Below are positions 1 through 46,956 of a stretch of DNA of 46,956 nt, in pieces; the first letter of the stretch is position 1, and each line of letters starts with the position of its first letter. The notes beneath the pieces are model-generated. The model worked only from the letters and a program-made list of their open reading frames with translations, had not been told where the DNA came from and made no database searches. The stretch is from a virus (lineage: Duplodnaviria; Caudoviricetes): the IMG/VR virus record IMGVR_UViG_3300032250_000235, positions 1 through 46,956 of that record. One strand, written 5' to 3'. The translations under genes and the position numbers were made by a program.

Positions 1-1259
1 CGACTGCTAGCACCATTGGCTTCTTGTTCTTCTTCTGGAAGATCACTGATCTTGAGACTTTCAATGTTGAACTCTAGATCAACTTTCTGTCCTACCCCGC
101 TCGACGAACGAGTTTTCATTAACTGTATCTGATACCGCCCACGCTCACGCATGGCTCTTGATGTAAAGATACCAAACACATTGTCAGCAGTTTGAATCTT
201 GGATAGTCCACCCGAGATATGACTGTGATCGAATTCAACTTCTTCAACAGCGCCGCGATTCAACTGTGCCGCAGTTACCAATAGAATCTTCTTTTCCATT
301 GCTAGATTACGCAGTTCTTCTGACACATACTTGTCCTTAACGAACAAGTTTTCTGCGCTAATCTTCTTACCAATTGGCATTAACAAGTCCAAGTAGTCTA
401 CTAGCAATACATCTACTTTCTTACCACAACGGATTTCGTATTCCTTAATATAAGCACGAATGTCGTTGACTGTCTTGCCCGATGGCATATATTTGATCTG
501 CAACATACCTGCTTTCTTGCCGATCATTTTGACTTTCATTTCAACATCGTCTAGATCTTTGAAAATCTCTTTTGTACCTACACCTGTAACCATACTGTCA
601 ATACGCATACTCACAAGTGCTTCTGAAAGTTCTAGTGTTAGATAAACAACATTCAAACCCATTAAGGCCCAGTTCACACCTAGGTTAGCAAGGAATAGTG
701 ACTTACCTGCACCAGAACCGCCCGCAAAGATATTCAACTCTCCGCGGTTCATACCACCGAATAGCTTGCGATCCATACAAGGCCAACCTGTCGAGATCTG
801 TCCGTTTTTGTCCTTAAGACCCATTAGTCGTCCACGAGGATCTTCAAAGTAATCAGTGCCCATATCGCGAGCAAGACCAATCTGTACTGCTTCTTTGATC
901 AGTGTTTCAACTTCGCCATAGTTGTGATTCTCTAATAGGTCAGCACTAGCAATAATAGCTCGCTCAATGGCTTTGTGTCTTGTAAACGATTCAAACTCGT
1001 CCATTAGCCAATCCATATGTCCTTCTTTGACATCCTCTGGACGCTTCATGTCAGTTCTGCACGATGCATTGACCATTTCATAGTCTGGCAATACACTATA
1101 TTGCTTGGCATATTCATTAATGAACTCTGCCGCATCTTGCAACTTGCGATCAAATAGCGTGTGATCGAAAATACCTTGACAGCGTACAAATACTTCTGCA
1201 TCTGCAAGCATCAATTCTAAATACAATTTCTGTACTTCAATACCGTAGTCTTTTATCAT
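1..1259 (-). CDS. gp41: Replicative DnaB-like DNA helicase (T4 gp41-like), 3' end truncated by the window
   Basis: Not in the ORF track. Manual translation from ATG 1259 gives MIKDYGIEVQKLYLELML...ISTGWPCMDRKLFGGMNRGELNIFAGGSGAGKS (Walker A), YLTLELSE, LLVDYLDL and LVTAAQLNRG, which are SF4 helicase motifs. Lies next to the primase. Confidence 0.93.
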   Translation of the reverse strand, partial: MIKDYGIEVQKLYLELMLADAEVFVRCQGIFDHTLFDRKLQDAAEFINEYAKQYSVLPDYEMVNASCRTDMKRPEDVKEGHMDWLMDEFESFTRHKAIERAIIASADLLENHNYGEVETLIKEAVQIGLARDMGTDYFEDPRGRLMGLKDKNGQISTGWPCMDRKLFGGMNRGELNIFAGGSGAGKSLFLANLGVNWALMGLNVVYLTLELSEALVSMRIDSMVTGVGTKEIFKDLDDVEMKVKMIGKKAGMLQIKYMPSGKTVNDIRAYIKEYEIRCGKKVDVLLVDYLDLLMPIGKKISAENLFVKDKYVSEELRNLAMEKKILLVTAAQLNRGAVEEVEFDHSHISGGLSKIQTADNVFGIFTSRAMRERGRYQIQLMKTRSSSGVGQKVDLEFNIESLKISDLPEEEQEANGASS

Positions 1260-1265
1260 AGTTAT

Positions 1266-1294
1266 ATTATATTACTTCTCTTCTAATAAAGCAA
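1266..1294 (-). promoter_or_regulatory. Sigma70-type promoter for the helicase (leaderless start)
   Basis: TTGCTT-N17-TATAAT, then 6 nt to the ATG at 1259, with no Shine-Dalgarno. Confidence 0.65.
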
Positions 1295-2285
1295 GTCGTG
1301 TCTCAAGATTATTCCTTGCCACACTGATTTTGATTTCACCCTGTTGGGCAGTTTTAATGGCATCAACTGTTACAAACAGTCGACCATATCTTTGTACAGC
1401 ATCCGCACAATCTTTCACATCATTGTCCCATGTGGGAAATGCCACACTCCATCCATACTCAATAGCCTGCTTGATCAACATCAGCCCGGCACGATCTTGA
1501 TCTGGAATAACAATTACTTCTTTACCCATTTGATTAATGATGTGGGCCTGTTGTTGTGCTATTTCGTTGGTTAACAATCCAACGCCGCCAACTGCTAATG
1601 CATCGAATTGTCCTTCTACCACAAATACATATTTGTTCTTTGGATCTTGCTCGTCTACATTATACACAAAGAAAGGATGTTGATCTGACAGGTACTTGGG
1701 CTTGCCTTCTCGAATTTTTCTTGCTGTACTGCCAACAATCTTACCTTCGTAATAATAAGGCAACAACACTCGATCTATGTATCCAGGTGCAGGACTCCAA
1801 AAGAAATTTTTACTTAATGCATCAAACCCTCGACTGTAAACATAATCTATCACGGGACCAATGTCTGCAGATATGTCTGGTAGGTATGCCGAATTAACCC
1901 ACTCATTGATGGACATTGCGCCTTCGGGTAATTCTTTTTCGGTGAACTTGACCTTTTCAACAAAGTGATCTGGTTCGTAGTCTGTTGATTCTGTTTTAAG
2001 TGCTTCAAATACTAACTCTTTGATTTGATCATCGTTGGCTCCTAGCCATCGGCACAGGCTCTTGAACTTTTCGGAGATGTTTCTACCAGGTTGCCAACTG
2101 GCAGTGTATTTGCAATTAAAACAATTATAAATTACACCTTCACTGAACATGACTCCTGCTCGTTTACGAGTATCTCGAGCATGACCTCTATGATGACAAC
2201 AGGGCGCATTAAAACTAATCCAACCACTTGGGCTGGTTTTAGTTTTAGGCAGCATTGATCTGAATTTGTCTAAGACGAGGGTCAT
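1272..2285 (-). CDS. gp61: DNA primase (T4 gp61-like)
   Basis: N-terminal Zn ribbon (APCCHH...CFNC), PKYL, TOPRIM motifs VVEGQFDA and PDQD...KDCAD; adjacent to the helicase. Confidence 0.9.
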   Translation of the reverse strand: MTLVLDKFRSMLPKTKTSPSGWISFNAPCCHHRGHARDTRKRAGVMFSEGVIYNCFNCKYTASWQPGRNISEKFKSLCRWLGANDDQIKELVFEALKTESTDYEPDHFVEKVKFTEKELPEGAMSINEWVNSAYLPDISADIGPVIDYVYSRGFDALSKNFFWSPAPGYIDRVLLPYYYEGKIVGSTARKIREGKPKYLSDQHPFFVYNVDEQDPKNKYVFVVEGQFDALAVGGVGLLTNEIAQQQAHIINQMGKEVIVIPDQDRAGLMLIKQAIEYGWSVAFPTWDNDVKDCADAVQRYGRLFVTVDAIKTAQQGEIKISVARNNLETRLALLEEK

Positions 2286-2291
2286 AGACTT

Positions 2292-2320
2292 AGTATACTA
2301 TCTGTATAGTATCTTGTCAA
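2292..2320 (-). promoter_or_regulatory. Sigma70-type promoter for the primase (leaderless start)
   Basis: TTGACA-N17-TATACT, then 6 nt to the ATG at 2285. Confidence 0.75.
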
Positions 2321-3119
2321 CAGTTCCGTTGTTGGTAATGAGTTTATTGGGAGTATGTTTTACTCGAAACCAATTGTATTTGCCTGTGATATTTCGATAG
2401 GCTAGTGTTCCAGTAGTCAATGCGAATGTTTGAACATCAGTCCATATTTCCGGAGCACCGCCTTCACTTATACTGCCTTGAATGGTTACAGAACCAGTGT
2501 AATTGGTACAGAATAATTGAAAGGTATGCAAGCTCTGCGGAGTAGTAACCTGTGGTCTTGCATCAATAATACTGCTGATATAGTAGTCATCGAACGGTTC
2601 GCCAAAACTCTTGTGCAGACTAAACTCAGAGACTTTGGTGCTGGCTTGTACTTCGCCTTCTCCGCTGTCTAATACTTCGATATTGGCCAATGCGTCATAC
2701 TGACTGTCAATATACAATGGAGTTCTACTAGAGACTAGGTGTGTGCCGTCGCTATTGAGTGTTCTCGTTTCGTTGTAGACGCTGTATTGATAAAAACCTG
2801 TTTCAATATCAAGTAATTCATCCTGAGTGAGTGTAACATAGTATTTGCCAGTATCAGCTGCAACTGTAACGCAGTCCTTTTTAGCCACTAATGTCTGGGT
2901 TTCTCGCTCAACCAAATTAAATACCAATGTTGAACCTGTTGTGTTAGCGGCTTTTTCATCTGAGTTTCGTACCTGTAAATCAATACGATTATCTACTCCG
3001 CGATAGATTTTTATGTTGCGATTGTACACTCTACGATACCTCTTTGTTTGCCAGGTCGCCGATGCATTTGTAAAAACATCTATTTTATTTGGATATAAAT
3101 AAACTGAAATTAATTGCAT
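2298..3119 (-). CDS. Hypothetical protein, beta-rich, possibly virion-associated
   Basis: 273-aa ORF, Thr/Ser/Tyr-rich; preceded by an ATAAATA late-type motif (3140-3146). Confidence 0.7.
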   Translation of the reverse strand: MQLISVYLYPNKIDVFTNASATWQTKRYRRVYNRNIKIYRGVDNRIDLQVRNSDEKAANTTGSTLVFNLVERETQTLVAKKDCVTVAADTGKYYVTLTQDELLDIETGFYQYSVYNETRTLNSDGTHLVSSRTPLYIDSQYDALANIEVLDSGEGEVQASTKVSEFSLHKSFGEPFDDYYISSIIDARPQVTTPQSLHTFQLFCTNYTGSVTIQGSISEGGAPEIWTDVQTFALTTGTLAYRNITGKYNWFRVKHTPNKLITNNGTVDKILYR

Positions 3120-3146
3120 ACTAAACGGATCCTTTGCAGTATTTAT
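3094..3146. promoter_or_regulatory. Face-to-face pair of T4-type late promoter motifs
   Basis: TATAAATA on + at 3094-3101 (upstream of the 3149 ORF) and ATAAATA on - at 3140-3146 (upstream of the 3119 ORF). Confidence 0.5.
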
Positions 3147-3148
3147 CT

Positions 3149-3520
3149 ATGAGAATAACAGAAAACCTACAAGAAAACTTTCCATTCATAAGTGTGGTAA
3201 ATCATGTCAACCAAGAATATGTGGGAGTCGTGATTAACCAAGATGCTCAGGTCACTAGCATGTATGACTATACCTTGATTAAAACTGACAAAGAAAAGGC
3301 CAAATTCCTAGAGCTGGGCGAAATTTGGTGGTGGGAATCTAATCGACAGATTCCTATTAATATTTTCTTATTGCGTGAGATTCACGGCTTTAGATATGCT
3401 ATTAGAAACTTTTCAACAAAAGACACAAAGATATTGTTAGGTCCTTGTACCAGCCTAAATGACATTATTGTTAAAAGAATCAAGCGTAGAAGTATAACTC
3501 TAGTTAGAAAAATTACTTAA
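3149..3520 (+). CDS. Hypothetical protein
   Basis: ORF track gives 3134..3520; first ATG is at 3149 (MRITENLQENFPF...WWWESNRQIPI); fills the gap between minus-strand genes. Confidence 0.75.
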   Translation: MRITENLQENFPFISVVNHVNQEYVGVVINQDAQVTSMYDYTLIKTDKEKAKFLELGEIWWWESNRQIPINIFLLREIHGFRYAIRNFSTKDTKILLGPCTSLNDIIVKRIKRRSITLVRKIT

Positions 3521-4076
3521 CGCCAATAATCATAACACGATAAAAGGCTTTATCGTTAAATTCAAATCGTTTAATGCCTTCATAAAGCAATTCTTCTACA
3601 GGATATGCTTTGAATAGATCGTGTGCAGTGCTAAATTTGTTAACATGATCCTCATCTTCCATATCACTGGCTTGTAGGCACACAATTGTACCTTTGGGGA
3701 TATTATCCCACCATGTGTTTGAAGTCATATGCTCAACACTAGAGTTGATAACAACATCTGGCCTAGGCTTATATTCTAGTTGATTAATGTCAGCAGTGTG
3801 AGCTTTGAACTCCCAAGCCCGCCATACCCATAAGTTATTAATAGTATCAGCAACAGCTTCGCAGCTAGGATCAATATCAAAACTTCTAACTTCTAATACA
3901 GGAATTTGATTGCGTGTTCGCAATAACAAATTAGTTAGGCCATGCCAACCGGCTAACATCCAGATACGATACCCGTCTTCAATGGGTCGCTCTTCTAATA
4001 GAACATTTTCTAGTCGTTGTACAAGCCATTGTTTGCTCTGCATTTGAGCAGCACTAAAGCTATCACTGATATCCAT
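3513..4076 (-). CDS. Putative class I SAM-dependent methyltransferase
   Basis: Motif I-like LAGWHG, SFDIDP (acidic SAM contact), ADIN and DVVINSSVEH. Confidence 0.7.
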   Translation of the reverse strand: MDISDSFSAAQMQSKQWLVQRLENVLLEERPIEDGYRIWMLAGWHGLTNLLLRTRNQIPVLEVRSFDIDPSCEAVADTINNLWVWRAWEFKAHTADINQLEYKPRPDVVINSSVEHMTSNTWWDNIPKGTIVCLQASDMEDEDHVNKFSTAHDLFKAYPVEELLYEGIKRFEFNDKAFYRVMIIGVK

Positions 4077-4641
4077 AACTTATCGATTCACAAATTAAAT
4101 TCATCTGGACCACAATAGCAACAGCATAAGCAGTGGCGTGACTCTTCTTGAAATAATAATCATTAGTCTCTGGTTTCGTCCAGACTTCCGTCATAATCTC
4201 CGGCCAAGATTTCCCAATCAAGTTCCTCTTTGCTGGGCGTATCATAGCAAGGACGGCAGCTAATTGTGCCACGGAAGTGGGGCAGGTCTTCCTCAGAATT
4301 GCACCATGGCCATTCAAATGAAATAATAGATCCACAAATTCGTCTTGTAGTAGTAGGTCCCATAGCGGTTCAGTCTCCATAAGTTGTTTAAGATGTTCTT
4401 CGTTGCGAACGCCGTTGTATAATCCAACGTTAAGAAAGTCTATTTTAAAAAACTCTTGTTCTTCTGCTTGCTCATATGGCACCGAACATAGACCGGTAAC
4501 CGCATCGACAGGAACCTCATGGAGGTATACGCCAGTATTATGTTTGACCAATTGGCCATTATCACTTCTACTGGCAACTGTATGTTTAAACAGTTTCAGT
4601 GCCTGTTCGCGATTTGTAAAGTCTATGTCGATATCTGGCAT
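4063..4641 (-). CDS. Miniature DnaE-like (C-family DNA polymerase III alpha core) protein
   Basis: PDIDIDF, HNTGVY, FKIDFL, AMIRP and YFKKSHATAYA match, in order, the DnaE motifs PDxDxDF, HAGG, KxDFL, ALxRP and YGFNKSHxxAY, within only 192 aa. Confidence 0.82.
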   Translation of the reverse strand: MPDIDIDFTNREQALKLFKHTVASRSDNGQLVKHNTGVYLHEVPVDAVTGLCSVPYEQAEEQEFFKIDFLNVGLYNGVRNEEHLKQLMETEPLWDLLLQDEFVDLLFHLNGHGAILRKTCPTSVAQLAAVLAMIRPAKRNLIGKSWPEIMTEVWTKPETNDYYFKKSHATAYAVAIVVQMNLICESISYGYQ

Positions 4642-4871
4642 TATTGCAACCGTGTACTTTCAAATAACAGTAATGGTAGTGTTTCTGCTAAGAACTGTGC
4701 ATACTCTTCAGCATCTTCACTGTCCTCAAAGCCTGAAAATTTAACATACACATCAGGTGTATCCTCTCCGATTACTACTTCTATATCAATGTCATCTCTA
4801 GAGATATGTTCTTCATTGTAGGCCAATTCTTCTTCAATTGGCTCTTCATCTCGTCGCTTCTTAAAAATCAT
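4641..4871 (-). CDS. Small acidic hypothetical protein
   Basis: 76-aa D/E-rich ORF, translationally coupled to both neighbours. Confidence 0.7.
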   Translation of the reverse strand: MIFKKRRDEEPIEEELAYNEEHISRDDIDIEVVIGEDTPDVYVKFSGFEDSEDAEEYAQFLAETLPLLLFESTRLQ

Positions 4872-5554
4872 AAAATCTTCGCCTCCTTGATGACGTCTTT
4901 AACTAACTCATGATCGGCAGGAGTTGATTTGAATCTACGCATCCAGAACCCGGGATCTACCACAGGCCCAACTATTTCTAATTGTTCTTGATTCATGCGT
5001 CTAATCATGTCTTTACCTGACTTGCTATTTAACAAGATCCATGGCGAGATCAAGCCTTCTTTAATGTCGTGTGTAGCTCTGTTTAAATTCACAAAGGCAA
5101 AATAATGTTCCCAAGGAGCATCGTTCTTATCAGCCCATTCCATCATAGTCTGAATAGTGCGCTGAATAGCACCATCTGCTGGTTCAATTTTTATAAGCTC
5201 GCTGATATAAGAATCGTAAAGCTCGTCACGGCACCAGTGGTCTAATTTAATACCACTTTTAACCACATAGTCTACAAACCTTTCTGGATAGATAGGATTT
5301 GTATTGCTCATAAAACTGCCAAATTTTATAAATGCTGTATAGTATGGACTAGCTGCAAACTCTTCAAATGTCTTAGGCTGTTTGGCTTTCTGTGTCAATT
5401 CATAGAAACGCTGATAGGTCATTAGTCCTAGTTTAACATGTCTTTCGTCTTTGCTCATGTGCCGGCGTTTCTGTTCGCAGATATGCACTACCAAAGTTTT
5501 TTCTTTGGCAAAGAGCTTACTGCAATGTTCACACTTATAGTTTAATGTCTGCAA
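4868..5554 (-). CDS. Hypothetical protein with N-terminal C2H2-like zinc finger
   Basis: YKCEHCSKLFAKEKTLVVHICEQKRRH. ORF track starts at 5587; TTG at 5554 is the more plausible start. Confidence 0.75.
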   Translation of the reverse strand: MQTLNYKCEHCSKLFAKEKTLVVHICEQKRRHMSKDERHVKLGLMTYQRFYELTQKAKQPKTFEEFAASPYYTAFIKFGSFMSNTNPIYPERFVDYVVKSGIKLDHWCRDELYDSYISELIKIEPADGAIQRTIQTMMEWADKNDAPWEHYFAFVNLNRATHDIKEGLISPWILLNSKSGKDMIRRMNQEQLEIVGPVVDPGFWMRRFKSTPADHELVKDVIKEAKIL

Positions 5555-6014
5555 TTTGCTTTTTGTCCCAACCAAGGTCCTTAGCATATTCTTTGATCTC
5601 TTTGTCTGTGGTTATTGCCGCAAGTGTCTCGATGTCACTCAACTTCATATTTGGAAACAATTCTGCCAAGAACTTTTCTTTTTTATTTGCTTCTTTCTTT
5701 AAAGGGATCCATTCGTGAAATTGTGTTTTCTTACTTTCGTGACTGCATAGACAAAGAGTCTGCCAAACCAGTTTAGGGTGTTGCTGGATGTCATTCCAGT
5801 TCTTGTTGTAGTATTCGTTAACTGTTAGAATGAAGTGCTCTTGAAGTTCTCTATTAGAGCTTTTAACACTACTGATATAACGGGTAAGATTCCAAAAGTC
5901 GCCTTTAATTTCTTTGCGACCTTCGTCTGTGACTGCATCCCATAATTCTTTAATCCCCATATCTACCGCAGGAATCATGTCTTTAAAAAGATCTACGTGT
6001 TTATTTTTTGCCAT
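5535..6014 (-). CDS. Hypothetical protein, possibly clamp-loader small subunit (gp62-like)
   Basis: 159 aa, helical; LTRYISS...NEYYN...HPKL...HEWI pattern resembles T4-like gp62; replication context. Confidence 0.45.
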   Translation of the reverse strand: MAKNKHVDLFKDMIPAVDMGIKELWDAVTDEGRKEIKGDFWNLTRYISSVKSSNRELQEHFILTVNEYYNKNWNDIQQHPKLVWQTLCLCSHESKKTQFHEWIPLKKEANKKEKFLAELFPNMKLSDIETLAAITTDKEIKEYAKDLGWDKKQIADIKL

Positions 6015-6282
6015 GGTCTTTACTCAAGTGATATATGAGTATAACACGATCCATAGCTTCTTGTAAAGCTGTATTTGTCCGAGCTTCTCTTCGAATGTCG
6101 CCCCAAAGTTTATCTTCTTTCATATGCTCGTATAATGGACGACCGTCATGTGTTCTTGGATCAGTTTTATTTTCATACTGATATCCAATTAATTTTCTAT
6201 CAGTTTTACCAACTTCTCTAGCGTAGATCTCTTCGCCGTTGCGTTCGTAAACATAAGTTGCGCCTGGTGTTAAGGTACCCAT
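6001..6282 (-). CDS. Hypothetical protein
   Basis: 93-aa ORF overlapping both neighbours in an operon-like arrangement. Confidence 0.7.
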   Translation of the reverse strand: MGTLTPGATYVYERNGEEIYAREVGKTDRKLIGYQYENKTDPRTHDGRPLYEHMKEDKLWGDIRREARTNTALQEAMDRVILIYHLSKDHGKK

Positions 6283-7106
6283 AATAAATCTTCCATGGTA
6301 TACAATTGTTGCATAAAAGGAGAAGGTTTGTCAAGTACACTTCGTTCGAGATCGCCTGCTCTTCTTGGGCATACATGAACATCAAATTCACAGTTATTGA
6401 CTTTCTTATACAGGTTGATCATTTGTTTAACTGTTGTACCTACTCCGTGTCCAAGATTTTCAATTTGATTTGTTGAACGATCTATTGCCTGTTCTAGAGC
6501 ATGACAAATTTCATTGACATGAGTGTAGTCGCGTACAGCAGATCCGTCTAGAGTATTGTAATCGTCGCCAAATAAATTAAACATTCCTGTCTTTTGAGCA
6601 TTTATTAAATTCCACATAAGACCGTCTTTATTAGTCGGAGCAATTCCGTCTGAGCCAGTTACATTAAAGAATCTAAATGTGGTAAACGGAATAGATCGTT
6701 CTTTGCAATACTGATCTACAATTTCTTCAGAGGCTCGTTTGCTGATGCCATAGGGATTATTCATTGGGCCCGCCGAACCTGTGCTAGCATGTATAAATCG
6801 TTTGTATTTTAATTCTTGGAGAATTCGTAAGGTACCCATAGTGTTTGTTTGATAATATTTTATGGGATTTTTTACACTACGACCAACTGCTACTTCGGCT
6901 GCTAAATGAATTACACAATCAAATTCAAAATCTCTCGTCCACAGAAAATATCCGGGCATAGAGATGTCGTTTCTGGAATGTTCTTTGACTGGCAGCTGAG
7001 GTATATTCCTATCTAGACCGTAGAGTTCTAGATCGTTTCTTTTATTCAGAAGCTGAGTTAAGTGACTACCAATGTAGCCAGCATTGCCTGTTATTAGTAT
7101 TTTCAT
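6270..7106 (-). CDS. galE: NAD-dependent epimerase (UDP-glucose 4-epimerase-like)
   Basis: ILITGNAGYIGSH Rossmann motif, HLAA, YGISK (YxxxK), FRFFNV, DGSAVRDYTHV, RRAGD. Confidence 0.88.
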   Translation of the reverse strand: MKILITGNAGYIGSHLTQLLNKRNDLELYGLDRNIPQLPVKEHSRNDISMPGYFLWTRDFEFDCVIHLAAEVAVGRSVKNPIKYYQTNTMGTLRILQELKYKRFIHASTGSAGPMNNPYGISKRASEEIVDQYCKERSIPFTTFRFFNVTGSDGIAPTNKDGLMWNLINAQKTGMFNLFGDDYNTLDGSAVRDYTHVNEICHALEQAIDRSTNQIENLGHGVGTTVKQMINLYKKVNNCEFDVHVCPRRAGDLERSVLDKPSPFMQQLYTMEDLLWVP

Positions 7107-7777
7107 TTATAAACCATAACACAGTCTTTTGGCCAACTCACTTCCATGGTATAACCCCATCCTAATAATAGTTCAACCGCTAAATTTCCTTCTTCTCCGT
7201 AATACCTTTTCGAATAATTTTTCTCTTCCATTAGTATTACAGGTTTATACTTTTTAATAGTTTGCTCGGCACCTTTTAGAATATACGGTTCATACCCTTC
7301 ACAATCTAATTTTATAAATCCAACTTCTGTTAATTCAAAAGAATCTAAAGTTTTACAACTGTGTGTTCCGGAAACTTCTTTATTGATATGGGTACCAAAG
7401 GTATTTTTAAGATAATTTAAAGAAACAAGTTCTTCTTTGTCACTTAGGCCACAATCACACACTACTACATTGTTTAATTGAAACTTTTCTACATTTTTTT
7501 TAAGACAGTCTCGCACCGGAGTATCTACTTCGAACGCATAAATTTTAGAGAACTTGCTGTTTAAATTAGCACTCATTATACCATAGTTGGCACCTGCATC
7601 TATAGCTGTAGTAAAATTTTTAACGAATCCTAAAGCAATATTGAGTTTACCTTTCTGATAATCGATAACAGTCGGAGGTTGATTATCGATACTATCGGCT
7701 CTTGCAAGTGCAGATCTTAATGCACGATCTCCGGGAATAGTTTCCCATTCATCTATATTTTCGTATTGCTTTGTCAT
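7103..7777 (-). CDS. FkbM-family methyltransferase
   Basis: IDAGANYG, YAFE, TLDS and FIKLDCEGYEPYILKGA motifs. Confidence 0.88.
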   Translation of the reverse strand: MTKQYENIDEWETIPGDRALRSALARADSIDNQPPTVIDYQKGKLNIALGFVKNFTTAIDAGANYGIMSANLNSKFSKIYAFEVDTPVRDCLKKNVEKFQLNNVVVCDCGLSDKEELVSLNYLKNTFGTHINKEVSGTHSCKTLDSFELTEVGFIKLDCEGYEPYILKGAEQTIKKYKPVILMEEKNYSKRYYGEEGNLAVELLLGWGYTMEVSWPKDCVMVYK

Positions 7778-8122
7778 TTAAAATCCTTTGTCTCTCTCAA
7801 CATTCCAAGCAATGGCCGTTTGTAGACCATTCGGTTTGGGATCATTCATCACAATTCTTTCACCTAACGGTAGACCAAATATTGCATAATTGTATCGTAG
7901 CCCGTTGTCTTTTAATATCTGTAGACTTGAGTCTTTGTACTCTTCTGCTCTACCGGTAGTGATTATAATATAATCATTCACAGGTATTGATGCCCATAAT
8001 TCTTTTACGCCAGGCAGCAATTCATCATTGTTGGTTAGATAGCCGTTGTGTTTTAAAATTGTCCCGTCGAGGTCTATGAACCAAGTATGATTAAGATTTT
8101 CTGATAATTGAAACGGAATCAT
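7778..8122 (-). CDS. Small HAD-superfamily phosphatase
   Basis: FIDLDGT (motif I), TTGR (motif II), ND (motif IV-like); 114 aa, capless. Confidence 0.8.
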   Translation of the reverse strand: MIPFQLSENLNHTWFIDLDGTILKHNGYLTNNDELLPGVKELWASIPVNDYIIITTGRAEEYKDSSLQILKDNGLRYNYAIFGLPLGERIVMNDPKPNGLQTAIAWNVERDKGF

Positions 8123-9627
8123 TTGAGTCCTTGTTCTAGGTGATACAGGCCAAGATAAAAACTTCCTATAACACTGTCGATGTCGTCTTTGGCATAACCG
8201 CTAAGTGACAACCAAATTAATCCGTGTAATATTTTAATCTTGTCAATGTCTTTAGTGAAATGTTCAGTGAAAATATCTTCAGCTGCCTTTTCAAAACCTG
8301 TAGGTTCTTGTAGTATTTCAACGGTTTCCGAATCTACATGTAGTTTAAATTTTCTTCGATTAAACATGTCGTATCCACCAACTGCTGAATAATACACCTT
8401 GGCAAAATCATACATCGGATCACCCCATATACCAGGCTTGCTAAAGTAGCCTCTTGGATCAATGTACCACACTTTTAAATTTTTATCAATTAAGCTGTTG
8501 CTAAATGTAGGGTCTCCGTGTATTGGTGTAAACAATGACGGTTGTATTTCTGTTATTAACGATTCAAAAATATGTTTGTGTTTTTTAGAAAATACATTTC
8601 TGCATTTTAATCCGTTGACTGTGACTGCATCCTTATCAAAGTTAGGAATAATTTTTGATACGCTGTCGACTCGATTTAGAGTTTTTGTAATATATGTATC
8701 AACAGTTTCTTCTGGTACTGAAGATCTTTTAGAAAGATCGTGTAAGGAAGTCAATGAATCAATATAGTCTGCTAGAACTGCACATTTTTCTCTACTAGTT
8801 AAGTCAGTCATTTGATAAGCATGACAGCCTTTTATCCTTGTCATTACATAGGGATCTGTAGAAATAATTTTAGGTATTCTTCTAAATCCTAGATCGTGTA
8901 CAGAATTATACCATGCTTGCTCTTTGCCAATGAGATGATGGTAATTGCTGTCGATGGCTCGTTTCTCTACTACATCATCCTTGATGATCACTTCGTTGAA
9001 AAATCTACTAAAACCAGCACGGTCGTTCTGTGTTTCGATAGTTATGAAATCGCCAAGTTCTTCTAGTTCTTCGCAATCAGTCATACTAAACTGATTTATG
9101 TTTTTACTAAACCATTTAACAAATTCACCGCTAGCAGGAGGTTCTGGAAAATACTTTGCTTGACTGGCATAGAATATTCCAGGGATGCCACGAGGACCTG
9201 GTTGTTCTACTAATGTGTTATTTTCTGACACTGTCCATCTACAAGTAAATGCATGTGTGGTTATTACTGTGGGAATATTTGTATTTAAAATTCTAGGAAA
9301 ATCATTAATGATTAGATCACTCCAGGTGATAATTAATTCAGCTTCTGGAGGAACATTTTTCAATGCATTAGAAATTCCCGAACAAGTTCCTTTTTCATCA
9401 GTCTTTGTTAGTGTATATGGTACCGCCGGGGTGTTAACTTCTAAATATTTTTCAAGTTGATCAAATGCATAATCGCCGATGATATGAAAATGTGCATCTG
9501 GAAATTTATCAAATAAATGATATAATAACGGTTTTCCTTTTACACTAACTAAACACTTTGGTTTGTTCCATGTGTGGTGTCTTAGCCTGCTACCGCGGCC
9601 GCCAGCCTGTACAATTATATGCATCAT
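8119..9627 (-). CDS. Fused sugar-phosphate nucleotidyltransferase / APH-choline-kinase-like phosphotransferase
   Basis: N-terminal QAGGRGSRL...KPKCL and WSDL; C-terminal IHGDPTFSN, YIDPRG and DPMYDFAK. Start set at the ATGA overlap at 9627 (track gives 9663). Confidence 0.85.
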   Translation of the reverse strand: MMHIIVQAGGRGSRLRHHTWNKPKCLVSVKGKPLLYHLFDKFPDAHFHIIGDYAFDQLEKYLEVNTPAVPYTLTKTDEKGTCSGISNALKNVPPEAELIITWSDLIINDFPRILNTNIPTVITTHAFTCRWTVSENNTLVEQPGPRGIPGIFYASQAKYFPEPPASGEFVKWFSKNINQFSMTDCEELEELGDFITIETQNDRAGFSRFFNEVIIKDDVVEKRAIDSNYHHLIGKEQAWYNSVHDLGFRRIPKIISTDPYVMTRIKGCHAYQMTDLTSREKCAVLADYIDSLTSLHDLSKRSSVPEETVDTYITKTLNRVDSVSKIIPNFDKDAVTVNGLKCRNVFSKKHKHIFESLITEIQPSLFTPIHGDPTFSNSLIDKNLKVWYIDPRGYFSKPGIWGDPMYDFAKVYYSAVGGYDMFNRRKFKLHVDSETVEILQEPTGFEKAAEDIFTEHFTKDIDKIKILHGLIWLSLSGYAKDDIDSVIGSFYLGLYHLEQGLK

Positions 9628-10346
9628 ATTACAACAACATCGGGTTTTAACGGTGCATCCCATAATTTATTTCTATGCCAAACATATATTCCGTGCGGCA
9701 TTTCTGGATAATTGTTGCACTGATGTTGGAACGCCTGTCTATCAAAAACAAAGTTTGCTAATTTAATTACACCTGATTTTGCCATGCTGTCAAAGGCAGT
9801 GTCTATATTTCTAGCAAATCCCTTTTCTGTCATTGGCCCCATGTCAACATCTTTGATCAGTTGCCACGGCATGCTACCTCTAAGCAAACATAAACCAAAT
9901 GTCCAACCGTCATTTAGATTCCTGTAAAAATCTAAACTGAATCCGTCGAGATCTTTATCTAACAGATACTGTTCGGCTGTTTTTAGTTTTTCTCTTAGAC
10001 CGTCGAAATCTCTAGTTAGAAATAATGTATCGTCTGCGTCAATCATCCAAAAGTTTTCTGTTTTCTTAGTATGTTGAAATGCAGTAAGATTAGCCGAAGC
10101 CATACCTCGTTTGGCTCCTTTTAGATTTTGACAATAAGTATCACCTATTGAATAATCGCTGTTAATAACAGTAACATCGTAATCTATTAAGACTGTTTTT
10201 AGATAGTCTGGAGTTGGCTCAGTGACTGGGTTATATCGGTCACACAGTATAAATGTTTTATAATTCTTAAATAGTTCTAACCAAAATCTCAAACATAAAA
10301 CTGCTGCGGGATCAGTTCTGTGAAATTTTAAAAAAACTTTAGTCAT
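9624..10346 (-). CDS. Putative GT-A glycosyltransferase
   Basis: FWMIDADD (DxD) after a Rossmann-like N-terminus; sugar-pathway context. Confidence 0.55.
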   Translation of the reverse strand: MTKVFLKFHRTDPAAVLCLRFWLELFKNYKTFILCDRYNPVTEPTPDYLKTVLIDYDVTVINSDYSIGDTYCQNLKGAKRGMASANLTAFQHTKKTENFWMIDADDTLFLTRDFDGLREKLKTAEQYLLDKDLDGFSLDFYRNLNDGWTFGLCLLRGSMPWQLIKDVDMGPMTEKGFARNIDTAFDSMAKSGVIKLANFVFDRQAFQHQCNNYPEMPHGIYVWHRNKLWDAPLKPDVVVI

Positions 10347-11071
10347 TGTTTACCTTTTCTTCTCATTGCTTTTGCAATAAGTTTTTCTCTTTTCTCTTTT
10401 CCTTCTCCCTTATAATGCATCATGTAACCATCAAATGCTGCATTAAAGTGTTGTTTTGTTACACCGATTGGAGAAACACTATGAGAGCTTATTCTATTAT
10501 CTAATTCAAATTCTTTTCTGACTACATCAAAGACAAACCCATCATGATATTGTTCAAGATCGTATATAGCATCAGTATTGTAGTACCATTCGTATCTATC
10601 AAAGAAATTTTTAGCCTCAGGGTGCTTCATATCAAAAATTAAAAAACCAGTTTCGCTAGCAGTATTTCTGCCAACATATCCTACAAACTTTCCTTTAGGT
10701 AAAAATTTTAAAAAGTATGCTGGATCTACTGTGTCATAAATTTCAGTATCGGCATCGAGCCATATTAGATAATCTAGATCCTTTTCTCTAGAAGCATGAA
10801 CTGTGGCGTAAACTTTATGTGAAAATCTAACTCCGTCAAATTTAAAATCTTTAAAGTTTTTATCTGTATTTCTTTTTTTAAAATTTACTAAGTCGGGGCA
10901 GCAGTCTTCTAGATTTAGGAATGAAACATTCTCTTTATTTTTTATATCTATAGTATCTTTGTAAATTACTACATCTATATCTCTTATATGTTTAAAACAA
11001 CTGTCGACAAAGTTTTTGGCGTAATCGTGATATCCTTTGTCGCTGAAAGTAGATAATAATTTAATTTTCAT
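10343..11071 (-). CDS. Putative GT-A glycosyltransferase (paralog of 16502..17308)
   Basis: VRFSHKVYA, LIWLDADT (DxD), ETGF, HDGFVFD and HYKG. Confidence 0.75.
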   Translation of the reverse strand: MKIKLLSTFSDKGYHDYAKNFVDSCFKHIRDIDVVIYKDTIDIKNKENVSFLNLEDCCPDLVNFKKRNTDKNFKDFKFDGVRFSHKVYATVHASREKDLDYLIWLDADTEIYDTVDPAYFLKFLPKGKFVGYVGRNTASETGFLIFDMKHPEAKNFFDRYEWYYNTDAIYDLEQYHDGFVFDVVRKEFELDNRISSHSVSPIGVTKQHFNAAFDGYMMHYKGEGKEKREKLIAKAMRRKGKQ

Positions 11072-11662
11072 TTATACAAACCTTATCTCTGCATTGATAT
11101 GCTTTCTATGTTTGCTTAAAATTTTTAATATTTCAACGCTATCGTCGTTGTGAAAAATTTCTTTGGTTTTTAAATGTAGTCTAATATCTAAAAATATTCT
11201 TGTATTTTCATGTGAATGTTGTAATATTAGATCTTTGTATGTGCTTGCAGGATAATGAAATCCGCACGATAACCAAGAAGTAATTACATCAAATTTTTTA
11301 TCTTTAGGTATTGAAATATTGTTGACATCTATCAAGTTATAGTTTTTAGTTCCTTTAGCGTCAAGTTGTTCTTTGAGCCAAGATATTGGATGATAAAATA
11401 AAAAATCATCAGGACTGACATGATAGTTGACTTCGCTAGACGATTGTGGCTTGCTTTCATTAAAGGATGTATCGCCGTCTAACAACCATAACTCTGTTCC
11501 GTATTTGTCGTTAAACATTCTGGATTCCCATGCTAGACCACAACCGATATCTAATATTGAGGTGGGAGGGTTGGCTAACTCAGCATCAAGCAGATCAAAA
11601 TTTAATTTTTTTGCTGCCTGATATTCCGGCGTACTCCATTCTCCCGATAACCATGTTGACAT
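11072..11662 (-). CDS. Class I SAM-dependent methyltransferase
   Basis: ILDIGCGLA, LLDG and KFDVITSWLSCGFHYP. Confidence 0.82.
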   Translation of the reverse strand: MSTWLSGEWSTPEYQAAKKLNFDLLDAELANPPTSILDIGCGLAWESRMFNDKYGTELWLLDGDTSFNESKPQSSSEVNYHVSPDDFLFYHPISWLKEQLDAKGTKNYNLIDVNNISIPKDKKFDVITSWLSCGFHYPASTYKDLILQHSHENTRIFLDIRLHLKTKEIFHNDDSVEILKILSKHRKHINAEIRFV

Positions 11663-11665
11663 AAG

Positions 11666-12013
11666 TTATTTTACCTTTGTCCCAGATGACCGTCTCTTAA
11701 TGTCGTTGTGATTAAATTCAGCCCAATACAATTCAAATGCGACGCCATCTTCAACACCTTCAAACTGGTGAACCTTGCCTGGTTTGACTTGTGTAAACTC
11801 GCCTGGTCCAAGAATTGTCTCATCTACCAAACCCTGATCGTCTTGCCATACACGCACAATCATCTTTCCCGACTCAACAAAAAAGCCGTTCCATTTAAAT
11901 TGATGTTCGTGTTCGCTGCACTTAAAACCTGCTTTGTATTCAATACGATGAAACTCTAACACACCATTGGCATGTATTAGTTCTGTCTGTCCCCACACTT
12001 TACCTGCTTTCAT
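11666..12013 (-). CDS. Cupin-domain protein (sugar isomerase-like)
   Basis: KVWG, CSEHEH...F, and PGKVHQF cupin metal motifs; AGGA RBS. Confidence 0.8.
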   Translation of the reverse strand: MKAGKVWGQTELIHANGVLEFHRIEYKAGFKCSEHEHQFKWNGFFVESGKMIVRVWQDDQGLVDETILGPGEFTQVKPGKVHQFEGVEDGVAFELYWAEFNHNDIKRRSSGTKVK

Positions 12014-12043
12014 GTTAAATCCTTTTCAATAACATATTACTTA

Positions 12044-12550
12044 TTACAGCACCTTGTCTAGCTGTAAAATTTCACTCTGACGGCTAACTTCTTTAACAAA
12101 ATATGCACAAGGCGGATTTTCTCCGTCATGCAGAGGAACTGTTAACAACTGGCCGTTCTTCATTTTTGGAAAATACCACTTGACATCTTGATAAATGTTA
12201 ACAATTTCAATTGGCATATACTCGCACTTAAAACCTTTAATAGGATTAAAAATAAATGCATCAAATCCTCGTTCGTTCAAACTGGTTAACGGTAAAACTT
12301 CTGGGTCCATGCCGCAGTCTTTATCTCCAACTACCATACACCAATCTAACGGCATTTGTACTTGGTGCCCTCCAATATTTAATAGTATTGCAGGCGAATT
12401 AAACGATTCTAAAAATATCAAAGGCATAAAGAAAAAGTCAGGTTCGCTGGCATTGCTATTATCTAATACGCTGTATCGAACATCATCTTCTATCTCGTCT
12501 GGTAAATCGTTTAGGTCAAAAGACCTGTTATTAAGTGTTAAAATTTTCAT
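12044..12550 (-). CDS. Hypothetical protein with possible degenerate Hint (intein-like) fold
   Basis: 168-aa ORF coupled to uvsW; beta-strand pattern resembles Hint blocks (see findings). Confidence 0.7.
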   Translation of the reverse strand: MKILTLNNRSFDLNDLPDEIEDDVRYSVLDNSNASEPDFFFMPLIFLESFNSPAILLNIGGHQVQMPLDWCMVVGDKDCGMDPEVLPLTSLNERGFDAFIFNPIKGFKCEYMPIEIVNIYQDVKWYFPKMKNGQLLTVPLHDGENPPCAYFVKEVSRQSEILQLDKVL

Positions 12551-14001
12551 AGGTTTACCTTAGTTATTGTAAAGGGGTATTTGGCCTCTTTATAGTATTT
12601 CTTCCGCTCCGTAAGATGGCGCTTGGCGTATTTGCAGGTAGATGTGAAATCCCAGATCTCAACATGGTCTTTGTCTTGGGCTTTTCGAATACCCCTGCCA
12701 ATGCTTTGTATAACGCGAACAAAGCTCTTTCCGGGCTCAATAAGAACCAAATTAAAAATACGGGGGATATTAATACCCACAGCGGCCACACCATAAGTCG
12801 CCACAATAATCTTGCCATCACTAGTTTTAATTTCGTCATACTCTTCTTTTCTTTCATCGAGTTTCATGCCGCCGCTGACAAATACCGCATCAGGAATTAA
12901 TTCGATTAATTTGTTTCCTGTGTCGATTCTATTGATTAGTACAAGAGTATTTCCACTTAGTGATAGCGACTTGATTTTATTTGCCATCCAAGTCAATCTT
13001 GTAGGATCAGTGACCAAGAAACTGTATTCTTCTTGAAAGCTACGAAACACCTGCACATCTGTGGTCTGTAACACATTGATTTGTAAATTAGCCAACACAC
13101 CTTTTTCTTGTAGATCATGCGCAGATACTTGATTGATAACAGGTCCAATGCTGGCAAGAATACCTTGAAATTCAAACGCTTCTTTGGGAACTGTTCCTGT
13201 GAGTCCCCAACGAATTGCACAGTTGTTGAAGTTTTGTGTCAGTAGTTTGGTCAACACTTCTGCCTTGGCTTGATGCACCTCGTCAACAATAATTGCTGCC
13301 ACACCCGCAGTGAATTCAGCCAAACTTAGTGTTTCATCATCATAACTTTTCTTGTCTAATACATTAAGACTTTGCCATGTGCATATGGTATGTGTCTTGC
13401 CTAATTCTTTTCTATCACCAAAGTAGACGCCAACATCCAGTCCAAGATTCTTGTAGTCTTCTTCTGTCTGTACCACTAGACTTTTGTTGGGAACAACTAC
13501 CATTGTGCGGCCATAAGCCTCGCATAAGTGACTTAGTGTTGCTGTGGTAATTGTTTTGCCTGCACCTGTAGCAACTTCTTGTAGGGCTTGCGGATTTTCT
13601 AAAAACTTGTTGACAACATCATATTGATAGTCACGAAGTACAATAGGACTACCTGCCTCCGGGTGTCCTTTAGGCCAAGTCTTGCCTTGATCCGCCCAAT
13701 AGTTTTCATCGATAGGTGCAAATTCTATCTTGCTGTGATGACGCAAATCTTCTATGTCAATTTCATAGCCCGCATCTTCTATGATAGGTAGTATGACATC
13801 TAAGTGTGCAAGATAACCAGTGCCGCCGATACTAAAATAAGTTTTAGTGCCATCCCATCGGCCTAATTTATATGCCGGCATGTGCCGTGCATAGGGCAAA
13901 TCAAACTTTAATTTGTTGACAATTTTACGCCGTGTTTCTACTGCCAGGCCGTCGATCTTGATATTAACTTCATCTTTAATTGTTAGTTTACAACTCGGCA
14001 A
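12547..14001 (-). CDS. uvsW: SF2 DNA helicase UvsW-like
   Basis: LRDYQ, ATGAGKT, IVDEVH, GLTGT, QSIGRGIR, and N-terminal WDG. TTG at 14001 is the likely start (track gives 14037). Confidence 0.9.
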   Translation of the reverse strand: MPSCKLTIKDEVNIKIDGLAVETRRKIVNKLKFDLPYARHMPAYKLGRWDGTKTYFSIGGTGYLAHLDVILPIIEDAGYEIDIEDLRHHSKIEFAPIDENYWADQGKTWPKGHPEAGSPIVLRDYQYDVVNKFLENPQALQEVATGAGKTITTATLSHLCEAYGRTMVVVPNKSLVVQTEEDYKNLGLDVGVYFGDRKELGKTHTICTWQSLNVLDKKSYDDETLSLAEFTAGVAAIIVDEVHQAKAEVLTKLLTQNFNNCAIRWGLTGTVPKEAFEFQGILASIGPVINQVSAHDLQEKGVLANLQINVLQTTDVQVFRSFQEEYSFLVTDPTRLTWMANKIKSLSLSGNTLVLINRIDTGNKLIELIPDAVFVSGGMKLDERKEEYDEIKTSDGKIIVATYGVAAVGINIPRIFNLVLIEPGKSFVRVIQSIGRGIRKAQDKDHVEIWDFTSTCKYAKRHLTERKKYYKEAKYPFTITKVNL

Positions 14002-15178
14002 TTTTCTTGTCCTTAATGTGTGCAGCCTTGATATCACCTACAAAACATACACAAGTGTGTGATTCCATCCAGGCCTGTGTAGTGGCACTGGGCACCGGAT
14101 ATAAGCTATTAGTTAGAATAATTTTAACATCTATTCCATCAGAAAACAACCACTTGGGAGGTTTGTTTTGAAATATAAAAATTTTGCCGCCTTCTACCTT
14201 TCCGCCGTAGCCGTTATCTTTGACCCATTGATTAAACCCTCGATCTTCAAGTTTATCTTGACGGAAACAAACACGAATATCTGTCGGTGGGACATCATGT
14301 AAAATGGCTGACATAGTAAAGGACTTTACCCATTCTTCTGAGTTGTCGCCTTTGTTTAGAATCACTGCCGTTATGCCGTTAGTGTCTTTGTACAGTTCGA
14401 AAAATTGATCTAGACTCTTCATCCAAAATTGTCTGTGTTCCGATGCGGCTATTTTTTCTGCCAGTGTTTTTGGAGATTCTTTCAACAGATATCCCATACT
14501 CTTAGCCAGTAGCAAATCGCTGGATTGATTACAGGTTCTGTGCTGTTCAAACCATTCAACAGTTTCTTGCGGTGCGTTGATCAAGTCAACTGTCACGCCA
14601 AAGTGCTTTTCACAATAGGGGGTAATTGACTCACTATTTTGCCAAATTTCTTCAACATCTGCAAGTGCTACCATGAAGGTATCGTCAATCTCAAAGTTGT
14701 TGGTATGTGCAAACTCATAAACTTCGATGAGGTTGAAATTATAAAATTTCATCTTACGAATCTTTCTTTCAGGATCCCAAGTGCTGACTCCGAAGTCTTT
14801 AGTAATCGGTGAAATTTCTCGGTCAAATACCTCTTTTAGTGCAAAAGGAAACTTGGCACAAATCCACACTTCTCCGTCTTCATCTTTTTCTACAAATATT
14901 TTTCTTGACATATCAAGAATTCTAAAATCTGTGCGCCACTCGGGATTTTCTAAAAGCAAAGAATAATCAAGTCCTGCTAGCTTGGCATACATTTTGTATT
15001 TTTGGAGGATTTTAATGATAAAATTTGCCTGATTTTTGGTCAACTGACCATTGGTGGAAAGCACAACATAAAAACTGTTGGCTGCTGATTGGTCCTGATG
15101 TTGTAGTTGAATATTCTTGTTGTCACACAGACTTACAAACTCAAGAAATATGTCTTCGACAAATGATGATTTTAGCAT
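13988..15178 (-). CDS. Hypothetical protein
   Basis: 396-aa ORF heading an operon with uvsW, with its own sigma70-type promoter. Confidence 0.8.
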   Translation of the reverse strand: MLKSSFVEDIFLEFVSLCDNKNIQLQHQDQSAANSFYVVLSTNGQLTKNQANFIIKILQKYKMYAKLAGLDYSLLLENPEWRTDFRILDMSRKIFVEKDEDGEVWICAKFPFALKEVFDREISPITKDFGVSTWDPERKIRKMKFYNFNLIEVYEFAHTNNFEIDDTFMVALADVEEIWQNSESITPYCEKHFGVTVDLINAPQETVEWFEQHRTCNQSSDLLLAKSMGYLLKESPKTLAEKIAASEHRQFWMKSLDQFFELYKDTNGITAVILNKGDNSEEWVKSFTMSAILHDVPPTDIRVCFRQDKLEDRGFNQWVKDNGYGGKVEGGKIFIFQNKPPKWLFSDGIDVKIILTNSLYPVPSATTQAWMESHTCVCFVGDIKAAHIKDKKIAEL

Positions 15179-15184
15179 CTATAT

Positions 15185-15213
15185 AGTATAGCACCTAAAA
15201 TTGTGAAAATCAA
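15185..15213 (-). promoter_or_regulatory. Sigma70-type promoter (leaderless start)
   Basis: TTGATT-N17-TATACT with extended -10 TG, then 6 nt to the ATG at 15178. Confidence 0.7.
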
Positions 15214-16064
15214 GGCCTAATTTTTAATTTTTCTTCAAGGCAACTTTCAAGGCGTTTGAGTGGAATGCCTTGACTGATTTCATCTACGGTCCATTCAGTA
15301 TGACACAATTTAAGAAACCATTCCTCACGATCGGGCAATTGTAGAGTTTCTAAATTTTCCCACTTTTCACTGACAGGAAACGCCAAACTTGAAGAATCGC
15401 AGATAGTAGGAGTACCATGTATTACTGCTTGAACAGATGGACCACTATTGTGATTGATCACACAATGATAATTATAATTGATATCAAATTCGTCGTAGGT
15501 GTTGACTAATTTTCTTGGAAGTTCGATTACTGCGTCGGCAAATTTTTCACGAATTTGTGACCGAGGATGTGGTCTAACCACAATTCTTCGATTGGTATAT
15601 CGTTTTACTTTTGCTATGGTGTCACGAATCCACTGTTCCATACTAGGTTGACCTTGCCATTGTAGACTTCGACTGTGTTGAGTGGCAATTAGAATTTCGT
15701 TGCGCCTCTTTGATTTCTCGGGTTGGAGGCCAACACCTAATTTTTGTGGTCTCGAGGGGTCTAAATTTTCAATATTTCCAAATGTTCCAAGGCCGTTAAT
15801 ATGTCCTTCGGAAATTCTCCATGTTTGTCCTCTTTTCAAACTGCCAACTTCGATAACCACAATAGGTTTGTTTTGTTTAACACAGGCATTGTAAATTTGT
15901 TGATTGCCGGCCATGCGGCCATTCCATAAAACTGACCAAATTACAGCCACATCTTCGCTGTTTTCCACAATTTCGTGACCGCACGATCTAACACCATTAG
16001 CAAAGGCATCAAATACTGGAACACTGTTTAGAGCTCCAAAATTTCTGTAAAGTTTGAATTTCAT
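15210..16064 (-). CDS. KpsS/KpsC-like (capsule synthesis, GT-B) putative glycosyltransferase, paralog 1
   Basis: IVVRPHP, NSGPSVQAVIHGTP, DREEWFLKLCHTEWTVDEI. Confidence 0.65.
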   Translation of the reverse strand: MKFKLYRNFGALNSVPVFDAFANGVRSCGHEIVENSEDVAVIWSVLWNGRMAGNQQIYNACVKQNKPIVVIEVGSLKRGQTWRISEGHINGLGTFGNIENLDPSRPQKLGVGLQPEKSKRRNEILIATQHSRSLQWQGQPSMEQWIRDTIAKVKRYTNRRIVVRPHPRSQIREKFADAVIELPRKLVNTYDEFDINYNYHCVINHNSGPSVQAVIHGTPTICDSSSLAFPVSEKWENLETLQLPDREEWFLKLCHTEWTVDEISQGIPLKRLESCLEEKLKIRP

Positions 16065-16070
16065 ATAAAA

Positions 16071-16088
16071 TAAATAACTGAGTATTTA
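16071..16088. promoter_or_regulatory. Overlapping face-to-face late promoter motifs
   Basis: TAAATA (+, 16071-16076) and TAAATA (-, 16083-16088) in the 33-nt gap between divergent genes. Confidence 0.5.
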
Positions 16089-16097
16089 ATCCATATC

Positions 16098-16505
16098 ATG
16101 TCTAAATTTATAAAAAGAATTCAAAAAACTGTTAAAAAATCTATAGACACTGTCATAGTGGTAGGTTCTGATCAAAAAAATATCGAAAATGTAATTGGCG
16201 GTTTCAATACAGTATTCTGTGTCAGTTATCAACACCAGTTGCCTAGGTATAAAAATGTTATACCTATACAAGATAACAATTTTTTAAATGAATTGCAAAA
16301 TATTGATATAATTTTCCTTAATATCAATTATGATGATGGGATTTTTCAATTTATTCCCCAACTAACAAGAAGATGTGCTCCTGTTATTTTTTTACATAAA
16401 GATCTTGTACTAAGTACTGAGTACATCGATTTCTTTAGAAGAATTAGATACGAACAAATCACTATTTTAGATGATTATCAAGTTTGGAAAATTATAAGAA
16501 AATGA
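16098..16505 (+). CDS. Hypothetical protein (possible degenerate methyltransferase-like Rossmann fold)
   Basis: 135-aa AT-rich ORF, ATGA-coupled to the downstream glycosyltransferase. Confidence 0.65.
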   Translation: MSKFIKRIQKTVKKSIDTVIVVGSDQKNIENVIGGFNTVFCVSYQHQLPRYKNVIPIQDNNFLNELQNIDIIFLNINYDDGIFQFIPQLTRRCAPVIFLHKDLVLSTEYIDFFRRIRYEQITILDDYQVWKIIRK

Positions 16506-17308
16506 AAATTGCCGTTGTTACTACATTTCACGAAGAAGGCCTTAAAAAATATGCACAAAAGATGATTGATGGCTTTTGTGAACAATGGCCTAGAGAAATT
16601 ACCTTACACATTTATCCAGAAAAATGTAATCCTGTAATTCGAGACCACAGCCATGTTACTCTGACCGACCTAGATAGTGTTGCTCCACTGGCTACATTTA
16701 AAGAACGATGGAAAAATGTTCCAAAAGCCAACGGTGATGTCACTGACGACCCAGTTAGAAGCAAACGAAAGGATGCAGGCAAAGGTTTTAAATGGCATGC
16801 GGTTAGATTTGCTCACAAAGTCTACGCCATAACCGATTGTGCAAGGACCACTGATGCAGATGTCTTAATTTGGATGGATGCTGATACCATATGTCATAGT
16901 CCTATCACTTTAGAACGCATACAGCAATTAATTCCAGCAGATAAAGATCTCTGTTTTCTTGGACGCAAAGGAAAATACACAGAATGCGGATTATACGCTA
17001 TGAATTTGCGTAGTCCTACTGTTCTTTCTTTCTTGCAAGAGTTTCAACGAATGTACGATGATGCCGAAAACGGAATTTTTAGGCTTGCCGAATGGCATGA
17101 CAGTTTTGTTTTCGATGCTGTCCGTGCTAAATTTAGAAATCTAAAAGAATTAGATTGGAGTAGTCATCTAATAACCGGAGAAGGGCATCCTTTGATCAAC
17201 AGCGAATGGGGAGCTTATCTAGACCACCTCAAAGGAGGAAGAAAAACTCTAGGCCGCAGTAAAAAAGATGATCTCAAAGTAAAAAGAACTGAAGCATATT
17301 GGCAATGA
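16502..17308 (+). CDS. Putative GT-A glycosyltransferase (paralog of 10343..11071)
   Basis: VRFAHKVYA, LIWMDADT, ECGLY, WHDSFVFD and DHLKG; start at the ATGA overlap at 16502. Confidence 0.78.
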   Translation: MKIAVVTTFHEEGLKKYAQKMIDGFCEQWPREITLHIYPEKCNPVIRDHSHVTLTDLDSVAPLATFKERWKNVPKANGDVTDDPVRSKRKDAGKGFKWHAVRFAHKVYAITDCARTTDADVLIWMDADTICHSPITLERIQQLIPADKDLCFLGRKGKYTECGLYAMNLRSPTVLSFLQEFQRMYDDAENGIFRLAEWHDSFVFDAVRAKFRNLKELDWSSHLITGEGHPLINSEWGAYLDHLKGGRKTLGRSKKDDLKVKRTEAYWQ

Positions 17309-18075
17309 CTGTGAATTTTGTCTGCGTTGAAGGCACAGATTACGGAGCCACTGAATTTACCAAAGGTAGTGGTGGAAAATTTGTCAGCTATGAAGAAATG
17401 TCTGCAAACACTAGCCTACCCATGTGTTGGGCAGGATTTTTTAAACCTCAATGGGTAGAAATTTGCAAAAAATATAATTTAAAATTTTATAATTTTGATG
17501 GCGCATATTTTGGCAACGGTAAAAAGAAAACCATTTTTAGATTGAGTGTTAATAATTTTCAAAATATTAATCCAATAATAGAAAGACCTCAGGATCGCTG
17601 GGATAGATTAAATTTAAAGCCCGAACACTTTACACAGGGATCCACAGTTGTTGTTGTACCCCCCGACAGAAAAATAATTCACACACTTGGGTTAGGTTCA
17701 GAAGATCAATGGATCGACGAAACTGTTGTTAAGATAAAAACTTTTACAGATCGTGAAATTAAAATTAGAAAGCGACCTGCACCTAGGGCCGATAGAATAG
17801 TTTCAAATACTTTTAAAGATTTCATTAGAGATGACACTTTCTGTGTAGTGGGCTATTCATCCAATGCACTAGTTGAAGCAGCCATGCACGATATACCAGT
17901 GATCCCATTGGGTCATTCTGCCACAAAAAGTTTATACAGTTATCAATTAGAAGACCTTGAAAAAATAAAGCCTGCTTATCCTAGCGATAAACAGGCCTGG
18001 CTAAATCATCTAGCCTATTCTCAATTTACTAGAGAAGAATTAATTTCTGGTCTAGCTTGGGAACTTATTAATTAA
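17305..18075 (+). CDS. KpsS/KpsC-like putative glycosyltransferase, paralog 2
   Basis: FDGAYF, IKIRKRP, SSNALVEAAMHDIP and AWLNHLAYSQFTREELISG; ATGA overlap at 17305. Confidence 0.65.
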   Translation: MTVNFVCVEGTDYGATEFTKGSGGKFVSYEEMSANTSLPMCWAGFFKPQWVEICKKYNLKFYNFDGAYFGNGKKKTIFRLSVNNFQNINPIIERPQDRWDRLNLKPEHFTQGSTVVVVPPDRKIIHTLGLGSEDQWIDETVVKIKTFTDREIKIRKRPAPRADRIVSNTFKDFIRDDTFCVVGYSSNALVEAAMHDIPVIPLGHSATKSLYSYQLEDLEKIKPAYPSDKQAWLNHLAYSQFTREELISGLAWELIN

Positions 18076-18076
18076 T

Positions 18077-18790
18077 TTATTTTCCGCCGAATCTTGCTGC
18101 ATACGGTCCGGGTCCTAAATATCTTTTTAAAATACTTGTGTCTGCAGGACTGTTGTGTCCGGTCTTTGGTGCCCAAACAAAATTTCGTTTGCTTTTAACA
18201 TAGACAGTTTCATATCCGTAATTTTCCATCAGTTCGCAGCATAGATCAATGTCTTCGTTGACTTCTATCATAATCCATGGTCGCTGTGTTGTTATGATAT
18301 TGTGCATGCCTTTCAGCGCATCTAGTTCCCAACCCTGTGTGTCAATTTTAACCAAATCAACATTTTCTAAATTTTCATCATCTAACTTCACTACAGGTAC
18401 TGTATATGTAGACTTAACACCTTCTCTACATAGTTTGCCATCTCCACAGTTTTTTCCGGCTTGATGGAATTTAGCTTCGCCATTAAAGTCAGCTACTGCT
18501 TTTGTTCTTAGTTCAATACCGGTAGGAATATTTGTCTTGATGCATTCAATATTCTGTACACTTGGTTCATAAGATACAACCTTGTTAAAATGTTGAGTCA
18601 TTGGTAAACTCCAAATGCCGACATTCGCTCCTACATCTATAAAAGTTCTTTTATTAGGCAAGTGCTCAATAACTAATTTTCTATATTTGTCCTCGTAGGC
18701 AGGATTCATCATATCTGTGTCGTTTTCTAATAAAAATGACACACGCTGATCATCATCAGGTACCATCCAACCGTTGTTTAGTTTTTTCAT
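18077..18790 (-). CDS. FkbM-family methyltransferase
   Basis: FIDVGANVG, SYEP, KLDD and LVKIDTQGWELDALKG. Confidence 0.88.
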   Translation of the reverse strand: MKKLNNGWMVPDDDQRVSFLLENDTDMMNPAYEDKYRKLVIEHLPNKRTFIDVGANVGIWSLPMTQHFNKVVSYEPSVQNIECIKTNIPTGIELRTKAVADFNGEAKFHQAGKNCGDGKLCREGVKSTYTVPVVKLDDENLENVDLVKIDTQGWELDALKGMHNIITTQRPWIMIEVNEDIDLCCELMENYGYETVYVKSKRNFVWAPKTGHNSPADTSILKRYLGPGPYAARFGGK

Positions 18791-19389
18791 TTTGTTTCCT
18801 GTTCGTTAATAATTATTGCACATTGCATAATGACCTTTCCGTCATTGTTTTTTTCTATTAGTTCTGTTATTGGTATTCCTGAAGTTCTTAATTCTTCTAT
18901 AAATTTAGCTACTCCTGGAAACTTTTCTGGATAGGTGTCGTCAAATATTATAACCTTGCTGTCTTTGACTTGTTCATAATCCCATTTAACTGTGGAATAC
19001 GAATGGCCACCATCTATATATACCATGTCAAATGTTAGTGGCCCAATTAATGTGTTGTGTGTCCAACCCTTGATTAATTCGTAAGATTCTAATAATTGAT
19101 TCTTAATATACTTATCGCATCGTTCTTTAATCACTTCGTACGATGCAGATTCTTTACCGTTATGCTCCATCTCATTAGTAATTGGATTTTTTGGATATTC
19201 AAAAGTTGGCCGTATTGCTAATTCAAACGCATCATAGCCCGTATATTTGATTTTATATCCTAAATTTTTAGATGCAGGTAATAGCGACTTTAATGTCAAT
19301 CCTTCATGACATCCAATTTCACAGAATGTTTTTGGTTTATATTTTTCTATCAACGGTTTAAACACCGCATTCCATTTATAATCTTTCAT
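18787..19389 (-). CDS. Class I SAM-dependent methyltransferase (Methyltransf_24-like)
   Basis: CEIGCHEG, GYDAF, FDMVYIDGGHSY, IIFDD and PGV. Confidence 0.85.
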   Translation of the reverse strand: MKDYKWNAVFKPLIEKYKPKTFCEIGCHEGLTLKSLLPASKNLGYKIKYTGYDAFELAIRPTFEYPKNPITNEMEHNGKESASYEVIKERCDKYIKNQLLESYELIKGWTHNTLIGPLTFDMVYIDGGHSYSTVKWDYEQVKDSKVIIFDDTYPEKFPGVAKFIEELRTSGIPITELIEKNNDGKVIMQCAIIINEQETK

Positions 19390-20309
19390 ATATACTTTTT
19401 AAAAAATTGCCAAGCTTCACCCGATTTTAACTCATCAAAGTTCCAATGGCACATGGCTAATTTCTCAACCCAGGCTTGTCTATCGGGCATTACGGGATTT
19501 TCAATATTACTTATATCTGTATTTGCAACATCAAAACTTTGACTGTGTTGAGGAACGCTGTCTGTTAAAAATGCTGGCACGCCTTCTATTATACTAGCTA
19601 CACTAGGGCTACTGTTGTAAACTACTGTTGCCCAAGCTCCTCTAAGATCATCTACTAAATTTTCTTTAGTACTTAAAGAAACATTTTTATGGCTAATCTT
19701 TAAAATGCTTTTTATTTTTTTATCGCCGGGGTGTGCTCTAACAACAATCGGCCTATTTGAATATTTTCTAATATTAGCAATTGTCGAGTTCATCCAATCA
19801 ATCGAACTAAACCCTCCCATCGACCAACCACCGTTTCTCTGCAAACACAATAAGATGTGGTTGCCTGAAGTCCTCCAGGGTTTTAAATTTAGATTTAAAT
19901 TTCTACTAATCTTAGTCCATCTCGAAGGATCAATATCTTTATCAAAATAAAATCCAGTTGTGGGAAAAACTCCATCAAAACTATATCTAAGATAATGTAA
20001 AGGATTTGTTTTATTGACATATAAAAATAAATTACTGTCAACAACTAACGATCTTTTACCGTTTTTGCATTGTCTATCTATGGCCGATTTTCTCAAGTTG
20101 AGATGCGGCATTTGCTTGCCGTCGTTGTGTACAAATCCTTGTATCAAAGCTACATCACAATCTAGAACTGACATTTCTTTATGTGCCACAGCAGTATCTC
20201 CTACTGCAATAACTCCTTGACAAAAATAATCAAGAATTAGAGGCTTTTCTAGATTAGAATTGTTTGGGGGTATTCCTGCATAGTAGGCTACGGCTGTAAG
20301 TTTAGACAT
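19386..20309 (-). CDS. KpsS/KpsC-like putative glycosyltransferase, paralog 3
   Basis: IVVRAHP, NSSPSVASIIEGVP and DRQAWVEKLAMCHWNFDELKSG. Confidence 0.65.
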   Translation of the reverse strand: MSKLTAVAYYAGIPPNNSNLEKPLILDYFCQGVIAVGDTAVAHKEMSVLDCDVALIQGFVHNDGKQMPHLNLRKSAIDRQCKNGKRSLVVDSNLFLYVNKTNPLHYLRYSFDGVFPTTGFYFDKDIDPSRWTKISRNLNLNLKPWRTSGNHILLCLQRNGGWSMGGFSSIDWMNSTIANIRKYSNRPIVVRAHPGDKKIKSILKISHKNVSLSTKENLVDDLRGAWATVVYNSSPSVASIIEGVPAFLTDSVPQHSQSFDVANTDISNIENPVMPDRQAWVEKLAMCHWNFDELKSGEAWQFFKKYI

Positions 20310-21405
20310 TGTGATATTGCCTCACAATACTTAGAGCAGTTCCGTCCATTAGTTCGTCAAAAGTAAATTGACAATAACTTAGCCAAGCTAGCCAATCTCC
20401 TAGCGGGCCGTAGTAAAGATCATTTATGTCACTTAAATTGCTTCGGGTCACTGCATTACTAACATGCTTATCAAGAGTAATAGCCGGAATCCCTGCCCAA
20501 ATAGATTCGATTGCACTATTAGAATTAATACTAACAGTACAATAATAATTGCCCTGTTGCAACTGCTGGTAAAGACTAGTCCGTTTCTTTTTATTTGTTT
20601 TAGATCTAAATTCTATAGGTCTATCAGTGTATTTTCTAAGTTCGGCCGCTACCTGCTGCCCCCAAGACTTTGCTTCAACGTGCATAATATTAGCAGCGAA
20701 CTCTCCGGGCTCTACAATCAAAATAGCAGAACCATCTTTTCTCCAAGGTTGAGGAAAACTCTTAAATGTGCCTAACCTATCTGCAGGGGCTACAAAACTT
20801 TGATTAAAGTGTAGATGATTTCTTACTAACCTATGCCATTTTTTGTTAGGTTCTATAAAATTGGTGTAGCCGCTGTCCATAAACCAGAATGGCAGATTGT
20901 TGTCTATCTTGTTAACTATGGTAGTTTCACGGCCTATGGTATTCCGTATCAAACAATCTTCATTAATATTTGTAAAATGTTTGCGCCTTATCATCTCTGC
21001 ATTAGGATCTATTTGTAGGCCGACTGTTTTTACAAAATAATCAACATCCCCTTTGAGATAGCTAGTTATTACTTGATTTTCGTCAAGGCGATTTAACAAG
21101 TAATCTATTCGTGTATGAATATTACGAAAATGATATTTTCTATATCTAGTTACTATTTCATTAATTTGGCTGCGCCAAATCTGTAGATCTTTGGTAACAC
21201 CTTGTCTAATTTTTTGTTTAAATTTATCTCTATGTTTTTCTAAACTGAATTTTGCATGATTCTGTTTTTCTAAAATATATGCAATAGAGTGTGCAATATT
21301 AGAATTGTCAGATTCGTCCATCTTAATATGGCTGCATTGTTCTTTAATATTGATTAGAATACAAAGATAGTTTGCAAGTTCTGTATCATTTACAAGTAAT
21401 TTCAT
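20302..21405 (-). CDS. KpsS/KpsC-like putative glycosyltransferase with N-terminal helical extension, paralog 4
   Basis: MDSGYT, NSNSAIESIWAGIP and WLSYCQFTFDELMDG; ATGA overlap start at 21405 (track gives 21423). Confidence 0.65.
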   Translation of the reverse strand: MKLLVNDTELANYLCILINIKEQCSHIKMDESDNSNIAHSIAYILEKQNHAKFSLEKHRDKFKQKIRQGVTKDLQIWRSQINEIVTRYRKYHFRNIHTRIDYLLNRLDENQVITSYLKGDVDYFVKTVGLQIDPNAEMIRRKHFTNINEDCLIRNTIGRETTIVNKIDNNLPFWFMDSGYTNFIEPNKKWHRLVRNHLHFNQSFVAPADRLGTFKSFPQPWRKDGSAILIVEPGEFAANIMHVEAKSWGQQVAAELRKYTDRPIEFRSKTNKKKRTSLYQQLQQGNYYCTVSINSNSAIESIWAGIPAITLDKHVSNAVTRSNLSDINDLYYGPLGDWLAWLSYCQFTFDELMDGTALSIVRQYHNV

Positions 21406-22151
21406 TTGTTTAATATCTTCCATGCGGTGCCGTTAGCTACTTCTTCATTGGTAAATTGCCCGTATGCTAGTGACGCACAATGTTGTTGTACCAATGATTC
21501 GTCTGGATAGAACGGTTTTGCTATTTGACTGAGATCAGTTAGGGCTAAAGGAGACGCTGCACACGGCACAGTAACAAATGATGGTATACCATATATCACT
21601 GATTCTAATGCTGCAATACTGTTGAATGCTACTGTGGCAAAGATGCCTTCGTCTAGAGCATCGAATATTGAATGGTGCTGTCTATCTGACCTGCTGCCTT
21701 TTTCTCTAACAACAATTTCCATGTCTGTGTGTTTTTTTATTGTTTCTATAGTGTTGAGTAGCCAAGGTTTTTCACCGTCAATATATGGGTCAGTGTCATA
21801 TCCGTAGAACACACACGATTTTCTATTTGGCACAATTATTAAAATTTTGTTGCCTTTTTTCTTCCAACCCTTCCACTGATATCTAGGATCAATTTTACAA
21901 ATTTCTTGCCAGCGATCAATAGGATATTTTTCTAACCAATGTTTTTGAAGATCATTTTTAACTATTCTATGAAATAGTTTTTTCCCACCAGGATTTCCCG
22001 GACTTATAAAGTTTCCAAAATATCCAGTGTCCATGTAGTAGAAATCTTTTTTATCTTGCCAGTGCTGTTGTATGTATTTTCTTTTAACGATTCCTCGGAA
22101 AATTGAAGGAGCTACACCTGGTATTGAATTTTTAAATAGTTCTTCATCCAT
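21402..22151 (-). CDS. KpsS/KpsC-like putative glycosyltransferase, paralog 5
   Basis: YMDTGYF, HRIVKN, NSIAALESVIYGIP and LAYGQFTNEEVANG. Confidence 0.65.
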   Translation of the reverse strand: MDEELFKNSIPGVAPSIFRGIVKRKYIQQHWQDKKDFYYMDTGYFGNFISPGNPGGKKLFHRIVKNDLQKHWLEKYPIDRWQEICKIDPRYQWKGWKKKGNKILIIVPNRKSCVFYGYDTDPYIDGEKPWLLNTIETIKKHTDMEIVVREKGSRSDRQHHSIFDALDEGIFATVAFNSIAALESVIYGIPSFVTVPCAASPLALTDLSQIAKPFYPDESLVQQHCASLAYGQFTNEEVANGTAWKILNK

Positions 22152-22938
22152 TTAACAACATCTCCTTAGCCCTTCCGTTTTTTAATTCATCGATGTGAAA
22201 TTGTCCGTAGGCTAAATGACAACCCCAAGCATATAATTTATCTTTATCTGCATAGTATGGTGTTTCTATTTTGCTTAAATCTTGCAATGCTACTGGACTT
22301 GCAGCATTTGCAGGAGCCATAGTAAAAGCTGGTATACCGTAAAAGACACTTTCAATTGCGGCAACACTATTATATGTCACTAGTGCAAAAACATCGTTGT
22401 CTAATGCCTGCTGGAGTGTATCTGTAGCAATTCTATCGATTCTCTTTGGAGCACGCTCACGAACAACAACTGGTCTATCTGTATGTTCTTTAATTTTTGC
22501 AACGGTATCAGCGACCCATTGATCTTTATCTACACCATAGAACTTACAGGGTTTTTCGTCAGGCGCAGCAATTAAAATCTTACTGCCACTTTTCTTCCAA
22601 GGAGAAAAAGTTTTATTAAATTTTTTAAAACGGTCATCTGGTCTTGCAATAATTTCACCGTGTTGCAAATTGTTCTTTACAATACGGTGCCAATATTTCC
22701 AGCCACTTGGGTTTTGTACAGTGCGTTCATTACCAAAATATCCAGTATCCATATAATAAAATGTGCGGCCATCTTTCCAGCAGCGTTTCATTATTTTGTG
22801 TTTTAGTATACCTCGTAATACTATTGGTTCTGTTGAATCGTTGTAACTAAAATTTTTAGTTGATACAGTATTACTTCTACATCCATGGGCGAACATATTA
22901 ATGTAGTCGTCCTCGCCGTCTTTGCTAAGAAAAATCAT
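22144..22938 (-). CDS. KpsS/KpsC-like putative glycosyltransferase, paralog 6
   Basis: YMDTGYF, HRIVKN, NSVAAIESVFYGIP and LAYGQFHIDELKNG. Confidence 0.65.
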   Translation of the reverse strand: MIFLSKDGEDDYINMFAHGCRSNTVSTKNFSYNDSTEPIVLRGILKHKIMKRCWKDGRTFYYMDTGYFGNERTVQNPSGWKYWHRIVKNNLQHGEIIARPDDRFKKFNKTFSPWKKSGSKILIAAPDEKPCKFYGVDKDQWVADTVAKIKEHTDRPVVVRERAPKRIDRIATDTLQQALDNDVFALVTYNSVAAIESVFYGIPAFTMAPANAASPVALQDLSKIETPYYADKDKLYAWGCHLAYGQFHIDELKNGRAKEMLLNG

Positions 22939-23612
22939 AAATTATGTTGTAAACAATAGTCTGTGTAGATTCTTTCACGATGCCATTCATCCCCCATAGG
23001 AGTAGTAGCAAAATCATGAAAGCTAGGAGTACCTAAGGTGTAATGTAATAATTTTGCATCTTGATTGGCACCGAACTCATCGGGTAACCAATTCCACACA
23101 TTAGGCAATTCTCCAACTAACTCGTCAGCAAGCCAAGTAAATCTATGAAGTTGGGCACCTGTAGCAGTTTCGATAAATTCAGGAGTTACTACTTTATTTG
23201 CGGCGTGTTCACAGTTCCACAGTATAACACTACTCCAATTTTTTCTTGGATAGTCTTCATTTTTTGCACCAAGATACTTTTCTGTCATCTTGGTTTTGTA
23301 GTCGTGTTTAACTACCATTACCGCTTTACTGTTATCTCGGAGAGCCCATAACTTTTCAATATCATCGCGTAACAACATATCGCCGTCCATAAAGATAGCC
23401 CAGCCTTTATATTCCATTAAGTGCGGTACAAGGAATCGACTGTAGATAAACTGATTGCTGCCGTCAGTATGTTTTTCTTGATAGTCTTGCATGTTCTGTA
23501 ATGCAAGCGGTGTTAGTGAAACAGGTTTGCTAGAATGTCGAATGATACTATTTGCACATACATGATATGCAATAGCTTCGCGGTGGTCGTACCCAATAAA
23601 AATATTAATCAT
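22935..23612 (-). CDS. GT8-like glycosyltransferase
   Basis: IFIGYD, SRFLVP, FMDGDML (DxD), YPRKNWSSV, WNWL and LHYTLGTP. Confidence 0.85.
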   Translation of the reverse strand: MINIFIGYDHREAIAYHVCANSIIRHSSKPVSLTPLALQNMQDYQEKHTDGSNQFIYSRFLVPHLMEYKGWAIFMDGDMLLRDDIEKLWALRDNSKAVMVVKHDYKTKMTEKYLGAKNEDYPRKNWSSVILWNCEHAANKVVTPEFIETATGAQLHRFTWLADELVGELPNVWNWLPDEFGANQDAKLLHYTLGTPSFHDFATTPMGDEWHRERIYTDYCLQHNL

Positions 23613-24370
23613 CGTCTTTCTATGTCCTCTTCAACGCATTGTTCTCCGTATTGTATTTCTACAATTTTTAATGGGTGGTCATAGGGATTAGTAAGTTGGT
23701 GCCACTCTTGTACCGCAACATGCAATTGATCGTGCTTATCTAACATCGCAGTTGGTAATTGATAATCCATCGGAGTCGCTCTATTAACAGCAGCTTGGCC
23801 TTCACTAACAATCCAATATTCTGCACGGTGATTATGTCGTTGCATACTTAAACTTTTGCCGGGATTGACTGTGAGTTCTTTGACTTTCATACCTGGAACT
23901 TCGTGCAACACTCGATAGTAACCCCATTGGCGTTCTGTCTTAGGAGCTTTCCATTCTTGCAAAATCCAAGAACTTGAATTCTTTTTGTCTTCGCCGCCTA
24001 CTCCAAATACAAATTCAATGTTGCCTACACCACTATCCGTTTCTGGAATATTAGTTTGTGTGCGGTCTCCGCCGTTGGCAAAGATTATTTGAGCAGATGG
24101 ATACATAGACCGAACCATCTGTATGGCTCGTTTAGCACTACCGTCGTCATCATTAAAGTCGATGACAAAGTCTACGCCCACTATATTTTTTACAATAGTA
24201 GCTCGTTCTGAATAAGGCATAAAAGGAGCACCCTTCTTGCGGGTTAACCATGCATCTGAGTTAACTCCAACAATAAGGATATCCCCTAATGCTTTAGCTG
24301 CTTTAAAGTAGGCGATGTGCCCAGAATGAAGGGGGTCGAAACCCCCTGTGATTAGTACAATGCGTTTCAT
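23609..24370 (-). CDS. Fused cytidylyl/adenylyltransferase (RfaE/TagD-like) and type II mannose-6-phosphate-isomerase-like cupin
   Basis: TGGFDPLHSGH (HxGH), GVNSD and NGGDR; C-terminal RQWGYY, LSMQRHNHRAEYW and IVEIQYG...EEDIER. Confidence 0.88.
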   Translation of the reverse strand: MKRIVLITGGFDPLHSGHIAYFKAAKALGDILIVGVNSDAWLTRKKGAPFMPYSERATIVKNIVGVDFVIDFNDDDGSAKRAIQMVRSMYPSAQIIFANGGDRTQTNIPETDSGVGNIEFVFGVGGEDKKNSSSWILQEWKAPKTERQWGYYRVLHEVPGMKVKELTVNPGKSLSMQRHNHRAEYWIVSEGQAAVNRATPMDYQLPTAMLDKHDQLHVAVQEWHQLTNPYDHPLKIVEIQYGEQCVEEDIERR

Positions 24371-24375
24371 GTAGA

Positions 24376-24382
24376 TATTTAT
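24376..24382 (-). promoter_or_regulatory. Late promoter motif heading the glycosylation operon (leaderless)
   Basis: ATAAATA-N5-ATG(24370), embedded in the inverted repeat GTAGAT...ATCTAC. Confidence 0.55.
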
Positions 24383-24402
24383 CTACGCATATTATAATGA
24401 AT

Positions 24403-24858
24403 TTAAAGAGTGGCGTCTTCAAGTCCTGCTGTGCGTAGTTTAACAATGTTAGATACTTGCCACTGTTTGATATCTAATGCTTTGATAATGCCTAACCACT
24501 TGTTTCGTAACAGAGCGAAATCGTTGATAATTTTTTCAAAGTCTACAACATCGGCCTCGCCCTCTACAAATTTTTCACAATCTCTAGAGGAGAGGCTCCG
24601 CTGATAGTTTTCAAGATACTTACGAAAATGTTGACTTCGAAGGCGTCTTAGTTCAATGTTTAAATATTCTAAAATACCTTCGATCTCTTGAAGTTGATTA
24701 AATCGGTTTTCAACAATACCTGGCATATTTGCTGAAATTTTTTCAAGACTTCCTGACACCTTACAATCTATTTTAGCCGCTATTAATTCAGCTTCATAAT
24801 ATGCCACAGCATCAGGAATGTTGCTTATGTCTTTACTAACCCGATCATACCAATTCAT
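24403..24858 (-). CDS. uvsY: Recombination mediator UvsY-like
   Basis: 151 aa, helical; ends ALDIKQWQVSNIVKLRTAG like UvsY C-termini; downstream of uvsX. Confidence 0.7.
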   Translation of the reverse strand: MNWYDRVSKDISNIPDAVAYYEAELIAAKIDCKVSGSLEKISANMPGIVENRFNQLQEIEGILEYLNIELRRLRSQHFRKYLENYQRSLSSRDCEKFVEGEADVVDFEKIINDFALLRNKWLGIIKALDIKQWQVSNIVKLRTAGLEDATL

Positions 24859-25095
24859 TTAATCCTCATCTTCGTAATACTCTGGATCTTCGTCGTCGAT
24901 GTCTTCCCCATCGATTGCATAATTGATAGCATCGTCGAGGTATCCGTCAACTCCTAATAGACTTTGTAAAACACTTTCTTTAATACCATAGTCTAACAAT
25001 GTGTTAACAAAGTCAGCGGCAGTATCTTTACGATACTTTTCTGGAATATGCTCTACAACTAATGTCCAAATATCCGCAATTAAATCTTCTTTCAT
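24859..25095 (-). CDS. Small acidic hypothetical protein
   Basis: 78 aa with a D/E-rich tail, coupled between uvsX and uvsY. Confidence 0.75.
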   Translation of the reverse strand: MKEDLIADIWTLVVEHIPEKYRKDTAADFVNTLLDYGIKESVLQSLLGVDGYLDDAINYAIDGEDIDDEDPEYYEDED

Positions 25096-26171
25096 TCGGT
25101 GATCTCCGTTTCAGGTTCAACATTAGTAGTTATCTCTGAAGCGGATTTTTCGCCATGTTTTGAAATATCGTCCATCATGATATCGAGACCGTTCTTTTCA
25201 TTCTTTTCCCAAGCCTTGCGAAACTGTTTGATAATTTCACCGTCAGCAGATGTGTAGACAAGACTGTTTCCTTCCTTCTTGAGCAACCCTTTAGCTTCAG
25301 CCAGGTCGACCAGTCCGCTATACGGATTCATACCTGTCTCATAAGGAATCTTAACCTGCACACTTTCAAATGGCTTAGCATAACGAGTCTTCATAATTTT
25401 ACAGGCAGCACGGATACCGTTAACTTCTGTAACCTTATTACCATCTTCATCTTCTTTAAGTTTCAATTTACGCATTGCTACTACAATCGAACTTGCATAG
25501 ATAAAGCCTTGACCACCTGAAATTTTGTCATCTGGATCAAACATATCCTGGCTAGCGTATGTATGATTAGTTGCAACCATACCAATGTTATATGCACCAA
25601 ACATATTAACACAGTTACGAACAAGTGCTGTCAGTGCCTTAGGCTTACGGCCCATGTCACCTTTCAAATCACCTGCCTGGAACTGATTAACATCAGTAGG
25701 AGTTAACAACATACCCAAGCTGTCAATAACGAATAAAACTTTTGGACGCTCGTCTTCTGGCATTATTTTGTATTCGGCAACAAATTCTGTAATAGTCTTT
25801 GCTACATCGTCAATCATAGCCATGTTAAGTTTCAACAACTTGTCAGGACTTGTATCAACATCAAGTGCATGTAACCATGCTTCGTCAAGTGCATTCTCTG
25901 TATCAATCAAGATAGGAAAAATGCCTTGTTTCTGTGCGTTTGCTACTAGATTGCCTGAACAGATAAATGATTTACCTGCGCCTGACTCACCTGCAAATAC
26001 AGTAACCTTACCTAGAGGAATACCTTTTTTAAAGTCTCCACTGATAAGATAATTTAATGCAAAGTTGTTTGTGCTGACCCAGTCTGTTGGATCATTGAAA
26101 CCAATACTCAATCCATCAATAGATTTGGTAATTGACTTTCTAAATTTACTAATATCAAATGCTTTTGCCAT
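25092..26171 (-). CDS. uvsX: RecA-like recombinase UvsX
   Basis: FAGESGAGKS, IDTENA, VIDSLG, TNHTY, SGGQG and KTRYAKP. Confidence 0.93.
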   Translation of the reverse strand: MAKAFDISKFRKSITKSIDGLSIGFNDPTDWVSTNNFALNYLISGDFKKGIPLGKVTVFAGESGAGKSFICSGNLVANAQKQGIFPILIDTENALDEAWLHALDVDTSPDKLLKLNMAMIDDVAKTITEFVAEYKIMPEDERPKVLFVIDSLGMLLTPTDVNQFQAGDLKGDMGRKPKALTALVRNCVNMFGAYNIGMVATNHTYASQDMFDPDDKISGGQGFIYASSIVVAMRKLKLKEDEDGNKVTEVNGIRAACKIMKTRYAKPFESVQVKIPYETGMNPYSGLVDLAEAKGLLKKEGNSLVYTSADGEIIKQFRKAWEKNEKNGLDIMMDDISKHGEKSASEITTNVEPETEITE

Positions 26172-26380
26172 TATTCACCCTTTGGTAGTTTCTTTGGGCC
26201 TACAACAATGTCTTCACGACCAATTGCTTTAAGCCAAGTGTTTAGTCTATTAATTATAACAGAATCGTCCTTGGGGTTGTCAAATCTAACATCGATATCG
26301 GCAACGGTATCGCCTGTTTGATCTTCCCTACTATTAAAACTTAGAGAGAAGTTCTCATTAATTTTTTGTGTTCTTGCCAT
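26171..26380 (-). CDS. Hypothetical protein
   Basis: 69 aa, AGGAG RBS, TAATG coupling to uvsX. Confidence 0.75.
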   Translation of the reverse strand: MARTQKINENFSLSFNSREDQTGDTVADIDVRFDNPKDDSVIINRLNTWLKAIGREDIVVGPKKLPKGE

Positions 26381-26403
26381 TATTATTCTCCTAAAATGAA
26401 GGC

Positions 26404-26427
26404 GAGTACGAGCGTGGACTCGTACTC
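26404..26427. other. Intercistronic stem-loop after gp32
   Basis: GAGTACGAG-6nt-CTCGTACTC perfect 9-bp stem with no U-tract. Confidence 0.55.
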
Positions 26428-26441
26428 TTGTCTACAACGAT

Positions 26442-27428
26442 TTACTTCTGACGGTTACGAATCATTGCAAGAATGTCTTGCGCACGACTTGCACCGCCTG
26501 CATCGCCTGCTGGTGCAGGAGCTGCCTCTGCTCGTGGAGCAGGAGTAGTATCGAATGGAGCATCGTCTTCATCTGCTGCTGGAGCAGGAGCGGCTGCACG
26601 GCTTGTGGCCTTGTTAGGATCGCCAGTGGCACTGCCCAAACCTGCTGGCTTGAAATATTGTCCCCAACGCTCTAGGTCATATGCTTCACCGTCAACTGAC
26701 GCTTCAAACATTTCTTTCATTACCTTGAGTTCAACATCAGTGGGCTTCTTAGGTAGGAAGTCACTTAGGTTATGCAACTGATGTGATTCCAAAGCTGCCT
26801 TCTCAAGATCACTCAATGCTCTTTCACGACGGCTCCACTTTGATGTAGAGTAGTCAGCAAAACCGCCCTTGCTAGTTTTAGCAATACGGAAGTCAACACC
26901 ACGCATGTAATCAGTTGGCAATTCTTCCAACTCTGGATCCATTAGTGCTGAACGGATGATTTGATAGATTTGAGGACCGATGATGAATCTACGGATTGGA
27001 TTTTCCGGAGTCTTTTCTTCACGGATAGGATCTTCAACAACAAAGCCTTGGAAAATGTATGAACGCTTTTTCCAATACTTACGACCCATTTCTTCAAGGG
27101 CTTTATCCTTGAACCAACCACGAACTTCTGAAAGGATCGGGCAAGCTGTACCGTCGTTATACATTTCAACGCAAGGAACTTGCACTTGAACTGGACGACT
27201 GTCTGTTTCACCTTTGATACCTGCAAACGGCAATTTGATCATTGCTCGTTCTACCCAGAAAAATGTGTTGTTGGGATTACCGTCTGGTAACAAGCGAATT
27301 ACTGCTTCCTTACCTTCTTGCATATTCCAATGTGGGTAAATTGCGTTGTCTCCACCGCCGGTGGATTGTCCTGTGGACTTTGATTGTGCTTCTGCGAGTT
27401 TAGCACGGATTTCTGCGAGAGTTGCCAT
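26442..27428 (-). CDS. gp32: Single-stranded DNA-binding protein (T4 gp32-like)
   Basis: AVIRLLP, C..CPI, YWKKRSY, DFRIAKTSKGGFADYSTSKW and an acidic/Ala-Pro tail; AGGAGG RBS. Confidence 0.9.
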   Translation of the reverse strand: MATLAEIRAKLAEAQSKSTGQSTGGGDNAIYPHWNMQEGKEAVIRLLPDGNPNNTFFWVERAMIKLPFAGIKGETDSRPVQVQVPCVEMYNDGTACPILSEVRGWFKDKALEEMGRKYWKKRSYIFQGFVVEDPIREEKTPENPIRRFIIGPQIYQIIRSALMDPELEELPTDYMRGVDFRIAKTSKGGFADYSTSKWSRRERALSDLEKAALESHQLHNLSDFLPKKPTDVELKVMKEMFEASVDGEAYDLERWGQYFKPAGLGSATGDPNKATSRAAAPAPAADEDDAPFDTTPAPRAEAAPAPAGDAGGASRAQDILAMIRNRQK

Positions 27429-27433
27429 TTTAA

Positions 27434-27514
27434 ATGCCTCCTATGTTATGCCTAAAATGTTTTATATGCCTTATGCACATGTTTTATTATGCGCTTTTTA
27501 TTTAGCAAGGTCAA
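27434..27514 (-). promoter_or_regulatory. gp32 promoter and repeated leader
   Basis: TTGACC-N17-CATAAT (27514-27486) with a nested TAAATA; the leader carries three AGGCAT repeats. Confidence 0.6.
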
Positions 27515-27565
27515 TGATTTTCTGTTTATTTTTGATTTTATTTTGCCAATAAAAAAGCCCAGGGC

Positions 27566-27937
27566 TCAACCATGGACTTCTTTATATTTTTCCAGTGCCA
27601 GTGCTCTTATTTGAGCAAGTCTCTCTGTAATGTGTGTAGGTAATTCACTATCATCATCTAAATCATAGACATATGATTCTTTGATAACCTCCGGACGACG
27701 ATAGGCAACATGCCCATCAATCTCATCTGCACCATCGTCGTCGGAGTCATTTACCTCTAACGGCTTACTTTGATGCTGGCTTAGCAGCTGGAGCTGCTGC
27801 CTTTTCGTCCTTGACAGGAGTACTTTTTGCAGGCTTTTTCTCTTCCTTCTTAACTGCTGGTGCAGTAGTAGCTGCTGGTGCAGTTGCAGCTGGAGCAGCT
27901 GGTTTAACTTCTTCTTTCTTAGCAGGTGCTTGTGCAA
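27566..27937 (-). CDS. Hypothetical protein with uncertain start (C-terminal ~65 aa look coding)
   Basis: Acidic segment followed by ERLAQIRALALEKYKEVHG; its 5' part overlaps the 73-aa ORF in the +1 frame. Confidence 0.45.
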   Translation of the reverse strand: MHKHLLRKKKLNQLLQLQLHQQLLLHQQLRRKRKSLQKVLLSRTKRQQLQLLSQHQSKPLEVNDSDDDGADEIDGHVAYRRPEVIKESYVYDLDDDSELPTHITERLAQIRALALEKYKEVHG

Positions 27938-27986
27938 ATGCTGATACTGCGAACACTGTTGCTAGGATTGCGATTGCGTTTTTCAT
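27765..27986 (-). CDS. Small secreted Ala/Pro/Lys-rich protein
   Basis: Sec signal peptide MKNAIAILATVFAVSAFA-Q; low-complexity mature part; AAGGA RBS. Confidence 0.8.
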   Translation of the reverse strand: MKNAIAILATVFAVSAFAQAPAKKEEVKPAAPAATAPAATTAPAVKKEEKKPAKSTPVKDEKAAAPAAKPASK

Positions 27987-28003
27987 TTTAAGTTCCTTTA
28001 TGG

Positions 28004-28183
28004 TTAATGAAATATGCCTAAAGTTTTAACATCTGTTTTGCGGCATGGCCCACTTCGCCTTTCATCACAGTTTGAATATCTCCAATCATATGATGTAGGT
28101 AACATTGGTGATGGCTGTGGTTCGCGATCGTTTTTATCCGATTTCAAATCACTATAGCAGTCTAGATGTTTTTCTTCTTGCAT
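28004..28183 (-). CDS. Possible 59-aa ORF (MQEEKHLDCYSD...LGIFH)
   Basis: Manual translation; fills the gap, but could instead be a 5' UTR. Confidence 0.35.
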   Translation of the reverse strand: MQEEKHLDCYSDLKSDKNDREPQPSPMLPTSYDWRYSNCDERRSGPCRKTDVKTLGIFH

Positions 28184-28231
28184 ACTATAATAACGCGGTA
28201 GCCTGCAGGTTCGTTGACAGGTGATTTAACC

Positions 28232-28255
28232 AAAAAGAAAGGACCCGAAGGTCCT
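28232..28255 (-). terminator. Rho-independent terminator
   Basis: AGGACC-TTCG-GGTCCT followed by TTCTTTTT. Confidence 0.8.
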
Positions 28256-28271
28256 ATGGTAGTGTAATATA

Positions 28272-28430
28272 TTACTTAGATAGATTTGCCTGCTTTTCCG
28301 CTTCAATTTTAGCGGCTTGAGTTTCGGCACGCTGTTTTGCGGCTGCTATCGCTTGTTCTTGGATAGCTTTTTGTGCTTCTTGTTGCTTAATAATAGCGGC
28401 ATGAGCAGCTTGCTCTTCTGGTGTTGACAT
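28272..28430 (-). CDS. 52-aa Ala/Gln/Lys-rich helical protein (MSTPEEQAAHAAIIKQQEAQK...)
   Basis: Below the ORF-track cut-off; has an AAGGA RBS, an upstream ATAAATA (28469-28475) and a downstream terminator. Confidence 0.7.
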   Translation of the reverse strand: MSTPEEQAAHAAIIKQQEAQKAIQEQAIAAAKQRAETQAAKIEAEKQANLSK

Positions 28431-28484
28431 GGTATTTCCTTTAAGTTGATGAGATGTTGCCCTCTAAGTATTTATTTTTGGATC

Positions 28485-28508
28485 AAAAGAAAGGACACCT
28501 AAGTGCCC
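28485..28508 (-). terminator. Rho-independent terminator
   Basis: GGGCAC-TTAG-GTGTCC followed by TTTCTTTT, after the 28552 gene. Confidence 0.7.
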
Positions 28509-28551
28509 AATCTAATAGAGTGCTTAATCAACTCTAACTGCGACGAAACTT

Positions 28552-30315
28552 TTAATAGCCTGCAAGTTCTCTAATACGAGCAAGTTCTGCAATCTGTGGA
28601 TCTTGTTGTTGTGGAGCCATTCTTTCTACCATTTTGCGAGCAACTTGTTCAGCTTGTTCACCGAACTTTTTACCTACCATAGTACATACACCTTCTGGGC
28701 CTTTAGGAAATGTTCTAGATGGTTGATCATAGAAACTGTGGATAAACTCCGCCAATTCTTGAATGTTCATACTTTGTGGCTTTTGGCTTTCTTGATCTTG
28801 GCTTTCTTGCGGAACTGGTTCTTCTGCTGGAACTTCTTCTGCTGGTGCTTCTGGCGCTGTTTCTTCACCCCCTTGGTCAGTCGCCGGCGCTTCACCTTCT
28901 GGCTCCGCTGTTGCGTTTGGATCAAAATCTCCAAAATCTAATTGCTCTAATACTTCTGGTGCATATAGGCTCAACCACTGTTGTACTAGCCCTCTTGCAT
29001 CCATCTCGGGATCTTGTGCTGCCTGTGTCTGAATTTGTTTTTCTAATTGAGGATCTTCAATAATGCCTTTTAAGCTTTCAATAGCATTAGAACCATCTAC
29101 TCCGATTGGAAATGCCTGAGCTACTAATTCTTGTAGTGCTTGAACTGCGGTTGCCTGTTCTTCTGGCTCTTGACTTTGTATAGGACTATCTTCTCCTAGG
29201 CCCATAACCCATGATTCAAAGCGATCAAACTCGTTGTCATTCTCTTCAAGATCAAAATCTTCTGTGGTTGGTTGTTCAGTGTTTGTCATCGCGACTATGT
29301 CGTCATAGCCTAATTCGCTTTCCTTCATCAGTCTGTACAGAACTGGAAATACACTCTTAATGTCTTCTTTAAAATTCTTAACTGTAAATTTTTCAGTGTA
29401 ATCTTCTACTACTTCTTGTGGTACTTCTAGTGCAGCCTGAGGTTGGAATGTTTCTTTGTAGACTTCGTAGTGACTTTGTTTAGCCAGTCTAGCTAATTGC
29501 TCACGCATCATGTTTAACTGTTGTTGACTACGCTCAACAACATCGTTGGTTTCAAAATTCATTAAGTCGTTGCGCACAACATAATTATTGAAGCTTTTTA
29601 ATTGAGCAATTTGTTCGCTCATGTTGATAATACTTTTGCCTATGTCGTCGTAAGGTACACCGCCGTTGGCCACATGTCGTTGCATTGCACGGGCACCACT
29701 TAGATGTATAAATGGATATTTGAATCTTTCGCCGTCTTGATTTTCCACGAACAGCGCACTAATGTTTCTACTTCTTGCACCAGGTTGCATGTCGTCTGCT
29801 AATGCTTGACTGTGTTTGATAATCAAACGGGTATCCATTAACTTCTGATAGCTCATTGTCTTGCTACCATATAGTTGGCTTTCACTCATAATACTTTCTC
29901 CAACAGGTTGTATCACTGTATTTGGTTGTTGTTTTGGTTGATTGTGTTGCGTTAAAAATTCGTAGTCTCTGCGATCTAGATTGTCTTTGGCAATATCTCT
30001 GGTGTCAAAGCTCATTAATCTGCGTTTAGCAAATACTCTTAATTCTTTTAAGAACCCGTACCAGTTGTCTTTCTGTAAAGGGTCCATGCTTTCTGTGATG
30101 CCTGTGCTGAAATAAACTTTAATAGAATTCTGTTCTGCAAGACTGATACTAACATGTCCTACTGGCGTTTCGCCTTCCATATAGTCAAAATCAAAGAATC
30201 GTGCTTCTTCTGGATTGATGGTAATAGCACCCAATTCATTGCCTAGTTTTAGGCCTTTGAAGCGGCTGCGAATTTTATAAAATAAATCAGTGGCAATATT
30301 GTTTGTTGCGTCCAT
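28552..30315 (-). CDS. Large acidic late protein of unknown function (possible head/scaffold-associated)
   Basis: Start at ATG 30315, 5 nt after ATAAATA (track gives 30330); acidic Pro-rich linker; ends ELARIRELAGY; follows the terminase. Confidence 0.8.
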   Translation of the reverse strand: MDATNNIATDLFYKIRSRFKGLKLGNELGAITINPEEARFFDFDYMEGETPVGHVSISLAEQNSIKVYFSTGITESMDPLQKDNWYGFLKELRVFAKRRLMSFDTRDIAKDNLDRRDYEFLTQHNQPKQQPNTVIQPVGESIMSESQLYGSKTMSYQKLMDTRLIIKHSQALADDMQPGARSRNISALFVENQDGERFKYPFIHLSGARAMQRHVANGGVPYDDIGKSIINMSEQIAQLKSFNNYVVRNDLMNFETNDVVERSQQQLNMMREQLARLAKQSHYEVYKETFQPQAALEVPQEVVEDYTEKFTVKNFKEDIKSVFPVLYRLMKESELGYDDIVAMTNTEQPTTEDFDLEENDNEFDRFESWVMGLGEDSPIQSQEPEEQATAVQALQELVAQAFPIGVDGSNAIESLKGIIEDPQLEKQIQTQAAQDPEMDARGLVQQWLSLYAPEVLEQLDFGDFDPNATAEPEGEAPATDQGGEETAPEAPAEEVPAEEPVPQESQDQESQKPQSMNIQELAEFIHSFYDQPSRTFPKGPEGVCTMVGKKFGEQAEQVARKMVERMAPQQQDPQIAELARIRELAGY

Positions 30316-30326
30316 AGTTATATTTA

Positions 30327-31913
30327 TCAAAAACCGCTAGACACAAAGATAGGCATGGGCATTTGATCTTCAGTGATTTTTTCTGTTAGTTTGTCGTATA
30401 TCTGCGGATCCCAGTCTGCTAGCACACTGGCCATGCGGATAACTAATAACACTCCGCTAATTAAGTCGTCGTGTTCGCCTGTTTTAGCGTTAAATCCTAC
30501 GCCAGTTGCCACAAAGGTCTTGAGTTCAGAAACCAACGGCTTGCTGTAGATCTTCATCTTTTGTGTTTCTAACATATTCTTGAGTTGACTACAAGCTGTA
30601 ATCTTTGTACGATGTGTGGTGTTAAATCCTTTACGGAACTTGCGCACATGTCCTTTTCTAATAGGCTCACTTAGGAATAGTCCTGGAAAGTTTTCTTCAC
30701 CAATGTCACGGATAACAATAAGAGCAGCTTCTCCAAGGGTGTTGTTTTCTACACTGTAATATAGTTGTGGTTGACCGCCTTTTTCCATACCGCGTTCTTG
30801 GATATATCTTAAAATCTCTCGCATCACTTTTACTTGACTCTGTATAGGAGTTAAGTTGTGACGCCACTCTGCTACCTGTTCCATAGTAGGCATTTCAAAA
30901 ACCTGTATAGCACCGTAGTCTCCACCTGTACCTAAACTAGGGTCGTGCGCCACTAGATAAGTTGCCTGCGGATTGATATCTTTATACCAACGAGTTTGCC
31001 CCATAGTCATTAACGGGTCAACGCCTTTCATTTCGGCGAGTCGCACTGCGTTGATCAGCGTTTCATCAAAAATCAAGAATTCACAATCAAACTCTCGACG
31101 GAAACGCTCATCACCAATTTTGGCTCTTTCAGTCTGTGCCCACTTTTCGTCGCGATCAGGATGTTCATTCCAATGTGCAAAGAAGCTGTGAAAGCCGTTA
31201 GTACCTAATGCTTGCTCATTACCAAACTCATCAAAACGCTTCTGTGCTTCAGTCCAAATAAGAGCAAACTGATCTTCGTCTGAGTTTGGTGTTGATGTAA
31301 TAATACACTTACCGCCTGTTGACAATGTTGGACTTAACGCAGTCCAGAACTCTTTGGCTTTCTCTGGAGGTTGTACAAACGCAAACTCATCACAATAGAT
31401 TAATGAAAGAGATTTACCACGACCAGTGTTTTCTGTAGTTGTCACTGCTTGTATACGAGCACCGTTATCGTATTCGATTGTGTTTCTGTTATAGGAATAA
31501 ACACCGGCACGGATAAAGTCTGGTAAGTTCTCATAACCAAATCGATAACGATTCATAATATCTTGCGCACCTTCATACTTGTGCGCTGCAATTAGAACTT
31601 GTGCTTCTGGCACGAACATGGTATACCATAACAAGTATGCACAAGCACATGTGGTCTTGCCCATCTGACGAGGCAACATGGCAATGCATTGTTTGTTATT
31701 ATGATAAGCGTCGATTAATCTTTCTTGATATTCGTAGGGCTCAAATGGAATCGAGCCTCTAGTAGGATGCTGAATCTTTAAGAAGTTTTTAGCAAAGTAG
31801 ATAGGGCCTGTAACTGGATCCATGCAGGCTTCTAGGTGCTTTACTTCCTCTAATGTATATCGTTGAGGAGCATGAGCCTTCTTAATTAAATTACCGTCTA
31901 GTGATTTTGCCAT
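30327..31913 (-). CDS. gp17: Terminase large subunit (T4 gp17-like)
   Basis: PYEYQ, PRQMGKT (Walker A), IYCDEFAF (Walker B), ITSTPN, nuclease DPSLG, ENN and HDDL. Confidence 0.95.
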   Translation of the reverse strand: MAKSLDGNLIKKAHAPQRYTLEEVKHLEACMDPVTGPIYFAKNFLKIQHPTRGSIPFEPYEYQERLIDAYHNNKQCIAMLPRQMGKTTCACAYLLWYTMFVPEAQVLIAAHKYEGAQDIMNRYRFGYENLPDFIRAGVYSYNRNTIEYDNGARIQAVTTTENTGRGKSLSLIYCDEFAFVQPPEKAKEFWTALSPTLSTGGKCIITSTPNSDEDQFALIWTEAQKRFDEFGNEQALGTNGFHSFFAHWNEHPDRDEKWAQTERAKIGDERFRREFDCEFLIFDETLINAVRLAEMKGVDPLMTMGQTRWYKDINPQATYLVAHDPSLGTGGDYGAIQVFEMPTMEQVAEWRHNLTPIQSQVKVMREILRYIQERGMEKGGQPQLYYSVENNTLGEAALIVIRDIGEENFPGLFLSEPIRKGHVRKFRKGFNTTHRTKITACSQLKNMLETQKMKIYSKPLVSELKTFVATGVGFNAKTGEHDDLISGVLLVIRMASVLADWDPQIYDKLTEKITEDQMPMPIFVSSGF

Positions 31914-31927
31914 ATTGTTATTTACTG

Positions 31928-31955
31928 AAAAAAATAGGCTCCGAAGAGCCTATTT
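31928..31955 (-). terminator. Rho-independent terminator
   Basis: AAATAGGCTC-TTCG-GAGCCTATTT plus T-run. Confidence 0.85.
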
Positions 31956-31971
31956 GATTATTTTTAATTAA

Positions 31972-32412
31972 TTAAGCAAAGGTTAAACCAGTTAACGCTA
32001 CTTCAGTAATTGTAACATCGTCTTCTGCCGTGCCTAACGCTGCACGAACAGCATCTTCAAGATTTTCGTAAGACCCGTTCATGTTTGTTGAAGCACCGTA
32101 GCCGTCGCCAGAATCTTCACAATGAACTAGTGCCACAAACTGATTGGCTCCAGATGCTGTCGGTATTCCAACATAGTACACTTCTGCACGACTTTGAAGT
32201 CCAGTAACTGCCTTAGACATATTGCTGTTGGCAATTGTAGGAGTTGTGGTAAAGTTAATGGTTGCCGATACAATCTTTAGTGCTACTAGGGTAGGAGTAC
32301 CAAAACTTGTGTACGGGCCAACACCTGCTGTGCCATCACCTAATAATTTTCTTGCATTGGCATCAACGTTTACTGATGTGCCTGCTGCTGCTACGCCGTA
32401 TAAATCTGCCAT
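31972..32412 (-). CDS. Putative virion structural protein (Ala/Gly/Thr-rich)
   Basis: 146 aa, GGAG RBS, last gene of a late operon before a strong terminator. Confidence 0.6.
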   Translation of the reverse strand: MADLYGVAAAGTSVNVDANARKLLGDGTAGVGPYTSFGTPTLVALKIVSATINFTTTPTIANSNMSKAVTGLQSRAEVYYVGIPTASGANQFVALVHCEDSGDGYGASTNMNGSYENLEDAVRAALGTAEDDVTITEVALTGLTFA

Positions 32413-33284
32413 TATTTTGCTCCTTTAGCTTCTGCTAATCTTTGTTGTAGTTCTGAACGAATGCTAGCACGAAGAGCATCTCTACTTTCGTATGCACCTG
32501 TAGCCATTGGATTATCACCGCGATATGGTTTATCACTAAAACTCTTCTTAGGTTTGTTCATTCCACCTGCAAGTTTGTTGACCATGTAGTCAATGTCCTT
32601 GTATTCTGTATCGGCACTGCCCTCAACGGAATTACCGTAAGCTTCGTCTTTCTTTTTTTCTTCTTCTGGCTCTGGCTCTTCGCCTTCTGGACCTTCGTGT
32701 TCTGCGCTGCCGTCTGGTCCAGGACCTTCTTTCTCAGCTTTGTGATCGTCCATGTCGTGATCACCATCACCATCGATGTCGCCCATTGCTTTGGTTACAT
32801 CATCACGATCTAAGTCGCCCATCGGAGGCATATTGTCTGCATCCATGTCGCTTGGACCGCCCATGTTATCTGCATCAGGCTCTGAGTGTGGTTCATCCTT
32901 ATCTAAGTCTGGTAACATTTTTAACGGGCCTTTATCTAAATTACCCAAGTCTCCAATGCTAGAAATGCTAGGTCCTGGCGGTGTTAACAAAGGCATTCCC
33001 ATTGGTTCAATTTCAATAGCCTTGGGCATTGGTTGATTGATCATGTCTGGATTGACTTTAGTCATCAACTTCATTAGACTTTCAATATTGTCCATGCCCT
33101 GTGCATTTAAGTTAACACTCATTGAAGGATGTGCTGGTGGAGGAGGCATTTGATTGCTCATTCCCATCGGTGATTGTCCCATCATAGGATCACCGCATTC
33201 CTCAACCGGTGTTGATTGTTGTACTTGTGCCTGTGCTGGTTGATCCAACTCACGCATTCTCGCCATTAACTGATTAAAATCCAT
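32412..33284 (-). CDS. Acidic, Pro/Met-rich, largely disordered late protein
   Basis: 290 aa low-complexity; DIDGDGDHDMDDH motif; amphipathic helices at both ends. Confidence 0.75.
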   Translation of the reverse strand: MDFNQLMARMRELDQPAQAQVQQSTPVEECGDPMMGQSPMGMSNQMPPPPAHPSMSVNLNAQGMDNIESLMKLMTKVNPDMINQPMPKAIEIEPMGMPLLTPPGPSISSIGDLGNLDKGPLKMLPDLDKDEPHSEPDADNMGGPSDMDADNMPPMGDLDRDDVTKAMGDIDGDGDHDMDDHKAEKEGPGPDGSAEHEGPEGEEPEPEEEKKKDEAYGNSVEGSADTEYKDIDYMVNKLAGGMNKPKKSFSDKPYRGDNPMATGAYESRDALRASIRSELQQRLAEAKGAK

Positions 33285-33850
33285 TATTTACTCCCCATGG
33301 CGCTTTTTAGGCCGGCCTTGTCTGTTTTAGCCTTGGGCAGTTTATACTCTGTCGGCCCGTCTTGATCTTTTTTGCGTTGCTTTGCTGATTTTTCTAAATC
33401 TTTTAAGAAACCACGATTGAAGTCATCTCCAAAATAATCTTTACCTTTGATTTTAGGATCACCGATATTTGAATCTGTTAGTAAAACATCTTTAACTTCC
33501 TCGAGATCTGCAAACACTTGATCAGTTTCGCTTGGTTCATCACTACCTCTAACACGGAAACTGTTTTCTGCTAGTCCTAGACTTTTAAGATCATTTGCAA
33601 TCTCGGGGCTAGTAATTGGGTATTCACAAATAACTTCAAAGATATGAACTTCGCAGTTCTTCATTGAAGGAAAGTCCAAAGGCAAAGACTGTATTGGAGT
33701 TGTACTGATCTTTTCTAATTTAAGAACTTTGCATCTTTCTAATGCTGTTTTTAGATTTTCTTGAAAAGACTCTGGCACATCGCCGGCTACTTTTACCTTA
33801 AAGTCATAGACTTTTTTGCTTTCGGTAAGATATTCTTTTAGAGTTTTCAT
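33284..33850 (-). CDS. Hypothetical late protein
   Basis: MKTLKEYLTES N-terminus; ATAAATA-N5-ATG. Confidence 0.8.
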   Translation of the reverse strand: MKTLKEYLTESKKVYDFKVKVAGDVPESFQENLKTALERCKVLKLEKISTTPIQSLPLDFPSMKNCEVHIFEVICEYPITSPEIANDLKSLGLAENSFRVRGSDEPSETDQVFADLEEVKDVLLTDSNIGDPKIKGKDYFGDDFNRGFLKDLEKSAKQRKKDQDGPTEYKLPKAKTDKAGLKSAMGSK

Positions 33851-33858
33851 ACGAGTAT

Positions 33859-34350
33859 TTATGCTTTTCCGCCCAGTTTCTTGATCATCTCATTACGGTC
33901 CAAAAGTACATATCCTGCACCGTTGATAACATCATTTGGGTCTTCATTGTTATCTTTGTCAATTTTGTATTTCTTTAATTGCAGATCAACTGCTTTGAGT
34001 TTCTTTTCAACTTTGTTGGTCTTTGCTGTGATTGCATGTCCTAGCATTGAACTAGCTACTTCAAAAATTCTGCTGCTATAACGAACTTCAACATTCATAC
34101 CTAGATCCATTAGCTCATCATAGGCTTTTTCAGCCTTGTTGGCTAGATCATCAAGTTCTGCATCGCCGAGATCATTTAGTTCGTTGATTGCTGGCAAACT
34201 TTGCGTAATGCGCTCAACCTCAGCATAGCTTTCGTCAACGCTACGCACAGGTGTATGATCTTTTATCGGTGGTTCTACAGCCAGCTCTACTTCTGGAACA
34301 GGTTGAGCTTGTTCGTTTAGATTAAATAATTCTTCAAGTTTTTTAGTCAT
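33859..34350 (-). CDS. Terminase small subunit (T4 gp16-like)
   Basis: Helical core with RIFEVASSML (compare the gp16 'R.fEV.a.l' pattern) and C-terminal DRNEMIKKL; late context. Confidence 0.6.
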   Translation of the reverse strand: MTKKLEELFNLNEQAQPVPEVELAVEPPIKDHTPVRSVDESYAEVERITQSLPAINELNDLGDAELDDLANKAEKAYDELMDLGMNVEVRYSSRIFEVASSMLGHAITAKTNKVEKKLKAVDLQLKKYKIDKDNNEDPNDVINGAGYVLLDRNEMIKKLGGKA

Positions 34351-34358
34351 ATCAGTAC

Positions 34359-34796
34359 TTATCGACGACTGCCGCCTTGATGGAAAATATCACCTTCATT
34401 AACTACTCTAAATTTCAAACCTTGTTGTTTGCACCATGCCCTAGCAGCTTCCCATTTGGCCATGTTCTTTACATACTGCTCTTGATTGTAGCGACTCTTG
34501 CCTACTTTTTCTAGTACGGTTTGACTCTCTGGTTTTACTTCAACGACTTCGGCGTGTTTACCGCCAGTTTTATCGTTATAGACAATAAAGAAATCAGGAA
34601 CATATATTGTATACTTGCCGGTAAAAGGATCACGATAAGGAATCTGTATACTTTCACTGGCCCATTTTTCAACACCTTGGTGTTCATCTAGCATACGCAT
34701 GAATACAAATTCCCAACTGCTGCGAGCCAACGGAATCTTTTTCCCTACATACTTTTCGGGATTCTTCATTTCAAATCGGCCTTGGGCAAATTTCAT
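34359..34796 (-). CDS. gp4: Head completion nuclease (T4 gp4 / TnsA-like)
   Basis: GRFEMKNPEKYVG, RSSWE, WASE..IPY, YVPDF, EVKP and KWEAA..WC. Confidence 0.88.
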   Translation of the reverse strand: MKFAQGRFEMKNPEKYVGKKIPLARSSWEFVFMRMLDEHQGVEKWASESIQIPYRDPFTGKYTIYVPDFFIVYNDKTGGKHAEVVEVKPESQTVLEKVGKSRYNQEQYVKNMAKWEAARAWCKQQGLKFRVVNEGDIFHQGGSRR

Positions 34797-34798
34797 AC

Positions 34799-35170
34799 TT
34801 AGGCCGCAATATTGCGAGTCTTAAACTGATCGTCGGAATTAGCTGCTTTATATCCCAATGCACTTGAACTGGGCCTGTTGTTGTTTAAAATTTCTGCAAC
34901 CAAGGCGCTGAGTTTGATTCCGTCCATTACTTTTAGTTGATCTATTAATTGGAACACAGGCATATTTTCAAACTTGGCCTGTCTAAGAACAACTGCGGCA
35001 GTAATTTCCGCAGCATCTCGATCAAAGCCATTAGCTATAAAAAACCCAATGGCTGCTTCTACATCGTTGGCTGCAAACTCTAAAGGACTTTGGCCGTACT
35101 CGTCAAAGAACAATTTAGTTTTAGCTGCACTGTCTGTTCCGGATTCAACTGGTGGTAAATTTGTTCTCAT
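34799..35170 (-). CDS. Hypothetical (baseplate/tail-associated?) protein
   Basis: 123-aa ORF in the tail operon. Confidence 0.7.
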   Translation of the reverse strand: MRTNLPPVESGTDSAAKTKLFFDEYGQSPLEFAANDVEAAIGFFIANGFDRDAAEITAAVVLRQAKFENMPVFQLIDQLKVMDGIKLSALVAEILNNNRPSSSALGYKAANSDDQFKTRNIAA

Positions 35171-35173
35171 GTA

Positions 35174-36274
35174 TTATCCAAAAAACTTTTTAGCTGAGGC
35201 AATTATTGAATCTCCGCTAGGAATATTCTTAGGGAATATGCTACCAGCTATGCCGCCAACTGTGCTAACAATACCGCCGATAGCTGCCGGGCTGCTAATA
35301 ATTTGTCCTAGTTCTCTTGCAATACCGTCTTTACTTAGACCTTTGATATTATTGTAAGTATTAACTGATTTAATTGCGGTGCTAAGGAATCCAGCCGGAC
35401 TGTTATACAACGGACTATTACTGTTGGCAACATCTCCAAATATACTTTCTATACCTGCTAATGCTCCGCCTCCGCCAAATATTGTAGAGGTTCCGCCACC
35501 TTGCACACTTAGCGGGCTTGGGGTTACATCGTAGTGTAGAGTAGCGAATCCTTTAGGACTATTATTTTTAACAGTACCGGTACTATATTGCACTGACTCA
35601 TACTGAATCGACATTGTGCTTTCCATTGTGCCGCCGTCAGCATAATCAACAGTTCCGTGATTCCAGCTTTGTATCCTAGGATTAATTAGAGTATAACCGT
35701 TGAATCTACTACGACTCATAGTATAGATACTAATACTGTTAAAGAAATCAAAGCGTTTATCATTATCTAGTCCATAACGATAACTATCGTAAGCTGTACC
35801 TGCACGCCTATAATGTAAATCGTTATGGGCAATAGTAGGCAATTTGCGATCTTGTATATAGGCAGCATAATATATTGCCCACATTGAACTAACGATTCCG
35901 TTATTATCATCGTGTAAAGTAATATTAACTGGCTCGTAATTTATTGACTTGTATAACAATTTTTTTCTATTATACTGATTTTTTGAAACTGTTTCAAAGT
36001 TAAACTTTGGCAGGTCGGCAGTTTTGCAAAGTAACGCAACTTCTTGACTGTGCTTGTTGGTAAACGATGTGGCATTATGCGAGAGATTATTGATGTCAAA
36101 TACCACATAGTACAGAAACTTGTGCCTTGGAGCAAGTCTAAATGTATCATCAACAAATGTTCTAGAGGCATGTTGCCAATCGGCCATTATGCCTTTAGGT
36201 TTAGTAATGCCGCCAAGGAGGCCTTTACCAAAATTGCCGTCGCCTAATAGATATCGTGTAAACTTATTTGCCAT
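35174..36274 (-). CDS. Tail tube-like baseplate-tube junction protein (gp48/gp54-like)
   Basis: Tube-fold motifs LPKF, YEPVNITLHDD and IQYE, plus a Gly-rich C-terminus; adjacent to the tail tube gene. Confidence 0.65.
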   Translation of the reverse strand: MANKFTRYLLGDGNFGKGLLGGITKPKGIMADWQHASRTFVDDTFRLAPRHKFLYYVVFDINNLSHNATSFTNKHSQEVALLCKTADLPKFNFETVSKNQYNRKKLLYKSINYEPVNITLHDDNNGIVSSMWAIYYAAYIQDRKLPTIAHNDLHYRRAGTAYDSYRYGLDNDKRFDFFNSISIYTMSRSRFNGYTLINPRIQSWNHGTVDYADGGTMESTMSIQYESVQYSTGTVKNNSPKGFATLHYDVTPSPLSVQGGGTSTIFGGGGALAGIESIFGDVANSNSPLYNSPAGFLSTAIKSVNTYNNIKGLSKDGIARELGQIISSPAAIGGIVSTVGGIAGSIFPKNIPSGDSIIASAKKFFG

Positions 36275-36291
36275 ACAATTATTTATGCCAC

Positions 36292-36317
36292 AAAAAAGCC
36301 CGGTATAAAACCGGGCT
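36292..36317 (-). terminator. Rho-independent terminator after the tail tube gene
   Basis: AGCCCGGT-TTTAT-ACCGGGCT followed by TTTTT. Confidence 0.8.
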
Positions 36318-36335
36318 GTTTTGAATCAATTAAGA

Positions 36336-36965
36336 TTAAACTGCGCCTGGAGTTAATCCAGTAATAGCTTGAGTAGCTGCTTGACGACCAACTAGTGTAC
36401 CAACACCAACTGTACCAGCTTCGTGTAGGATGTTGTCGTATCTGATGCTTAATGCAACAGTAGCAACTTCGTTAGTTCCGTAGTTCAAATCACCGTAATC
36501 AGTGTTTTGTAGGAAGCAACCAAAGCACTCGAAAGTTTCAAGTACTTGTGGTCCTAGGGCACCGTTACCACCGTCTAGTACTTCAACACGAGTTGTGAAC
36601 TTGTAGTCAATACCAGAACGAGCACTTGCTTGCTCTAAGAAGTCGAATTGCTTCTGGATCTGTTGTCCAACTAGCTTGATAACATTGCCTGCTGCGTCAT
36701 CACGGACGTTTAGGGTCAACATTTCATGTGTTGGCTTACCGCTTAGATAGATCTTTGAGTTGTAAACAGGAACTTCGATCTCTTCAAAAGAGATTTTAGG
36801 TCTGCTTACATCAATGACCTGCTTGGTTAATTCTGTACTAGCCTGAGTACCGAAGCCAAGCAATGTCACTCTGAAGCGATACTTCAGTTTTGGCATCAAC
36901 ATACCAGTATTGGTACCAGGACCAGCTGGGTTGATCGAAAAGTTATTTAATGATGTAATTGGCAT
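36336..36965 (-). CDS. gp19: Tail tube protein (T4 gp19-like)
   Basis: PKLKYRFRV, SRPKI, YLSGK, RDD, GCF..YGDLNY and IRYD; directly follows the sheath. Confidence 0.85.
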   Translation of the reverse strand: MPITSLNNFSINPAGPGTNTGMLMPKLKYRFRVTLLGFGTQASTELTKQVIDVSRPKISFEEIEVPVYNSKIYLSGKPTHEMLTLNVRDDAAGNVIKLVGQQIQKQFDFLEQASARSGIDYKFTTRVEVLDGGNGALGPQVLETFECFGCFLQNTDYGDLNYGTNEVATVALSIRYDNILHEAGTVGVGTLVGRQAATQAITGLTPGAV

Positions 36966-36981
36966 TTCTTTGCTCCGTTAA

Positions 36982-39900
36982 TTAAATTTCACCAGTATTC
37001 TTGATACGAACTGGGATGTAGATGAATTCTACGGCCTTAACTGGCTCAATAGCAATATCAACATACAACTCATTACGATCAACTCTACTTGGTGTGTTAT
37101 TTGACTCATCACAAACTACTGCAAAGTCATATAGAGCTCTTAGACCAACTAGTTCTAATAACAAGCTCTCTACTGCGCCTTTGATTTCATCACGGGTGAT
37201 AGAATCGTTTGGTTCAAACACATATGGACGAGCTAGTTTTGTTAGCTGGCTTCTTAGATATACAACTAGACGAGCTACGTTGATTCTATCTAATGCGCTG
37301 GCATTTCTAGCACGGGTCTTCTGACCATAAGCAACCAAACCTACTCCAACAAAGAATGGAATTGGGTTAACTTTTAGATCATAAAGCACATCTCTTGTAC
37401 CTTCGTTCAATGCAACAGTCTGGAATTCACCGCTTAGTGCATCAATGTAACCTACGCTGGTTGCGTTAGTAATACCACCGCGTCTTGTACCTGCTGGAGC
37501 AAACCATGGGTAAGAAACTTGGTCGCTTAGTGCGTATGTCTTCAACATCATGTGTGATGCTGGAACAACTGCATTAGCACCGCCTAGGTCTGTGGTAAAT
37601 CCGTTTGGATAGTAAACTGCACAGTACTCGTCGTAACTAACAATACCGTCATCACCGTTGTCTGTTACTAGAGCAGCATTAGTACCCCAGTTCAACAAAC
37701 TTGTAGCATCGCTTGGTAGACGCAATGGTGTGTCACCGATAACGAACGCTGTTTGACCACGGTCAATGTTCAAGCTGATCAAATTCTGTAGTGTCTCTGG
37801 ATATCCAGGGGCAGCGATCAAATTGAAGTTTCTACGCTCTTCATCACGGATCTCTTGGCTTGTGTCAATAACTGACTTCATAGCCTGTACAACAACTTTA
37901 CGCTGTGCATGGCGACCAAAGCTACCAGAACCGTCTTCGTTGTTACCACTTTCTGTAGTCCAACGATCTGACCAGTAACCACTCATACTTTCACCGGAAA
38001 CAAACGCTGCACCGTTTAGTGTAGCAACACCAGTTCTTGCATTGTCTGCATTTAGATCAATGTAGCTGTTTTGATACTTCTTAACGTTACCACCACTACG
38101 GCGTAGGTTCCATAGCAACATACCCTTTGGATATAGTGCTGGATCTGGAGCATCTGGATCTAGGTAGTTGTTTGCTAATAGGTCAGCAATGGTGCTTGGT
38201 GTGCTTGATGCGCCACTAGTTGCCCAACGAGCATCGGCAAATAAAACACCTTGATCTGTAATTTGATCAGTCTTGTCAACTAATGCCCACTCTAGGTTCA
38301 AACCATCCCACTTGTAAATTGTTGGGAAGTTTTCCATGTCGGCTGTGCTGATCCACAAATCACCGTTAACTAGAGCTGTACCGTCGCTTTGACCATTAGC
38401 TGCTGCTGGAGCTGATGCACTTACAATTGGACCGCCTGGGCTTGTTTGTAGTGCTGCTGAAGCATTGTAGTAAGGGCTTGTTGAATGCTTGTAACCAACC
38501 CATGTACGACCATTGTGAATCATGATATCAACTTCAGCAAAGTTGTTGTTGTACCATAGTTGACCATCTGTTGGCTCGTTCAATGGAGCATCTGGACTTG
38601 CTGCAAAACCATTTGTGGCTTCGTCAGCTAGTGGACGCCAGTTAGTGACAATATAGTCTTCTGCTGCTTCTGTAGGAGCAGTGTAGAAGTTGGCCGTACC
38701 AGCTTCTGTAATCACATTGTATGGTGTAAACAATGATGCTACAGGATTTCCTGTGCCACCGGCGTCAGTTAAACGAATCTCACCACCTACTTTATGTGTT
38801 AAAGTGATTGTGTTATCTGCTGTAACTGCTGCTTCAATGTGATTTGTAACTGCATTACCAGCTGTGTCAGTCATTGAAATAGCATTAATAGCTGCTGCTA
38901 GTGTTTCAGCATCAGTTGTAGCACCTGCTGCTGTAAAGCTAACTGTAGTTGCTGCTGAAAGTGCTAGGCTACCTTTAATAGTTTGTTTGATAGTAAATGT
39001 TTTTGCGCCTGCTGCAAATGTACTTGGTGTAACTGCTGCAGATTCAACAACAGTAGCACCTGTAGTTGATCGTCTCCATACACGGAAACTTAACTCTTTG
39101 AAAGTTGTATCACGAGCATCTGGAGCTTCGTCTGTACCGTCGGCATAGCTGTATTGTTCTTCAGCGTTAGCTAGAACATAGATGCTGTCAGTAGGAATAT
39201 TTGTTCCGCCACCGCTACGATCTAGATAGTATAGTGAACTTGCACTTGTATCATAAATTGGAGCATCGTATGCTACCCATGCTTGTGTTGCTGAATTCCA
39301 ACGCTTAACTCTCCAACGAGCACCTTCGCCTGGCTCTGTGGTTTTCAACCATATGCTTCCAGTTGGCTTTGGCTCTGTATCGCTGCCTTTGAATTCTGGA
39401 ACAGTTGTATGAGGAGCAATAGACAATGTTGGGGGGAAGTACTCGCCTGCTTTAATACCAATGTCGCTGGCTGCTGCGGTTGCTGCAATAATATCGCCTG
39501 TACCAGCTGCTAGAACAATGCTACCTGAGCTTGTTGAGTCAGCCTGGCCTTCTGTTGCACCATTGCTGTAAAAGTAAATTTTATTGTTAACTAATTTAGC
39601 ATATACACCAGAACTGCCGCCCATTGCTGTATTAATATCGCTAACTAGGCTTGCTGGTGTTGTACCTGATGCAGTAATCAATGTGCCATTCAATGTGAAT
39701 GTATCACTTACTGACCAGTCTCCTGTACCTGTAACAGTCTTAGAAGTAACTGTTGGCCAGCTTGCTGCCCAAGCACCGCTTCCAACTTTAACCCATGTTC
39801 CTGCTGCTACTAGGCTACCGCTTTCGTTGTAGCCGCCGCCTGGGCTTTTGAAATAAATTCTTGCTAGTTCTTTTGATACAGAACCAGTTTCAAATACCAC

Positions 39901-40485
39901 AGCATAGTCACCGATAGATCCAACTGATCCTCTTGGTGCGTTGCTGGTAATTTTTGTTGTTGCATCGTCGTCTGTTAAAACGATCGGTTCTTTCATTGTG
40001 AAAGTCTGGCCACCAGTGGTGTCGCCTGCTGCGCCGTTCCACTCAAAAATACCATATGTTGTGCCGCGAGTATCAACCCACCATGCACCATCAGTTGGCT
40101 CTGCGCCTGGTTCTGTTGCTGTGCCTTCTAGTTCGTCTAGGTTAACATCGGCACGTACAATAAATGCACTAGCTGAAACACCTAAGTAGCTATAAGCTGC
40201 TAATAGACCGTATTCGTTACGCTCACTTCCGTGAATTGGTGTGTTACTAGGTGTCTTTTCAAAGAAAGGAACACCAAACAAATCGCCAACATCTTTCTGA
40301 CTTGTTAATCTAAATGCTTTTCCAGCATTTGCTTTTGTTGTCGCAGTAGCAGTGCCTGTGCCTGCTCCATTGCTTTTATCCTGTGCTGTGGCTACAACAA
40401 TAAGAGGAGTAGTACCAGGTTCAGCTGGTGTATAAAAGCTCTCATCAATTATCGTAACTTGTACGCCTGGGGAAACTAGTGCCAT
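36982..40485 (-). CDS. gp18: Contractile tail sheath protein (T4 gp18-like), enlarged
   Basis: MALVSPGVQV..IDES N-terminus; PWFAPAG.RRG, DRINVARL, FEPND and EFIYIP C-terminus. Start at 40485 with AGGAG RBS (track gives 40515). Confidence 0.93.
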   Translation of the reverse strand: MALVSPGVQVTIIDESFYTPAEPGTTPLIVVATAQDKSNGAGTGTATATTKANAGKAFRLTSQKDVGDLFGVPFFEKTPSNTPIHGSERNEYGLLAAYSYLGVSASAFIVRADVNLDELEGTATEPGAEPTDGAWWVDTRGTTYGIFEWNGAAGDTTGGQTFTMKEPIVLTDDDATTKITSNAPRGSVGSIGDYAVVFETGSVSKELARIYFKSPGGGYNESGSLVAAGTWVKVGSGAWAASWPTVTSKTVTGTGDWSVSDTFTLNGTLITASGTTPASLVSDINTAMGGSSGVYAKLVNNKIYFYSNGATEGQADSTSSGSIVLAAGTGDIIAATAAASDIGIKAGEYFPPTLSIAPHTTVPEFKGSDTEPKPTGSIWLKTTEPGEGARWRVKRWNSATQAWVAYDAPIYDTSASSLYYLDRSGGGTNIPTDSIYVLANAEEQYSYADGTDEAPDARDTTFKELSFRVWRRSTTGATVVESAAVTPSTFAAGAKTFTIKQTIKGSLALSAATTVSFTAAGATTDAETLAAAINAISMTDTAGNAVTNHIEAAVTADNTITLTHKVGGEIRLTDAGGTGNPVASLFTPYNVITEAGTANFYTAPTEAAEDYIVTNWRPLADEATNGFAASPDAPLNEPTDGQLWYNNNFAEVDIMIHNGRTWVGYKHSTSPYYNASAALQTSPGGPIVSASAPAAANGQSDGTALVNGDLWISTADMENFPTIYKWDGLNLEWALVDKTDQITDQGVLFADARWATSGASSTPSTIADLLANNYLDPDAPDPALYPKGMLLWNLRRSGGNVKKYQNSYIDLNADNARTGVATLNGAAFVSGESMSGYWSDRWTTESGNNEDGSGSFGRHAQRKVVVQAMKSVIDTSQEIRDEERRNFNLIAAPGYPETLQNLISLNIDRGQTAFVIGDTPLRLPSDATSLLNWGTNAALVTDNGDDGIVSYDEYCAVYYPNGFTTDLGGANAVVPASHMMLKTYALSDQVSYPWFAPAGTRRGGITNATSVGYIDALSGEFQTVALNEGTRDVLYDLKVNPIPFFVGVGLVAYGQKTRARNASALDRINVARLVVYLRSQLTKLARPYVFEPNDSITRDEIKGAVESLLLELVGLRALYDFAVVCDESNNTPSRVDRNELYVDIAIEPVKAVEFIYIPVRIKNTGEI

Positions 40486-40590
40486 ATCGTTATCTCCTGA
40501 GTTTAGTTCTCTCATAATATTTAGCGTACTCTAGGAAAAATGGGCACTTATAGCATATCGAAAAGGGGCGAAAAAGGTGTAAATATCTGT

Positions 40591-40926
40591 ATGAGACCTT
40601 TATGTAAATGCGGTTCTAGGCCCCGTGCGATTAATTACAAGAAGAATGGTAGAGTTTACTACCGAAGTCTCTGTGAAATATGTATGGCTCACGGAGTTAA
40701 TCATGGGATACCCCGCTGGTTTAGAGCAGGGTATAGGATGAAACTACAATGTGATCGATGCGGTTTTAAATCACTTCATAAAGAACCTTTTAGAGTTTTT
40801 CATGTGGACGGCAATCTTGATAATTGCCGCCCGGCTAATTTAAAAACAGTTTGCGCAAATTGTGCTCAAGTCTTAGCCAAGGAAGGAGTCAACTGGAAGC
40901 AGGGTGACCTCGTCGCTGACTATTGA
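40591..40926 (+). CDS. Zn-finger / HNH-like small protein
   Basis: CKC..CEIC, CDRCG and HVDGNLDNCRPANLKTVCANC; GTAAATA-N5-ATG(40591). Confidence 0.7.
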   Translation: MRPLCKCGSRPRAINYKKNGRVYYRSLCEICMAHGVNHGIPRWFRAGYRMKLQCDRCGFKSLHKEPFRVFHVDGNLDNCRPANLKTVCANCAQVLAKEGVNWKQGDLVADY

Positions 40927-41526
40927 TTTTGCCTGTTTGTATAAATCATCAATTGTGCTGTTATTGTCAATGATAGAGTCAAACTGTGTTCCAACCCAAG
41001 CTGTTTCGCTAGCATGAATTTTACGCATTTTAAGTTCTTGTACTGCGTAGTTATGTCCTAGGTTAGCTTTGATTGCAGTGTCGTACCAATCAGGCAAGTC
41101 GCCTCTTTGCACCCAAACAATTTTTCCGCCTGCATCGCGGATGCTTTGAATCTCATTAGGAAAACGACAATCACTAATAACCACATTATCTTTACTGGTT
41201 CGTAGTTTGTTTTCTAAGCTGGCGATCCATATGTCATCGTGAAATCCCTTCCGGCATACTTCTGTGCCCCAGTATTGTAGTACCCATCTAGGAGTTAGTG
41301 TAGGCATGTCCAGTCTAGCTGCCCACCACGGATCAACTTGTTCTCGCCACTCTCGAGCTTCTTTTGTACGCCCTTCCAACATAGTTCTGTCCCAACCAAA
41401 CACTGCGGCTACTGCATCTTTAAGTGTGTTGGCAAAACTTTCGCGTCTAAATTCGTGGAAGTTAACAAGGTAATCGGCAACTGTATCTTTTCCGCTGCCG
41501 ATAAATCCGCATATTCCTATAATCAT
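40873..41526 (-). CDS. Deoxynucleoside monophosphate kinase (T4 gp1-like)
   Basis: GICGFIGSGKDT, SFA..LK, TPRWVLQYWGTEVCR, ISDCRFPNE and HASE. Confidence 0.9.
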   Translation of the reverse strand: MIIGICGFIGSGKDTVADYLVNFHEFRRESFANTLKDAVAAVFGWDRTMLEGRTKEAREWREQVDPWWAARLDMPTLTPRWVLQYWGTEVCRKGFHDDIWIASLENKLRTSKDNVVISDCRFPNEIQSIRDAGGKIVWVQRGDLPDWYDTAIKANLGHNYAVQELKMRKIHASETAWVGTQFDSIIDNNSTIDDLYKQAKSIVSDEVTLLPVDSFLG

Positions 41527-41545
41527 AATTGTCTCCTATAAGACA

Positions 41546-41574
41546 AGTATACTATAGAATAATTACAAGGTCAA
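41546..41574 (-). promoter_or_regulatory. Sigma70-type promoter for the dNMP kinase
   Basis: TTGACC-N17-TATACT followed by an AGGAG RBS. Confidence 0.7.
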
Positions 41575-41580
41575 ATCAGT

Positions 41581-42339
41581 TTAACCAATTATAAAACTGT
41601 AACCAGAACCGCCTGATACTAGAGTTTCTAGTTCTTTGGTTAGTCGATCTAAATCAGTCTGTGCTTCTGCTTTCATTGCGGCACCGTTTAGGCTGCTTCC
41701 GCCTTGTGGACCGGCAATTTGTGCAAACTTCTCGCGAGCTTGTCCAAGCATCATTTTGCAGTTAGCTAGACTGTAATCTTTGATCCACTGTCCAGCATAG
41801 GTATCGTTGATAATTGCAAAGTCTGGGCGGGTGTTGTATACCCACAACATTACTTCTTCTTCACCACGGGGGCGTTGTTGAATACTCAATTTGCGATGAG
41901 TTGGGTTCCATGTAAAATTAATAAAACTACCAAACATTTTACCAACAAGCTCTTGATACTGACTGAATAACTCGTAAGTTAGCAATCCGCCCATGTTAGT
42001 TGAACTTAACAAATAGGTATTTGTATAGGCCATGTTGAACGGCTCAAACACTGTACCTCCCGATCCATTACCACTGCGTGATCCAACGCTTCTACGAAAA
42101 ATCTGTCGAACCTGCTGTATTTCTTTTGGTAGAATATAGTCGTTGGTGTCAGGCAACAGGGTCATAAACGCATAGCTTTCTTCTACTGAGTTATCGCTTC
42201 GTTGACGGAAAACTGCTAGGCTACGAGCTAAGGCAATTTCGTAGTGCTGTGGGTCTAGTTCAATGTCAATCATGCCTTCGCCCAGCATGAGTTTACAGTA
42301 ATCGTATACTTCTTTTTTGGCTTGATCTATTTGGTTCAT
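41581..42339 (-). CDS. gp13: Neck protein (T4 gp13-like)
   Basis: LG...IDIEL, WIKDY..A..K..LGQAREKF, GPQGG.SLNG and a terminal IIG. Confidence 0.85.
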   Translation of the reverse strand: MNQIDQAKKEVYDYCKLMLGEGMIDIELDPQHYEIALARSLAVFRQRSDNSVEESYAFMTLLPDTNDYILPKEIQQVRQIFRRSVGSRSGNGSGGTVFEPFNMAYTNTYLLSSTNMGGLLTYELFSQYQELVGKMFGSFINFTWNPTHRKLSIQQRPRGEEEVMLWVYNTRPDFAIINDTYAGQWIKDYSLANCKMMLGQAREKFAQIAGPQGGSSLNGAAMKAEAQTDLDRLTKELETLVSGGSGYSFIIG

Positions 42340-42344
42340 ACAAC

Positions 42345-42365
42345 TATTTATTACAACGGTAAATA
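42345..42365. promoter_or_regulatory. Back-to-back divergent late promoters for gp13 and gp14
   Basis: TAAATA (-, 42345-42350)-N5-ATG 42339 and TAAATA (+, 42360-42365)-N7-ATG 42373. Confidence 0.6.
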
Positions 42366-42372
42366 TACTACT

Positions 42373-43653
42373 ATGCCAAGACTCAGCTTATACCGCCCAG
42401 AAAAGGGCAACGATTACAAATTCATTGATAAAACCGTTTGGGAAATGTTCCAAGTTGGCGGTACTGATGTGCTGGTTCACAAATATATTGGGCCCGGAGC
42501 AGCTACACAAGGCGATACGCCCAGTACTCCAAATTACGGAGATTCTAACGAAACGCAAATCCAAGACCTGTTGTTTTTAGAAAACAGAGATCGAAGGTAC
42601 GATCCAGACATTTATCTGTTGCGTGGAGTTTACAATCTAGCAGACATCGATTTTAATCTAAGTCAATTTGGCTTGTTTTTACAAAACGACACAATCTTTA
42701 TGACCTTCCACATCAACGATACGGTGGAAAAAATAGGTCGTAAGATTATGGCAGGCGATGTTATTGAACTACCACACCTAAAAGATGAACACGCCCTAAA
42801 CAATTTACAATTTGCTCTCAAACGATTCTATGTTGTTGAAGAAGTTAACAGAGCAGCTGAAGGTTTTTCAGTCACTTGGTATCCGCATCTATATCGTGCA
42901 AAATGCAAACCTCTAGTAGACAGTCAAGAATTTAAACAGATACTTGACGGAGTAGCCGAAGAAGGCAGTAATACCACACTGCGCGACATCATGTCGACTT
43001 ATGAAAAAGAAATGCAGATTACTGCGGCTGTTCTTGATCAAGCAGAAGCAGATGCACCTAAGAGCGGATTTGATACTACACAATTTTATCACCTACAAAA
43101 AGGTCCTGATGGTAATCCTCAATTGATCAGCGCAGACTTAGAATCTACATTTATTACTAACGATCAACCTCAGGCTACAGATGAAAATGGTGTTCCACTG
43201 TTTGACGCAGAAGGCAATCCTATATACGCTGGGGTTACTGCTGATCAAACTTATAGAACTATCGAGCGCGGCGGTTACGGAGAGATTCACGGCAATACAG
43301 ATACTTGGTTAGCTGATGCAATTCCGGCCAATGGTGCTAGATTCACCGCAGGCATTGCATTTCCAACAACACCGCAAGAAGGACAATTCTGTTTACGAAC
43401 AGACTATTTGCCCACTCGCTTGTTTAGATACAGCGGTAAACGATGGATCAAGATTGAGGACAATGTAAGAATGACTATGAACAATCTAGGTGCTAGTGAT
43501 GTTGGCACAGGTGACAGATTTGTTGGTAAAGATATTAGACAAACTCAGAAAGCAGACTTTGTCAATAATACAAAAACTACCACCATCAATGGTAAGACAG
43601 TTAAAGAGCGCCAGAGCTTATCAAAAGCTCTTAGACCAGAGGCAGACGAATAA
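42373..43653 (+). CDS. gp14: Neck protein (T4 gp14-like) with C-terminal extension
   Basis: MPRLSLY, LFLENRDR.YD, LSQFGL, GDVIELP; located between gp13 and gp15; start at ATG 42373 (track gives 42322). Confidence 0.75.
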   Translation: MPRLSLYRPEKGNDYKFIDKTVWEMFQVGGTDVLVHKYIGPGAATQGDTPSTPNYGDSNETQIQDLLFLENRDRRYDPDIYLLRGVYNLADIDFNLSQFGLFLQNDTIFMTFHINDTVEKIGRKIMAGDVIELPHLKDEHALNNLQFALKRFYVVEEVNRAAEGFSVTWYPHLYRAKCKPLVDSQEFKQILDGVAEEGSNTTLRDIMSTYEKEMQITAAVLDQAEADAPKSGFDTTQFYHLQKGPDGNPQLISADLESTFITNDQPQATDENGVPLFDAEGNPIYAGVTADQTYRTIERGGYGEIHGNTDTWLADAIPANGARFTAGIAFPTTPQEGQFCLRTDYLPTRLFRYSGKRWIKIEDNVRMTMNNLGASDVGTGDRFVGKDIRQTQKADFVNNTKTTTINGKTVKERQSLSKALRPEADE

Positions 43654-45548
43654 TGGATTTCTTTTATGATGGACAGATACGCCGGTATGTAACACAGTTC
43701 ATGCGGGTGTTTATTGGATTTAAATATCAAGCAGGCGACGGGGAAGAACGACTTGTGCCTGTTATGTACGGAGATTTAACTAGACAGGTAGCTGGTATTA
43801 TCAAAGATAACAGTGAAAATAAAATGCCTACCGTTCCACGCATTGCTTGTTATATCACTGGATTAGAATTAGATACCAGTAGACTAGCCGATAGCACATT
43901 TGTCAGCAAGGTAAATGTGCGAGAGCGTACCTATGAAGATGTTGCAGGTCAACGAGTGTATGGTAATGAACAAGGTGCAGGATATACTGTTGAAAGACTA
44001 ATGCCAACTCCGTTTAAACTGCGAGTTAAAGCAGATGTATGGACATCAAATACAGATCAAAAGCTGCAATTGCTTGAGCAAATGTTAATTTTGTTTAATC
44101 CCAGCCTTGAAGTTCAAACCACAGACAATTATGTTGACTGGACCAGTCTTAGTGTTATCTATCTTACCAGTACCAATTTTAGTTCTAGATCAATACCGCA
44201 AGGTGCAGAGTCAGATATAGATATTGCCAGTTTAGAATTTGAAATGCCTATCTATATCAGCCCTCCGACTAAAGTCAAGAAGCTGGGTGTTGTCCGTGCA
44301 GTTATCAACAACATGTTTACCAATACAGGTGATGCAGTTAATATCAACAACCTAATCTATAACGAAGGTGACATAGTAACTACCACAGAATACAAACGAT
44401 ACGGTATTGTCATGTTAAAAGCAGATAACGGAGTTGCTGGAGATTACAATATTAGTATTGTAGATGTTGGACAAGCTGTTCTCGATGCTGGACTAGACTT
44501 GCCGCCTGAGAAAATTGGCAAGAAATTAGATTGGCAATTGGTATTAGATCAATATGGCGGGTACAAAGAAGGTGTTAGTCGAATTACATTTAAACAGCCC
44601 AACGGCGGAGAGCTGGTTGGCACTATTGCGGTCAATCCTGTAGATCCTACCCTGTTGGTTGTGTCAATGGATATGGACACTGTCCCCGGTAATACATTAA
44701 TAACTGAAGGTAGATATCCCGATAACACCATTTATACCAGTGTAAGGTCGGCAAGCAAAGGCACAATTGACGCTATCATTAATCCCTATAACTTCAACCC
44801 GTTGACTACTTACGGAACAAAAGCAAATTATCCAGTGGGTCTAAGATATCTAATGTTAGATGATTTAAACATGTTCCTTGCGCCAACGCAGGCAGCTAGT
44901 ATTACAACAAATATTATCGATACTGATATTGATCATTACAGAATTGTTAGACCTGACCAAAAACAAAAAGCCAGTGCTAGTAACTTGCCAAGGTCCTACA
45001 GCAACATATATCAGACCAAGGTCTATGTTAACGGTGTTGAAGTAGGATTTACAGAAGTTGAAGATGGAGGTGTATTTGAAACCTTTGGTCCTACTGGTAA
45101 CCCTGGGCCTAGTTATAGAACAGTATCGGGCAAATATAAGATTCGATTAAATGAATTTCCTCCATTAGAAGACGGCAACGGAAATGCCAGCGTTATAAAG
45201 TACACCATAGAAAAATATACCTATCCTGATTGGTATACTGAAGGTGACGATCCGGATACACTATTGGTTGAGACTGATGTCTACTTACCAGGTAAACCAG
45301 AGCGCAGTTCAGGCCCAACTGCTTGGAAAAATCTAGACGAGTCGGATGTATTCATCAAGGCCAACAGCATTATTGAGTGGAATGGTAGTCGTTGGGTCAG
45401 CGTCTTTGATCCAGAAGAAGTTGCGACCAATGTCTACATTACTAACTTAAGAACTGGCATACAATACAAATGGGACGGAGTGCAATGGTTAAAATCCTTT
45501 GAAGGCGAGTACCTGCCAGGATCTTGGAGATTAACCTTAAATCCTTAA
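43653..45548 (+). CDS. gp15: Tail terminator / sheath stabiliser (T4 gp15-like) with long C-terminal extension
   Basis: FFYDGQIRRY..QF..F, VPVMYG, PRI, PTPF and QLLEQMLILFNP. Confidence 0.8.
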   Translation: MDFFYDGQIRRYVTQFMRVFIGFKYQAGDGEERLVPVMYGDLTRQVAGIIKDNSENKMPTVPRIACYITGLELDTSRLADSTFVSKVNVRERTYEDVAGQRVYGNEQGAGYTVERLMPTPFKLRVKADVWTSNTDQKLQLLEQMLILFNPSLEVQTTDNYVDWTSLSVIYLTSTNFSSRSIPQGAESDIDIASLEFEMPIYISPPTKVKKLGVVRAVINNMFTNTGDAVNINNLIYNEGDIVTTTEYKRYGIVMLKADNGVAGDYNISIVDVGQAVLDAGLDLPPEKIGKKLDWQLVLDQYGGYKEGVSRITFKQPNGGELVGTIAVNPVDPTLLVVSMDMDTVPGNTLITEGRYPDNTIYTSVRSASKGTIDAIINPYNFNPLTTYGTKANYPVGLRYLMLDDLNMFLAPTQAASITTNIIDTDIDHYRIVRPDQKQKASASNLPRSYSNIYQTKVYVNGVEVGFTEVEDGGVFETFGPTGNPGPSYRTVSGKYKIRLNEFPPLEDGNGNASVIKYTIEKYTYPDWYTEGDDPDTLLVETDVYLPGKPERSSGPTAWKNLDESDVFIKANSIIEWNGSRWVSVFDPEEVATNVYITNLRTGIQYKWDGVQWLKSFEGEYLPGSWRLTLNP

Positions 45549-45558
45549 TAAGTATTGA

Positions 45559-45951
45559 ATGCAACAGCGTGCCGGTTTATTATTTCTAGCAAGGACTACA
45601 GGTAGAATCCTTCTCATTCTTCAAGATGAGAAATGGACTGTGCCTACATTTGCTAGATCTGCGTCACTGTTAGAAGATGCTGATGTTTTGCTTAAAGACT
45701 ACCACTCGGGAAGAATACTGCCTATTGAGTTGTATCTTAGCGAAGACCGCGGTTTTGAATATGGTACCTATGTATGTTTAGTTGCTGATGAATTTTTAAC
45801 TCAAGCCGTGCTAACACTAGCATGGTGCAATCTAGATCATCTTCCTAAACAATTGCACAGCGGCCTAAAGACCACATTAAATAATCAACTGATACGCACA
45901 AAAATTGATACCATTATGGAGTTAGAAAATGCTGAACACTATAGAAAATAG
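45559..45951 (+). CDS. Degenerate Nudix-fold protein
   Basis: AGLLF..TGRILL..W, FEY.TY...V..EF, AW..LP..LH.GL scaffold, but no Nudix box. Confidence 0.55.
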   Translation: MQQRAGLLFLARTTGRILLILQDEKWTVPTFARSASLLEDADVLLKDYHSGRILPIELYLSEDRGFEYGTYVCLVADEFLTQAVLTLAWCNLDHLPKQLHSGLKTTLNNQLIRTKIDTIMELENAEHYRK

Positions 45952-46192
45952 CGAAGTATTTAAGAAAGAATTTACTATGTTTAGTGAAAAAATTTCACGG
46001 ATTCAAAATGAAACTGTGAAAAAAGAATTAAGTTCAAAATTGAATGAGCTGTTAAAAGAAGTTCGACAGATAGACAGTCAGCACAGAGATATATTTGACA
46101 ACAAAACTATTCCGTCGACTGTTCCTGAATCAAGAACCAAGTTGATGGAATTGCGCAGATACCTAGATACACGATTAAAAGAGTTTTCCTAA
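45929..46192 (+). CDS. Hypothetical helical protein
   Basis: 87-aa ORF with a GGAG RBS. Confidence 0.7.
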   Translation: MLNTIENSEVFKKEFTMFSEKISRIQNETVKKELSSKLNELLKEVRQIDSQHRDIFDNKTIPSTVPESRTKLMELRRYLDTRLKEFS

Positions 46193-46198
46193 GACAAT

Positions 46199-46408
46199 AT
46201 GTATAAAGTTGAAACAATGCCACCTGCATCTAGAAAAGCACCACGAGCTGGCGAAATCTATATCTATGTCCAAAAATGGGCAAATGATAATCAATTCAAA
46301 GCGCACTATAAATTACATCCTAGTCGGAATACTATGATAATATTCGACGAAGAATCATTTGAGCATTTTAAAAAGACATTTAAAAAACCTTGGAACTTGA
46401 TTTTTTAA
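46199..46408 (+). CDS. Hypothetical protein
   Basis: 69-aa ORF continuing the + strand operon. Confidence 0.6.
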   Translation: MYKVETMPPASRKAPRAGEIYIYVQKWANDNQFKAHYKLHPSRNTMIIFDEESFEHFKKTFKKPWNLIF

Positions 46409-46448
46409 TTACCGGCCTGTAATTGCATCGTTGTAGACTTCGATGAAA

Positions 46449-46877
46449 TCATCTGTTTTCATTCTTTACCTGTTGAAACCAATCAAAATCTAAACCATCT
46501 AATTTAGTCATAAACTTAGTTATAGAATCTATATGCAAGAGTCTTGCTTCTCTTAACGGAAACTCCCAAAAAGCAATATGATGTTCTTGTGGTACAAGTA
46601 TTTGGTTTATCGATACCAACGACTGAGGTATTGGCAATAACGGTGGCCAAACTTCTTTTGCTAATAGCTTTTTAAGAGTTCCAATCATAGTTTTTTCAAC
46701 ACCGTCTTCTAGATAAAAAATAATAACTTCTCTATCTCTCAGTAACCCATTTAGCAGTTCTCTAGCTTTCTGTCTATCTTTAATTGCTTTGTGTTTTAAA
46801 TAGGGATCGTCCCCTGTTTCTCTTAATTTTTGTGTAAATGTAAAATACTCATTTGTTCTAAGTTCATGTAATGGCAT
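46449..46877 (-). CDS. Hypothetical protein, possibly WYL_2/DUF2693-like Sm fold
   Basis: VIIFYLEDGVEKTMIGTL...AFWE...RLLHIDSI resembles the F.K.DG..R.M..TL...WRSF.D pattern. Confidence 0.55.
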   Translation of the reverse strand: MPLHELRTNEYFTFTQKLRETGDDPYLKHKAIKDRQKARELLNGLLRDREVIIFYLEDGVEKTMIGTLKKLLAKEVWPPLLPIPQSLVSINQILVPQEHHIAFWEFPLREARLLHIDSITKFMTKLDGLDFDWFQQVKNENR

Positions 46878-46893
46878 ATTAAATTCCTAATCT

Positions 46894-46956
46894 TTATACA
46901 GTTATGTCAAAGGTGATGTTTATTCTATCTTTGTTTGATAAATTTGGTTCTACTTC
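46894..46956 (-). CDS. 3' end of a gene entering from beyond the window, possibly a 2OG-Fe(II) oxygenase
   Basis: EVEPNLSNKDRINITFDITV* resembles the (H)xVxPNxSxxxRIxIxFN end of putative 2OG-Fe(II) oxygenases. Confidence 0.45.
   Translation of the reverse strand, partial: EVEPNLSNKDRINITFDITV

Follow-up and report, generated by a model that had tools for sequence, protein, structure and literature searches.

The gene at positions 4063 to 4641 (minus strand) of the DNA analysed here almost certainly encodes the C-terminal half (C-half) of a family C DNA polymerase. It runs from ATG to stop, specifies 192 aa and would represent the aspartate-bearing (Mg2+- and template-binding) C-terminal subunit of a split, minimal Pol III alpha. 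The stretch analysed, called the window below, comprises an entire virus record (46,956 bases), with an estimated completeness of 13%. On balance, we favour the view that this half and a separately encoded N-terminal half (N-half) make up a two-gene family C mini-polymerase, which would serve next to a family B enzyme (PolB) as an accessory DNA polymerase of low processivity.

The C-terminal polymerase half

The 192-aa protein starts MPDIDIDF. Its motifs follow the order reported in a first-pass annotation of the sequence: PDIDIDF (residues 2-8), HNTGV (34-38), KIDFL (66-70), AMIRP (132-136) and YFKKSHATAYA (163-173). The reading frame is intact, as had also been stated, and shares a TAATG stop/start overlap with the upstream 76-aa ORF. 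A contig from the possible source run spans positions 3400-4907 with 1 letter different, and a contig from another sample spans 4172-4709 with 7 letters different.

PHROG 11778 ('DNA polymerase') matches the protein over its full length (E 7.5e-67). Relatives were identified in 96 cultured phage records, all of which (96/96) cover at least 80% of the query, with a best identity of 54%. Jumbo phages, some of them as partial records, account for all the cultured matches listed (60 of the 96), which include Phosso, Atu_ph07, XacN1, PA5oct, GAP32, RaK2 and 121Q. Environmental protein clusters close to it in length were also scored, and 7,983 of 7,999 candidates pass as relatives. Such matches exceed by a wide margin what chance would produce. 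The gene is a common core gene and not an oddity. In Atu_ph07, the C-half gene (L001:11992-12567) has its annotated start at 12073, downstream of the DxD motif, apparently a mis-called start.

A Pfam search with the C-half returned no family and a single-sequence PDB search no match, while a profile search reaches DnaE at an E-value of 0.0011. The AlphaFold model has a pLDDT of 89.7. Foldseek places Pol III alpha or PolC in each of its best 13 rows, with weak E-values (best 5.2e-3). In the VIA comparison, family C fills the top 7 of 48,161 rows, at Z 8.5-5.6 with 180-188 aligned residues and an rmsd of 3.8-5.1, and the next row has a Z of 3.9. The model aligns to residues 401-784 of E. coli alpha with a Z near 8, which is only moderate. 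The C-family origin first proposed from the motifs was right. A Pol beta-like palm and fingers fold is present in the predicted models, at moderate Z for the C-half.

Conservation was analysed in a set of homologs drawn from 134 loci, which gave 134 matches; two cut by contig ends were removed and 110 unique full-length sequences were kept (35-89% identity). D3, D5, D7, H34, K66, D68, L70, R135, P136, K138, F164, H168 and Y172 are invariant in 110/110. Because the peptide words used to seed the loci include the DxD motif, conservation of D3 and D5 is somewhat favoured in this set. D3, D5 and D7, in the PDIDIDF motif (4618..4638, minus strand), correspond to E. coli D401, D403 and D405. The KIDFL motif (4432..4446, minus strand) provides K66 (K553) and D68 (D555), the third catalytic Asp. 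H34 and F164 align to H511 and F756 of the E. coli alpha sequence. AMIRPAKR (4225..4248, minus strand) carries the invariant R135-P136-K138, and its R139 may be the counterpart of E. coli R709, according to a pairwise alignment only. In YFKKSHATAYA (4123..4155, minus strand), H168 corresponds to the steric gate H760 and Y172 to Y764. D401, D403 and D555 are described as universal family C catalytic residues (PMC3919608), and H760 as the modelled steric gate in DnaE (PMC8485763). The annotation's claim that all three catalytic aspartates (here D3, D5 and D68) are kept thus extends to every homolog of the set.

The homologs are uniform in length, with 180-202 residues counted from the first Asp in the 110 unique sequences. 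The spacing between D7 and H34 is 27, compared with 106 in E. coli, so that ~80 residues have gone from what we take to be the thumb region. Between P136 and F164, ~88 residues have gone from the fingers relative to E. coli. The earlier suggestion of a deliberate minimisation is upheld. The position of E. coli R710 is not Arg in the C-half homologs.

The N-terminal half and the predicted heterodimer

The protein had been presented as standalone and as keeping the whole catalytic core. Neither description can be maintained. The C-half starts at the DxD motif and is devoid of the GRGS loop; this nucleotide-binding part of the palm lies in another gene, and the C-half is therefore not a whole core. 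Nor does it stand alone: the N-half gene is present in all three complete cultured relatives examined and in 12/12 contigs over 340 kb found through the GAP32 C-half, the latter being close kin and not independent. In Atu_ph07, Phosso and GAP32 it is a separate ORF of ~155-175 aa with GRGS, matching PF07733 at positions ~18-98. It stops where the C-half starts, and the two genes are 34-224 kb apart in the relatives. The first-pass annotation had itself named complementary DnaE pieces elsewhere in the genome, forming an ordinary split polymerase, as grounds for rejecting its reading. Such a piece does occur in the relatives and counts against that reading, although the resulting pair is minimal and not an ordinary split.

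The N-half of a relative matches PHROG 11127 ('DNA polymerase', E 3.2e-39). Residues 52-155 of the N-half model align to E. coli 274-395 with Z up to 12.8 and an rmsd of 1.8, a match that abuts the one of the C-half (401-784). For residues 1-51 (L093:1297-1450) no fold matches clearly, but they take part in the predicted interface described below. G121-R122-G123-S124 is invariant in 63/63 partners. In DnaE, the GRGS loop binds the incoming nucleotide, with G363/S364 and R362 described as nucleotide-binding (PMC4374717). The arginines that contact the dNTP in family C enzymes are R362, R390, R709 and R710. Of these, R362 is kept on the N-half, and at least 90% of the 63 partners have Glu in place of R390. 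R396 falls into the gap between the halves. The N-half lies in a conserved block (L093:1074-2384, L004, L005, L006) comprising a ~78-aa gene, the N-half itself, a PHROG 14844 gene and a GroES-like co-chaperonin.

The distribution of the two genes was surveyed in incomplete genomes. In the clade to which the window belongs, 4/18 partial contigs carry the N-half. Eighteen long contigs (31-100% complete), chosen from the searches with both halves and all but one of them (17/18) fragments, comprise 7 with both halves, 7 with the C-half only and 4 with the N-half only. One candidate for a true partner-less genome, G001, was rejected because both tested neighbours of the N-half are also missing from it, which indicates a gap. 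G020, a contig of 202 kb that has terminal repeats, carries the N-half and a small upstream gene (L150:3781-4477) but no C-half. Its terminase is 33% identical, it has no matching primase and the N-half sits in a short block of an otherwise unrelated genome. This exception to the co-occurrence looks like an unrelated phage that received the block by transfer, or a chimera. A fused form was sought among 610 longer candidates; the single case, of 350 aa, combines an unrelated N-terminus with a partial C-half and is probably a chimera. Among these candidates the outcome speaks weakly against a fused form, and rare ones may exist. The divergence of the two halves correlates over 19 genomes (r 0.98); as 13 of these are close kin, shared descent explains the value and it was not counted as evidence of co-evolution. 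On the window's contig, 13% complete, neither a motif scan nor a profile search detected an N-half, and we therefore infer the partner for this phage. A longer version of the genome, of 97.6 kb, is on record, but scanning metagenome contigs for an exact pattern gave 0 matches.

Complex prediction was carried out with the cognate pair of a relative (G003), the C-half of which shares 71% identity with that of the window. The pair scored 0.91, compared with 0.03 for the best of 3 controls; the docking mark is attained by 116/157 solved pairs and 2/215 mismatched pairs. The runs share at least 93% of contacts and the partner has a pLDDT of at least 85. The predicted interface comprises ~180 contacts and involves residues 2-9 and 165-171 of the C-half and 114-128 and 144-153 of the N-half. 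The palm would thus be rebuilt by the two chains, with the DxD strand (2-9), the KKSH helix (165-171) and the GRGS loop and C-terminus of the partner in the interface. Split-gene halves may also reach such a score through their likeness to solved DnaE, and the modelled docking supports binding rather than demonstrating it. The option that the protein is one subunit of a complex was well chosen, but the predicted partner is the product of a distant gene and not one of the neighbours that had been named.

Gene neighbourhood and proposed function

The gene order around the C-half is shared across relatives, in agreement with the synteny that the first-pass annotation proposed to examine. A DnaG-type primase (1272..2285, minus strand; PHROG 47, E 5.3e-32) follows the C-half in 63/63 close loci with flank. 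A DnaB-like helicase gene comes after the primase and runs off the contig end; it is annotated in relatives. The usual direct downstream neighbour is a convergent gene of 128 aa (3134..3520, plus strand; PHROG 11637), found in 69/69 close loci with flank. It has an invariant WW..N..P motif and occupies this position from the window's clade to GAP32; a PDB search with its product gave no match. In the window, a 187-aa ORF (3513..4076, minus strand) is inserted between them, as in 8/71 close loci with enough flank. It does overlap the polymerase half by 14 nt, as had been observed, but its methyltransferase label was assigned by eye only and finds no Pfam, PHROG or NCBIfam match. Since this ORF is sporadic and without a family match, its coupling to the polymerase half is regarded as incidental.

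On the other side, the C-half is preceded by three genes. The acidic 76-aa ORF (4641..4871, minus strand), coupled through the TAATG, is a clade-level neighbour (63/80 close loci). It is followed upstream by a conserved protein of ~230 aa that has a zinc finger at its N-terminus (4868..5587, minus strand; PHROG 11058) and a conserved 159-aa protein (5535..6014, minus strand; PHROG 11758), each present in 76/76 close loci with flank. The zinc finger is eukaryote-like, with C5, C8, H21 and C23 invariant in 36 rows, and gave zinc-finger matches only. The gp62 label proposed for the 159-aa protein is unproven: comparison with T4 gp62 by hhalign yields a probability of 0.5%, and comparison of the zinc-finger protein with T4 gp59 one of 0.1%, both weak tests with a single T4 sequence as template. 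None of the three conserved neighbours (128-aa, ~230-aa and 159-aa proteins) matched a DnaE domain.

A superfamily 2 helicase gene lies upstream of the C-half, and visual inspection, together with the annotation of GAP32, points to RecA-like and ssDNA-binding genes further on. A conserved 168-aa gene (12044-12550, minus strand; PHROG 11279) directly follows the helicase in nearly all relatives. Two large blocks of sugar-modifying genes (6270-11662 and 15210-24370, minus strand) are inserted among the replication genes; they include an epimerase, FkbM methyltransferases, a nucleotidyltransferase, glycosyltransferases and a number of repeated paralogs.

PolB, named in the first-pass annotation as the usual replicase of T4-like phages and the likely replicase here, was found in the genomes of relatives (3/3 cultured and 5/18 partial). 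Its motifs are intact in all 7 loci that were read, although Atu_ph07 (L008) has them divided between two adjacent ORFs. Searches of five genomes (3 complete, 2 partial) detected PHP in 0/5 and HhH_6 in 0/5; in the same five, a finger model matches the C-half gene, always below the cut-off.

The two halves, as a dimer, are likely to be an active DNA polymerase. In the mechanism proposed, the aspartate-bearing C-half would pair with the separately encoded nucleotide-binding N-half, and the heterodimer would catalyse two-metal, template-directed dNTP addition with the His steric gate retained. Synthesis would be distributive, with only a few bases added each time the enzyme binds, since the HhH, the clamp-binding region, the long fingers and most of the thumb are missing. 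The enzyme may extend the primers made by the primase or recombination 3' ends and fill short gaps before handing over to PolB, a role suggested by gene order and by the missing domains, to which we assign somewhat less than an even chance; its place beside PolB is suggested by the gene neighbourhood. Since Glu stands at the R390 position, R396 falls in the break and R710 has no Arg counterpart, triphosphate binding appears remodelled. The altered site may be unsuited to ordinary DNA synthesis. Judging from sequence, a conserved C-terminal Lys on the N-half, together with K138 and R139, could compensate for the altered arginines. The literature covered, from which subscription journals are mostly absent, yielded no activity data or bench tests of the split minimal Pol III.

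The same losses allow another reading, in which the pair would have been repurposed after the loss of its DNA-gripping domains and would act, without template direction, as a terminal or protein/nucleic-acid nucleotidyltransferase. It draws on the ~80 (D7-H34) and ~88 (P136-F164) missing residues, on HhH in 0/5 genomes and on the change of R390 to Glu and loss of R396. We consider it unlikely, as invariance extends to the finger helices and to the primer-binding Lys, the steric-gate His and the Y764 equivalent, and the gene stays next to the primase and helicase.

It is rather improbable that the pair is a true replicative core for one strand, with phage proteins in place of the thumb, clamp binding and proofreading. 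The three neighbours fixed next to the C-half (69/69, 76/76 and 76/76) and the ~50-residue N-terminal part of the N-half without a clear fold match might supply such functions, and one-strand synthesis is raised as a possibility by Iyer et al. (PMC7824862). However, an intact PolB is present in relatives, and no neighbour matched a DnaE domain or, in the weak single-sequence tests, T4 gp62 or gp59. The minimal size of the pair and its place beside the primase and helicase would also suit an enzyme that itself synthesises primers, de novo or as RNA, but a full DnaG-type primase is already there and the His that excludes ribonucleotides is invariant, which makes this very doubtful. That the 192-aa protein works as a standalone nucleotidyltransferase is more doubtful still: it has the three aspartates together in a single chain, which is modelled with confidence on its own (pLDDT 89.7), but the missing GRGS loop is supplied exactly by a co-occurring gene whose product would make ~180 contacts with it. 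Finally, the altered triphosphate arginines might denote a decaying fragment or a catalytically dead scaffold, a view scarcely credible in the face of uniform length and catalytic residues invariant across 35-89% identity.

A nested reading frame

The C-half gene contains, on the same strand, a shifted-frame ORF of 66 codons (4163..4363, minus strand), likely an overprinted gene, whose first nucleotide is the last base of codon 93. A GGAG Shine-Dalgarno-like (SD) site (4375..4378, minus strand) stands 11 nt before its ATG. This spacing is long; relatives often carry AGGAG or GGAG 5 nt before the nested ATG.

The frame was examined in 117 unique genes, of which 2 with ambiguous bases were removed, leaving 72 close (at least 58% identity, window included) and 43 distant ones. 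The nested ATG followed by at least 58 open codons is found in 64/72 close genes, compared with 1.05 open frames expected under synonymous recoding, and in 16/18 when the close genes are thinned to under 75% identity. It is a feature of the window's clade, the frame being shut in all 43 distant homologs read, cultured ones included. Within the overlap, third-position T is rare where it would form a stop in the nested frame (23/764), compared with 952/2,639 at harmless junctions within the overlap and 1,107/2,399 at stop-forming junctions outside it. The distant genes exhibit no such drop (232/480). The SD-like site and the open frame occur together in 61 genes, one without the other in 3 and 3, and neither in 5 (Fisher p 2e-4, uncorrected for kinship). 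Six neighbouring genes, with 44-71 copies each, contain no comparable nested ORF. On a tree built from alignment columns outside the overlap, the nested frame switches state 9 times and the SD site shifts between its positions (5-6 or 11 nt) 11 times, and the signal is therefore not one inherited accident.

Four-fold sites are not more conserved inside the overlap (1.62 vs 1.49 bits, p 0.11), and the nested peptide is loosely conserved among close homologs. Third-position G rises to 0.39 in codons 126-157, compared with 0.12 in codons 1-92, which gives the nested peptide an acidic tail. Frameshifting into the nested frame was considered and is unlikely, since the window has an in-frame stop 2 codons before the nested ATG. 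The peptide has no exact match in a collection of 15 billion, and no literature on the nested gene was found. The pattern fits a shifted frame that selection keeps open, its start codon and ribosome-binding site being conserved. It is quite probable that a 66-aa overprinted protein, encoded within the polymerase-half gene, is real in this clade.

Lambda Rz1 is an overprinted gene nested inside Rz. Like it, the putative nested gene is on the same strand in a shifted frame, wholly internal and equipped with its own ribosome-binding site. Unlike Rz1, it is enclosed in a polymerase subunit gene and its product belongs to no known family. A more daring proposal, which we regard as rather unlikely, concerns both genes. 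In it, a largely thumbless, active family C polymerase of ~350 residues in two chains, among the smallest conceivable and with a remodelled triphosphate site, would be accompanied by a co-produced overprinted protein of 66 aa, basic at its head and acidic in its tail, that regulates the subunit or replaces the lost DNA- or partner-binding parts.

Relation to known systems and significance

The PHROG families of the two halves (11778 and 11127) match them over their full length, with labels that are silent on their being halves of one enzyme. With bacterial DnaE and PolC the pair shares a Pol beta-like palm, the equivalents of D401/D403/D555, K553, H760 and Y764, and the GRGS loop, here on the partner. 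It differs from DnaE by its size (~350 aa in two chains vs 1160), by PHP and HhH not being found in the five genomes searched, by the largely deleted thumb and long fingers, and by the replacement of R390 by Glu and the loss of R396. The 192-aa chain itself falls well short of a complete DnaE, with its PHP, thumb, HhH, clamp motif and OB.

In cyanobacteria, the two DnaE halves are rejoined by a split intein into the full-length enzyme. That intein-split DnaE is likewise a Pol III alpha in two genes (PMC3919608), whereas the phage split has no apparent intein sequence, is broken inside the palm just before DxD and has lost most domains.

The closest precedent is Iyer et al. 2021, who predicted a split minimal Pol III alpha from sequence in group 2.2 jumbo phages and suggest cooperation with PolB in one-strand synthesis or repair (PMC7824862). 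Their C-terminal unit, like the C-half described here, is a small separate gene with Mg-binding aspartates (PMC7824862). The window fits the context of group 2.2 T4-like jumbo phages through its jumbo-phage matches and shared gene order. The distant N-half gene and PolB of this group are seen in its relatives, the window itself being 13% complete and without the N-half. It differs from the cultured phages of the group in belonging to an uncultured, probably freshwater clade, with a best identity of 54% and the nested ORF. The accessible portions of PMC11348598 and PMC9123017 contain nothing specific on split Pol III, and Iyer et al. 2021 is the only relevant report found, in a survey mostly outside subscription journals.

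The polymerase half adds a member to a family already known at the sequence level, and the likely overprinted gene sets this clade's version apart. As both chains are small and model well, they make it possible to test the least set of elements that a bacterial-type replicase needs, and they raise the question of why jumbo phages that possess PolB retain a mini Pol III. The nested frame, which gene callers miss, would, if translated, represent a datable gene birth inside an essential-looking enzyme gene of an abundant phage clade.
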